Below, piece by piece: positions 1 through 64,000 of a DNA stretch of 64,000 bases (position 1 is the first letter of the stretch; every line of letters begins with the position of its first letter). The translations under genes were made by a program, and so were the position numbers. The notes beneath the pieces are model-generated. The model searched no databases. It was not told the DNA's origin and worked only from the letters and a program-made list of their open reading frames with translations. The stretch lies in assembly GCA_051294905.1 (NCBI GenBank), contig CM119383.1, forward strand, positions 7,564,001-7,628,000. Reading direction: 5' to 3'. Source of the stretch: Botryllus schlosseri. Its lineage: Eukaryota.

Positions 1-185
1 AGTATTATGTTCTTTCACGAGATAGAGATAACTAATCGTTGAAGTAACTCTTTAGGGTGTTTTTAAAAGCAATATTTCTACTCATACTCGAGCAGATATT
101 GGAGTGGCCACGTCTACTTGAGTAGGTTTCTTGACTAATTGACCACCTCTTGCTACTAATTAAGGAAGATAAAACTGATGAATAC

Positions 186-454
186 ATGCCTATTAGCTTT
201 TTCGATATCGTGGTCTGTGATGTCTATGTCTCCGTATCCAAAATCCAATGCAGACTCTTGCAGAACTGTGTCGAAATACACAAATGTGGGTCTCCATCCA
301 GTGTTAGTCGTCAGGTTGTAACTCCATTGTTGCAGCAATACTTCGATGAGAGGGTTTTCGGCGTCCTGAGGAAATCCTTCCGACTCCAGCAAACCTTGAA
401 AGTGCGGGCAGTACGTGCGGTCTGCGAATACGGTCCACGGAGGGCACGTACTCC
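186..454 (-). CDS. Gene A exon, unassigned domain ([21 protein letters not shown]...[16 protein letters not shown])
   Basis: Acceptor tctgtattgcag in phase 1 matching the previous exon; 89 open codons; donor position uncertain. Confidence 0.6.
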
Positions 455-3400
455 CTGCAATACAGAGTCGGCATAAATTAGCACAGCGGCTCTCAACCAC
501 TGGTTTGCATCAACTCTTTTGCCGGGCCGCCGAATATGTAACATCTCAATCGTAAAATGCATGAAGTTGGACGCTTGTCCGTTAATTAGAAAAATGAAAC
601 ATAAAATTTTCAACTGTTCCAGAAATTTGCAACATATTTTTCTCCATCGTATCATAATATATATTTAAAGGACTTCTTTGGACTTTGTGTATGTGACAAT
701 GCCGCAAATGTTCTACCAAAATGTTTGAAAGCAGCAAGAACTTGTTTAAGATTAGTGATATGCGAAAGCTAGGAAGACTTATTAAACATAATTCTGCAAT
801 ACAGCTCAGTATTTTGAGCAGTGGTTCTGAAACTTTGTTAGCCACGCCCCCCTGATAGTGAAAAATGTCGCATTGTTCTTTCAAATGAAACCACACAATC
901 AAAATCTAGTTAAGCTTATTTAACAGGACTATGCATAACATAAACTTCAACAGACCTGTGTATCACACATTATAATATCTTAAACACACGGTAAAATTTC
1001 CCATTGCTTTGAAGTTTCATATATTTTTTTGAGTTGCATACTTTTGTCGTAATTACGTTCCTGGTTTACCTCGATTGTAAAGTTTCACCGGTTTGCAAAA
1101 TTTGTTTATTTCTATTTTATCTGATATTTAGTTTATCTAGTCAAAATAATTCGTAAGCATCGCCAGAATAATTGTACTTTTAGAACAGGAGTAAAATACA
1201 CAAGGGTGGTTTGGGCGAAGACTCTAAAATTAAGCAGGATTTGTTCATAGTTTCACCTGTGTACTCAGCCACCGTTGTTGCAGTGTAGTTTCCGGCACCG
1301 GCAGAGGTGTTTGCTCTGATATGAAACGTCAGATTCAAATAGCTCGGCAGACCGACCCACACGTAACTTGTGTACGTGTCATCCAGGATTATACACTGAG
1401 AATGAAATTCAATAATATGACGAGGGGAACATAAAAGACGTTATGACTCTGCTGGGGCTGTACAAAAATAATTTTACTTTTCAAATTTAAAAAAAGTTAT
1501 TTTTGAACAGCCCCCCTACTCTGCATTTGACAATGTTTCGCAAATGCTTAATATAGAGTTGATTGCTGCCAAGTCACTAGCCCGTATTTATCATTATTTT
1601 GTCGTGGGATAGAAAAAAGTCATATTGGAGAAGACAGGGAGATAGTCGCAGTTATGACACTCCCCCACTTGAGAAAAATAGAGATTCTGGAACCGGACAG
1701 TATATATATGAGTGTGAGGCACAGAATTCATCACTAATGAATAGGGCGATTTTTTTGGCATGTCAAAATTGAAGCGTTACGTCAAAAAATGTCAAAACTG
1801 CTGACAAAGACGAAATTTTTTTGCAACCTGCATTTCGTTTATATCGTAGATTTTGCACTGTCAGTGAACTTATCATTTGACATTTTACAGCTTGTAGCCT
1901 ACTTTATAGGCGGCCCGTTGTTCGTTGCTCATTGTGAATCATAAACATTCTACCTGAAACTTTTTTGGGCTCTACTTTTTGAATCGAAATACCTAAACAC
2001 TTTTCAGTTCTTATTAGCATGTCTTAGATATTGGTACTTGTAACTGCGATTGTGTAGGAATCAGGGTTGTAATGACCCGAGTCATTTCATCAAATGCCTA
2101 AAATGACTCGAGTTATTGTGCTCTAGGCTAGGACCATGAAGACAGACATTTCATAATTACTTCCAAGAACGGTGCCCCATTATTGGTATTTTGTCTATCA
2201 GTCCTGATTCTAGGAAAAAAGGGCCAGAAACTGTCATGACTGAGTAAAATTACTATATTATGAATGCGTGCCATTCTATATCACGTGAATTGATAGTTCT
2301 ACTACGTTATAGTTGCAAAAATTGAACAAAGTCTCTAAATTAATACTGACCGTCGGTTGGGTGGTGACTCCACGCAGTGCAACCACCTGTTGCGTCTTTG
2401 TGTCGTCTGCCGGTTGATAACATAACTGGTACGAAGTGACAGCGCCAAATCCGATTTCATCTGGCTTTTCCCAGGTGATGTTGACACGGTCCCGCGTGCC
2501 GGACCCCACACCCAAATTTTTTGGGGTTCCGGCAGCTAAACAAGTTTGACGCTGGAAATTTAGGGGGGGGGGGCACACAAAACAGAAATATACTCACGTC
2601 CTTCTTTGGTGGTGAAGTTTCTCGTGCCGAGGTTATTCTCAAAGGCGACTGTGTTGAAAAGAGGACCGCCGACCAATTCCACTGTTACATCGTACGTGGT
2701 ATACGCATTCAAGCCTCCGACTTTGAAACCGCTCTGCTTGGGAAATACAATATTAAACCATTGCCAACAACTGCTGAATAGTTTCCAGCAAATAAGCAAA
2801 TCGAATATCAAAAATAACCGAAGAAGCACAGCTGTGCACGGTGAGCTACATTGCTGCCATAAATTCAGTATCGTGCGGCTATGAAACTAGAAACTTGAAA
2901 CTGTTTTTTTTTACGGTGATTACATGCCTGAAATGATGCCCTGTATGATATATAGTTCAGAATTTACATATGAAATCGCAACTATCAACTACCATTACCA
3001 TAACATTGCGTACATGTGAAGGCATAACGCTGGCCAGCAAGTGACAAGCAATTATCTTCACCGGGCAAAAATTCTGTTTTCCATTTAAGAACCTTTTGGC
3101 GGTACAAAACTTCAATATACAGCCTTTGTCTCGATTATTCAAAATTCCATGACGGTGATGCCATATTTGGCGATACGATTGTTGATATACAACATTCTTC
3201 CAAATTTTTTACTAGTTGCCGACGATTACCACTGATGAGTGTCCACCGAAAATATTCGGGCTTATTCCAATATGATTATATTATTCAATTTTCCAATTAT
3301 CAACAAAACAGGCCCGGAAACAAATATGAACCAATACCAAGATGCTTCCGTACCCATTACCCTACTCTTGTCAACCTCGCTATACCATTGTAACTATTGT

Positions 3401-6400
3401 CATTATGCTAGCAATCAAGTGAAAATAGGTGAATAAGATTTACAGAAATGGTGAAAAAATTAAACTTCACATTGGCGAGTTAGTAAACCAGATACACTGT
3501 TCCCGTTTGTGATCACTGTTTTGAGAAATAAGATACTCACGCCAGTAAGATCGTTCAATGATACATTGTATGTCAATATGTTCCCTCCCGTAGTGATATT
3601 TACAAGGAAATATGCAATGTATTGTGCCGATCTCCATGCAGAAGTGATATCAAAATTGATGGACAGAGCATTCACATCTTCTGTGACCGAATAGTTGCTC
3701 AACACCAAATGGGCTGTAGATAGATATCGGAATCGTAAACTTCTCTTCAACGCAAAGGCTATAAATTCGGACTCACGTTGGCACGTGGTGCCAGTGCCGG
3801 TGTAGAATTCATTACATGTACAGTTGTAACTTCCATCTGTGTTGATGCACGTAGCATTTGCATCGCACGGATTCGGAATGGAAGTGTGGTTGCATTCGTT
3901 GATATCTGGAAATGAACATATTTGAAATGTTACCAATATTAAGCTTTTATATAAATTCGTTTCAATACACCAACACCTAATACTCTACCAGTAAAAGTTA
4001 TCTATTAAAAAAATTGTGTGCCTCTCATAAACTGTTGAAGGCACGATGAATTGAAAATCGGAATTGATCTGGAAGACAACCAATCTTTTTACCCTCCTGT
4101 TCTTTAGATCTCAAATTCTGCACGTTGCTAAGACTCGGTAGTCAGATACAAGTCATGTTCACAACAACAATACAATTTCCAATATTGCTGGAGTTAAGGA
4201 ACTAATTTACAAGAAGCAAATTTACGGAAGAGCTTCTTGGAGGAACAGAACTTCAATATACAATTAAAAAGTATATTCATATTGAAATGAACCCGAATAT
4301 TTTCGGCTGACATTCGTCAGGGGTAATCGTCAGCAACTAGTAGAGAATCGGAAAGAACATTGTATATCAACAATTGTATCACAAAATATGACGTCGCCAG
4401 CATGAAATTTCGAATAAGAGAGCGTTCAATGTACTATTTTTAGTTGAAACGTGACCTCCCAAGGAATCTGTTGAATAATCCTGCTTGTGCGAAAAATTAT
4501 CGAGACGACAGATTTCGAGTCGCCAGGGGCCATTCACACTCTCATTTGTGTGCCTTGGAGTCGACTATTATCAACACACACCAGCCAAGGCTGTGTCAAC
4601 AAAAGGAGTTCGTGCACCATCTAAAAATAGTACATTGAACGCTCTCCTATTCAAAATATCATGCCGGCGACGTCATATTTTGTGACACGATTGTTGAGTT
4701 GATATACAATGTTCTCTCCAATTCTCTAAAGGTTGCTGGCGATTACCCCTGACGAGTGTCAGCCGACATTATTCGGGTTCATATCAAATTTACGGAAGAA
4801 AATATATCGCATAATTGGGGTGAACTGGTAGAAAGTTGATTGTCAGCGGTACATACCCATATCGCAGTCGGTTCCTTCATACCCATCGGTGCAATTGCAT
4901 TTGTAGGCGAACGTTTCGTCGATGCAGTTATAGGTGTTTGCGCTTGCGCACATTGCAGTGTCACAATCGTTGGGATCTGTAAATAATCGGTGGTAATTAG
5001 ATTAGTGACCATGAAAACGAAGCAATAATAGAGCAAATAAAATCTCAAATTCAGGCAAAAAACGAGTTGTTTAGTGAGTGGTGCTGTAGTTGGATGTTGT
5101 TTGTCTACCGCAAATAAATACTTCAACTGAACAATTTATTGCCGTCATCGAATGCAAAGCATTGGAAAACTTGGCCTAGCAACTATAATGTCACGTGAAC
5201 AACAATTATTATGGCAATTAATGACAAGTGATCAATTGAAAGGAATTCGACTTATTCTGAAAAGAACATATTATCGAATTGTACATCTTCAAAACTGCCC
5301 TTGATAGTAGATAATCATATATAGAACTGTGGTGGGAGATGCAACACGCCACCAGGATACTCCCTTAAAGTAGCTTTACTTAGTATATAGAATGTACTCA
5401 TTTCGGTTTCATTTTAACTGATGAAATTCATGCGAAAACGCCCGTACTCACAAAAGCGCTTACCGTATTCAAACTTTATCACAAATCCAGTCGAGGCATT
5501 CAGTCGGTCTGAAGTGAAAGCAAGATTGATGAAGCCTGAACTCAAAGTAAGGGTAGGGTCCGTATTCGATTGATTAATGAACGCAGTAACATTGGAACTG
5601 TTGGCTTGAATGTGCTTGGACCCGAAAATTCTCTGATCGACGTTGTAAAGTTCATCTTTGGTACCAGAGAGCTAAAAATATATAATCTCTCTCAATGTAG
5701 AGTATGTTATGAATGATTCATCGGAGCATGCGTTACACATCTATGAAATATGAATAATTGCAGACAGGCGGCGAAATTGTGATAAGTTGAAAGCAGTGCG
5801 CGGTACAAGTACAAGCTTGTGAACATTTTCAAGTGAATTGACGGGATACACAGGAGAGTCAAACATCTCAAATAACGAAAAAAAGTACAGTTGTTCAGGG
5901 TGAGTCAAATTACTGCCGCATATTCAACTAATGGAAACTCACAACTTTAAATCGTTTGTCTTCGAACGCGAAAACTTGTTGAGGAAAAAAATGTAAAATA
6001 ACGATAAACAGTATCAGTAATAATAGTTTTCAAAGCGACACAAGTTGTGACTGCGAGTTTTGAAATGAAAATTAGTAATTTATTAAATTAGCTTCTTGAA
6101 ACACACCAATTCCTTACAAATGACAGCAGGGATTCAGCAAGCAGTGCTCGGCACCAACTAATTTGCTATTATTGAAAATTTAATGAGATTAGTATTTTAG
6201 CTTTTTAAACACGGATCCTAGTTGGATTCTTTATGAGTGTATGTGATAGATTCTTTGCATTTTGAAAGCTGTAATAAACAACGTGAATGATGAAAGCAAT
6301 CGTGAAAATATTTACAACTGCATGGAAGCAGTGCGGAAAAATTCTTGATCAAATGTACAAGCAGACCGTGAATAGACCAAAATCAAATGCAATAGGTCGT

Positions 6401-9400
6401 TTCGGTCAAAAACTCTGTCTGTCTGCAAATTTTTGAAGAAGCCTGCAGGTGCGGAGCCAAGAGTAGTATAAAATGAGTTACCAATACAAGTAACCGCAGG
6501 CTACCGACTCCGACGTTCTCCTAATAACTTACGGCAACTATTTCGGAGTTTAAATCGCGAACGTTTCCAGGATAGAACAAAAGAAAATCGTCCTTCTCCT
6601 CCGTGTTGAACTGCAGGAAAGTGAAACGAATACCTGGAGAGGAAACAGCAATGTCTTTTAATAGCTGCAGAACACTGGCAGATTGATTTGAAAAACAACA
6701 ACACTGTGCTCTGGGATTGATAACTATAGATATACGACACTTGAATGGTAGGTAAGAGAGAAACAATGAGTATATTTAAGACATATTACAAATCGACAAA
6801 TTGAATATTCTAAACTATAAATAATACTAATTTAATTTATTAGCCGAATAGCATGCGCTTAACAGCTTATGCAAATCATTTCAACATTTCCCGAAAACAA
6901 CTTTGTAAAATGATCGTACCTGTACCGTTTGCTGGTTGGGTGAAATTGAAAAATGTCTCATCGAATGTCGGGTAAAGGGTGTTACCCGTCCAATTCACCG
7001 GAACATCAATGAAACCGTTTCTGTTTGCCAGACATGTGGAATTGTGGTCGCAGTAATAGTCTGGTTAAAATTAACGGAAAATATCAATAAGATATATCTG
7101 TATTAAATTATTGACAGATTTTAACAGACCGATACTTGTGGCTGTGACCTGTAGTAAAACTTTAACAGCACACTGTATAATATTTCCATTCTATGCAAGG
7201 TACTCTTGGTTATGCAAAAAAAAGGAGTTCCCACAACCTTGGGTCTATTTTCAAGATATACCAATTATATTATATTATACCAGTTGAGATGAAGTATTCC
7301 TTCACCTACTTTCCTTTTAATGACCCCCTTAATCCTTTATTCCATCCCAAATTAGCATTTTTTTGTATTGTGCCAAGTTAAATTACCATATTTATCTCAG
7401 CCTGGAACAAATTAATTTCAAAGTAACATTTGTAATTTTTGAATTTTGTAATCAAACCAGATGACCCTAGCCAGAGTCGTATACATTGCAGCCTTTCCTA
7501 CACATTATTATTACCACACGATAATATAACTTTCTTTCCGGTTGCATGGATCAATAAATATCTCGTCCTCTCTGTAATAGTGGGTTGCAGTTGTATAAGT
7601 TACTAAGGAAGCATTCAGTCTCGTTCAATTGGAATCGATTACATGCTTTTGAAAATCCGAAGTATTTCATCTCTCACTGTGACAATGCCAACAACAATCC
7701 TTTTATACAATAAATTGATGACTGTAAAAATAAGAAAATGACAATTTGATCAGCATGATTACCGCATCCTTCTTCCTCATCGCGTGGTCGGAAAGTTGGG
7801 AAGTTACAGAGGCACTGGAACGTCCCGGGTACGTTGTTACACGTTGTCTCTCCGTCTGTACAGTTATGTAACGCGTCGTCGCATTCGTTGATATCTACAA
7901 TTTGTCAAAATATTAATCAATAACTATTTGTCCAGAAAATTTAAAATTGCACAAGAACCATATGGTAGGGAATCGAATTACATCATTCTTTCTCAAAGAG
8001 AAAGTGGTGCAAAGGATTTGGAACATAAATTAAATGCATTTTTTTCCTGCAGATCTGATGCAGTTCAGGAAATTTCACTCATAACAAAATGCATGTCCTC
8101 GAAATCATCAGAGCAAGCACATTTCTAGATTAGAAAAAATTGTCTTCAATTCCATCGACTTCCTTGAATAAAAAAAATATTGAATGAAAATTTAATTCCA
8201 AGTATTTAGAAAGAGAAATTGAACTTGCTTATATTGTCAGAAATAAGTTTGAAGGTATGAAGACGGAAAATATTGACATCAAAAATAAAAACGCACAATA
8301 TCATGAGCAATATGAAAAAAACATACCTGTACAATTGATTCCGTCGCCAGTATATCCATCCTCACAGGTACACGTGAAGCTACCATTTCCGTTCAAGCAA
8401 TTAGCATCACTGTGGCAATTATTAGATCCATCCATACATTCATCGATATCTAAAATGACAGCTCATTATCAGAAATGAATTGCAGATAAAATTATCAGGT
8501 CATCATTCCAATGCTACATCAGAGATTGGAAGAAAGGACTTTATTCAAAGAGGGTCTTTTATTGGTAAATAACAACAGCAGTATTTGGCATTACACTTCA
8601 TAAAATTTAAATGACGATCAAGATGATACAACTATTACATGATAAAGATATTTATAACACAATAAGAAATATTCAATAAGAACTTGTTGGTCAAATCCCA
8701 TTTTGTGGGTCAAGTTCTTCAAATGAACATCAGTAAATATATTAGATGTCATTACCCAATACCCGATCAAAATGTCAATATAATTAGAATAACCAGTTAT
8801 TTATGTTTTAAAGGCAGCAAATAGCATACTGCTAGTGTGTGATTATACATAATAATAATAATACATAACATCGAAATCAGTACCGACACTGTAACAAAAC
8901 TGTTCATAGATTCTAGGATCCGATGTCAGCCACAGTAGATCTATCCAAGGTTGACATTCAACAATAACCTATTGGAACTAGAGATTTCAAGGATTTCATT
9001 CTTGAAATTCACAGAAGTTATATTTTTCTTTTTAGCGATATGTATCCATTATGTAGAACAGTAAAAACGTGATTATATCAACCTTGAAACAGCAAACCTG
9101 CCTACCTTCACAATAGGTGCCGTTTCCAGCGTATCCTGTTCTGCAGTTGCAGTTGAAGGAACCGGCAGTGTTGGTGCAATTAGCATTATCGTGACAGTTG
9201 TCAGGAGAAGTAGTGCATTCGTTTATATCTGAAGTACATTGTCAAATTTGTCAGGTATTGCTGACCGGTTAAAACAGGATTATGTACCGTCGCAGGTCAG
9301 TCCGTCACCCGTGTAGCCGATGTTACAGTCGCATGTATATGAACCATCGGTGTTTGTACATGTAGCCTCATTGTCAACATCGCATTCGTCAGTACCCACA

Positions 9401-12400
9401 CCACATTCATCAATATCTGAAACATATGTGCCGTTCCTAAATCAAGGACTACATATGCATCAAAGGATTACGTCCCCTTGAAGGTATATAAAAAAAGACA
9501 AAAAAGCACATTTACGTTAGTGTCGGGATTTACTAGCTCATTGAATCTTTTCTTTGGCGGTCCACCAGCCATTGTTACACTATATGGCCTGAGCAAGATT
9601 TTCAAAAGGAATAATTTGGCGTTGCGATATCGTTTCACCTCAAATAAGCTTGACAACCACATGCCATAGTGTAGGATGGCAAACTATTTTATTTCAATGA
9701 GATCAACACAGTACGTGAGCGTAGTTAATCCTGTCACGGTAGTCAGATGTATAGAAGTAAAGTTTCAACACAGAGTTGGGTATTTTGACATGACATGACG
9801 GTGGCATATCAGCAGAGGTGGTCAGTAACGAAGTACTTCTACTTTTTCGAAGTACTCAAGTAGTTTTCCTCTACTTCTGGTACTTACTCAAGTAGATCTG
9901 TTTTTCGCTACTTCTACTTCGTAATATTTTGTGAACTACTTACTTTTCGCTATTTCAGTTTGTCAAGTAGAAGTAGTTTAATCCCCCAATAAGAAAGATA
10001 GCCAAAGGAATTTCGGGGCTGTTGTCACGTAGTACCAACATTTCATTTTCATAAAAGTCATGTAATACCCAGAATGTTCGTTGCGCTTCGCGCACAGTAG
10101 ATATGAAGTGGCAAATATGTTTTAACGAAATTATCGCTGAATATAATTTAGATACCGGGTTGCGTGGTTCCGTTCACACCGCATTGTCGCCTATACCAAA
10201 TATTTCATCACAGTAAGTATGGCCCCCATAACGTTTGAAACTACCGTTCCGCAATCTAGCAATTAACTATTAGCAGCCCATGACGTGTCCTAATCTGGAA
10301 AAGTGGACTTTGACTTTTTTTAATGTTATACTTGTTTTAGCAGACCCCCGTTGAAACTTTCGGGAGAAAAGACATGAAATATATTTTTCTCTTTTTAGAA
10401 GTAGTATTTCTATTTTTCTTTCAATTACGAGTATTGTAAGTTGAGACCTAATTATAGTTTCAGTTCTTTTGCCAGGAGAAGATACATGTTGAAGTATAAA
10501 AGCAAGTGTAGTAATGCCTTATATTTTCCGAAAATAAAGCTATGCACTATATGACATGTTTACGGTCAGCCATATTTTAAATTAACGTATACTAATCGCG
10601 CAAAGTGTTGAAGCCGTGTCCGACACAACTTCTCCGTATTGCTATTCGACTGAGCAAGGGGCCTTATGATATGGGGGAGGGCGCCACGCCATGATTCATG
10701 ATATTGTCTATATGGGGTGTTCGAGTAAACAGAGGATTTCCATATCAATACTTTCATTGACATCCCATGATGTGGACGACTGCTTATGCTGTCAAAAATT
10801 GACACCTCCTGGGATACATCAATTGAATCAAGCTCTATGCACCTACCGCATAGCTCCATTCGCAGCTTTTGACAGTCCATGCGAACGAATTACGATCGTT
10901 TTCACAACTACTTACTTACTTGAGTAGATTTAAAGTCAGTCAATTCTACTTCTACTTGAAGTAGCTTTTGATTGCTTATGTGAGAAATACTTCTACTCGT
11001 ACTTGAGTAGATTTTTTCGTCGCTACTTCTACTTCTACTTAAGTAGCTTTCTTGACTACTTTGACCACCTCTGCATATCAGACACTGTAGACGCACATGA
11101 GTATTAGCATTTAATCATAGATTCGTACGGGCAATTGAATCGAATCCAGTCAATCGGCTACTGTACTAGTGAGGATTATACAATATTGGACCACAATCGG
11201 GATAATTCCAGTGACTAGGCTGTTTCTGAAGCATTGACGGCGGTTTGTTGTGATTTTCCTCAATGAATTTTAGGAATTCTTGCGATTTTGCAATCATAAG
11301 AAATAACAAATGGCATACCTGCGCAATTTACTTTCCCATCTCCAGTGTATCCAGTGTCACAGGTACAATCGTGTGACCCATCGTTGTTTGCGCAAGTAGC
11401 GTTATCCTTACAATCATTAATTTGTCCCGCAGCACACTCGTTAATATCTGAAAATGACATTCAGGAATCATAGACATTGAACATCACTTTTTGACAGGGG
11501 TGTGCAACCTGAAATTAATGAGAAGGGTATGAGTGAGAAGGATATGAACTTGACAATAAGTTTAAAAATAGAAACAGCAGCCACCAGGTAATTTTTATTT
11601 TTTACTAATCAATCTGGGCACTTTGATGGTCAATAACAGTGCATTATTTGGCATTACACTTTATATACCGGTAGTTTGAAATTGCGAACATGATAAGACA
11701 AATATTACAAAAAGAGATATTTATCAAGAAATTCGACAATCGTTGGTCAAAGTCAAGTTTGTGCAAATGAACATGAGTTAGTATATTTGATATCATTGCC
11801 CAATACCCGATGAAAATGTCTTCAGATTCTGAACCGGTCATTTCTGTTTTCAAGAGAACACACTACTTGAGCCATATTTGTGGTACGATACGATTTTACA
11901 TCGTAATGTTATAGTTCACCAAAATAAGTACCGACTCTTGAAATAAAGATATGAAGTCGCCTAAAGCAGATATATATGAGGCCAGCATTCAAAAATATTG
12001 AAACCCTGGAACTAGAAATCTCAAGTATGTGATTCTTGAAATTCACAGAAGTTATATTTCACGTGATAGTAAAGTGGATGCATGATGTGGAGTAGAAAGT
12101 TGCAATTACATGACGCAAACCAGCCTACCTTCACAGGAAGTGCCGTTTCCAGTATATCCTTTTACACAAGCACAGTCGAAGGAACCGACATTGTTGCTGC
12201 AAGTTGCATTTTCATCGCAGTTGTGTGAAGAAGTAGTACATTCGTCGATATCTGAAGTATATTGTCGAATTTGTCAGGTATCACTGACAGGTTGAAATAA
12301 GTCGATGTACCTTCGCAAGCTTTACCGTCACCGGTGTAGCCAGCTTTACACGTGCATGTAAATGAACCATTGGTGTTTGCACATGAAGCCTCATCATCAA

Positions 12401-15400
12401 CATCGCAATCGTTGCTTCCCAATGTACATTCGTCAATATCTGAAATATTTATGTGGGCAGTCCATAAATCGATTACTACATATGTTCTTAAGAGGAACAG
12501 CTATGGTTCCAAAATGTTTTAAAGGGCATATAGAATTATTTGGGGCTAAGATGTATTGTAGAGTGGGGTTATTCAAAAATAAAAAATCTTCAAATCTTCC
12601 CGGCTATTTGATAACAATGTTTGGTTGGCTAAAAAAAACGCAGCATACCAAACTTTACTCAATTCCAACTACGGTAGTAGATCCAAAACTACAGGACTTC
12701 CTAAAAAAATTTTATTTCAAGACCCATGAGATTGTTGATTTGTCTACAAAAAGGATGCAGAAAAATTTGACGGAATTCCAACCATACTGTGCACTGTACT
12801 ATGTTAGGCTTACCATATTTTGGAAATCTAAAAAGAGGACACTTTTTCAGAAATTTGAGACTTGCAAAACCGGTCCGCTTAGAACTCAAAACACCGTTTT
12901 TTCTCCACATTTCTAGGTGGATGACTAAAAAAAAAAAGGTCATCTTTTCGCTCAGAGCCAAATTCACCATTTTTAACTCCGAAATACCCGCCGGAGTGTC
13001 ACCTCTGTGCTAATTTACGGCATATCAATCGCAGTTTCCTCTAAATCTGACCTAAATTTTTAAAAAAATGGACAAAATCTCAAAAAAGAGGACAAAAGGG
13101 CGTCCTCCGAGGACACTTTCAAAGAAGTCAAAAAAGAGGACATATCCTCTTAAAAGCGGACGTATGGTAACCCTATACTATGTACACTATGTACTGTACA
13201 CTGTACACAGCTATCTTAACTTAGCAGAATTTGACAGCCATAAATCATCCCAGTTGTTATTTTGTGGCTGAAGCATCGATGGTGGTTTGTTGTACTATTT
13301 CCCCCTAAGAAATTAAAAAATAACGCATACCCGTGCAATTTACTTTTCCATCTCCAGTGTATCCCTCGTCGCAGTTACAATCGTGTGATCCAACGTTGTT
13401 TGTGCAATTAGCGTTAGTTACGCAGTCATTAGTTTGTCCCGCAGCGCACTCGTCGATATCTGGAAATGACATTTAGGAGTAGAAGACATTGAATATCACT
13501 TTTTTGACAGGGGTGTGCATTATTTTTGACAATCGGGCCAGATACTAATATTGGTCGGGGCCATGTGCCTACGCATAGGTTTTCTAGTAGCTGCAAGGCG
13601 TATCATTCCATTATCAACATATGCGTTGCAAAGTTGTGATGCTCAGTATGCGGGTCTTGGGAGTAAAGAAGTAATCTCCATCCTAGCAAACGGAAAAACA
13701 CATAATGTATAATAATCTGGGGCATGAGATGATTGGGATATATATTGACGCTAAAGGAATACGCATGTAAAATTAACGAGTGATATAGTACCTGTGCAGG
13801 GGCCATCGACTCCTCCTTCGTATCCCGCTGAACAAGTACAGTTATATGAGCCGATGCGGTTGATACAGTTTCCGGTAACCCCACAAGGGTCGTCATCTGC
13901 CGCACATTCGTCAATATCTGTTAATTGGACAATTGATTAGCATGGAAAGTTGCAAAAAGACAGCTTTTGATCACCCTATATTAGCGTCAATTCTTGACAC
14001 GACATGGTTGAACTTTAAATGCATGCAAACCCACATAAGCACTAACGTAGTAGGAAAGGGAAACCAAATAGGAGTCGAGGTACAACTCAACAACTAGTCC
14101 GCAAGCATACCAACAAGTAAAGTGAGTTTTATCGTACTAACTTCATAGGCAAGAGATACATAAGGAATGAAAATGAAATATGCAAATATTTCAGAAGAGC
14201 TTCTTGGAGGTATAGAAAACTTCAATATACAATGGAATAGTATATTCATGTTGACATGATCCCGAATATTTTCGGCTGACTCTAGTCCGGGGTAATCGTC
14301 AGCAACTAGTAGAGATTTTGGAAAGAACATTATATATCAACAGCCGTATCACAAAATATGACGTTACAAGCATCAAATTTCAAATAAGAGAGCGTTCAAT
14401 GTACTACTACAAAAATAGTAGGCCTACATTGAACGCTCTCTTATTCAAAATATAAGATATACGAGCCAACGAGATCAACATAGCTTCCAGTATCACCACA
14501 TGGATTCGTTGTATGGCATTTGTCAATGTCTGTCAATTGATCAAGAGGTAAACAAAAAGAGTTGCAAACAGACAGCTTTGGTTCAAACTTGATAGAATTG
14601 TTGAAACAGGAGAGAACCACCTTCGTTTGATAATAGGATAATAATTTTGGGGGAGTAGAATTATTCGAACATGATGAGATATCACGAATCCAAGGCGACG
14701 TTGGAATAAGATATGTCACAATGCCCTGGTGAGCGACGAAGGTTCCTTTGACTCTCTCTGTGGGTATGTTGGTGCCTGTGATATTCTTGATCCAGTCAAT
14801 TGCTTCGTAGAGCACAGAATGTGTGAATTATAGACTGTCATTATGTATAAAACATGCGTCTATAATTAAGAGAGACGGTGTGAATAATAAGTCAAAATGC
14901 ATCTAATCATTGTGAGTATATCAGAAAATATGAACAATTGAAAATTGGACTTTTGATATTCGGTGTGAAATAGGCACAAAGACGGTAATATAAAGAGTAA
15001 ACGTTCGTCATGTTACAGCCGTAATACCATACCTACACACAAGTTGCCTGCTCCACCGGTGTACCCTGTCTTGCAAGAGCATAAAAACGAGCCGTCGGTG
15101 TTGCTACAGTTTCCGGTGTCACCACACGGCTCCGCTACGCATTCATCAACATCTGCCAATAGGCGATAAAACAGTAAGTCGACTGGCCACGAATTATTGA
15201 TCGACGTCGTATACAATTCCACATTGTACATAAAAAGTGCTACCGGTACTAATCTGTAACTCTCGTGTACGAGCTTAGACCTACGACGATCATATCAGGA
15301 TATTACTGGCTTCCACCTAAATGGCATTTACAAAGCCAACGTCTCGTTTAAATGCGAGGCAAGTATAAACCGCAACGTCACTATAATCATCTGCACAAAA

Positions 15401-18400
15401 CACACAATGTATAATGCAACACACAGAGCACTGAATAGATATAAGGATGTTGAAACTACACATGCAATCCAACATGGCATTCGGCCTGTCGAGATATAGC
15501 ACTAATGACAAATAGACAAAACAGTATCATTGATATTGCTCATGGCTGATTTTTTCAGTCGAATGTGCTCATCCTTTTCAGGATCTTTCTCTGTGCTTCA
15601 TCTTAATGTGACATTGGAACAGGAGAGGATGGGTCCAGATGAATCTTCTACTCTTATGTAGTGGTATGACAGAGTCCATCGTCGTACAGGCAATGACATT
15701 AACCAATTGATTCGAACCACCAGGTTGACAGCCGCCAAAACGGATCTAAAGTCAGCTTGCAGATCGCAAAGCCATTGGTCTAAACATGGAGGCAACTACA
15801 CTTTTTCGAATATTAGCACAGGAGTATTGTCTTTTGAACGGTTGATGGAAGTGAATGGTGAATTCAGCCCAGACAGGTCTATATGACATGTCTATATCAT
15901 GTGTATTTAACAAATTTCTGATTTTCCGTGTTCTGTGAATTTGACACCGGACTGCTATTATCTGCCAGCAGACAACACATAAAAATATAAACAATAAAAA
16001 TACAAGAAACAGTATCGGTTAGGGATTAATATCAGACCAACACAGTGCCCTCCTACTCTCCATTTGTATCCTTGCCCACAGATGCAGTTGGAAACTTCAT
16101 CAAAGAGCAAACATGCTTAAGTGAATATCGCACCTGTACAGGGGCCACCTACTCCTCCGGTGTATCCCGATTCACAAGTGCAGTTATACGAGCCAACGTC
16201 ATTGGTACAGTTTCCGGTAACATTACAAGGATTTTCCGTTGCCGCACATTCGTCAGTATCTGTAAACGGCACAGGCGATAAACATCAAGTTGACAATAAA
16301 CTAAAGCTTTAAATCCAACTTGTTACTAGTAACATTTGTAACATAACATAACTAGTAACACTAATAACTAACAGTAACTAATAACATCCATTGCTCAAAG
16401 GATTGAGCAGAAGATACTCAAATGCATTGTTGTGACGGTTTATCATGACAGTTTATTGCCTTGATATCTTTATAAATCACCAGTGTAATTGAGGTCAAAC
16501 CCTGGAGAGATCAAATGTGATGTGAGCATGCTCTTGACACAATGGGGTTTGGTCTTAATCCAAAGGTTTTGAGTATAGGCAGAATGGCAATAGCTGGATT
16601 CAAACTTTAATTCCAAACACAAAGTACATACAGCCAAGCAGACCAGGCACAAATATGTAGCCAAGTTATATTGTTCACTGCATGGGATTGAGAAAGTGCT
16701 AAAATGATCTCCCACCTAATGTAGGACACAGTCAAGCAAACCGCTATGCATGATAAAAACTTGAGAATACTTCATAAGTGTAACCATAACCCTGGAGTAG
16801 TGTAGTACCTGTGCAAGGACCGCCGATCCCTCCTTCGTATCCCGTATTACAACTACAGTTATACGAGCCGACGTGGTTGGTACAGCTTCCGGTCTCCTCA
16901 CACGGATCGTCAGGTACATCACATTCGTTAATGTCTGTCAATGCGACAAGTTATAAAAATGAAAACCCATAATAGCAGTACTTCTTTTACAGTTGAGTAA
17001 GGTGGGACTATGAAAGCATGCAAACCACATACACACTTATGCAATGGGCAAGGGAAACCAAATTGGAGTTGAGGTATGACTCAAAACTAGTACCGGTACG
17101 CACAATATCAACAAGCAAATTTTATCCTCTTAACTTCATAAGCAAGAGCTACATACGGAATCGAAAAATAAATAAACATATATTACAGAACGATCACATT
17201 GAACAAAAAAAGCACACATATTCCACAGACTGTTACCCGCGATGAAATTTATGAAAACTTCATCAAAAGAACAAACATGCTTATGTGAAGATCGCACCTG
17301 TACAGGGGTCATCTGATCTTTCCAATGTTAGGATTCAAATATGAATTCGAAGACGACAGTACATACGTCCACACACCCAGTACAGATCTATCGCAAAGTT
17401 ATGATTTTCACTACTGCTGGATCAAGAATGTAGCCTACTAAAATAATCATCCACTAAACACAGGAAGACACGATCCCCAAAACTGGTATGCATGATAAAA
17501 GCTTGAGAATATTTCATCAGAGTAACCATCATCATGTATTGTGGAGTAATATCACACCATTGCAAGGACCATCGATTCCTCCTTCGTATCCCGGTGCGCA
17601 AGTGCAGTTATACGAGCCAATGCGGTTGGTACAGTTTCCGGTATCCCCACAAGGATCGACAGATGCCGCACATTCGTCAATATCTGTCAATTACATGGCG
17701 TGTAGGCATATGAACACTTTAGATATCCAAGATCAGCAAGAATAATTTGTAACTTAGCAAGACTGCGAAAGCAGGATGAAAGTACTCGATGTTGGCGCGT
17801 TTTTATGGTGAGAAAAATTTGCTGAAAACGTTTCAGCATTAGATACGTAATTTCCATTTCGTGCATATCATAAACAGAGATGTAGGCTACATGGCTACTA
17901 CTTTCACTCTCAATGAGTGCTTCGTTTGTTTGTGCGCCTCAAATTTATGTATTTTGATTTTATAAAACTCTCACATTGATTCAAGGATAGGCTACTTTGA
18001 AAGCACTTTTTCACTTTTTCAACTCATTTTCCAGTTTCATTTGATGAGTTTCGGTTTAATACAATGACAGGTACTTACGTTCAAATAAAATTTCACAACA
18101 TACTCATCAACAATGAAAATACACCAATTTTTACACACATCAGATTTCGTAGCTATGCGACCTTGGAATTCACATTTTGGATTTTGATATCTGATGGAAT
18201 AGGATCAATCACAATGTCATGATATAATCAACCTGAAATCAATTAACACCGTTTCCTAATTGGCCATAATTGCAATGGCAATTGAAGTACCACTTGCATA
18301 ATAATATATAGTAGGCATTTATACTGCATTTAGGTAGCCTACTTCATCCACCAAATCGATAAAAGCATTATACAAATGATCATTTTGTAACAATTTCCTA

Positions 18401-21400
18401 AAAATAACTCGGACACGGGCAATGTATCTCACCTTCTTCGCATGTAATTCCAGTATAACCAGTGCCAGTGCAATTGCATTCTTCCATATTGAACCCCGTT
18501 TTCGTGCAACTACCGTTATTTTTGCAGTAAGAATCGGCACCAACGGACAAGCATTGGTTGATATCTGGGTTGCAATATTCAATTCGGTGTCAGTATGATT
18601 AGAATGGAAAATTTGAGGTATACTGGCCAGAGCCACTGTTGCGGCCAATGCGAGACTCATGACTAAGAATAAATTCCAAACCAATTTTGAGCTGCACGTA
18701 GAAAATGACCCACAGCTTGCTCATAAGCTGGGCCCCCACTCAAGATAACAGAGGATTCAATTTTGCCCAGCCCGAGTTGAGAATTAGAGACTTGTCATCA
18801 CCTTACATTTTGCAGTTACCGTACCAATATATGTGTTTCAGGCTGTGACATAAAGTTAGTGAAGGAAATGCAATATCAGTAATATTCCACCCACTTGCCC
18901 AATTGAACCGGAGCCAAATTGCATGTTCCCAATCTACTTTTTAGTGAAGAATACTTACTGCAGTGATAGCTAGTTACAGTTCGAGGGAACGAGCTGGTCT
19001 TCAAAAACCGATCAAGTGACATTTTTCTGCCCTTAATTGTATCCTTGTTTAGTTCAATATAAATTCTGTGCCTGTTTTATACTTGACATACCTTTATACC
19101 TTGGCCCACAAAGAATAGCTGGAGGAGGTGCATAATAAGATATGAGATCATTGGCTGTTGACACGTTTTAGGGCTTCTACATAAGCACCGTTTATTATTT
19201 TTTATTTGAAAGACGAGTTGTAGCCTATGGCTCATTGATCCAGTTCAGACAGAATCAAGCTATCATCACGCTTTAATTCTGTCAATTGGTACAGGATATA
19301 GTGCCAGACATTAAGAGTAAAGGGCCAATGGACTGTCATATAGCGGAAGACATTGGATGGAGCATTCTTCCTATACACATATTTACATTCACTGAACACC
19401 CAGTAACAGAGACCTGCTTGGTATTCAATCAAGAAACCCCTTCCTCCTGCAGTATCAATAACTGTGTAGAAGTCCAGGATTAAGGTCGTGTACCCTTCCA
19501 GCAAGTACGTCCCATCGAAATCTAGAGTCGTATTGGTTTGCGAGGCTTCGTCAGTCACTAATATTTTTCCTTCCGAAGTCGACATGGATTGCAGAGTGAT
19601 ATTTCTGTGAAACGACACACGTTACATAGGTTTTTTAATCATATGGCACGTGTCAACAGTGAAGAAAAGCAGGACAATTGTATTAGACATAATCATACTT
19701 GACAACACTGTAAAAACGACACAGTCATGAATTTCATAAAACAGACAATGGCTACGGTTAACCAGCAATAGGCGCAGAAGGGAATCCAGCACAAAATGCA
19801 TCATCCATAATTGTAATGTTAAACCAGTAGCCACGCAGAGAATACACCTTCATCATGTTAATATGATAATTGATGGCACATACCTACTTGGATCTAATCG
19901 CTACCTGCGATCAACCGCTAAACGCATGGGACCCTTAGAGAAAATCTCCTTTATAGAACAACTCATTTGAATTCTTTCCATTTTCTGCTTAAAGTTGAGG
20001 TAGCTAGGACATATCAATGATATTGCTACTTTTATTCGAGTAGCAAAGGTGCCTACTTGGAACCACTCTGTAAATAAGCTTTATTACATTTCAGAACATT
20101 TTGCTAGCAAATAAATAAATGGTAAACTCCTCAGCCTACATATTGTGTTTCTATACGACGTTGGTGAGACCTCTGGACGAACTAGAAATCCCTACCTTAC
20201 TGCCCGCACATGATCACTGATTGATTCTTCTGTCAACGAGCCGATATAAAGCCGATCGCTCTCTGCGATTTGGAAGTCCCGAATGGTAAGCTGATACCCT
20301 GAAACAGTAATTTCATGTATTCTTATACTTTTAATCTATTCCGATAGTTGAAAACATTACATGATTGCATTATAGTGACTAGGTCACTGACGACGAAGGA
20401 ATATTATGCCACCTGAATGAAGCGAACGCCACATTTTTCCCTACCGCCTACTGGTACCATGAATGGTGCAATTTGGAATTTGCTGTACGTTATACATGTG
20501 GAGTGAATGTATTTCATCATTAGCCTATATCATGGGTCTCCAATACAAGCTTCCAACATCGCAATAGGCTTAAAGATTATGCAGGCAGTCATCCAGCACA
20601 AATCATGAATATAAAGTTTGGTCGAGACAGTAACTTTCATGAAAGACAAAAATTGTATCAAATACATTTGGTTAGAACTATTTCTGTGCTTGTGAGTGAA
20701 TCACGATAGCTCATGGAAATTGGGAGGAAATAGGCAGCACCTTATTTGGGGAGAGCGGTTGCTGTTCTGTTTTACTGTGAGAGACAGGGTTGCAACCAAG
20801 TCACAAGGCTCGAGTCACAAGTCAATCTCACTTTTATAGTTATGACTCGAGTCAAGTCGAGTCATTTTCAATTCACCACCAAGTCAAGTCCGAGTTCAAG
20901 TTAGCGAGCAGAGGGTCGAGTCCGAGTCATAGTATTTTGACTCGAGTCCGAGTCCAAGTCATTGTGTTGAGTGCTCAGTTTCCAGTTAAAGTCTTGTTAA
21001 ACCCACTTTTTATAACTCTGGTGACATCGAATGGTTCACATTTATATTATGCTAATTTTCCTCACTTCTAGCAGTTTCTGGTCTTATTTTCAAGTACCAG
21101 TACCAACAGACGAAATCCCAATAGTGTGATCACTTTAATATTCTTTGAAATTACAATGAAATGCCGCTCTTGGCCGTCTGAGTCTCGAGTCATGTGCAAT
21201 GACTCGAGTCCTAGTCGAGTCATTTCCGTATTTTGAGAAAATGACTCGAGTCAAGTCGAGTCGTCTGAATATCGTGACTCGAGTTGAGTCATGACTCAAG
21301 TCATCGCAACCCTAGTGGGAGACGTCTCGCCGGTGTGTTGGTAAATATGGGCGGTTACTCATTTCCACATTCCACATAAACAAGCTACCTGTATTTTGTG

Positions 21401-24400
21401 TAATTCAAAAATGCTGCCCATATGCCGGGTTGTAACGACGGATAGCCTAATTCCATCAAATCTCAATTCTTAACGAAAGGATGAGTGTGAAGGTTTATTG
21501 AGGGCTTGCTGCAATATGTTGCATTAAATCTGTGAAGTGGTCCACATATATAGTTCCGATGAGGAAAATTATGTATATTCCAGACCAGAGCAAAGCGGGC
21601 CATAGAAATCTCAGCCATAAAAAATATAAAGTGTCACATATCGATAACATGTTTGGATCAACACTGATTCACTCGGACCACAACATGAGTGATTGAACGA
21701 TTCCGTGTTAAACTTTGGTATGGTAATCTATTTGTGCCAAATTTTAGTGTGAAATCCAATTTCTGCTTTAGGAGAGACCCCCTGTCCTCCAAGGAGGGAA
21801 CCCTTTACCAAGGATTGACATAACTTTGTGAGGCAACAACAATGTCACAAAAACTTGCTTAGCTAAGCCAAGATCTTTACTCACTTAACTCTACTAGAGC
21901 AAAGAAATGGATATTGAATATCTGCGATTTGTCGTTCTATTTTTGAACATGGAAATGAAATCAAACAACCCCAGCATTTGGATTTTTCAGTCGGTCAGAT
22001 TAAAATCAGTTTCAAGGGGATACAAAATCACAAATCAGAGAGTCAATAGAATGGGTCCGAGTGGACTGAAGGTATATCCTCTCAATATTTTCTCACCTAC
22101 GACTCTGGCATCATTGTGCGTGATATTTACAAGCTTCTTTCCTGCGGTCAGTTCTTCAGGATAATTTGTTCCAGGCTCATAGTAGCATGGAGAATATACT
22201 GAGCCGCTTGACGCAGTCCTTGACACAAGTTCATCACTCCAGTCACATGAAAAGTTTCCTACCAAAAAAAGGTAGTTGTAAAGTCAGTTTTATGATGGGC
22301 CCATCCATAAAAAAAGGACGTTTGACAGTATTTTTGGAATCATATGAAAACCTTGTGCAGTTGATTCCAGCATCAGAAAGCTGAATTCATAGCAACATTT
22401 ATTCATAGCAGCATACTAGATTATTCAAGCATTTACTTTATACCAAGTGTTAGTAAAGTGGGCAGTATCTCGCCCTGCGAGTCACTGTTGACTTTGGAAG
22501 AGCTGAAATATTGAAGGTGGGGCTATTTTCGTCAGTACAAATTCTACAGTTCTGCTGTAGATAAAAATAATAGAAAATACTCATTCTTGAAGTAGGCCTG
22601 GGATGATGGCCGCACCCATCAGGATATTTTATGCGGCTCGCAAAAGATTTGAAGGTATTATGGCTTGAAAATAACTACAGTAAAAAGAAGGGTTGTAACA
22701 AAATCAGAAGGTTGCAATTTGCAAATCATAAGTCAATTTTACTGACATAGTTTCAACTCGAGTCAAGTCGAGACATTCTCAATTCACCACCAGGTCAAGT
22801 CCGGGAGCAAAGGGCAGATTTTGAGTCATAATGTCGAGACTCGAGTCCAAGCCATAGTGCTCACTCTTACCGAGTTCAAGTCAGGTTTTACCATTTTGAA
22901 ATTATTGAAATATATTGCAGATGGTTTCTGGGCCTATTTTCAAGTATCAGTACTGATAGACAAGACTCAAATCAAGTAATACAAAATGTCTCGAATCAAT
23001 AAGCAAAGACACACAAGTTGAGTCGAGCCATTTTATACTTTCAGGAAAATGACTCGAGTCAAGTCAAGGTCAACAAAAAATTAGACCCTAGTCATTACAA
23101 CCCTGCGAAAAACATTAGGAATACCAAATCTTCATTTTAGAATGTTACCAAAGAAAGTCAAGCATGAAATTGCTACCTTATTCATAACCATTCATTCACA
23201 ACGTAACACATAAGAATATGGGTCCCATCGATTGACCATATCACAAGATTGAATGTTTTATCCACACTAGAACGAAACAGACTATTATTATGAAATTTAT
23301 CCCTTTTGGAAAAGCAAGTGCTTTTCTTATTATCTACCCCCTTTATGCATACTGCAACATTGTTGGGGACAGACTTGAAGCGATTTTTGCCGCCATCTGC
23401 ATAGCTCAGGTTTCATGATGCTGACCTACAATCACATAAAAGATAACCCTGGGTTGCCATACGTCCCGAATTTACCGGACATGTCCGGAATTCCGCAGTG
23501 AAAATTGCGTTTGGGAGGAAATTCTAAAATAGGTCCTGAATTTAGAAGGCGCAAAGTAATTTCGTAAATGAACATTAACACTATTATTTTGAAGCAGATT
23601 TATACTACTTGCAATTCTTCTTCGTGCTGCGCTCGATTTAGTCCAATGTATATTGATTCCAATATCGGGACCAACGGCCCACGCCCTCGCAAAAATGCAT
23701 TCAAAAATAGATAAAACACATTATTTATTGAAATTAGTCTAATTGTGATCGCAATTATAAGATGGCGGTATATTCCTAGAAATGTTAAAGGGTCATTTGG
23801 AGGCACTTAGTCAAAGACAGTGATTATAAACATGGGGATCGCAAAGATGTTGAATGCAATCAGCTTCCAAACTAGGCCGTGAGTAAGTCTGGGCAAGCTG
23901 ACCTCTTTTAATAATCAGCTTAACAATTTTTGAGCTGGGCCACGGAACATTTTCAAATTGGAAATGAGGTCGCGGCCATATAAGGTTGGAAACAACCGGA
24001 CGTGCAACCTGTTCGTGCATTTCAATGGAAGAACCAATATCATTGACAGAATTCATTCACAAAATAACTATAGATGCATATATGCATGTAATCTTCCAAG
24101 AAGTTGCATCAATTACCCTATGGCAGGGTTGTAAACAATTCACAAGCTGGCGAGTCACAAATGAATCTTACTTCTATTTTTTGACTCGAGTTATTTTCAA
24201 TTCACTACTTAGTCAAGTCCAAGTCATTTGAAGCTTCTTCGTTTTACAATCATGACAAGCCAGTGTTCCACCTTGGCACCAACAAATGTTTCCCCATGAA
24301 CACGAACAAAAATTTATAAACGTCAAAATAAATTGTTTTTTGCCTTTCGAGAGGTTAGGGGGATATTAGGGTTGGGGGAGGGGAGATATTAGGGTTGTGG

Positions 24401-27400
24401 GAAAGGGGGATGTTAGGGTTAGGGTGAGGGACAATGATACTGACACCCAGGCAGTGAGTAGCGAGTCGAGTCGGAGTCATAGTGTTGTGACTCGAGTTCG
24501 TCTCCAAGTCATTCAGTTCACTGTTCAGTTTTGAATTAAATCCGATTCATCCCAGTTTTTCAACCCTACTTGAGCGATATAGAATGGCCCCATTTTCCAA
24601 CTATCACGACAGATAGACGAAACACCAATAAGGCCAGACTGGAATCGGTGTTTTCTTTCAACAACATGTTGTGTGTGACAGACGGATTTCTCGGGTGATT
24701 GGAAAATTTCATCCGCGTGACGGAAATATTTTTCGCTATGATTCAAAACTGAAGTACTTATTAAATGACACAATGTGCTAAAATAGACCTGGTATACGCC
24801 AGACTAGGGCTACGCCGTATATTCGCTGTTACACAATGCCACGCTTGCTTGAGTTCATTGTAAAGCGCAAGCGTCTTATTCTGGATCTGGACTCTGGTAT
24901 CGCTTTGTGACCTCAGCATAATTCATTAATCGACGTGATCAGATATACATGCTCGCGTGACGTTGCGCGTGCCGTTGCCATCGATTCCACTATGGCAATA
25001 AAATGGCGAGTGTGACTTTACTATTCTTTGAAGTTACGATGAAACGTCTGTCTTGGCCGTGTCGTAGTTTCGAGTCATATGACTTGGTTCGAGTCCTGCC
25101 CAATGACTCGAGTCAATACACAAGTGACTCGAGTCGAGTCATTTAACGCACTTGAAGAAATGACTCGATTAAAATCGAGTCACCAAAAAATCGTGACTCG
25201 ACTCGGACTATGGTGGGCCCAAGGTCAGTGGTTTTTCGGGCAGAAGAGAGCTGAAAAAATGTTGTGTCGGACCTGGTTACAACACACAACCAGATAACCG
25301 CAATGTCCCCACAGTATTACAGGACTGGGGAACACACAACCGGACATGGCCTGGCGGACAATTTCATCCGGCCCTGTTGCAGGCCCTAGCAATCAGCAGA
25401 GCCCAATTTGAGGCCGATGTTCCGCTCCACTCCTGTACAGTCGATAGGCAAAGCTTTGCTAGTGTCACGTCATATAGGAAGAAAAATGTGTCCATACCTC
25501 ATTGTAAAGCCCGCTAGTGGGCGCTAAAGAGTGTCTGGAATTTTAGCCACAAAGATATGGTGACCCCAAGATAACCTAAATTATGCTCGGGGATATTGTC
25601 CAAAATAGGCCACCGCCTATAATCCCTGCAGGGATGTGGGGTAAGAGGCAAGTGAGGCAATGCTTCATGAACTCGCTTTGTCATCTGGATAAGTAGGCCT
25701 AAATGAAAATTATAAAAACCTTGAATGACTCTATTGATATTTGTGGACCGACGTTTACAAATAACAAATTTTGAACATTTTTACACTCAAAATTACATGC
25801 ATACTGGTCACAAATATAGGACGGAAGGAGAGGTGACGTACGGTACATACTAACCGAGACTCACAGGTCGCAATTCATCTACCCGCGCTGCCGCGTATAG
25901 ATGTTTTAATAACTGGTAAAAATCGAATGCTATTATTGCACTGATTACGACAATCCGAATATTTACATGTTATCAGAGCCCCCTCAAAATCGCCAAGGAA
26001 TATGAAAACGCATTGAGCACAAATTTATCTGCAACACAGATTGTTGGACTGTTGGCATAAACTTTTTATAGCAGTTTTCAACACATACTTCATATCATCA
26101 TCTCATAGTATACCAGTGTTGGGATCAAGTCATTACCTTCGAGTCACGAGTCATTACACATTTTGACTCGAGTCAAGCCAAGTCAATCGATTTTCGAAAG
26201 TGACTTGAGTCAAGTCACTCATTTTTTTTGGGTGACTCGAGTCCAGTCAAGTCAAGTCACGAGTCAAGTCACAAGTCAAGTCAAATTGAATTTTCGAAGT
26301 ATGAGTGATGATTCAAAGTCACTACATTTTGCTAGCTGTGTGAAAGACAGATTAATTGGTCTGGTATCTTGAATCAAATAATGAAAATATAGTTAACTAG
26401 ACAATTAGACATGCAAAAATGCGCTGTCTGTATCGCTCATGCATACGTAGAACTGCTAATGAAATATGTAAATAACTGTATAGCTACATGCTACGTTCTG
26501 TTATTATCAGCCAAAATAGAGGTTCAAGTACGAAGCCTCGAGAAGTTGAAACAAATTGATATCGTACAATACACTACCCATCTACACATCCGTGAGAAAA
26601 TAAACGCATAAACTATATTTGTTCCATTTGAATCATACAAGAGAGATGTTAAAGGTGAGGGGTGTGCAATGTAAGCACAGAGCCGTCTAATTAATAGATT
26701 TAAGCTGCTACTAGATTAGTATACTAGTAATACTACTACTACTACTACGACAACGTAAGCTGTGATCATTTCGTTTGCGGTCAATTTATTTGTGATGTAA
26801 CAATGGAGGATCAATGAAACGTACAATCAGTGAAGGATTAGTTGATCTCACAAGTGACACTATGGCGTATCGCCAACAATCCAAACATCCACCAATCAAG
26901 GATAATCCGAGAAATATCAACGAAAAACTCCAATAACTCCGCTTTTACTGGTTGGAATTGAGTCAAATTTGTTTTGCATGGTCTCTGAAGACAGCTCAAC
27001 AATTTCATGGGGTTGACAGAAAAATTTGAATTTATTTTTTAATTTCCCTGTTTAAATTAAAAAATTCAATACTTGTTAGAATTGAACCAAATTTGGAGTG
27101 CAGCGTTTTTTAGGGTAAACTGACAATTTGATAAGTGAACGACTGGAATCCAGAAAAATAAGTTATTTTTGAACAGCCCTAATCCACAAGATACAGTGCG
27201 AAGTGACTCGAGTCAAGTCAAGTCATACGAAAAAGTTGAATCGAGTCAAGTCATGACTCGAGTCATCCCAACACTGTATTATACTGTGGTACATCGAGGC
27301 ATGCATCCTACACAGGGCCGCAACAGCACTTCGTCAGCCCCCCCCCCCAAAAAAAAAAAAAACTTTGGTCTTGGGCCCCCATAGGGTTATAGACCGAACT

Positions 27401-29777
27401 TCTGGGGGGCGAGCCCCCCAGACCCCCTCCGGCGATACACTGTTTACCACTATTCATCATATTCATTGGGAGTTTCTTTAGTGAATCAGCTTTTGTCGCC
27501 TAACGCGCGAAGCGCGCAAAATTTCTAGAATTCATGATTTCGTCGGTCAGTATGATCGGGAATTGCATACATTGTTATCAATTTTTATCTTCTCTCTGCT
27601 CACGTAATCAGATTTGCCGGTAGAGCTGAGTGAGGTGTGTTTGAAAAGGTAGGACCACTCAATAATAAATAAACATCTTCGGGCGTATACCCGTTGGCAA
27701 GAACGAAACAGCACCTCGTCAGGCCCCCAAAAACGTGGGTCTTGGGCTTACATAGACTGGTAAAACGACCCCCCCATCACGTTGTTCGCGTTTGTCACGA
27801 AATTACCTGTACTCTGTACTGTATTGTGAGCCAGCGCTAAGCGCGAAAATTTTCGATAATTTATGATAAAATCGGTCAATCAGATCGGCGATTGCATATA
27901 TAGTATGCTATCAATTTATTGTCCTTTCTACTCACGTAATTAGATTTACCGGTAGAGCTGAGTGAAGTGTCTTGAAAACGGGAGGGCCCCTAAATAATGA
28001 TCAAACATCTTCGGGCGGGCGGAACCGTTGATATGACTTCGTTACATGATGTTATTTCGTGACTTCCAGTCTGCTATATCAAAAAATATAGAACCGCCCA
28101 AACGTAGGCTTCTAAACTAAGAGACGCACACGATTTCAAATTGGTATTTCTTCACTGGCATAAAATTTTTCCCAGCGGGATGGTATTTGTCTTGTGAGGT
28201 TCAGATTGCAAAGACAGGAACATTCGGCGCCAGTCATTTAGGCGCCTATGGACAATTAGACCTATATGTATTTTGTATATATAGCGAAGTCTTTGGTCTG
28301 CATAAGGGCATAGACCTTTTCGGCCAAGCTTTTCTCGCTGCCAATCGTTCTGGCACACTTCTTGGAGTCGCATGTTATATGGCCTAAAACTTGATTGTAT
28401 GTCTTGGTAGGTCGTGGTCGTGGCGCGGTAATGGCCCAATACCCAATAATAAAGATAAATGGCTAGGTGAACTCGCGCGTAGCGGGAAAAAATTGTCAAA
28501 AAATTGCATAAATTTTCAAAAAATACTCTATGATTTATGCTAATTCACCAAATAATTTTGGGCCCCCCATCGAGCTCGCCCCCCCCCAATTGGGGGGTTT
28601 ATGGTGCGGCAGTTACGGTGCTGATCCTACATGACTAATCTCAGTTGTTCATACAACAATCGAAACGATATGGAAGGAATTTGACGACGACCACCCCTCT
28701 TTCGCTATCTATATTGCATTTAGACAGGCGATATAATATTTCACCGGGTAGTCTGCATACGAAATCAAACTCACAATTATTCTAGTTTTCGCAATAGCAA
28801 TTCAATACATCATCAGCACGTCGGTGGATTAGGCAACGACGTTTACTTTTAGTTTTTGGTTTGGTTTTATGAAGGACCGAAACAGCACCTTGTCAGCACC
28901 CCAGACCACCCTCGTACAACACGCCTTTTAAGCAACACTCCTGACCGATGTGATCAATACATCGAAGGTTTCAGCCAACATTCGGTGGTCATTTTCAGCG
29001 ATTGTCTTCTCGATGCCGATCTTTTTGGCAGCGAAGTCGCATGTTGGCCGAAACTGTATAAGTTTTGGTTGTCGTGGCGCGGTAATGACCGTTGCATAAA
29101 TGCTTAATTCTATGGATAAAGATAGACATCTACATTGAATCGCGCGAAGAAAATTAAATTTGATTGACAAAATCTCCCAAAATCTGCATAATTTATGTTG
29201 ATACACAGGAATATTCTACTAACCCCCAATTTGAGGTTTGGGGTGCGGCAGTTACGGCCCTGGTTTTATGGTTAAGTGGTTCCGTCAACGCGATAACAGG
29301 CCTAACAAAGAATGGAAACAATTAAGCGCTGTTGGGCTGATTGGCTACCTCACAACTTATTCTAGGGTCCCAACTGTACCGGTGTGAATCCGCTGAATTA
29401 TTTCACTATACTTCATGGGACGCCTAAATATAATTAGAATCCTCGTAACAGAAAATGGATGTGGTCGGATGGATAAAGGAAAAGCAAAACTGTGCTTCTT
29501 TTATAGGCCCACCTCAGGTAAACAAGTACAACTTTAGACCTATAGTCGAAATTTTATTCCACTTTCGAGCATATTTATCCAAATATCATATATATCCACA
29601 TCCACATATTCGAGTCTTAGAAACGGATCTCCACTCTTATGGGAGGCTCCGTCACATCGAGCTATGATATAGGCTACCCAGTTACAGGCGACCAAGAAAA
29701 CATTACTTACCGACATTTGCGTATTGACACGTTGCGAGGCTAATCGCGAAAGATATGCCGACAACAAGCCGAAGCAT
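186..29777 (-). CDS. Gene A (whole model, 3' end beyond window): secreted or cell-surface protein SP-CUB-EGFx14-CUB-EGFx2-FN3x2-unassigned, about 1310 aa in window
   Basis: Phase-consistent GT-AG exon chain read by hand: 29711-29777, 22097-22258, 20196-20298, 19414-19604, 18433-18564, 17558-17683, 16809-16934, 16134-16259, 15033-15152, 13792-13917, 13331-13459, 12311-12439, 12129-12251, 11319-11447, 9288-9416, 9106-9228, 8327-8449, 7763-7894, (7604-7645 tentative), 6920-7060, 6533-6633, 5464-5671, 4857-4976, 3777-3905, 3541-3713, 2598-2736, 2351-2535, 1257-1395, 186-454. No in-frame stops. Confidence 0.8.
1257..1395 (-). CDS. Gene A exon, FN3-2 second half
   Basis: [37 protein letters not shown]; acceptor ttcattctcag, donor G|GTGAAA, phase 0-1. 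Confidence 0.85.
2351..2535 (-). CDS. Gene A exon, FN3-2 first half
   Basis: [40 protein letters not shown], the classic P..L......W..P.....Y FN3 pattern; phase 1-0. Confidence 0.85.
2598..2736 (-). CDS. Gene A exon, FN3-1 second half
   Basis: [16 protein letters not shown] (GL..T.Y motif); donor C|GTGAGT; NAGNAG acceptor (2736 or 2733). Confidence 0.85.
3541..3713 (-). CDS. Gene A exon, FN3-1 first half (divergent)
   Basis: [41 protein letters not shown]; donor GGC|GTGAGT; phase 1-0. Confidence 0.75.
3777..3905 (-). CDS. Gene A exon, EGF-Ca 16
   Basis: [43 protein letters not shown]; six Cys; phase 1-1. Confidence 0.92.
4227..4790. mobile_element. Foldback element with about 150-bp inverted arms
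   Basis: About 4275-4444 is the imperfect reverse complement of about 4621-4785; related arms at about 3165-3280, 14195-14455 and 47500-47745. Confidence 0.8.
4857..4976 (-). CDS. Gene A exon, EGF 15
   Basis: [40 protein letters not shown]; phase 1-1; donor GTATGT. Confidence 0.9.
5464..5671 (-). CDS. Gene A exon, CUB2 C-terminal part
   Basis: Ends ...[22 protein letters not shown] (CUB F.SD...GF motif); acceptor tatttttag, donor G|GTAAGC. Absent from the ORF track. Confidence 0.85.
6533..6633 (-). CDS. Gene A exon, CUB2 middle part
   Basis: [21 protein letters not shown] (CUB I.L.F..F.TE...D.L motif); acceptor gtttcctctccag, donor GTAAGT. Confidence 0.85.
6920..7060 (-). CDS. Gene A exon, CUB2 N-terminal part
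   Basis: [30 protein letters not shown]...; phase 1-1; donor G|GTACGA. Confidence 0.75.
7763..7894 (-). CDS. Gene A exon, EGF-Ca 14
   Basis: [44 protein letters not shown]; phase 1-1. Confidence 0.9.
8327..8449 (-). CDS. Gene A exon, EGF-Ca 13
   Basis: [41 protein letters not shown]. Confidence 0.92.
9106..9228 (-). CDS. Gene A exon, EGF-Ca 12
   Basis: [41 protein letters not shown]. Confidence 0.92.
9288..9416 (-). CDS. Gene A exon, EGF-Ca 11
   Basis: [43 protein letters not shown]. Confidence 0.92.
9813..11073. mobile_element. hAT-type MITE, family CAGAGGTGGTCA (1261 bp)
   Basis: 12-bp TIR; perfect 8-bp TSD CATATCAG; CTACTT/AAGTAG subterminal arrays; homologous to 58876-60142. Confidence 0.9.
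11319..11447 (-). CDS. Gene A exon, EGF-Ca 10
   Basis: [43 protein letters not shown]. Confidence 0.92.
12129..12251 (-). CDS. Gene A exon, EGF-Ca 9
   Basis: [41 protein letters not shown]. Confidence 0.92.
12311..12439 (-). CDS. Gene A exon, EGF-Ca 8
   Basis: [43 protein letters not shown]. Confidence 0.92.
12805..13175. mobile_element. hAT-type MITE, TIR TAGG(C/G)TTACCATA (371 bp)
   Basis: 13-bp TIR with one mismatch; perfect TSD TACTATGT; AAAAAGAGGAC subterminal repeats. Confidence 0.85.
13331..13459 (-). CDS. Gene A exon, EGF-Ca 7
   Basis: [43 protein letters not shown]. Confidence 0.92.
13792..13917 (-). CDS. Gene A exon, EGF-Ca 6
   Basis: [42 protein letters not shown]. Confidence 0.92.
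14195..14455. mobile_element. Foldback element, right arm truncated, abutting the dead EGF exon
   Basis: GAAGAGCTTCTTGGAGG start as at 4227; hairpin centre near 14410. Confidence 0.75.
14441..14529 (-). pseudogene. Dead EGF exon (5' half only, truncated at a foldback element)
   Basis: Intact acceptor caattgacag, then [24 protein letters not shown] (E to K, third Cys to Y), running into repeat sequence and TAA; no 3' half or donor. Confidence 0.75.
15033..15152 (-). CDS. Gene A exon, EGF-Ca 5
   Basis: [40 protein letters not shown]. Confidence 0.92.
16134..16259 (-). CDS. Gene A exon, EGF-Ca 4
   Basis: [42 protein letters not shown]. Confidence 0.92.
16809..16934 (-). CDS. Gene A exon, EGF-Ca 3
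   Basis: [42 protein letters not shown]. Confidence 0.92.
17255..17311 (-). pseudogene. Remnant of an EGF exon 3' end plus donor and intron
   Basis: aaacttcatcaaaagaacaaacatgcttatgtgaagatcgcacctgtacagggg closely matches 16093-16144; only about 14 exon nt remain. Confidence 0.7.
17558..17683 (-). CDS. Gene A exon, EGF-Ca 2
   Basis: [42 protein letters not shown]. Confidence 0.92.
18433..18564 (-). CDS. Gene A exon, EGF 1
   Basis: [44 protein letters not shown]; donor G|GTGAGA. Confidence 0.9.
19414..19604 (-). CDS. Gene A exon, CUB1 C-terminal part
   Basis: ...[26 protein letters not shown] (CUB RGF..Y motif); phase 2-1; donor GTCTCT is weak. Confidence 0.75.
20196..20298 (-). CDS. Gene A exon, CUB1 middle part
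   Basis: [22 protein letters not shown]...; acceptor tactgtttcag; donor AG|GTAGGG gives phase 2, matching the next exon. Confidence 0.75.
20785..21314. mobile_element. hAT-type MITE with GACTCGAGTC arrays, TIR (C/T)AGGGTTGC
   Basis: TSD GTGAGAGA/GTGGGAGA (7 of 8); many GACTCGAGTC and CAAGT motifs. Confidence 0.85.
22097..22258 (-). CDS. Gene A exon, CUB1 N-terminal part
   Basis: [34 protein letters not shown] (CUB C...SG...SP.Y...YP); donor G|GTGAGA. Confidence 0.8.
22689..23105. mobile_element. Degenerate copy of the GACTCGAGTC MITE family
   Basis: AGGGTTGTAA...TTACAACCCTG ends, internal similarity to 20785-21314; no clear TSD. Further remnants at about 2062-2115, 24124-24230, 24460-24520 and 25070-25205. 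Confidence 0.65.
24352..24430 (+). repeat. Telomere-like G-rich tract (TTAGGG variants), G-quadruplex-forming potential
   Basis: GGTTAGGGGGATATTAGGGTTGGGGGAGGGAGATATTAGGGTTGTGGGAAAGGGGGATGTTAGGGTTAGGGTGAGGG. Confidence 0.75.
25300..25600 (-). mobile_element. Possible degenerate non-LTR (LINE) RT fragment
   Basis: Minus-strand [15 protein letters not shown] resembles the RT C-terminal YLGV motif; surrounding frames are broken. Confidence 0.25.
26114..27276. mobile_element. hAT-type MITE with GACTCGAGTC arrays, TIR CAGTGTTGGGAT (1163 bp)
   Basis: 12-bp TIR; TSD TAGTATAC/TATTATAC (7 of 8). Confidence 0.85.
27313..28623 (+). mobile_element. hAT-type MITE, family CAGGGCCGTAAC (1311 bp)
   Basis: Perfect TSD ATCCTACA; poly-C tracts; homologous to 28872, 34780 and 44712 copies. 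Confidence 0.9.
28872..29262 (+). mobile_element. hAT-type MITE, family CAGGGCCGTAAC, short derivative (391 bp)
   Basis: Perfect TSD GTTTTATG. Confidence 0.85.
29711..29777 (-). CDS. Gene A first coding exon, signal peptide
   Basis: ATG...[22 protein letters not shown] then G|GTAAGT phase-1 donor; splices in frame to the CUB1 exon; too short for the ORF track. Confidence 0.7.
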
Positions 29778-32700
29778 AATAGCGACTGGTTATACGGGAA
29801 ATAAAATTACACTATAAACATATAATGGACACACCAACCGTGCACCGACCCTAAACCTGCGAAATTAATTCGAACAAAATTAATCAAAATCGAGTGCGAA
29901 ACTGTGTGATGTCTGATGCGTAACTTGCAAATCATGCAAAACTTGTACCGAGCCTTAAATCAAACCATGAACACAGTGAACAATAGCCTAATCGGTTCTT
30001 GAACGTGACCAGAAGCCGAGGAATTGCGAAAAAACGATCTCTGAATTAACAGCTGGCTAACGCATGGTTAAAAATAATTAGAATTAACTTGTCTACAGCT
30101 CAACTCACAAATTTCCATCGTTTTAAATAATTACGCTACATAGATAAAAAGCCGGATATTCTGCCTCTATATTAATAAGAAGAGCTTCTGGGTTACGCCC
30201 AACCCGACAATCGTATGCTTTCTATCCATTCGAGCATTCAACCATTGCAATTCCTGGCCTCCGCGTAAGTAAGCACGTCAGCGTCAAATAACACGCTGCT
30301 CAAAAAAAAGGCGCCTTGAATTTGACCAAACACAGGTTAGTTTTCACACGCATTGCAACTCCATGGTTTAAAGTATTAAAGTTATGAGAAACCGCACTGG
30401 ATGAATATCAACACTGCATGTGTACATTGACATTTGTAATAAACTCAAAATGTCAAATGATGAATAATGTGCTAAGAATTCGCATGCATTTGAAAATTAA
30501 TAATATGATTCAGCGATACGTTAGACACAAGAGTGTCGCGGAGAACTGAAACGATTTACACTTATCTCATCACACATAGGACGGAGGTACATCATCGATG
30601 AATAACGAGCGATTTATGATTATATATCGCTAAAGTCGGCTGAAATCAAGAAAAACATTACCCAAAACAGATTACGGTACACAATTATGATCACTGAATA
30701 GTATCGTACATATTTTGCTATCAACGAAATTATTTATTTGCCTTTGGGCTTTGGTCACTATCTCAAAGTGTCTAGGTAATTGGGTGTGTAGAACCAAACA
30801 TGCAGGTTCTGCTATATAGGCTAAGTCGAAGTCAACAGCAGATGAGCCAGATTCGTAAATAAGTGCACTTGCGATCTTGCGAAAAGCCAGATCGGGCAAA
30901 ACGCCGCGAATAACAACTGAAAAATTTTGTACATGTATAGCACGAAGTCAAGATTTTCCGCAAATTTGCCGGATCAAACCTGCGACGTATACGAGTTATT
31001 CCAGCAATGCATCATAGAAATACCACGCCAGTCAAATCCTTTACGTCTCATACTTTCAACAGCCGCATACCAGGAGCATTAGGTTATCCCGTTAACCCAG
31101 CAGAGAATATTCATCAAAGCATGACTGGAAAACGCACACTTGTAATGCGCGTTAGCAAGTTTTCCTCTTTCCGCGTGACCAAGTATACGGGCCGGTAACA
31201 TATCATTACTTTTAAAACACCGAAGTATTATATCTTCTGTAGACAATCGAGTCATTGAGTACATAACAGTAGATTAGAAAATATGTCAGTGGGCATAGAT
31301 TGGATTTATAGAGAGTGTATCTATTGAGCCCCGACATATCATATTGGGTGCTTGAGTAATACACACGTATACAACAGATGTAAAGAATTAACCAAAACAA
31401 TGGTCAGATTTCCCGAGCAATAATGCTGTCTATTTGTCACTAACTCAGAGCATAGCGAAGTCATTGCGATTTCGGACACTGGTGTTAACCAGTACCATCA
31501 CAGTTTGAAAAGCAATGTCGAGAACAATCGATAGAAACTGCTTAAATATATATCAGCGTATGCATAATGTAGCGATGTCGAGATTGGGAAATGAAATAGT
31601 CGATAGACGCGGCTGCGAGACATATCATTCCTATCTGGGGGGTCATTACATGCTCTTCGTAAGAATAGAATCTTCGGTATTCGGGAAACCGCCTAACATT
31701 TTTCATGATCGGTATTCCGTGCTGGTACCGAATACCATGAATGCGTATGTTTCTGTGTCACTGTCGCTGCCCGTTTGATCTATATTTCAGTTCGATGTAT
31801 ATACGGACCGTCTCTCTCACATACCATTGCAATATCGTAACGTGGAGTGAACTTGAGGGTTCTGAATTACATTTCCGGGAACCAGTACCAATTCGACCCA
31901 TTTAATAAGCACACTTTCAATCCCACGTAAACAAACATATTTGACGACGGAAGTGATTACATTCTGTAATTATTAGCGCGGGAATAGAAATCGATATTGC
32001 ATTCTACATAATAAATGCGAACCTATACTCCATGCAGAATAGCCGTTACATGTGTAGCAGAGTAAATACGCCCAAATAAAATTTTATTCAGATTTTCCCA
32101 CACAATGGTTTTAACGAAATAAAAGGGACAATATGGCGAGTGGAGCAAATACGATCAAAATGACCAAGAATACACCAATCAGCAACTATACGGAAACTGG
32201 AACAATAGCTGATTCTCTAGAACAGTCGTTTTCTAACTTTTTTAGACACGCCCCTTGATGATAGTGAATCGTCATATAAAAAAATATTTAAAAGGGCAAC
32301 CAGAATGTTTACAATCCCGACACATTGTTTGATGGCACGGAAGGTGTTATAGCTGTTCTGTACAGTAACTTCTCAAATATGTAATTCTGACTATACACAG
32401 AGCAACAAATACGAGCTGGAGGTATAGATTGTTTGATATTCTGTTAAACATAATCATGCGCCCTGGTAGCTCGTGGCACATGGATATTTTAGCGATTTAG
32501 GTGCCAAATCCCTCCTATTTGCACCTCGAGCTTAGTTCAAACAATACCTGATCATAAGCTAAATCACAAACCAATGGCATAGCTACACGCATTTACTAGT
32601 TACACTTCATTCAGGGGCATCTTCTGGTTAGTGCAAGTTTCCGTTATCAGTCAAAATGTAGCATCAGTGTGTGGATGGCTCGACGCAAATATGACATTTA

Positions 32701-33682
32701 AAATCGAAATATAATTATGATTATTGTCATTGTTGAAATTCGGAAGTTTCAGCACAAACTAAACTCGTTCCTAATTCAAGAAATATCATTTCTTTCAAGC
32801 GGCCTAGCGACTCCCCTCAGATGCTTCCCCGCTTCCCCATGGGGTGCGAACCACTGCACTACTAGAACCTCGACAAATTTTCGCCAGATAATCGTTAGTT
32901 ATATCAGATGACAGGGCAGAAGAGCAACCTTTTTCTACTAGTGTCGTGCGCCACGAACTCCACCCTCAAAACAATGAAGGAAAAATGTCCATCACTAATG
33001 ACTATATATTCGTAATTTCGCAAGCAAAAGATGACAGCCAATAGGCGTCTGACAGGCGTCCAACTACAATACTGTTTCCACAGCTTGATCAGTGAAAACG
33101 AGGCAAGCTCCTCAAGTATTTCCAACTGACTGACCCACCGCCAGAACCACAAAACAACGATAATTTCACGGTTTCTGCGTGCGAGTATTTATGCATCCAA
33201 TTATATATCCAGACAAGATTTAAAGAACAACATTTTTGGCGTGACTCTTCGCGTCTACCATACTCGGATTATTCAGAATCTTCTAACTTCTTCGAAATCA
33301 TATGTTCTTCTCGTCTGTTGTTAACGTAGGGGGTGTCAGGTATATTCTATTTTTACGGTGCACAATTTCACGGGAGAAAGTAGATCTAGTTCGTTACGAA
33401 TTTAGATATATATATATACATTTGTCCACCCTTCGGATACGGCGTCACAAGTACAATGCGCGATCCCGCAATACCATGGTACACGACTGAGGTACACGAC
33501 TGAGGTTGTAGGCCACACCTCAAAAACGTAATGATGTCAATCAATCAATGAAAAATGTCGAGCAGGTGACAGCCGTGTCTTTCATTTGTGTTACATATCG
33601 AATCGGGGATATGATGTTTAGGATTGACTAACAGGAAATATACGATCAGCGACATATCACTAGGCTTTGTTTGACTTAGTAC

Positions 33683-34672
33683 TAGGGATGGTGTGAACCT
33701 CTGAAAGGTTCAGGTTCGTGTGAACGCGAACCTTTTTAAAAGGTTCTGTGTGAACACGAACGTGAACCTCGTGACGTCATATTGCTAATTCCAACCCTAT
33801 CTTCCAATGAAGTGATAGCCTATATTAATGTACACGATACCTAGCGAAGACTCGGTCCACATAATGCCACAATGCTGAAGTACATATCGGCGTTTTAAAC
33901 GTCGCTAAATGTATCAACAGCGGTAATCAAAGGATATAATAATTGCGTAAAATCAATACATTCCGTCGCTTTGCCAACAATTTCGACGAGGACTTACCAA
34001 GGAATATAAGCTTACGCCTTAACGTTCTTAGCCAGACCGGACTATGTGTTCGGAGTCTGAGTATTGCTACATTGATATGGAGCAGTGTGTACAACGGGTT
34101 TCAATACTCCCTACCGATACCACAAACAACCACAAGTTATGCAGCAGTAGCAAACACTTTAATCGCACGGATTTGGTTTTAATGATACAGTAAAGATATG
34201 AAGTCAAGATTGACCCCGTACGCCCGTACGATTTTTTACATCAGAAGACGATATCAATGTCATTGATTGGTTGAATATAAGCATCATTCTCTGACTACGT
34301 ATATCGCTCGTGATGTTATGTGATTGCGGGTCAAGCTCACAGCAGATAGTCACTAAATATCCACAAACGGAAAGCAGGTTATTCCGAGAAAATTTTCGCA
34401 ACAAAGCAACTAAAACTTTTAAGGTTGTCGAGGTGCATGGTGCATGCTCGTTAAGCGTTGATTTTTTATGCTGCCAGCACCATGCATGGAGTGGCCCGCA
34501 GTTGAAATGCAATAAATTTGAGCCAAAGATCTTATAATGGAGTGAAAATTACAATTTACCAAAAGGTTCACAGTGCAGAACCTACCAAGGTTCTGTTGTG
34601 AACACAAACCTCTAAATTTCCGAGGTTCACACACAGAACGCGAACGTGAACCTCACGTTCACACCATCCCTA
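33683..34672. mobile_element. hAT-type MITE, TIR TAGGGATGGTGTGAAC (990 bp)
   Basis: 16-bp TIR; perfect TSD CTTAGTAC; GTGAAC/GAACC subterminal repeats. Confidence 0.9.
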
Positions 34673-34779
34673 CTTAGTACCCCAATACTTACAGTGATAA
34701 CAGCTATCTTCTCTTATGCAGCCGTTTTAAAAAGATGTTATTTCGAGCGTAGCCTACGATCAAATATTGCCCGTGGATT

Positions 34780-35589
34780 CATGGGCGTAACAGCACTTCG
34801 TCAGCCCCCCCCCTAAAAAAAAAACGTTGGTCTTGGGCCCCCCATATGGTGATAAACCGAACTTCTCTGCTCACGTAATCAGATTTACCGGTAGAGCTGA
34901 GTGAGGTGTTTTTGAAACTCTAGAGTCCGTAACTAATAATTGAACATCTTCGGGCGGGCGGACCCGTTGGTATGACTTCGTTACATGATGTTATTTCGTG
35001 ACCTCCTGTCTGCTATATAAAAAATATAGAATCGCCCAAATGTACTAAACTGAAGGATCACACGATTTCAGATTGGTATTTCTTCACTGGCATGTAATGT
35101 TTTCCTGCGGGGTGGTATTTGTCTTGTGAGGTTCGGATTGCCAAGACAGGAACATTCGGCGCCAGTTATTTAGGCGCCTATATAGACAAAGTAACCGATA
35201 TGTATATTGTATATATAACGAAGTTTTCGGTCAGCATAAGGGCAGTCATTTACGGCAAAGGTTTTCTCGCTGCCGATCGTTATGGCACACTTCTTGGAGT
35301 CGCATGGCCTAAAATTTTATATGTGTTGTTGCGTCGTAGCGCGGTAATGGCCAACGCCGATATGTCCATTTCTATAAATCTTGCATATTTTTTCTTGAGA
35401 TAAGAGTTCCCAATAATCAAGATATTTGGCGACTTGAAATCGCGCCGAGCGCGAAAATTCTTTGAAAAAGTTGCATAAATTTTCTCAAAATACTCTATAA
35501 TTTATGCCAATTCACGAAATAATTTTGGGCCCTCTTCGAGCTCGCCCCCCCCCACTAGGGGGATTTGGGGTGCGGCAGTTACGGCCCTG
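34780..35589 (+). mobile_element. hAT-type MITE, family CAGGGCCGTAAC (810 bp)
   Basis: Perfect TSD CGTGGATT. Confidence 0.9.
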
Positions 35590-36772
35590 CGTGGATTTAT
35601 AAGCGCCAGCGCATTCTTTAGCGATATCGCAAATTACAGCAGCAGTAATAAACTTCTGGCTTCATTGCGAACCGTGACGACTCAGTGTGACCAAGCTCCA
35701 AAATTTCAATTCTAGTGGTAAAAGCGATGCGAAAAAACGCTTAACTTGTCGAAGTTAAATTCGACGGCGAAAAAGATTGTACCTCGATAGAAAATCAAGT
35801 GAAGTGAGAAAGAATACTTCGGATTATTGAATAACTATAATCCAAAGTATTGTTGCATAAAATGAATATCGAGGACGAATTTAGGGTAACCCGTATCCCC
35901 CTCTCCCAGATTAGGTGATCCAAAATCACTATTCAATACAATTTTTGATCTTGAGTTTCAGCTCAAAATTATTAAAAAGCTTCGACTTCAGATTTTCAAT
36001 ACGATAGTATACACAAATCATAACCTGAGCTAATGAACTATTTGCAACCCTATTTTAATTCAATCAGGGGAATTGATCCGCGACGTTAACAAAGCAGTGA
36101 TTGTTGAAAACAAGTAGGATTATTTCATCCGTCCAGATCGTAAGCTCGCAAATATTTCGATACGAAGTTGCGTAATCCTGACCTCGTGAGCGATTAGCAG
36201 AATACATTGGTCAACTATTATAGAGAAATGAGTTGCGTTGTCAGTTGTCACACGAATTGCTACATGTTCCACGTTTCGGTATGCTAGAATCGGTATTTGC
36301 GAATACTTGAACTACCGAGATTTTACGTTTCTTTTTCAAATTGCAGAGCCCGCTAAAACACCGGAAGCGTACTTGATTCATCGCCTGAACGAGCGCTATA
36401 TGCACGAGCCGGTAATAAATTATCCACTCATGCGTAATAGTGCTGCCTTGGTATAGTGGAGTAGATTACGAGAAAGTGACACCAAGATGAAAGTGCGAGA
36501 AACGCACATTCGATGCAAGGGCAGGAAGCGCAGCACGGCGGTCACGTCGCTTTCTCATTTAGCTATGTCACAATCAATCTGGAAGTCGCATCATTGCTGA
36601 ACTATATTTTTGTCCATGATATTACTGAATACCACAGCATAATAGCTTGTCGAAATCAAAAGCGCATGACTAGGCTACAGACACAGTACGCGCGCGTCCT
36701 AGTAGTCCAACTACCATTTTGATCAGCATGAATTACATGAAATCAGATTGCAGCGGACCGCAACTGTGGAAC

Positions 36773-37277
36773 TCGGGTTGCATTTAAAACAAAAATAAAT
36801 CTAAAACAAGGCCCTTGTTTAAAACATGTTCCTATTGTATTTTATTAGCAATGACGTCACGAATGATAAGTTGTGACGCCACAGTGAAAATGACATCGAC
36901 AATAATAATTAGGGTCAATATGACTCCATTGCCAAAAAGGCTTTCTTAAACGGACCAAAATATGTTTTGACCGGGTCTACATTGTAATGTAGCATTTTTA
37001 CGGTCGGTGGTCATCATCATCATCAGAACATCCATTCCGTACCAATGATGTAAAACTACTGCCCATGACTGTTGAACCGACGACGATTTCGAGAGTTATA
37101 ATCATTCATTCGGGTGAAAATCGTCCGCATACTGATACTACATGTTTTTTGAAGGTCTTTACAAAAGTATTGCATAATTATACAACTTTTGAAATGAAAA
37201 AATCACAACTTTGTTCCTTTTAAAATGGCAATGTTTTAAAACATGGTCGAACACCATTTGTTTTAAATGCAACCCTA
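36773..37277. mobile_element. hAT-type MITE, TIR TAGGGTTGCATTTAAAACAAA (505 bp)
   Basis: 21-bp TIR with one mismatch; TSD TGTGGAAC/TGTGGGAC (7 of 8); solo TIR also near 41220. Confidence 0.85.
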
Positions 37278-40200
37278 TGTGGGACAGTAAATCGATGGCT
37301 ATCCGACAGTCGTCTAGCACGTCACATTCAAGTCGAAATACAAGCAATGAATACTGGTGAAATGATGATGTTATATGATAGATTGACCTCGGCTTCCAAC
37401 GCATGCCTGTTCTTTTATTTCATCTTCTATTACTTTTCATTCAACGTGCACGCCGTGTCGTGCATGCCTTTTCTTTATGTCGCATAGGCTCGGGTGGGTG
37501 TCTGATTTCAAAAGCTACTCCAGGTCGCTTCGACATCTTCCTATCTTTTCATCGTTTCGCAATCTTGTGATGTTATTGAATGGGTAAAATTATTAACAAT
37601 AAACTCAACTCAACTCAATATGGACCCATGAAAACACATGCCGGCCTTCGATCACACTGATCTGAACTTATATAATAAAATCATCGTTTTTCGTCTGAAA
37701 TAACCAACGGAATCTCGCTGATACTACGTCATTTTCACACGATTGAATACAACCCGTTTTAACAAAGGTCGCAAGCTTCATTTTTACATTTGCCATTACG
37801 CGGATGGAGAGACGGGGTGGCACAAGTTTGAAGAATTTTCTGGATGATTCGGTGAAGATATTTCTTAGTTCACCGCAAAGGCGATTGATACGCGACAGAG
37901 CGTACATGCGTTTTACTGTAATTGATGACATGAATACAACACGCACCAGCAGCTATGAATATGTGAAAGAGCACAGAATCTGTGAATATGTATGTCGGGT
38001 GTCGGTTCGGAAATAATATGAGCAACAAAACGTTGATCGATGTTACATTTTGTAAAGTTATAAAACCAAACAGATATTCAATTATCTGACGCGCGACAAG
38101 GAGGGAAATATAGATAAACATCGCTCCACGCTATGCAATCCGAAGCAAGTCACGGTGCCACGGTTACTACTTAATTGTGATGCGTAGTAAAAGCCATGAA
38201 GCATACTCTCTAACGAATGAAAGACGTCATAAATAGTGGCTGCTTGTATGAGCTAATGACAATACACAGCGGTAACCTTGATTTTGCCATCATGCGTATA
38301 ACTGGCGTCGTGATTTTTTGACATTAAGCTCTCTCCATTCTCCATAGCCGAATCGCTAGTGCCTTCTTCGAGGCTACTAATACATCGAAGAATCCCAAGA
38401 CTTTACGACCGAGCACGATCAGAAGTTCAAGGTGAATCGTTTCACGAAATGCGACACTGCGTACGGATCAAATCCCATAGCATGGACTACATCGGGTAAC
38501 ATACATTTACATATACTCGTATAAAAACGCTAGAATTTAATTTAATGTAGTCTGAACCTGATATCCATCTGAGCACTGTTTTTTTTCTCGTTCCTACTTG
38601 GATCGTGAGAAGGCGAGTGTTTGATTTGTTGAAGGGATGGGAATATATTATATAACAATAACGGTATACTAAGATCATAATTACGACGTCTAGAAATAAC
38701 CAGAATGCGTTCGAGGGCCTAGTAATTTCGGGAATCTGAAACAAGCTACAGTTGGCTTAGAAAAGTCAAACTTTCCAAGGTATTCCTATCATAATTTTTG
38801 GCCGTAGGTCGTATAGGCGAACGCTAACATCAGCAGTACAGTACATTTTGCGACTGGAAAATTGTTAGGTTTGCACGTTCGGTTGTCACCGGTGATGAAA
38901 ATGGATCTAGGAGTTATGACTGCCCATCATAGAAGTTACGGTATTTATAGGGGATAACATTCCTAGCTACGGATCAGTAAGCATGAATCACACCCTGTAT
39001 AGTTATGTGGCTAAACGAAGAAGCCTCGCGAGCGATCAGGGTCTCAAATTCTTCAGCAATCAGTAGGGTAGATATTACACGCCTTAGTGAGATGACGTAC
39101 AGCGCACGGTACCTGATTTCCGAAAAGGCCGTACTTTTGCGTGCAAACATCCATCGCGCAACGGTGCGCGCATCCATGCGGTTTATCATGCGCGACTCCA
39201 AATAGCAGGCATGATTCACGAATCACGTTCGCATATAATACCCCGTACTTATATCAAGGAAGAAGACCCCGCCCTTTGCTTTAATCTCCCAAATATCACA
39301 TGCAGCGTTACCGCACAGTACGCTGTTCTGACGGATTGCGGATGATTCACAACACATAAATAGTGGCATTGTATCGGAATAAAATATAGCACAACACGGA
39401 CCTAGCTACTAAACTTTTTATATTTTTATTGTCTAGTTTTTGATAAATTCGCAATATTCGCGAGTGGAAGTGGCAAGAAACCAAAAGAAACTAGATTCTG
39501 TTTTTGACTTTATTGAATTGTTTTTTTTTCACATGAATTCGTGATTAAAAATAAAATAGCCCCATTGACCTCACATGCCGGTGGTCGTATAGCGGACATA
39601 CCGGCAATGAAGTTTTAACTATTTATGTGAAAGTACTGCTGGCCGTGTCACTATTCTATTTTTGTGACGGCCGGTTTGTCTATTCAAATTGTATATATCT
39701 CGAACAACTGCCCTACCTCCGCCGCATGGGTTTGCATAGTTCATCCGTGCATTCATATGAATTATTTGATAATTTGATCCGACAACTTGTATCAAGGAAC
39801 GCAATTTCGAAACTTATTGAACCGGTCCGTTAACCACTGATTGTTGAGGAGTGTATTCTATCATTCTTTATCGTTGTGAGGTCCTTGAGATTGGTGTCAC
39901 GTTACAAACCACTTTTTAAAGCCAAACAGTACTTATTAGCATTATATTTTGTAGTTCAATTCCAGTAACCTAATTTTATTCAGCATGAATGCTCTTTGGA
40001 AGCATCAATGACTACAAGTTCAGGAAACTTGTGAATGAGTGTTTATGCGACACCAAGGATCTATCATTATCATGCTAAAGTGGATGCGCATCAATTTGTA
40101 ATCGGAGTTGGTCGAGTGGCCATCTGGCCAATCCTGTGAGAGACAATTCCCATATATTCATCCCACATGGTATATTACTCTCTAGCGTCAATAGCGGATG

Positions 40201-43200
40201 CGCGACATCATCAATGAATTAAGGTTACGTGTTCCTGAATATGGGTTCGAAATTGGGCTAGAATAAGACGTGTAAAAAGATAATAAACACATACTTTTTC
40301 CAAACCAGCTTTGCCAACAGTCACACAAAGCGCCAATTGAAAGCACAAAGTTTGCAAAACTCAAGTCGAATGCATCCGAGTGCGGATTACGTTCGTCACC
40401 TTTCAAGCACGACAGAGCCCGACTTTTACTCAAGTGCCAGATTCCACGCCATTCAAGTAGCCATATTAAAAACGAAAAAACTCACCAACAATCGAATGCT
40501 GTCCTTCGGCGAGATGTACAATGATTGTAAATCCAAATAAAACGAGGCTCGCGGCCGGGTCCATGACAGTTTGTTATTCTATTAGACCACTCAGCCTGTA
40601 TATAGTAGAATTGCGGTGACAAATATTACTAAATAGGAAAATCTGTGAGCCGAATTTATTGCTACGTAGGCTATTAGCCCCATCGAAACACGGGCTGGTA
40701 ATGAGAAATACTGCCAGCAAACTCACTTATAGGCACTGTGGATTGCTGTGAATATCTTTACCCGATCACGATGCGTGACAAACTGCTTTTATTGCTACCA
40801 TAGCAATTGCGAGGTCCTGGGCTACGTTGATGACCTTACGACATCGCAATTATAAAGGGCGTTAAAATGTGGAAACCTTTTGTACCGTCGACTTTCACCA
40901 GTTTAAATTAAGGAACGCTATACAAACAAAAGCTCCGGGGCCCGACGTAAACGCAATCATGTTTTTATAGGTAATGTATGGTTGTATTGGTAATTAACGT
41001 TTCTACTGCAGAGTAGTGGTGGGCCAGCGAGGAAAAGATATCTATTATGTATAGGGTAATAAAAGTTGAGTCGTGCATACGCTATGCTGCTATATAAGCG
41101 CTTGCAAACCACAAGTTGCTGCATATTAACATACTAAAAATAACTTTAACCTGGACTACATCGATATGCAGCATGTTTAAACAAAGTGTTTTAGAACTCT
41201 GTTTGTTTTAAATGCAACCCCCGATGAAAGTTCTACATATCACATTCAACCGTGCCTATTTCATTGTATTTTCGTGACATTGCTGTGGGTCACGACTTCA
41301 CAGATACGTCATTTCCACTAACTTTCGCAGCGCTGCACTATACGTTCCGTACGCCGCGATACGACCAGGCATGGTTATTTTTGGGAAATAGCTTATTTTC
41401 GGCATTTTGGACCTTCTTATGAAACGGAGGTCACAAAGCATGCAGCATCCAGACTGTGCCACCAAACAGCAAGATTAAAATCCGAATTGAGAACGATTTG
41501 GGAGACCAAATTCACCCGATGCAAAATCGAGTGCTTCTGCAAATATTCTACATAGTCAATATCCGTGCAAAATCACAATACTTATGATAACAATTTGAAA
41601 GAGTTGCTGAGACGGATCATAGCCTTCACTACCCAACCTATGGTTAGAAAGAATGAGTGGCTTTTTTAATTCAATATAATATGAAAAATTATCCACCTGG
41701 TCAAGAAAAATCTAGGGCTGAATGTATTGTCTTCTATGGTACGTATCGATCGGGAGGCCTTTTGCACGATATCTGTTCTCTGATGAAACCATGCTCCTAT
41801 TAGACAACGTGACAAAAACTATCAGTGATTGAACGATGACCATGCATAGTTTTCAATCGCAAGTTAAAGGGTGAATGGAATTTAGTATATGAACATTGAG
41901 CTAAATGCAGCCTAGGTCGCGCGTGGCGGCTACATGATATAACAAAATGTATTAGCAGTGACAACAGGAAAATGCCTAGTAATTGCGCTAAAACCAAAAT
42001 TTTGTTCTCTGTATCACAGATTCCGAAATACTACCTAAACCTGTTTTTTCGGGCAGAGATCGTATACTCCCTAATCGCGTAATATCATTAATTTCCTAAT
42101 CGCTGGATGTCATCTATTTCCTAATCACTGGATTGATCAACGCACAGATTAGCCGTGAATCCAGATTTAATCGTTGGTCTTTTTGGACTCAAGCCAATGA
42201 TTTTCATTCACTTTACATTGTAGCGTTGGAATATATAGTTTGCGGACCCGCTAAGGATTCACGGACCGTAATTTAAGAATTCTGCTTTACACACTTGTTT
42301 TTTCGCTTCATACAAACTCATATCAATTCTTGTTGACATTTTTTTCAAAAACTCTCATAAAAATTTGTATTTTCGAAAAAGCTTATTTTTGGCTAACTCC
42401 AGCTTCTTGCGGTAGTATTAGCTTTCAACGAGGGTGTCGCAATGTGTAGCATAGGTTTACAATATATTTCAATTCCTTTTCGAAGACTCTCCTTCCTCAC
42501 TTATATCTCCTATTTTGAATAACATATTGGACGATCTATGCATCGAACAATTGTATATTGCGCTATCCCTTTACGTATCTGGGCTTACCTTAATTGTTAT
42601 TAAAAATCGCCGCCAGCTACGCACTCAAGTCAAAACACCCAACTGACTTCACGGGGCAGGAAATGACTCGCTATCGGTCGCTATATTCTATATATCATTT
42701 AAATATTTATGAATGTCGTTACTAGTACGGACATTGCTAATTTGCGGACTCCTGTGACCAGGCTCGCGCGATAAACAAAACAATACTCCGAATGAGGCGT
42801 TCAGTGTATATTTAATCGCCGCTAGTCCCTGTGCTGTCACTGTGTACTATATTGGAGGTATCGCGGCATAAATGGAGCCTGCAAACAAATAACTCGCGAT
42901 CTTGGGTGGATATGGTACACTTCATCGATTTTCAAGAAAAAAGTTTCCAAACAATGCAGACAATGATGGATGCAGCCTGCAACGTTTCTATGGCAACATA
43001 GTATAGGTAAGGAAAATACGCAAACGGTTCTAGGAATGGCGCTATAAAGGGAACCGAAACCGGCTTGCTTCATGCTTGAACTGCCGCATCGGGCATTTAT
43101 AACGATAATGGATATACCCACATTACACTTCGATCATTCATCGTGGCTCGGGTATGATCAGAAACTCTGCTGCATATAATATACAATACAATACACATTA

Positions 43201-44711
43201 TGCATACACGTCTGCAGCATTTTCGACATGCTCATTGCTAATAGCAGATTACCACGAAACTCTGGCAAATCCTATTACATGACGCGTAAATGTGTTCTCA
43301 TTGTATAGTGAAAAATCTGTCTGTAGTGTGTAGTGTACTGATGCTTACAGACAACAAAATGATGAAGTGCTGTTTTGGAAGCCTCACGTTAACCGCCAAA
43401 TCCTAATACGTAGCCATAGCGCATAATAATACATCCAATTAGACTCAGGAAATCATTGGAATTCACTTTTCTAGTCTGCTCTAAACATGCCATGCCCTGT
43501 TGAATTTCAACGCGTGTTATTTGGACGTTTGTTTGTAAAGGCATGTATTATTTACGACAAATTTCTGCGAAAAATTTTGCAGGGTCTAAAATTACGACAG
43601 CGCCAACTTGCTATCAGCTATATGCAGGAAAACGGCAGAAAAATTATGACATTCAAATACTTGATAACGCTCGGCGTGTCGTTCGACACGGCAACACAAA
43701 TTGCAGAGACGAGCAGATTTAATATTCATATCAAAATTATGTCCCCGATTTGAGATGCAAATCCAAGTCGAGATTCGACGTTGACTGAATTTTTCCAAAA
43801 GGTCCGATGAAAATTGAAAATTATCTGTAAATCCATATACAAATCCAGCTTTGAACTATTATTGATCTTAAACGCGACCTATTCCAAGGGTGTCGAAGGT
43901 CGAAGCTTCCCGACGGTGGGATCAGCGATGACTTCATTTGGTGTTGAAAGAATTGTTTATGGCGGGAATTAATTATTCAAAATATCTCCAGTTTCCGTCG
44001 GGTGTGCTAGGCCTGCGCATTGAATGGGGAAAAGATTTTAGTGACAGCTTATCATCACAGCGACCTATCTCGGAAACACTTTCACAATAGACCTATACGA
44101 CATATACTTAAACTATAATTACAGTTGAGTGATTTCAAGAAGTAGGTAGGCCTACAGTGGTACACTTTACTCTGCCTCAACTGGTATTGAATCTGATCTG
44201 ATAGTAACGAAGCCCACAATAGGCCTTCATTTACGCTGGTTCATAAGCTATTATTTAATGATCTACCGCGAGTACTATACGGCTCGACAGTCGACAGCTT
44301 TCCTCAAGTTAATTGTATCAACCGAAAATCATCGCTGCCAGCAACGGTGCTGTTATGTGAAGAAACGCAGGCTACGCATGGCGTTAAGGGATTTTCAGTT
44401 CAACGCATTATCTCTACATTGTGTATTTCCACTAATCTCAGGTGAGAGATGCCAAGCCTGAAAGATTGTGAGATCTCATAAAATGTCACGCTTCTTTGGT
44501 TTTGTATCAAGGTAACCGCATAACTGCAGCATCAGTATGCAGGGAACTACATCGCCGGGTTCGCAACCTGCAGCTAAGTGTGTACCAGTAAAACCGTACT
44601 TATGTCTGTAATGCTTATCGCGCAGCTTAAAATCTGGAGTGGCGTCTCTGATACGTAATTGTATGGTACAACCTTGGTGAAAACTCATCAAAACTCTGAA
44701 TACGTCCAAAG

Positions 44712-45964
44712 CAGGACCGTAACTGCCGCACCCCAAACCCCCCAATTGGGGGGGGGGTCCGAGCTCGAAGGGGGCCCAAAATTATTTTGTGAATTAGCAT
44801 AAATTATGGAGTATTTTTTGAAAATTTATGGAACTTTCCAAAAATTTTTAGCGCTACGCGCGATTTAAAGGTGTCAAATATCATGATTATTTGGTACTCT
44901 TCCCCCAAGAAAAGAGCACGCAAGATTTTTAGAAATGGACATATCGGCGTTGGCCAATACCGCGACACGACGTACCAAGACATATAACGATTTAGGACAT
45001 ATTACATGCGACTCCAAGAAGTGTGCCAGAACGACCGGCAGCGTAAAAACCTTGTCCGAAAAGGATTGCCCTTAGGTTGACCTTCTGAACCTCAGAAGAC
45101 GAATTCCATCCCGCAGGGAAAAATTACACGCCAGTGAAGAAAAACCAATTTGAAATCGCGTGCGTCTTTTAGTTTAGTACGTTAGCCCGATTCTATATTT
45201 TTTGATATAGCAGACAGGAGGTCACGAAATAACATCATGTAACGAAGTCCTACCAACGGGTCCGCCCGCCAAAGATGTTTAATTATTATTTACGGGCCCC
45301 ACAGTTTCCAAGAAACCTCCCTCAGCTCTACCGGTAAATCTGATAAAGTGAGCAGAGAGGACAAGATATTGATAGCAATATATATGCAATTCCCGATCTT
45401 ATTGATTGATTTTGTCATTAATTATCGGAATTTTTTGCGCTTCGCGCTGGATCGCTAAACAGTACGGCTAATTTCGTGGCAAAAGCGATCAACACGATGG
45501 GGGGGGGGGGGGGTCGGTTTATCATCCTATGGGAGCCCAAGACCCAAGTGTTTTGGGGACCTGATGAAGTGTTGTTTCGTTCCTGCCAACGGGTATACGC
45601 CCGAAGATTTTAATTATTATTGAGGAGTCCTACCTTTTCAAATACATCTCACTCAGCTCTACCGGTAAATCTGATTACGTCAGTAGATAGGGGATAAAAA
45701 TTGATAGCAATATATATGCAATCCCAGATGATACTGACCGATTCAATCATGAATTCGTGAAATTTTTCGCGCTTCGCGCGACTAGGCGAGAATGGGAGGC
45801 CCACTAAACGGACACCCAATATTGATGACAAGTAGCGGCGAAAAGCGGGTAGACAAGGGGGTCTGGTGGGCTATGCCCCCCAGAAGTCCGGTTTATCGCC
45901 CTATGGGGGGCCCAAGACCAACGTTTTTTTGGGGGGGGCCTGACAAAGTGCTGTTACGGCCCTG
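44712..45964 (-). mobile_element. hAT-type MITE, family CAGGGCCGTAAC, inverted (1253 bp)
   Basis: Perfect TSD GTCCAAAG; reverse-complement homologue of 27313-28623. Confidence 0.9.
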
Positions 45965-46729
45965 GTCCAAAGTAAATTTTGTTTTACCGCATTCCTATTA
46001 TACGGAGCCATCACGTACCATCTGTTACAAATTAGATTTTGATAGGTTCCTGCTATAAGTAGTATTGGTGGGGTTGACTGTACGAAACGGAGACTATATA
46101 CGGCAAAAATGAAGGGCGCGGTATAATTGTGATGATTGATATCGTGAAAATAGATATATTTGGTATTAATAATATTTGGCCCTAAATATCTAACATTGGT
46201 CTGATATTCAATGACAATAACTCAATTTATATCGTATTGATCATATATAGCATCAAGCGAACCTAAAGAATGACAGACATATTGCGCATTACTGCATACC
46301 CGTGACGGAGTATGTAGCTGACGCGGAATCGACCGTAAAACATAAATAGTAGCTGACGCGCTATAGACATAAAATAGCACAGCCTTCTTCGCACTTCCAC
46401 TTCCTACGGAAGAAAAATTTCCTTATAACTTTGGTGCAGTAACATGCTTGAATACCCAATGTACACTGTGCGCGAGATGACTAGTCAAGCAACAGCAGTT
46501 TTGTAAAAATAATGTTATGAAAACAAAAGCCCGTGAGCTATTGACTACTAAAATACCCACGAAAATGCATTACTACTCTACTAGTACGGCACACTATGGC
46601 TATATAAAAAAAATATGCCTGAATGAAGCACTGCCACATAATAAGATCGAGGCTTCCTCTACAAAGACTGCAACATACAACCGACATCCATCTACCTCGT
46701 GATAAATTGTAGCCTATAGTTCAACTGCA

Positions 46730-47227
46730 ATTTCGATTGCCTTCAAAAAAGAAGATGTTAAGACTTCGCCATTGTTGAAAACATTTTTTTGTTTTGTTTT
46801 TAGCGATGACGTCACTAATCGTTAGTTGTGAAGTTACATTGTATAGCCATTTACAATTGAAAATATATAGGGTAAATAGGGCTCCTTTAATGAAAAAGGC
46901 GCCCTACCCCTGTCATTAACGGACGAAAAATACCTTTAACCAAGACAATGTAGTGTTCTGCAGTATTTTTACGGTCGGCGGTCATCATCATCATACCAAC
47001 CATACCGTACCGATGATCCATATGTACGATTGTACGTGCTATTAAATGGTTGAACCGACGACATTTCGGGGATTCTAACCATTCCATTATGTATACGTTG
47101 ACAATATCGGCTAAAAATCGTCCGTAGGCTCATACGACGAAAGTAATTACAGAATTATGGCATTGTTGAACAACTTCAGAAAAAAGATGAGTTTTTTAAA
47201 ATACTGTTTGCTTTAAATGCAACCCTA
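46730..47227. mobile_element. Diverged copy of the 36773-37277 family (left end eroded)
   Basis: Shared internal motifs TAGC(A/G)ATGACGTCAC and TTTACGGTCGG(T/C)GGTCATCATCATCAT; right TIR TTTAAATGCAACCCTA. Confidence 0.65.
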
Positions 47228-47494
47228 TCTACGATCATGTTCGGGATGCTTTTCAACTACCGAAGCAGGTACCATACCATAAGATTCTACTGTCGTCGAA
47301 TTTTAGCGAGTAAACGAAGGTGGAGTAATTTCGAAATTGCACGATGCATCTTCACGATTAACACGTCCGGCTATAATGACACTGCGAATAGTCGTAATTT
47401 CCGAAAATACGTCAAGTCAAAGTGTTACAGTCACGATTTCGCTCGTGCCTGTGATCTAAACCAAAAAAGACGCTCTACTTGGCATACTTGAGAA

Positions 47495-47745
47495 TAATTG
47501 AATAGTATATCATATTGAAATGAACCCGAATATTTTCGGCTGACACTCGCCAGGGGTAATCGCCAGCAGCTAGCAGAGAGTTAGAAAGAACATTGCATAT
47601 CAACAATAGTATCACGAAATATGTCCTCAACATGCTGACGATTATTATCCCTGACGAGTGTCAGCCGAAAATATTCGGGCACATTTCAATATGAATATAC
47701 TATTTAACTGTATATTAAAGTTCTGTACCCCCAAGAATCTCTTCA
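47495..47745. mobile_element. Compact foldback copy
   Basis: CCCGAATATTTTCGGCTGACACTCG and its reverse complement about 100 bp apart. Confidence 0.75.
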
Positions 47746-48869
47746 AGTAAAAATAGAAGTATGAAAGGGCAAGCTGTGTGAATATACAACCATTCAAGCA
47801 AGCAGTGCAACTAGTACTAGACAAAGCCTACCCAAGTACTTCGAAGAATTGCAAGTAGCAAACTTGATCGTTAGTTACTGCATGACCACCTCCGCGGAGA
47901 TGGCAGCAGCACGAGTAGCGTGTCATGATTGCTTTGTAAAATCACAAAATATACCAAATTGCTATATAGTAAAATGGTGCTATGAAAAATACGACCTTAA
48001 AATTGATTGATTGGATAAGTAACACTCACCCAGACAGATCCATTTCGCGTAATTCCTCTCTCGCAGACGCAGCATATCCGATGGTAACGAGAGTAGTCCA
48101 TGCTGGCGGCGTTAAAGTGCAAGAAGATGGGTGCCACTTTAAATCTCACATAGCGACACTTTCCGTTGACCGGCCGACTTTGAACTACATAGTGATGTTC
48201 CCAATTTCATAGTGAAGTCATTTTCAATATTGATATATCCCTCGTCGAAGGTGGTCGCGCAATTTGTTTTATGGACCGACGACCAGTATGATCATTACCA
48301 GCGGCGATGACGAAGTTTTGCCTTTCTGGCCTTCTCTACGCACACTTCTTTTTGACTAATCATCATTCATCAACGCGTTGATAATCAAGCGTCGCAATAG
48401 TAAATAAAGCGCAAAAGCTTGACAAACACCCTTTCTCAACGTATTCCCTGCCGTTTCATTTTCACAGTGTAACCTGCCTACTCTCGGCCATCAATTTTGC
48501 CATGACGAATTCCCCAGTAGGATGAGTTGCCTTCAAACCTATAACAATATATATGGTATATATGTGCCCCGGTCTGTCATCCACCAGCAAGATATCAGAA
48601 GCACGACACAAACAGATGACTTCGGTGAAAAATTATATTGATAAAATGCGTTAGCGAATAACATATCTCAAGCTTGAAGAGATGTATATTAATAAAATTC
48701 AAGGGGCAAGTGCAATGTAGTAGAAATTAATCGGGCATAGGAAACAGGTTGTAATTTTAATCTACATCGAACATGTGCGTTCACAAATGAGAATCATAAC
48801 AAAATTCGATGCCTTGGTACTTAGGCTTAATAGCAGTCTTGCAATACATATCATTATAGATATACGTAT

Positions 48870-49027
48870 TGTGGTGATCGCTATCGTCTCATTTCGGTTT
48901 TGTTATTATTGCTTAATTGGTTGATTATCTACTGTAGTTCTGGGTATAAAACCATTGCGTTTCCATTCATTGTTTGTCTTAGTTAATAAAAGCCTTGGAT
49001 GTAAAGAGGTGTATTTGATTCACAACA
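48870..49027 (+). repeat. 5' LTR (158 bp)
   Basis: TGTGGTGATCG...GATTCACAACA; TATAAAA at 48945-48951; AATAAA at 48985-48990. Confidence 0.97.
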
Positions 49028-49028
49028 A

Positions 49029-49044
49029 TTTTATTAACTAAGAC
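49029..49044 (+). promoter_or_regulatory. Self-complementary primer-binding site (pairs with LTR 48976-48991)
   Basis: TTTTATTAACTAAGAC is the exact reverse complement of GTCTTAGTTAATAAAA; no TGG-starting tRNA PBS is present. Confidence 0.85.
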
Positions 49045-49054
49045 CTACTGAGTC

Positions 49055-51649
49055 ATGTCTGTCGATGGAGGAGCAGAAAACGGTCGACGCCCTATTCTCA
49101 TACGGGTGCCAACTCTTGAGGTATTACCAAATGCTCCGGCGGTTCTGAAGATATTCTGTCATTGGGAACGACAACTGCAATCCTACATAGCTGCCGCATC
49201 CCTTTCTGATGCCACAATAGATAAGCTTGCATTATTGTGTGGATTCATTTCGGCGGACGTCTACGCATTGATAGAAGAAAAGCAATCCTACGACGAAGCT
49301 CTGAAGTTACTACAGGATCTTTACAAACCGAAGAAAAATGTTATATTTTCAAGACATCTTCTCTCTAGTAGAGCGCAAGATACCAACGAGACCGTTCAGG
49401 AATTTCACCAAAGCTTATCAGCGCTCGCAAAGGATTGTGATTTCAAGAGTGTCACCGCCGAGCAATATCGCCAAGAATCTATAAGAGATGCTTTCATCAG
49501 AGGTTTGAAATCTTCCCATATACGTACGAGACTGCTTGAATGCGAGGAACTGCCACTGCAAAAAGCGATTATCACTGCTATTTCACTGGAGAAAGCTCAA
49601 GAATTTTCCACTTCCTATAAAGTTAATGACGTCGATGCACGTTTCGTTGCAAGCACCTATAACGATCCCAGCCAGCCTGCAAGAGACGCACCGGATCCTC
49701 AGCTTAACACGGTTTCTGCAATTAGTAGCAGAGTACCCGAAGTTAAATCAATCAAAGAATGCACGTTCTGTGGAGGTACCCATGCCGCTAAGCGCGACCA
49801 ATGCCCAGCATCGATGGTTGAATGTTATAAATGTGGCAGACTTGGACATTTCAGGAAATTCTGTAAATCAAAAAGCAAATACCTGGCTGCTGCTCCGAAA
49901 TGTTTGAAAGACTCGACCATACCCCTTACAAATGCACAGCAAATATTCGATGCCATGCTCGATTCGGGAGCTGCTGAATGTTTCATCCAACTGGATATTG
50001 CTATCAAGCTAGGTTTGTTTCCACAGGGACCAACTTACAGTATCAAATTGGCTTCCAACAAATGCGCCACCGATGTGCTAGGACATGTTACCGTCGGATT
50101 CATAGTGGCGTCACGTGAGTACACTCATCAATTTGGCATAATCGATGATTTATGTGCAGACTTTGTCCTCGGACTAGATTTCATGAGATTGCACAAGAAG
50201 GTTATTTTCGAATTCAAAGATGGCAAGAACGAGCCATTTACAGTAGGCGTAAACTCTCACTTGGCACTTGTTACTTCCAAAGTCGATGAACCGCTTCGTA
50301 TATTCCAATTCTTGACTCCAGATTACAAACCCATTGCCGCTCCTTCTCGAAGGTATAGCAAAGAAGATAACGAATTTATTAAAGGCGAAGTACAGAAGCT
50401 TCTCAGTGACGGTATCATAGAACCGAGTCATTCACCTTGGCGTGCTCAGCCACTAGTAACCAGGGACGTGCGGCATAAACGAAGACTTGTCATTGACTAT
50501 TCGGTATCTATCAACAAGTACACCAATTTGGATGCTTATCCACTGCCACGTATAGAAGATGTCATCAATGAAGTCTCTAAAGGCAAGTACTATTCAGCCG
50601 TTGATTTGAAATCGGCTTACCATCAAGTCCCGTTACACCCTGATGACAGACCTTTCACGGCGTTCGCCGCTTGCGGTTCACTTTACCAATTTTGCCGATT
50701 ACCGTTCGGCGTCACGAATGGAGTAGCGGCTTATCAACGTTATATCGATTCGTTTATTTCAAAGCATCAATTACAGGGTGTCGTAGCGTATTTGGATGAT
50801 ATTACAATATATGGCGCTACCAAGGAAGAGCATGATATCCGCTTGAAAGCATTTTTAGATTCCGCAACAGCTTGTCACCTCACCATCAATACAGAGAAAT
50901 CAAGTTTTGGAATCGAAGAAATACAGTTGCTTGGACACAAAATATCTCATGGCAACATAAGTCCGGACCCTGACCACATGAAGCCGCTCCTGGATATGAC
51001 CGCGCCAACGGACTCCAAAGGTTTGAAACGTATATGCGGTATGTTTTCATATTATTCCAAATGGATTCACAATTTCTCGGCTAAGATTAGGCCTCTTATT
51101 CGTTCATCCAATTTTCCTTTGGGAGCTGATGCTATTGCTGCTTTTCGTCAATTAAAGAAAGAGATAGTGGACTCTTGTCTAGGATGCATTTACGAAGACC
51201 AACCATTTACAGTTGAGTGTGACGCGTCAAACTGCGCCATTGCAGCAGTTTTGAACCAGTGTGATCGGCCTGTAGCCTTCTTCTCTCGCACACTTACAAA
51301 GACAGAATCGAACTACCCCGCTATTGAGAAAGAAGCTCTCGCAATCATTGAATCGGTTCGGAAGTGGAATTACTTGCTTGCCAATCAGAAATTCCTTCTT
51401 GTTACAGATCAAAGAGCTTTATCTTACATATTTCAGAAGAAGCATCACAGCAAAATCAAGAATACAAAACTTGCGCTATGGCGTCTTGAACTCAGCTCTT
51501 TCAATTATGACATCTCACATCGTGCGGGAATCGAAAACGTCGCTGCAGACACCTTGTCTCGTATTTGCTCCGTAACCGGTTCAGGTCAAAATTTAAATGA
51601 AATCCATGCACAACTTGGCCATTGTTCGCCGATTGTCCCACTTTGTTAA
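49055..51649 (+). CDS. pol: Gag-protease-RT-RNase H polyprotein (864 aa, terminates early in the integrase zinc finger)
   Basis: Zn knuckles CTFCGGTH...C and CYKCGRLGHFRKFC; protease LDSGA; RT LPFG and YLDD; RNase H CDAS, IEKEALAI, TDQRAL, NVAADTLSR. Confidence 0.95.
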   Translation: MSVDGGAENGRRPILIRVPTLEVLPNAPAVLKIFCHWERQLQSYIAAASLSDATIDKLALLCGFISADVYALIEEKQSYDEALKLLQDLYKPKKNVIFSRHLLSSRAQDTNETVQEFHQSLSALAKDCDFKSVTAEQYRQESIRDAFIRGLKSSHIRTRLLECEELPLQKAIITAISLEKAQEFSTSYKVNDVDARFVASTYNDPSQPARDAPDPQLNTVSAISSRVPEVKSIKECTFCGGTHAAKRDQCPASMVECYKCGRLGHFRKFCKSKSKYLAAAPKCLKDSTIPLTNAQQIFDAMLDSGAAECFIQLDIAIKLGLFPQGPTYSIKLASNKCATDVLGHVTVGFIVASREYTHQFGIIDDLCADFVLGLDFMRLHKKVIFEFKDGKNEPFTVGVNSHLALVTSKVDEPLRIFQFLTPDYKPIAAPSRRYSKEDNEFIKGEVQKLLSDGIIEPSHSPWRAQPLVTRDVRHKRRLVIDYSVSINKYTNLDAYPLPRIEDVINEVSKGKYYSAVDLKSAYHQVPLHPDDRPFTAFAACGSLYQFCRLPFGVTNGVAAYQRYIDSFISKHQLQGVVAYLDDITIYGATKEEHDIRLKAFLDSATACHLTINTEKSSFGIEEIQLLGHKISHGNISPDPDHMKPLLDMTAPTDSKGLKRICGMFSYYSKWIHNFSAKIRPLIRSSNFPLGADAIAAFRQLKKEIVDSCLGCIYEDQPFTVECDASNCAIAAVLNQCDRPVAFFSRTLTKTESNYPAIEKEALAIIESVRKWNYLLANQKFLLVTDQRALSYIFQKKHHSKIKNTKLALWRLELSSFNYDISHRAGIENVAADTLSRICSVTGSGQNLNEIHAQLGHCSPIVPLC

Positions 51650-52690
51650 ATCCAAGAATTTACCGTATTCCACGGAAGATGTGAAACGTATTTGTTCCAG
51701 CTGCCGTGTTTGCGCTGAACTCAAACCTAGATTTTATAAAGGAGATTCTCACCAACTGATCAAAGCCATTTATCCCTGGCAAAGAATATCAATCGATTTC
51801 AAAGGTCCGGTTCCCGGTAAACGTAAATTCATTTTAATAATTGTCGACGAATATTCACGATTCCCTTTTGCATTTCCATGCTACAATATGACGTCCGAAA
51901 CCGTCATCGAATGTCTAATGACGTTGTTCACTCTCGTTGGATTGCCTGAATATGTACATAGCGATAGATCGATGTCATTTATGTCGAAAAGAATGAACGA
52001 TTTCCTAACGAAGAAAGGTGTTGCAACAAGTCAATCAACCCCTTATCATCCCACTGGCAATTCCCAATGTGAGAGAACCAACCAAACTGTTTGGAGAACA
52101 GTAAAACTCCTGCTTGCCCAATACCAAATGCCACTGTCTTCATGGGAGGAGGTTACTCCCAGACGCATTGCACTGTATCAGGTCGCTTCTATGCACGGCT
52201 ACAAATTGTACACCTCACGATCGATTTTTCTCTTTTCAAAGGAGATCAATGAATGGCTCTTCATTACCCGATTGGCTTTTCAAGTCGGGCACAGTTCTAC
52301 TGCGCAAGTTCGTCCGCGACAAGAGTGACCCTTTATGCGATAAAGTGTATTTGCTCGATGCTAATCCAAAGTACGCTTTGATTCGCTATCCAGATGGAAG
52401 AGAGTCGACCGTCTCCACTACAGACCTTGCTCCTTATCCGCGTATTACCGAGGTCACCGAATCCTTGCCACGCGTAAAGAAATCTCTTCCTTCTCAATCG
52501 GACCTGGATATGCCCTCCAGCGAAATCGAAGAAGAAAAGGTTACTCAGGCCGACGAATTCCGTAGTGAAGACGCTACCATCCCTGTAATCGCTGACAAAT
52601 CTCAAAGCAGCTCCGACTCTCAAGACTCCGAGACGCTCTTCACGGTCAAGAAGAGCCCCTGATAGATATGGGGATTTCGTTTCCCATTAG
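51597..52690 (+). pseudogene. Integrase region, frameshifted in three places
   Basis: H...GH in the ORF1 frame; CSSC, IDFKGP, VDEYSRF, HSD, QCER in the next frame; LPDALHCIRSLLCTATNCTPH in the next; terminal RRSSRSRRAPDRYGDFVSH* (stop 52688-52690) back in the ORF1 frame. Confidence 0.85.
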
Positions 52691-52749
52691 ATATTTTGTT
52701 TGAATTGGTTATTTTCTGCGCTAATGTTCGTTTTATTAGTCGGGGAGAT

Positions 52750-52907
52750 TGTGGTGATCGCTATCGTCTCATTTCGGTTTTGTTATTATTGCTTAATTGG
52801 TTGATTATCTACTGTAGTTCTGGGTATAAAACCATTGCGTTTCCATTCATTGTTTGTCTTAGTTAATAAAAGCCTTGGATGTAAAGAGGTGTATTTGATT
52901 CACAACA
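52750..52907 (+). repeat. 3' LTR (158 bp)
   Basis: Identical to the 5' LTR; preceded by the polypurine tract. Confidence 0.97.
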
Positions 52908-53550
52908 CGTATACGTTACAGAATTTTGATATAGGCTATATAGATGTATACAGAACTTATTTACAATGTATTACATTTTCGTTAGACCCATTAAAAACGA
53001 GAATATCACCCATTAAAAACGAGAATATCACGAGTTATTATGTTTATCAAATTTAACAAAAGCGGATCACCTCTTTGGCTTGATGGATGCATACAATTAC
53101 ATACATAAATTTACTACTTTAAAAAGTGATTGTCACAAGAAGCCAGAAGAGGTTTCAAAATGGTTTCTAACTACTAGCATGGAAAAGTAGAAAATGCATA
53201 ATGCATATGCTATTCGATATATAGGTGAAGAAATCAAAGTCAAGATTGAAGGTCATAATGACACCATTACCAGACATTTTCAAAACAACAAAGGCAGTAT
53301 ACACGCAACGCTAGCGATTTAACAACGGATATTTCGTATAGTAACACGGATAACATAAGTGTGAAGAAAATCAAGCGGCAACATTAAACACAGAACTACC
53401 GGGCAATGCATAGGCCATAAAAGACAGGCAGCACCAAGTGGAAAATAGGCAGCGATAATATGAAATTTGGCAGAATACAGCGATAAAAATGATAAAAGGT
53501 TTTGCGACAATAGTCTGTTGAAAGTTGTCCGATTATTTTGCTTACTTTAC

Positions 53551-53597
53551 CTTCATATCAACCTTCAAATTAGTAGTTGGAACTGAATACTGAGGAT
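53551..53597 (-). CDS. Candidate cytoplasmic exon of gene B (xPQYSVPTTNLKVDMK)
   Basis: Strong acceptor ccgtctctcttcag and donor AAG|GTAAAG; linkage to the TM exon is inferred only. Confidence 0.3.
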
Positions 53598-55486
53598 CTG
53601 AAGAGAGACGGAAATAATTTACCAACTAAGCTACCGATATGAAATATTACTAATGGTAAGCTTGTTAGACTATTATTTACACTTCTACAGTTTTTGAAGT
53701 CAAAAGTCAAACTAATTACATTCCACACTGTATATGTTGTCATAGAAACTGGCGATGGATACGCCATATCGCAGTAATGAGATATGATTTCGAGAATCGC
53801 TTATGTTTTGTGGCGCCACGAGTCGTGCTGCATTATTCGAGAAGCTGGGTCTTGCAAATTCCAAGCCCGTATCGGCTAATGACTAACAAAAGCCTGTGCC
53901 GTCTAGAACTTATCTACATCTGTATACTAATTACTGGAATATTTCGTTTTTTACTTCAACTTGCATAGTTCATGGACTATGGATTTCTGTGTTTTCTCTC
54001 AATCAACGCGAATTAATCTTTTGTGGCTCTTGGTTGTGGGACATGGCTACCATAGGTCCCAGTTAGCATTTGATCGAATGGTTACACTTCAAAAAAACCT
54101 GTGGTTCCTCACTGTCATAGTTGTGTGAATAAATGAATGATTGAATGAAAATACGAACTTTTAGAAATCAAACTCGTAAGTCTAACACACATTCAAAAAT
54201 AAAATGCATTTGCCGGATTGTATATTTCATGAAAATACTTACGTAAACTAATCACCCACTGACGGCGTAGCTACCCCGCCTGTAAAATATAAGTTCAAAG
54301 AATTAACCACTTTGAAGTGAATCATGAAATATTTGTCATTTCAAGATCAAGTTATTGTTGCAGTTTACAGCTCGGGAAAGTTAAACTATCGTGATCGATG
54401 CTCCAAAGAACATATCAAAAATAGTCAAGTTCAATGTAGAATAAATCACAGTGTTTAACTTGTGGGAGACTAAACGTGGCGTTTCCAGTAATAATAGTTA
54501 TGGCAGCAATCCTGGACATAATGAAAGTGAATTAAAGCAAGCTAATATATTACTAAAATGCAATCATGCCAATTCGTCAAAATGGGGGGAAAACGCCACA
54601 TTGAATCTACAGGCATCGATATTACTCCAGCAGAAGTCAATGTTTATGGTTAATGGCCGTGCAGAAAAATTCTGATCCTACTGGAGTAATATCAAGTACA
54701 TCTATTACGATGTTTTGTAAACACGAAGCGAATTGTTAGGCCCGTCAAGTCATGCTTTTCCAAATTCCATCGAGGTTTATTTATATTGAAATTTCAAAGC
54801 TTTCAGCAGCGACTATGTTTTTGAAATTTCAGAAATCTAAATATCCCTGTAAAATCTCGACCTCATACTATAAATAATCAATCTCAGTACTCGTATCCGA
54901 TGGCAAGTCGCCTATTATGCAGCAGCAATTTCATGTTATTTTAACGTTGAGTCCTTAATAATAAATTTCATTATTATGAACTTTGTTATTTAGTCTGCTA
55001 TTTTGATGCCAGGCAACCGCTACTCGTGTACTAACCTAACAATCAGCGACGCAAAAGTTGTGATAACTACGGCGGTCTATGGCTGTATTGTATGCAATAC
55101 CAGATACGCACATAGCGACTCGACAACGATTCAAACCTGCTGGACTACAATGTCCAGTCACTGATACTACTGAGGTAGAAGTAAATAACCATCTCCAAGA
55201 GGGGGGTCAAAACTGCAACTAGTATTAAAAAGAGATTTAAAAAGTATTTCAACAACTATACTAATCTTAGTTCCAGATGACTACGCACAAACCGCCAAAG
55301 TTTCGAAATTTACAGGACGCTGTTCGATTGCTAACACGATTCCTCTCGTCTAGTAGAAAGTAATTAAATAAACCACACAATTTTATCCAATTGCAAAAAT
55401 TCAAAATACTTCAGAATCACGAGTACAAGAGTAGGTGATTGGAAAGCAGAATCACAGAAGAGATCACCTACTTGGAAATTCCTTAC

Positions 55487-55607
55487 TTTTTCGCCACGGC
55501 AACTCCAAGCACGATGATAACTAACAAGGCAATGCCTAACAATACACCGAGGACAATCGTGGCGGGTAACAACGAGTCTGGACACTGTGGGGCTGCAACG
55601 GTTGCCG
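55487..55607 (-). CDS. Gene B transmembrane exon
   Basis: ...LLPATIVLGVLLGIALLVIIVLGVAVAK: about 23 hydrophobic residues then a basic stop-transfer; acceptor ttttttttcag, donor AA|GTAAGG. Confidence 0.85.
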
Positions 55608-58600
55608 CTGAAAAAAAGTGTTTCAGATAACTTACTAAATCGTGAAACATAAACCTAGTCGTTGGTAGTTCCACTTCGCGTTTTGCACGATACCAGTTCG
55701 TCCTCGCGATCCAACAAATAGAGCTTACCTGTAGTTGGCTGTGGTGTCGTACAGCTAGTCGGAGTAACTGCGGATACACTTTCTGTTGTCCCCGCCGTAA
55801 GGCCAGACACTGGGTAGTTTCCGTACACCGTGATGCTGTAAAAAGTCAATTAGCTACCGTGTGCTACTGTTGACAGATGGCGCACGAAATGATAGCTTCA
55901 CTCCGAAAATGGTTGCAACCGCTTACCCCCTTTGCGACAGTGCGAAGGCAATATTTTGCCGAGACCCCGAACTCACAGGCCGGGCGTAATTCTGTAGAGT
56001 TTTACTGCCCTATTATATCATTGTATCAGACATAGTTGATTACTGCCGCATCGGTAAGTAGAAAGTTACAAAATAATGGCAGTAAAACGCTAGATCTTGA
56101 AATTCGATCCCAGCTGCTTTGTCTCAAGAATTCTGGACTTGGGTAACTCAACTTATTTGAAACTAACCGATTCCTGCTCGCGACTCTCACAACTGTGAAG
56201 AGCAGATGCAAAATTTCACATCACCATAGCTACGGTTGGAGGCCGATTATGTAATACAAAGCACACATTGGAAACTAATCCCTATTGCTTCATATCGTTG
56301 TATAGGTAAAACGTGATCTCAACACACCTGTAACTGCTGGTAGCATCACGATCGGGAATAGTGTAGCTGGTTTCCGTAGTTGTGTACACCGTACAGTATG
56401 ACCCGCTGCAATCGGTCTGTAAAAATATGATGATTGGGACATGTTCTTGACTGCAATGTGCAAAGAAGGTTTCGTACCCGATCGTAAATGATTACGTAGT
56501 TATTGACACATGGCAGAGGTGTTATGGCAATAGCGATACTGTCAGAGTTATCCGAGGATACCACGATATTGGGAGAAGAGGCTGCAAAAGAAATTGAAGT
56601 TGAATTTAGCATGGGACATTTTGTTATAAGTTTAAGTCAAATCGCTTATTGCATAATCGTGTGACGTTGTTGGCTGTGGAAACAGTTCCAGAATGAGATG
56701 CTGTATTTAAGAATTTTGTTCCAACACGGAATCAGGAATCAGGATTTCGTCAAATTGCACAAGATCAAGGTGCGTAATCCTGAATTTTAGAAAGTTTAGA
56801 AAGCAAGGTTTTCGGAATATTGCATGACGATATTACGAAATTCCATAAACGACTCAAATTTCCAACTTACGTTGTTCCCCCGTCCTGCAAACAATTGATC
56901 CACTCTGAAGAATTACGTATTCCCGAACGCTGGGGTCAATGTCAACGTCGACTGTGATGTTATAGTCCATACATTGTGACAAGTTGCCAAATGCAGCTGT
57001 ATTCTGTCCGTATGCCCGATTGACAGTTTCGCTCCCGCGACTAACCGTGTAACCCTGGTTAGAAATCATTCGAGTTAAATTGAACACGTTAGATCACCGG
57101 TAGTCTGAAATCATTACCACCGGAGTAACTAGTACAAGCAGACAAAACGTACTTGAGTACTCCGAAAAAGTTGAAGTACCTCTGACTAAGTCTACACATT
57201 GACGCCATTAACCCAATCATGTAAAGGTTGCGGTGTTACCAGCACAAGTCAGTTTGAGCACAATGCAGTAACAGTGGAGTCCAAAGTCGAATAGAGTAGT
57301 TATTTCCTTGGTCCGTCAACCAACCTCTAGCGCCTTGGTTAACCAACCATTTACTGATCAGGTAAGCAGAGATCAAAACCAAATCTAAACGGCGATATAT
57401 CATATGATATATACGAGGTGAACGGCGGAGTCAACTCGAACCCATTGCGTTCTGAATGATTTGTCTCCAAAGATCACAACAGTTATGATGATTGTCGTAA
57501 ACTGACTATTGCGTTGAATAACCAACTGAAGCTTTATTAAAGCAAAGGTAACCAATGTGGCTTTAAGCAACATAGAACACAACTGACAGCAGAACAGAAG
57601 AGAATAGAATGACACGGTAACGATAAGGCGACACTGTACTGTACAACGTAACTAATCAGAGAAAAGTAATTATTGCCTAATTGCGGATCACCACATTGAT
57701 GTCTATTGCAGAATATAGGCTCGCTATACTGCTGTCACATCAATTGACGGCCATCATAAATTCGAGTGTATAATACGAAGTAGCAACTGCGGTTGGGTTT
57801 CTATGGATTTTTGATTAAAAAAAACACTCACCGTGATTATACTGGATGTGTCACCCGCGCCAGGGACGCTGTAGGTGAATTCAACACTGTCGCCGTTCAT
57901 TGAAGTGCATGTCACCTCTGGACGAATAGGGACTGCGACAAAAAATGAATTTCATTGGGACAGTTCATGCGCACATATGCATACTGAATGTTAGACTGCA
58001 ACCGGCCGGAATTTCAGAAATAAAATTCAAAACTGCTGTCTGATTTTTTGAAAATTATTGAAAGCTACTCATTCCCCACATGCAACTCGCTGAACTAGCT
58101 TGTTGTTGCTTTACGTACTCGAAATTATCTCATGATATTCAGCACATCGAATCAAGGGCGCGTCACTAGCGGGAGGCGGGTACAATGTGACCTCCTAGAA
58201 AAGTTATTCGCCAAGTTCAGTTGCGAAAAATAGGCTTTTAGTTTTATGCATTCCAATCAATTAATTTTTCGATGCACGTGATGCGAGAAAAAACATTGGA
58301 ACAATTGGTTTACCCATCAAGCGACCAATTCACAATTCAATACCTGACTTCAATTTCAAAACGATACCAGCAATTGTGATTTAGGTATTTACCATTGAAT
58401 TGAATGGACATTGGACAAGTACTGCCTTTTGCCGTTGCCAATAGGCTGCTGAATGAGCTATCTTGGGCTCACTGTTATTTGTGCCTGATAGTACTGGAAA
58501 GTCAATGTGAAAAGCTCAAACATGGGTTTTCACCATTTATCTATATCTTGGAATCTTGTTGTTATGAGTACTGTGCGCAATTGTCTATGCAGCCCAGCAT

Positions 58601-61600
58601 CACTCTATGCCAGGGGTGGGCAAACTTCTTAGCTCGCGGGCCGCATTCAACATATGAATCCATTAGCGGACCGCACAATATTAAATTGGGAAGATTAGTC
58701 AAAGCGCAATATTTTTATTCAATTATATAGGGACCGAAGAATTATGGGAGATGACATCTATCTATGTATGTATTTGAAACAAATCAAACAGTAATTCGAT
58801 GATAACGTACACGCATCGGTGTATTGCAATTTTGCAGAATTTCTGTGATGTTTAACAACTGAAACCTTTTACAATCAGAGGTGGTCAGTAACGAAGTACT
58901 TCTACTTTTTGGAAGTACTCAAGCAGTTTTCCTCTACTTCTGGTACTTACTCAAGTAGATCTGATTTTATCTACTTCCACTTCTACTTAGGAATATTTTG
59001 TGATCTACTTACTTTCTTTTCGCTATTTTCAGTTTGTCAGGTAGAAGTAGTTTAATCCCCCAATACGAAAGATGGCCTGAGGAATTTCGGGGCTGTTTTC
59101 ACGGAGTACCAACATTTAATATTTATAAAAGTCAAGTAAAGCCCAGAAATTTTGTTGCGCTTCGCGCACAGTAGTTATGGAGTGACATATGTGTTTTCAC
59201 GAAAGTATCAGTAAATATAATTTAGGTACCAGATTGTTTATGGTTCCGCTCAGACCGCATTGTCACCCATATCGAATATTTCATCACAGTATATATAGTC
59301 CACCATAACGTTTAATACTACCGTTTTGCAATCTAGCAGTTACCTATCCTATCGTTATATGGCAGCCCATGACGTGTCCTGCTAATCCGGAAAATCCGGC
59401 TTTTAGGAACGTTACACCTGTTTTAGCAGATCACCTTTGAAGCTTTATGGACAAAAGATATGAAATGTAATTTCCGCTTTTTAGAAGTGGTATTTGTATT
59501 TCACTTTCAATTCCGAGTATGATACTTGGAGTTCAAATTACGTTCAATTCTTTTGTCTGCAGAACATACATGTTGATTGTTTAAGCATAAAAGTAAGTGT
59601 AGTAATGCCTCGATTTTCCGAAAATGAAGCTACACTAAATATAAATTCTACGATCCACACTATTTGTTATTATGACCTATACTAAACCGTATCCGATACA
59701 ACTTCTCCGTATTGCTCTTCGCCTAAACTTGGGGCCTTATAATTTGGGGTAGGGCGCCATGCCATGATATTCTTTAAAACGGGGTCTTCTAGTAAAGAAA
59801 GGGTTAGTATCGCATTTTCATATCAATACTATAATTTGCATCCCATGTTGCGAAAGAATGCTTATTCTGTCGAAAATTGATATTTCCTGGGATGCATCAA
59901 TACGAATCAAGCTCTCTGCACCTTATGCATCGCTCAATTTGCAGCTTTTGACGGTCCATGTGAACGAATTAAGACTGTTTTCAAATCTACTTGCTTACTT
60001 GAGTAGATTTAGTGTCAGTTATTTCTACTTCTACTTCAAGTAGTTTTAGGTGGCTTATGAAAGAAGTACTTCTACTCGTACTTGAGTAGACTTTTCGTCG
60101 CTTCTATTTGAGTAGCTTTCTTTACTACTTTGACCACCTCTGTTGACAATACGTGGGCCTTGAGATCAGACTACTACGCCCGCAATAAAATAAACATCAT
60201 AATAAGAATATAACTTATCATTGTCACGGGGAAATAGATTAAGAGAAAGTATTGCCAAGTCGCTGCAAAAATTACATTTCTTGAGGCTTTCGAGGGCCGC
60301 AAAAACGGTGTTCTGGGCTGCATGTGGCCCGTAGGCCGTAGTTTGCCCACCCCTGCTCTATGCAATTTCAGTGAAGTGGTGCATTGGTGCGTTGATCAAC
60401 AAAACACAAAATACAAATTCAATATGGGTTCAAACTTTGATAGGATCTATGTTTGCGCTCACCATTACGATTTACGCTTTACGAATAATATTATATGTTT
60501 TTACTTCAAATTTTTGATTTAGAATAATCAATAAGTAAGCATCATAACTAGTAACAAGGGCCAGATTCGGCGCGGGGAATATGAAAGGCTTACCTTTCGT
60601 AGTGCAAGAAACCGATCCAGTTTCGACGTCAACGTTCGCAGCAGACGATTTATCAATGGATACTGTCACCAAGTACTCGGTGTACGGGGACAATCCGGAA
60701 AATATTGCTCTACTTTCATCAAACGTTTTTCGCACCGTGTTCTCAGCCGTTCCGGTCGGTGTGATGACGAGAGTGTATCCCTAGTGGCGAGGACAGTATG
60801 CACAATTGCACATATTTATAGGGAGTGTGCATACCAGGTGATGATAATTGCAGAACAAAATAGTCAATGGGTATTATTCGGTAAGTTACTTCGTGGATTG
60901 GTATAAACACTATAATTTCAGTCCAACTGGAAGAGGATTAGCACATAGTTTGTGTTAAGAAACGGATATTTCCCAAAATCGCAAAGCCTGGCCCCAGCAT
61001 TTGGATAAAAAAATTGAATGTTGGTGGTTTTGGAGGGATATGCGACATGACACAGGATTTGGACTTGAAGATAGCCTACTTATGCATATTCAAGCATCAA
61101 AGCCACGACTGAAATTGGCAGCAGGCAGTACAGAGTTACAGACCATTAACTGCACATAATGCAAAGAGAAAACGGACGTTTTAACGTAAACAACTCACAT
61201 CAGCGGCGGAAGAGTCTAATCCCCCAGGCAATACTGTATAGTTCACGGATATTGTGTCTTCAGTGGTAGACTCGCAGCTTACAATGGGTTGGTAGCACGC
61301 TGTTAGAAGGAAATGCTGGTCAGTGTCTTTGAAATCCCGATATTCATAGAAACAGAAACATATAAGTCCCCTGCTTGCGCTAAGTGACTAAGTAAGCTCT
61401 CTGCTGCCATCTTTCCAACAAGGCATTTTCGACTTTTCGGGCAGCATAATTATGTTAACGATGCGTCAAGTTGTTTACTTCTCTGATTACTTTTCCAGAT
61501 GCATTCATAGTTGGAAGAAGTAAAATACTGTTAGTCTAAATATACGAATATGTCGAATCTGACTATATGAAAACACAGCTTACGTTTGGTACTAGTTGTC

Positions 61601-63960
61601 ACGGTGGCTTCGTCAATGAAGACATCGGCACCGGAGATTTTGGTTCCAGTCACAGATACGATGTAATCGGTACCCATCGTCAACCCCGAAAATGAATAGT
61701 CTCTCACATCGGAATCTACCACAACGGAACGCACCACCGTGCCATTCGATGAAATCACGATCGTGTAATTCTGAATACAACATTTACGCTGAATTATAGG
61801 TCTTCTCAATGACGGGGTGGACGAAGTGCGCGATATGTGTAATTGCTCGTGAATCGGTCATCATTTCCCAATGCGTATAGTCTCGAGCTTGGGCAATGTG
61901 CCAGAGACTACCAAAGCCGTCCTCGACCGGGATTATCAACACAATACAATACCTTGCTCACTGCTTAAGTAACCGTAAATTATCGCACCATTAAATATCT
62001 TTGCATAGCGTGCCCGTCTACGCGAAAAACTTACATCGACAAGAGTAGAGTTCATGCCGACACCGATGGGAATCGGATAAAACGTCACATTCACGGTATC
62101 TTTCGTAGCCACCGTTTCCACGACAAACTGGATGTTATCTGCGAAAAAAGGAATATTGCAGAGATTGCAGATAGTTTAGAAACAGCAAAACGGAGTTATT
62201 TGCTATGTTAAGTTACGGTAAAACAAAGATCTGTGTAACTCGGACTTCGATGAGTACAATCATCCCAATAGTCTTTAATTCATTCATGAAATTACATTTT
62301 CATATCAACAAATTGACAATGACCTTCTTCGCAACTGGCGTTCCTGATCTGCTCGACCGCGGTTCGTGAAAACCAAAAGCCTTTGCTGGCCACCGGGTTC
62401 CCGACATCGGAGAACGCTTGCAGCTGACCGACGTCTGCATCCTGGCCAACGGCGACTGCGATCATGAGGTCAAATTTCGTCCGAGCGGTGTCGATCACCG
62501 ATTGGTCGGCGGGCTCCCGTCCCATTCCGTCGCTCATCAAGACGAATATTTTAAACGCCGTCTCGTTGCTTACCATCGCGTTAACATATTCAAGTCCGGT
62601 GTACGGTCTACTCCGCTCTTGGATTGTCGTGATGTTTTCGACGGCTGCACGTATTTCATCCGCAGAATTTTGTATAACTGCGTTGGACAGTTCAGTACGC
62701 GCATCGGTAGAGTATTGGAACACGTCGATCCGTGGTCTATTTTTGAGGGTAGACGGATTCAAAGCATCCACGATTTCCAGAATGTTGTCTTTCATTTCCG
62801 AGAATTGACTTTCGGTAACCGAGTCACTTCCGTCGATGAGAAACACGAGGTTGATCGGAATTTCGGTGCATTCCCGATCTTCAAGAATTAATGAAACAAC
62901 GACTTGAACAGATGTCGTGAAGAATTTTGTCAAATTCGTAAATAAATTATTAAAATCAACATATGCAATCGTTAGCTAGACCCTTCAAGCATTTTGCTAG
63001 ACTAAACAGTATGTCTTGATATTTTTTCTCACATGGCCCCCTGACATTTTGCGGTGGTTACGTGGTCCTCCATAACCTTGCAATCTGGGTAGTTGAGGCC
63101 AAAGAATGAAAGTTAATCACATATTGTCATCTCTGGTCTATAATTTATACCTAAAACTACCTGATGGCGAAAAAATTCAAAAAAAGGACATCTGTTATGC
63201 AGGACCATGTAGTTTTATAGATGTAGATTGGATATTTCCTTTTCATGGACCCATAATATATCCATAGACCCCGGTTAATAAACCCCAGACTGGACTGAAT
63301 TATGTTCAGTGGCCGGATTACAACCTTGAATAAAAAATCGAGTCAGTTATGAGTTTTGCCTATCCTATAAAATCTTTAGAGCGGTTGAAACATATTGAGG
63401 AGGCGCTATTGTGATATCTTGCGCTATATTTTAAATGAAATATCATTATCGTAGAGTACAGTCTAATCAGGACTTACAGTCTGTGACACATTCCGCCGTA
63501 ATCGGGTTCGGACGCAAAACAGCCGTGGAACCGCTTGACAAAAGCGCGGTGATCGCGAAAGAGTATCTCGTGGAATGAAGTAAGCCGTAGAAAGACGCCG
63601 TCAAGTCGTCGGCCGATTTCATAAACGTGGCCTGTACCACTCCGTTCAGTGACATATCGACGCGGAAACCCTTGTAAAAGAAGCATGGTTTAATATTTAG
63701 CCTATATTGGTACTGTGAATTTCAGGATGCCTGTGATTTTGATCATAATAGAAAATGCGTGAACATCCCCGTATCTGAAGACGTCAGCATTCCCTAATTA
63801 ATAATTTGAACAAGGATGCTAATACCGATACGTGCATGTTATTTACACTCTTACTGGATACTCACAGTAATATCAGCATAGTTTGCAGGGTCGATGCCGT
63901 AGCCAACAGTCAACGAAGAATCGTTACCAGATAGGCAGGCTGCGTTCAGCAAGACCAAAT
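55487..63960 (-). CDS. Gene B (5' end beyond window): type I membrane protein FN3-vWA-FN3x4-TM
   Basis: Phase-consistent exons: 63866-63960, 63478-63670, 62324-62878, 62035-62138, 61584-61770, 61199-61299, 60594-60780, 57832-57932, 56871-57054, 56478-56581, 56328-56416, 55729-55835, 55487-55607 (about 709 codons, no stops). Confidence 0.8.
55729..56581 (-). CDS. Gene B FN3-5 and stalk (exons 56478-56581, 56328-56416, 55729-55835)
   Basis: PSSPNIVVSS...NNYVIIY...TSYTIPDRDATSSYSITVYG...TTPQPTT; phases 1-0-2-1 are consistent. Confidence 0.75.
56871..57932 (-). CDS. Gene B FN3-4 (exons 57832-57932 and 56871-57054)
   Basis: GYTVSRG...AAFGNLSQCMDYNITV; donors GTGAGT and GTAAGT. Confidence 0.85.
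58611..60355. mobile_element. hAT-type MITE, TIR CAGGGGTGGGCAAACT (host of the nested element)
   Basis: 16-bp TIR; perfect TSD CTCTATGC. Confidence 0.9.
58876..60142. mobile_element. hAT-type MITE, family CAGAGGTGGTCA, nested
   Basis: Same TIR and internal sequence as 9813-11073; TSD TTTACAAT/TTGACAAT (7 of 8). Confidence 0.9.
60594..61299 (-). CDS. Gene B FN3-3 (exons 61199-61299 and 60594-60780)
   Basis: GYTLVITP...AIFSGLSPYTEYLVTV; donors GTGAGT and GTAAGC. Confidence 0.85.
61584..62138 (-). CDS. Gene B FN3-2 (exons 62035-62138 and 61584-61770)
   Basis: NYTIVISSNG...DYSFSGLTMGTDYIVSVTG; both donors GTAAG. Confidence 0.85.
62324..62878 (-). CDS. Gene B vWA domain exon
   Basis: CTEIPINLVFLIDGSDSV (MIDAS DxSxS), IDVFQYS, FVLMSDG, IAVAVG; single 555-nt phase 1-1 exon. 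Confidence 0.92.
63478..63960 (-). CDS. Gene B FN3-1 (exons 63866-63960 and 63478-63670)
   Basis: ...GFRVDMSLNG...ASFYGLLHSTRYSFAITAL (GL..T.Y); donors GTGAGT and GTAAGT. Confidence 0.8.
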
Positions 63961-64000
63961 CTGAAAAGGATGGTCGTTTAACACGACACAGAAAATACGG

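What the first reader, a model, noticed from the sequence alone, without database searches (positions are those of the whole stretch)
48945..49044. Self-priming (tRNA-independent) signature in a Gypsy element with Mag-like Gag
Seen in sequence: there is no TGG-type tRNA PBS after the 5' LTR. One nt after the LTR, TTTTATTAACTAAGAC (49029-49044) is the perfect 16-nt reverse complement of GTCTTAGTTAATAAAA in the LTR (48976-48991). That LTR segment starts 31 nt after the first T of TATAAAA (48945), where a Pol II start is expected, and it contains the AATAAA signal. Established: Schizosaccharomyces pombe Tf1 and the Tf1/sushi group prime minus-strand synthesis by folding the mRNA 5' end onto the PBS and cutting it with RNase H. 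Inference: this element does the same, but its two-knuckle Gag (CxxCxxxH...CPA...CxxC...GH...C) looks Mag-like rather than Tf1/sushi chromovirus, and I see no chromodomain. That would mean self-priming in a separate lineage. I cannot check whether repeat databases already list such self-primed families.
Basis: partly seen in the sequence, partly recalled or inferred. Interest (0 to 1): 0.88.

Follow-up and report, generated by a model that had tools for sequence, protein, structure and literature searches.

The report
Self-primed compact Gypsy retrotransposon clade
A young 4-kb Gypsy-type retrotransposon has, where a tRNA normally binds, a sequence that pairs perfectly with its own LTR; about 19 related families in several animal phyla keep this pairing through compensating changes, so the clade very probably starts DNA copying with a piece of its own RNA.

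Summary
One nt after the 5' LTR (48870-49027), 49029-49044 is the perfect 16-nt reverse complement of 48976-48991 in the LTR. That segment starts 31 nt after TATAAAA. None of 200,000 shuffles reaches 16.

The new result is comparative. The same layout occurs in about 12 families of this genome and 7 foreign ones (Styela, Papilio, Macrosteles, Armadillidium, three unnamed assemblies):
- an LTR arm of 12-18 nt
- RCC opening a hairpin
- an LTR end in CA
- a single A spacer
- a PBS that perfectly complements the arm

The arm sequences differ between families. In the 11 families tabulated, 132 of 132 pairs are Watson-Crick against 8.3 of 12 for mismatched families. gag starts 0-45 nt after the PBS, so there is no room for a tRNA site.

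I read this as Tf1-like self-priming (confidence 0.8). The transcription start, the RNase H cut and the cDNA are not shown; the RNA runs were nearly silent.

The "Mag-like" label is unverified. Published Mag-lineage elements in Culex use tRNA-Leu or tRNA-Ser. The clade lacks a chromodomain, and its RT-RNase H is 28% identical to Tf2 and 29-32% to other Gypsy lineages. It is probably outside Tf1/sushi, but no reference phylogeny could be run.

Self-priming outside Tf1/sushi is already predicted in plants (Tcn1, copia TAR). I class this as a new variant of a known kind.

This copy is a polymorphic recent insertion with a frameshifted integrase.

The parts
48865..48869 (+). Target-site duplication CGTAT, 5' copy
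   Evidence: Identical 5-mer at 52908-52912. The empty-site joint 48863->52907 skips 4043 nt in RNA reads of 3 runs.
48870..49027 (+). 5' LTR, 158 bp, TGTGG...CAACA
   Evidence: 100% identical to 52750-52907. The boundaries are set by TG/CA and the target-site duplication.
48945..48951 (+). TATAAAA box, 31 nt upstream of the LTR arm
   Evidence: Read. Conserved within this family but not in related families.
48976..48991 (+). LTR arm, the proposed self-primer (start of R); contains AATAAA at 48985-48990 and an Inr-like TTAGTT at 48979-48984
   Evidence: Perfect complement of 49029-49044. Conserved in 16 copies. Covaries with the PBS across families.
48992..49010 (+). Hairpin beginning with GCC directly after the LTR arm (U5-IR-like)
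   Evidence: Predicted in nearly every family (about 16 of 18 loop-only folds). The RCC...GGY base is nearly constant and the inner pairs vary between families. The stem is weak in this copy (-3.9 kcal/mol).
49028..49028 (+). Single-nucleotide spacer A between LTR and PBS
   Evidence: A in 11 of 11 tabulated families and in 7 further families of this genome. The only exception is L081, which has GT.
49029..49044 (+). Primer-binding site complementary to the element's own LTR
   Evidence: No TGG. All 48 exact genomic occurrences of the 16-mer or its complement that could be placed lie in this family's LTR/PBS pattern; two were not placed.
49055..51649 (+). Gag (two zinc knuckles), protease, RT and RNase H in one open frame of 864 aa
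   Evidence: ORF. Pfam: Retrotrans_gag, zf-CCHC, Asp_protease, RVT_1, RT_RNaseH.
51597..52662 (+). Integrase and C-terminal region, split over two further frames by frameshifts near 51623 and 52153
   Evidence: rve domain. Frames from tblastn with P0003. Indels relative to a sibling copy with an uninterrupted frame.
52742..52749 (+). Polypurine tract GGGGAGA(T) abutting the 3' LTR
   Evidence: Similar GGGGAGA-type tracts in related families.
52750..52907 (+). 3' LTR
52908..52912 (+). Target-site duplication CGTAT, 3' copy

Best explanation
The element is a member of a large, currently active clade of compact Ty3/Gypsy retrotransposons: about 4 kb, one gag-pol frame of about 1200 aa, LTRs of 135-390 bp, no chromodomain. 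I propose that the clade primes minus-strand DNA synthesis with its own RNA rather than with a tRNA. The proposed steps are these. Transcription starts in the 5' LTR at or near 48976. The first 12-18 nt of R fold back over a 30-70-nt loop, which carries a hairpin that opens with RCC. They pair with the PBS, which begins one nt after the LTR. The element's RNase H cuts at the 3' end of the duplexed LTR arm, after ...AAUAAAA. The new 3'-OH is extended across the spacer A and U5 back to the cut, giving a strong-stop cDNA of about 37 nt. That cDNA transfers to the short remainder of R at the 3' end of the RNA. If, as reported for Tf1, the primer stays attached and is copied during plus-strand synthesis, the PBS of each new copy is rewritten from the LTR arm. 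That would explain why the two arms are perfectly complementary in every family although their sequence drifts. Shown: the anatomy, the perfect complementarity, its covariation, the absence of any other possible PBS, and recent mobility. Inferred: the transcription start, the cut, the primer extension and the strand transfer.
For: (1) Position and perfection in this copy.
(2) The same architecture is present in 7 foreign families whose RT-RNase H is 52-63% identical to this one. These are L031 and L032 (unnamed ENA assemblies), L033 Papilio machaon, L034 Macrosteles, L035 Armadillidium, L036 (metagenome scaffold) and L067 Styela clava.
(3) It is also present in about 11 further families of this genome, with Gag 35-48% identical. 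The LTR ends of three of them were confirmed from their 3' LTRs.
(4) Covariation: over the first 12 pair positions, 132 of 132 cells in 11 families are Watson-Crick. In the 10-family table, 8 of 12 positions show changes on both sides. Arms paired with another family's PBS average 8.3 of 12, and 0 of 200,000 permutations reach the observed total.
(5) gag's ATG lies 0-45 nt after the PBS, in some families directly adjoining it, so no other primer site fits.
(6) Several families in one genome have different PBSs, each matched by its own LTR. This excludes a shared host primer. The 16-mer occurs in the 495-Mb genome only in this family's copies, apart from two unplaced hits.
(7) A hairpin directly after the arm is predicted in almost all families, as is required at the equivalent place in Tf1 (Tf1 requirement as cited in PMC5443660, reference 105).
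(8) In two families (L079, L080) AATAAA lies in the loop and not in the arm, yet the arm/PBS pairing is kept. The pairing is therefore not simply a poly(A)-signal mask.
(9) The mechanism works now: LTRs are 100% identical in four families of this genome, many gag-pol frames are uninterrupted, and this insertion is absent from an allele seen in RNA reads.
(10) The predicted start at 48976 lies 31 nt after the TATA box.
Against: There is no experimental or read-level evidence for the transcription start, the cleavage or the cDNA. The four RNA runs laid on the element gave almost no reads over it. Other families lack a TATA box about 30 nt before their arm. Many arms contain an Inr-like T(C/T/A)AGT that would place the start 1-5 nt inside the arm. 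After the cut, the R sequence left for the first strand transfer would be short, roughly 10-25 nt, and the poly(A) site is unmapped. Covariation shows that the pairing is maintained; it does not show what the pairing is used for. The window copy itself has a frameshifted integrase, so it cannot be autonomous as assembled.
Confidence: 0.8

Rival explanations
1. The primer is the same LTR arm, but supplied by the 3' LTR copy of the same RNA (5'-3' cyclisation) or by a second, co-packaged RNA, rather than by fold-back of the 5' end.
For: The arm is identical in both LTRs, so sequence alone cannot tell which copy pairs. If transcription started inside or after the arm, as the Inr-like motifs might allow, only the 3' copy would be present in the RNA.
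Against: The short, constant-range loop (30-70 nt) and the hairpin stacked on the duplex point to a local fold. The TATA spacing in this family fits a start at the arm's first base. A primer made from the 3' copy would be about 4 kb long. In Tf1 the 5' end is the part used (PMC4600332, PMC5341516).
Confidence: 0.1
2. The duplex has another role, such as masking the promoter-proximal poly(A) signal, packaging or dimerisation, and reverse transcription is primed by something not yet recognised.
For: In most families the arm covers the AAUAAA, AUUAAA or AGUAAA hexamer. This resembles the poly(A) hairpins that silence the 5' signal in some retroviruses (my knowledge of the literature, not tested here).
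Against: The paired segment sits exactly at the PBS position, one nt after the LTR, in every family. No room is left for another PBS before gag. In L079 and L080 AATAAA lies outside the arm yet the pairing persists. A dual role is compatible with the best explanation.
Confidence: 0.07
3. A host tRNA, tRNA fragment or other small RNA is the primer, and the match to the LTR is incidental.
For: Three families of this genome share the PBS core TTTTATTAACT.
Against: There is no TGG. The PBSs differ widely between families, including within this one genome, and each has a perfect partner in its own LTR. All placed genomic hits of the 16-mer lie in element copies. There is no tRNA gene in the window.
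Confidence: 0.01
4. Chance inverted repeat in AT-rich sequence.
For: The arms are AT-rich.
Against: 0 of 200,000 shuffles reach 16 nt. The feature recurs in about 19 independent families at the same position.
Confidence: 0

Closest known systems
Tf1/Tf2 (S. pombe), Tj1 (S. japonicus) and the Tf1/sushi group of self-primed Ty3/Gypsy elements
   Same: There is no tRNA PBS. The PBS next to the 5' LTR is complementary to a short LTR segment at the start of R (11 nt in Tf1, from my memory of the Tf1 literature, not checked here; 12-18 nt here). A stem-loop lies between primer and PBS. The element encodes its own RT-RNase H that could make the cut (PMC4600332, PMC5341516).
   Different: No chromodomain. 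RT-RNase H is only 28% identical to Tf2, no closer than to errantivirus, mdg1 or Ty3 lineages. The hosts are invertebrate animals. The element is much smaller, with tiny LTRs. The primer usually contains the poly(A) hexamer. The spacer is an invariant single A. Nothing has been demonstrated biochemically.
Predicted self-priming lineages in plants: the Tcn1 chromovirus clade and the Ty1/copia TAR lineage (Houba, Osr-1)
   Same: Self-priming is inferred from LTR/PBS complementarity without experiments. These lineages show that the mechanism is not confined to Tf1/sushi (PMC6317226).
   Different: Different superfamily or clade and different host kingdom. No link to the poly(A) signal was mentioned in the passages I read.
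Mag lineage of metazoan Ty3/Gypsy (Mag, SURL, Jule, mosquito Mag-like families)
   Same: Non-chromoviral, metazoan and often single-ORF. Mag A LTRs are described as having a clear AATAAA, no conserved TATA and a YAYAACA 3' end, which fits several families here (PMC3601003).
   Different: Mag-like elements of Culex have PBSs complementary to tRNA-Leu or tRNA-Ser (PMC3286476); this clade has none. Phylogenetic membership was not testable here.
Cigr-1 clade (Ciona intestinalis; later reported in molluscs and annelids)
   Same: Compact, tunicate-associated Gypsy element (4.2 kb from my memory of Simmen and Bird 2000). A Ciona protein is 55% identical in RT-RNase H, and a Styela element has the full architecture. 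The clade is reported outside tunicates (PMC6238403, PMC8556966).
   Different: I could not obtain the Cigr-1 sequence or its original description, so identity with this clade and what is known of its PBS remain unknown.

Membership tests
Ty3/Gypsy (Metaviridae) LTR retrotransposons | LTRs with TG..CA ends, a target-site duplication, a polypurine tract, and domain order Gag-PR-RT-RNase H-IN | tested here: met
Self-primed LTR retrotransposons (mechanistic class defined by Tf1) | No PBS complementary to a tRNA 3' end | tested here: met
   No TGG after the LTR. The PBS differs between families of one genome. The 16-mer is found only in element copies.
Self-primed LTR retrotransposons (mechanistic class defined by Tf1) | The sequence directly downstream of the 5' LTR is complementary to a segment of the LTR downstream of the promoter | tested here: met
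   16 of 16 nt here. 12-18 nt in about 19 families, with covariation.
Self-primed LTR retrotransposons (mechanistic class defined by Tf1) | The complementary segment is the very 5' end of the mRNA | tested here: inconclusive
   The TATA box 31 nt upstream fits in this family, but the other families lack it. The RNA reads were too few to map a start.
Self-primed LTR retrotransposons (mechanistic class defined by Tf1) | A structured RNA (U5-IR-like stem-loop) between primer and PBS | tested here: met
   A hairpin opening with RCC directly after the arm is predicted in about 16 of 18 loop-only folds. Its inner pairs vary between families. This is a prediction only.
Self-primed LTR retrotransposons (mechanistic class defined by Tf1) | RNase H cleavage of the RNA duplex releases the primer, and the strong-stop cDNA carries it | not testable with these tools
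   Needs biochemistry or cDNA sequencing.
Tf1/sushi phylogenetic group (chromoviruses) | Chromodomain at the integrase C-terminus | tested here: not met
   No PF00385 at E <= 0.1 in five intact relatives or in the window's pieces, and none in the precomputed Pfam lists of 120 homologues.
Tf1/sushi phylogenetic group (chromoviruses) | RT, RNase H and IN cluster with Tf1, Tf2 and sushi in a phylogeny | tested here: inconclusive
   Identities from a structural alignment only: Tf2 28%; 412, 297, 17.6, opus, gypsy and Ty3 29-32%. No tree with reference sequences was possible.
Mag lineage | RT/IN phylogeny with Mag, SURL and Jule | not testable with these tools
   No reference sequences could be fetched.
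Mag lineage | tRNA-Leu or tRNA-Ser PBS, as reported for Mag-like elements of Culex | tested here: not met
   PMC3286476 compared.
Mag lineage | LTR with a clear AATAAA, no conserved TATA and a YAYAACA 3' end (Mag A model) | tested here: inconclusive
   The AATAAA is conserved. The 3' end is CACAACA, CATAACA or TACAACA in several families but GTCA, GACA or TTCA in others (PMC3601003).
Cigr-1 clade | Phylogenetic grouping with Ciona Cigr-1; compact 4.2-kb single-ORF element | tested here: inconclusive
   The size and the tunicate relatives fit.

The most novel reading that the evidence does not exclude
A pan-metazoan, non-chromoviral clade of miniature Ty3/Gypsy elements (tunicates, insects, crustaceans, this host and probably more) replicates without any tRNA. 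It uses the first 12-18 nt of its own transcript as primer. That primer usually doubles as the poly(A) signal. Self-priming arose here independently of Tf1/sushi, and this has not been described before.
Probability: 0.4. Interest if true: 0.8.

Novelty: new variant of a known kind. Interest (0 to 1): 0.72.

Why it matters
Self-priming has been proven only for fission-yeast Tf1. Elsewhere it is inferred, mostly for its chromoviral relatives and a few plant lineages. A second, unrelated and very widespread animal clade with the same solution would have several consequences.

- It would show that tRNA-independent priming is a recurrent strategy, and in these genomes a common one.
- Such elements would escape host defences that target tRNA-primed elements through 3' tRNA fragments (reviewed in PMC7472051).
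- Annotation tools that look for tRNA-type PBSs will mis-score or miss these elements.
- The clade offers a minimal, natural system: a 4-kb element with 135-390-bp LTRs. It could be used to study how one short RNA segment serves as transcript start, poly(A) signal and primer.
- The perfect arm/PBS match in every family is also a testable signature that the PBS is rewritten from the primer in each replication cycle.

Tried and rejected
- **RNA reads (the only read-laying run):** four RNA runs gave almost no reads on the element, so there is no transcription start or poly(A) site. They did reveal the empty-site allele.
- **Covariation within the family:** 16 copies at 82-100% identity conserve both arms and show only isolated single mismatches. 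This is uninformative, so I moved to other families.
- **L036 contig start:** the contig begins exactly at the LTR arm. Its 55-nt terminal repeat equals a likely assembler k-mer overlap, so I rejected it as evidence for the start.
- **Loci that gave nothing:** P0002's contig had no DNA available. L068 (Trichinella) is a fragment without gag or LTR. L085 is a palindrome-rich region without the architecture. L083 and L073 are degenerate copies of the L082 family and family D.
- **Genome fetch:** Smaller requests worked.
- **Clade naming:** a structure search against Swiss-Prot gave near-equal identities to all Gypsy lineages. The protein atlas gave only generic RT clusters. No reference sequences for Mag, SURL, Cigr-1, sushi or Tf1 could be obtained, so I built no tree.
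- **Literature:** the original papers on Tf1 self-priming, Mag, Jule, the Anopheles Gypsy families and Cigr-1 are not held. Full-text searches found no report of self-priming in Mag, Cigr-1 or any other non-chromoviral animal Gypsy element. This is not proof of absence.
- **Rejected explanations:** host tRNA primer, chance and poly(A) masking as the only role.

Full report
**1.
The window carries a 4038-bp LTR element at 48870-52907. Its LTRs are 158 bp, 100% identical, and have TG..CA ends. A 5-bp target-site duplication CGTAT flanks it (48865-48869 and 52908-52912). A polypurine tract GGGGAGA(T) abuts the 3' LTR.

TATAAAA lies at 48945-48951. The 16-mer GTCTTAGTTAATAAAA lies at 48976-48991 and begins 31 nt after the first T of the TATA box. 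It contains AATAAA at 48985-48990. After the LTR's terminal CA (49027) comes one A (49028), then TTTTATTAACTAAGAC (49029-49044), the exact reverse complement of the 16-mer. gag's ATG is at 49055. No TGG follows the LTR.

None of 200,000 shuffles of the LTR or of the post-LTR 22-mer reaches 16 nt; the maximum is 14. Apart from the PBS itself, only one other 10-mer of the internal region has a complement in the LTR. The 85-nt leader folds with the full 16-bp stem at -21.6 kcal/mol, z = -3.05.

**2. What the element is.**
One frame (49055-51649, 864 aa) encodes Gag with two zinc knuckles, an aspartic protease, RT and RNase H. The integrase follows in two further frames (51597-52328 and 52114-52662). 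Compared with a sibling copy whose frame is uninterrupted, this copy has indels that are not multiples of three near 51623 and 52153, and another near 52614. As assembled, its integrase is therefore broken.

The 495-Mb genome holds about 16 full 5' ends of this family at 82-100% identity, several with uninterrupted frames of 1214-1215 aa. RNA reads from three runs join 48863 directly to 52907, skipping 4043 nt, which is the element plus one copy of the duplication. An allele without the insertion therefore exists. The site lies in a transcribed host region. With identical LTRs, this is a very recent, polymorphic insertion.

**3. The comparative result.**
Within the family both arms are simply conserved, so I looked further out. 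A protein search found more than 1600 homologues. Many are single gag-pol proteins of about 1200 aa on contigs of about 4 kb, 50-63% identical in RT-RNase H. The named ones come from Ciona, Styela, Lepidoptera, Hemiptera, an isopod, a copepod and Trichinella/Trichuris.

I fetched seven foreign loci: L031 and L032 from unnamed assemblies, L033 Papilio machaon, L034 Macrosteles, L035 Armadillidium, L036 a metagenome scaffold, and L067 Styela clava. I defined their LTRs from both copies. A Gag search of this genome gave many more families at 34-48% identity, many with uninterrupted frames of 1200-1280 aa. I examined their 5' regions and confirmed three LTR ends from the 3' LTRs. Those three families all have 100% identical LTRs, with target-site duplications TACCC, CTGC(+) and CGTAG.

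Every family has the same layout:
- an LTR arm of 12-18 nt
- then RCC
- a loop of 30-70 nt
- the LTR's terminal CA
- one A
- a PBS that is the perfect complement of the arm

Arm sequences differ from family to family. Examples are GTCTTAGTTAATAAAA, ATTTAAGTTAGTAAAA, TAACTAGATTAAA, TCAATGAAATAAA, TTTGAGCTAATAAAA and TTCTATGTTGCTTAAA.

Anchored at the loop-side end, the first 12 positions are Watson-Crick in 132 of 132 cells across 11 families. In the 10-family table, eight of the twelve positions carry changes on both sides. An arm paired with another family's PBS averages 8.3 of 12, and none of 200,000 permutations reaches the observed total.

The most distant family examined (L081, 35% Gag identity) still has a 13-nt complement, but with a 2-nt spacer.

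**4. A second conserved feature.**
Directly after the arm, the loop is predicted to form a hairpin in about 16 of 18 loop-only folds. Its base is RCC paired with GGY, and the inner pairs differ between families: ACCAA/TTGGT, ACCTT/AAGGT, ACCG/CGGT, GCCTAA/TTAGGT. This hairpin would stack on the primer/PBS duplex at the proposed cut site. It recalls the U5-IR-like stem-loop that Tf1 needs (Lin and Levin 1998, as cited in PMC5443660).

**5. Mechanism.**
The paired segment sits exactly where every LTR retroelement has its PBS. gag starts 0-45 nt later, in some families directly adjoining the PBS. No other primer site is therefore possible.

A host primer is excluded. Families in one genome have different PBSs, each mirrored in its own LTR. 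The 48 exact genomic hits of the 16-mer or its complement fall into this family's LTR/PBS pattern, except two hits I could not place.

The best reading is Tf1-type self-priming (PMC4600332, PMC5341516). The 5' end of the transcript folds onto the PBS. RNase H cuts after the arm. The 3'-OH is extended through the spacer and U5 back to the cut. The short cDNA then transfers to the rest of R at the 3' end.

If the primer stays attached and is copied in plus-strand synthesis, as reported for Tf1 (title of reference 61 in PMC6317226), the PBS is rewritten from the arm in each cycle. This would explain perfect complementarity despite sequence drift. It would also predict that the outer edge of the complementarity marks the transcription start. 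In this family that edge (48976) is 31 nt after the TATA box. All of these steps are inferences.

In most families the arm contains the poly(A) hexamer (AATAAA, ATTAAA or AGTAAA). The duplex could therefore also mask the promoter-proximal signal. In L079 and L080, however, AATAAA lies in the loop and the pairing is still kept, so masking cannot be the only role.

**6. What is not shown.**
- The four RNA runs gave almost no reads on the element, so the start and the poly(A) site are unmapped.
- Other families lack a TATA box at about -30.
- Many arms carry an Inr-like T(C/T/A)AGT that could put the start a few nt inside the arm.
- Sequence alone cannot tell whether the 5' copy, the 3' copy or a second RNA provides the arm.

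**7. Comparison with what is known.**
Self-priming is proven for Tf1. It is inferred for Tf2, Tj1, fungal relatives and vertebrate sushi elements (PMC4600332, PMC6934838). It is predicted for the Tcn1 clade and the Ty1/copia TAR lineage in plants (PMC6317226). The mechanism, and its occurrence outside Tf1/sushi, are therefore not new.

This clade has no chromodomain in five intact relatives at E <= 0.1. A structure-based comparison of its RT-RNase H (model pLDDT 84) gives 28% identity to Tf2 and 29-32% to 412, 297, 17.6, opus, gypsy and Ty3. It is thus not a close relative of Tf1/Tf2, but I could not run a phylogeny with reference sequences.

Mag A LTRs share a clear AATAAA, the lack of a conserved TATA and a YAYAACA end (PMC3601003). 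Against that, Mag-like elements of Culex are reported with tRNA-Leu or tRNA-Ser PBSs (PMC3286476). The compact Ciona Cigr-1 clade, later found in molluscs and annelids (PMC6238403, PMC8556966), is an equally good candidate.

Full-text searches found no report of self-priming in Mag, Cigr-1 or any other non-chromoviral animal Gypsy element. The older subscription literature was not readable.

**8. Verdict.**
- The self-priming interpretation is strongly supported by covariation, at confidence 0.8.
- The clade label is open.
- The finding is a new variant of a known kind. It is interesting because it concerns a large, active, multi-phylum animal clade and has distinctive features: a primer that overlaps the poly(A) signal, an invariant one-A spacer and an adjacent hairpin.
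- Mapping the RNA ends and the strong-stop cDNA would settle it.

Noticed in passing
window 48700-48869 and 52908-53100: The element sits in a transcribed host region (depth about 86 in a single-cell RNA run at 48700-48846). 24 reads from three runs join 48863 to 52907, so an allele without the insertion exists. Most host reads are only 95-99% identical to the window, which suggests a very polymorphic species.
   Followed up: partly
window 27583-28565 and 34854-35532: Several direct repeats of 100-160 nt at 77-92% identity, spaced about 6.94 kb apart, plus a local 332-bp repeat. This could be an older LTR element or a segmental duplication.
   Followed up: no
window 45278-45779: Two adjacent units of about 331 bp at 80% identity (45278-45447 and 45609-45779).
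   Followed up: no
window 11313-17714: Two further direct-repeat families: 171 nt in four copies at 13778-17714, and 180 nt in two copies at 11313 and 13325, all at 73-83% identity.
   Followed up: no
L067 (Styela clava) 732-9002: 171-bp LTRs recur at 732, 3277, 6228 and 8832. This is a tandem array of elements that share LTRs, interleaved with a long internally repetitive block.
   Followed up: no
G000 C10:3651760-3660340: Four Gag matches of one related family lie within 9 kb in two repeating pairs, which looks like a local tandem duplication of elements. One 5' end (L083) has a point change in its PBS and a rearranged upstream region.
   Followed up: partly
L085 (G000 C18:117650-118240): The region upstream of a related gag is filled with repeats of the palindrome TGACTCGAGTCA. 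No LTR-arm/PBS architecture was found in the stretch fetched.
   Followed up: no
L015/L017/L038 (G000 C13:17389348-17394265): A near-identical sibling copy (98.6-100%) lies on the same chromosome about 9.8 Mb away. Its 5' LTR matches only from LTR position 87 onward, with unrelated sequence upstream.
   Followed up: no
L079 and L080 (own genome, C8 and C2): In these two more distant families the arm has no canonical poly(A) hexamer, and an AATAAA lies in the loop instead. The link between primer and poly(A) signal is therefore common but not obligatory.
   Followed up: partly
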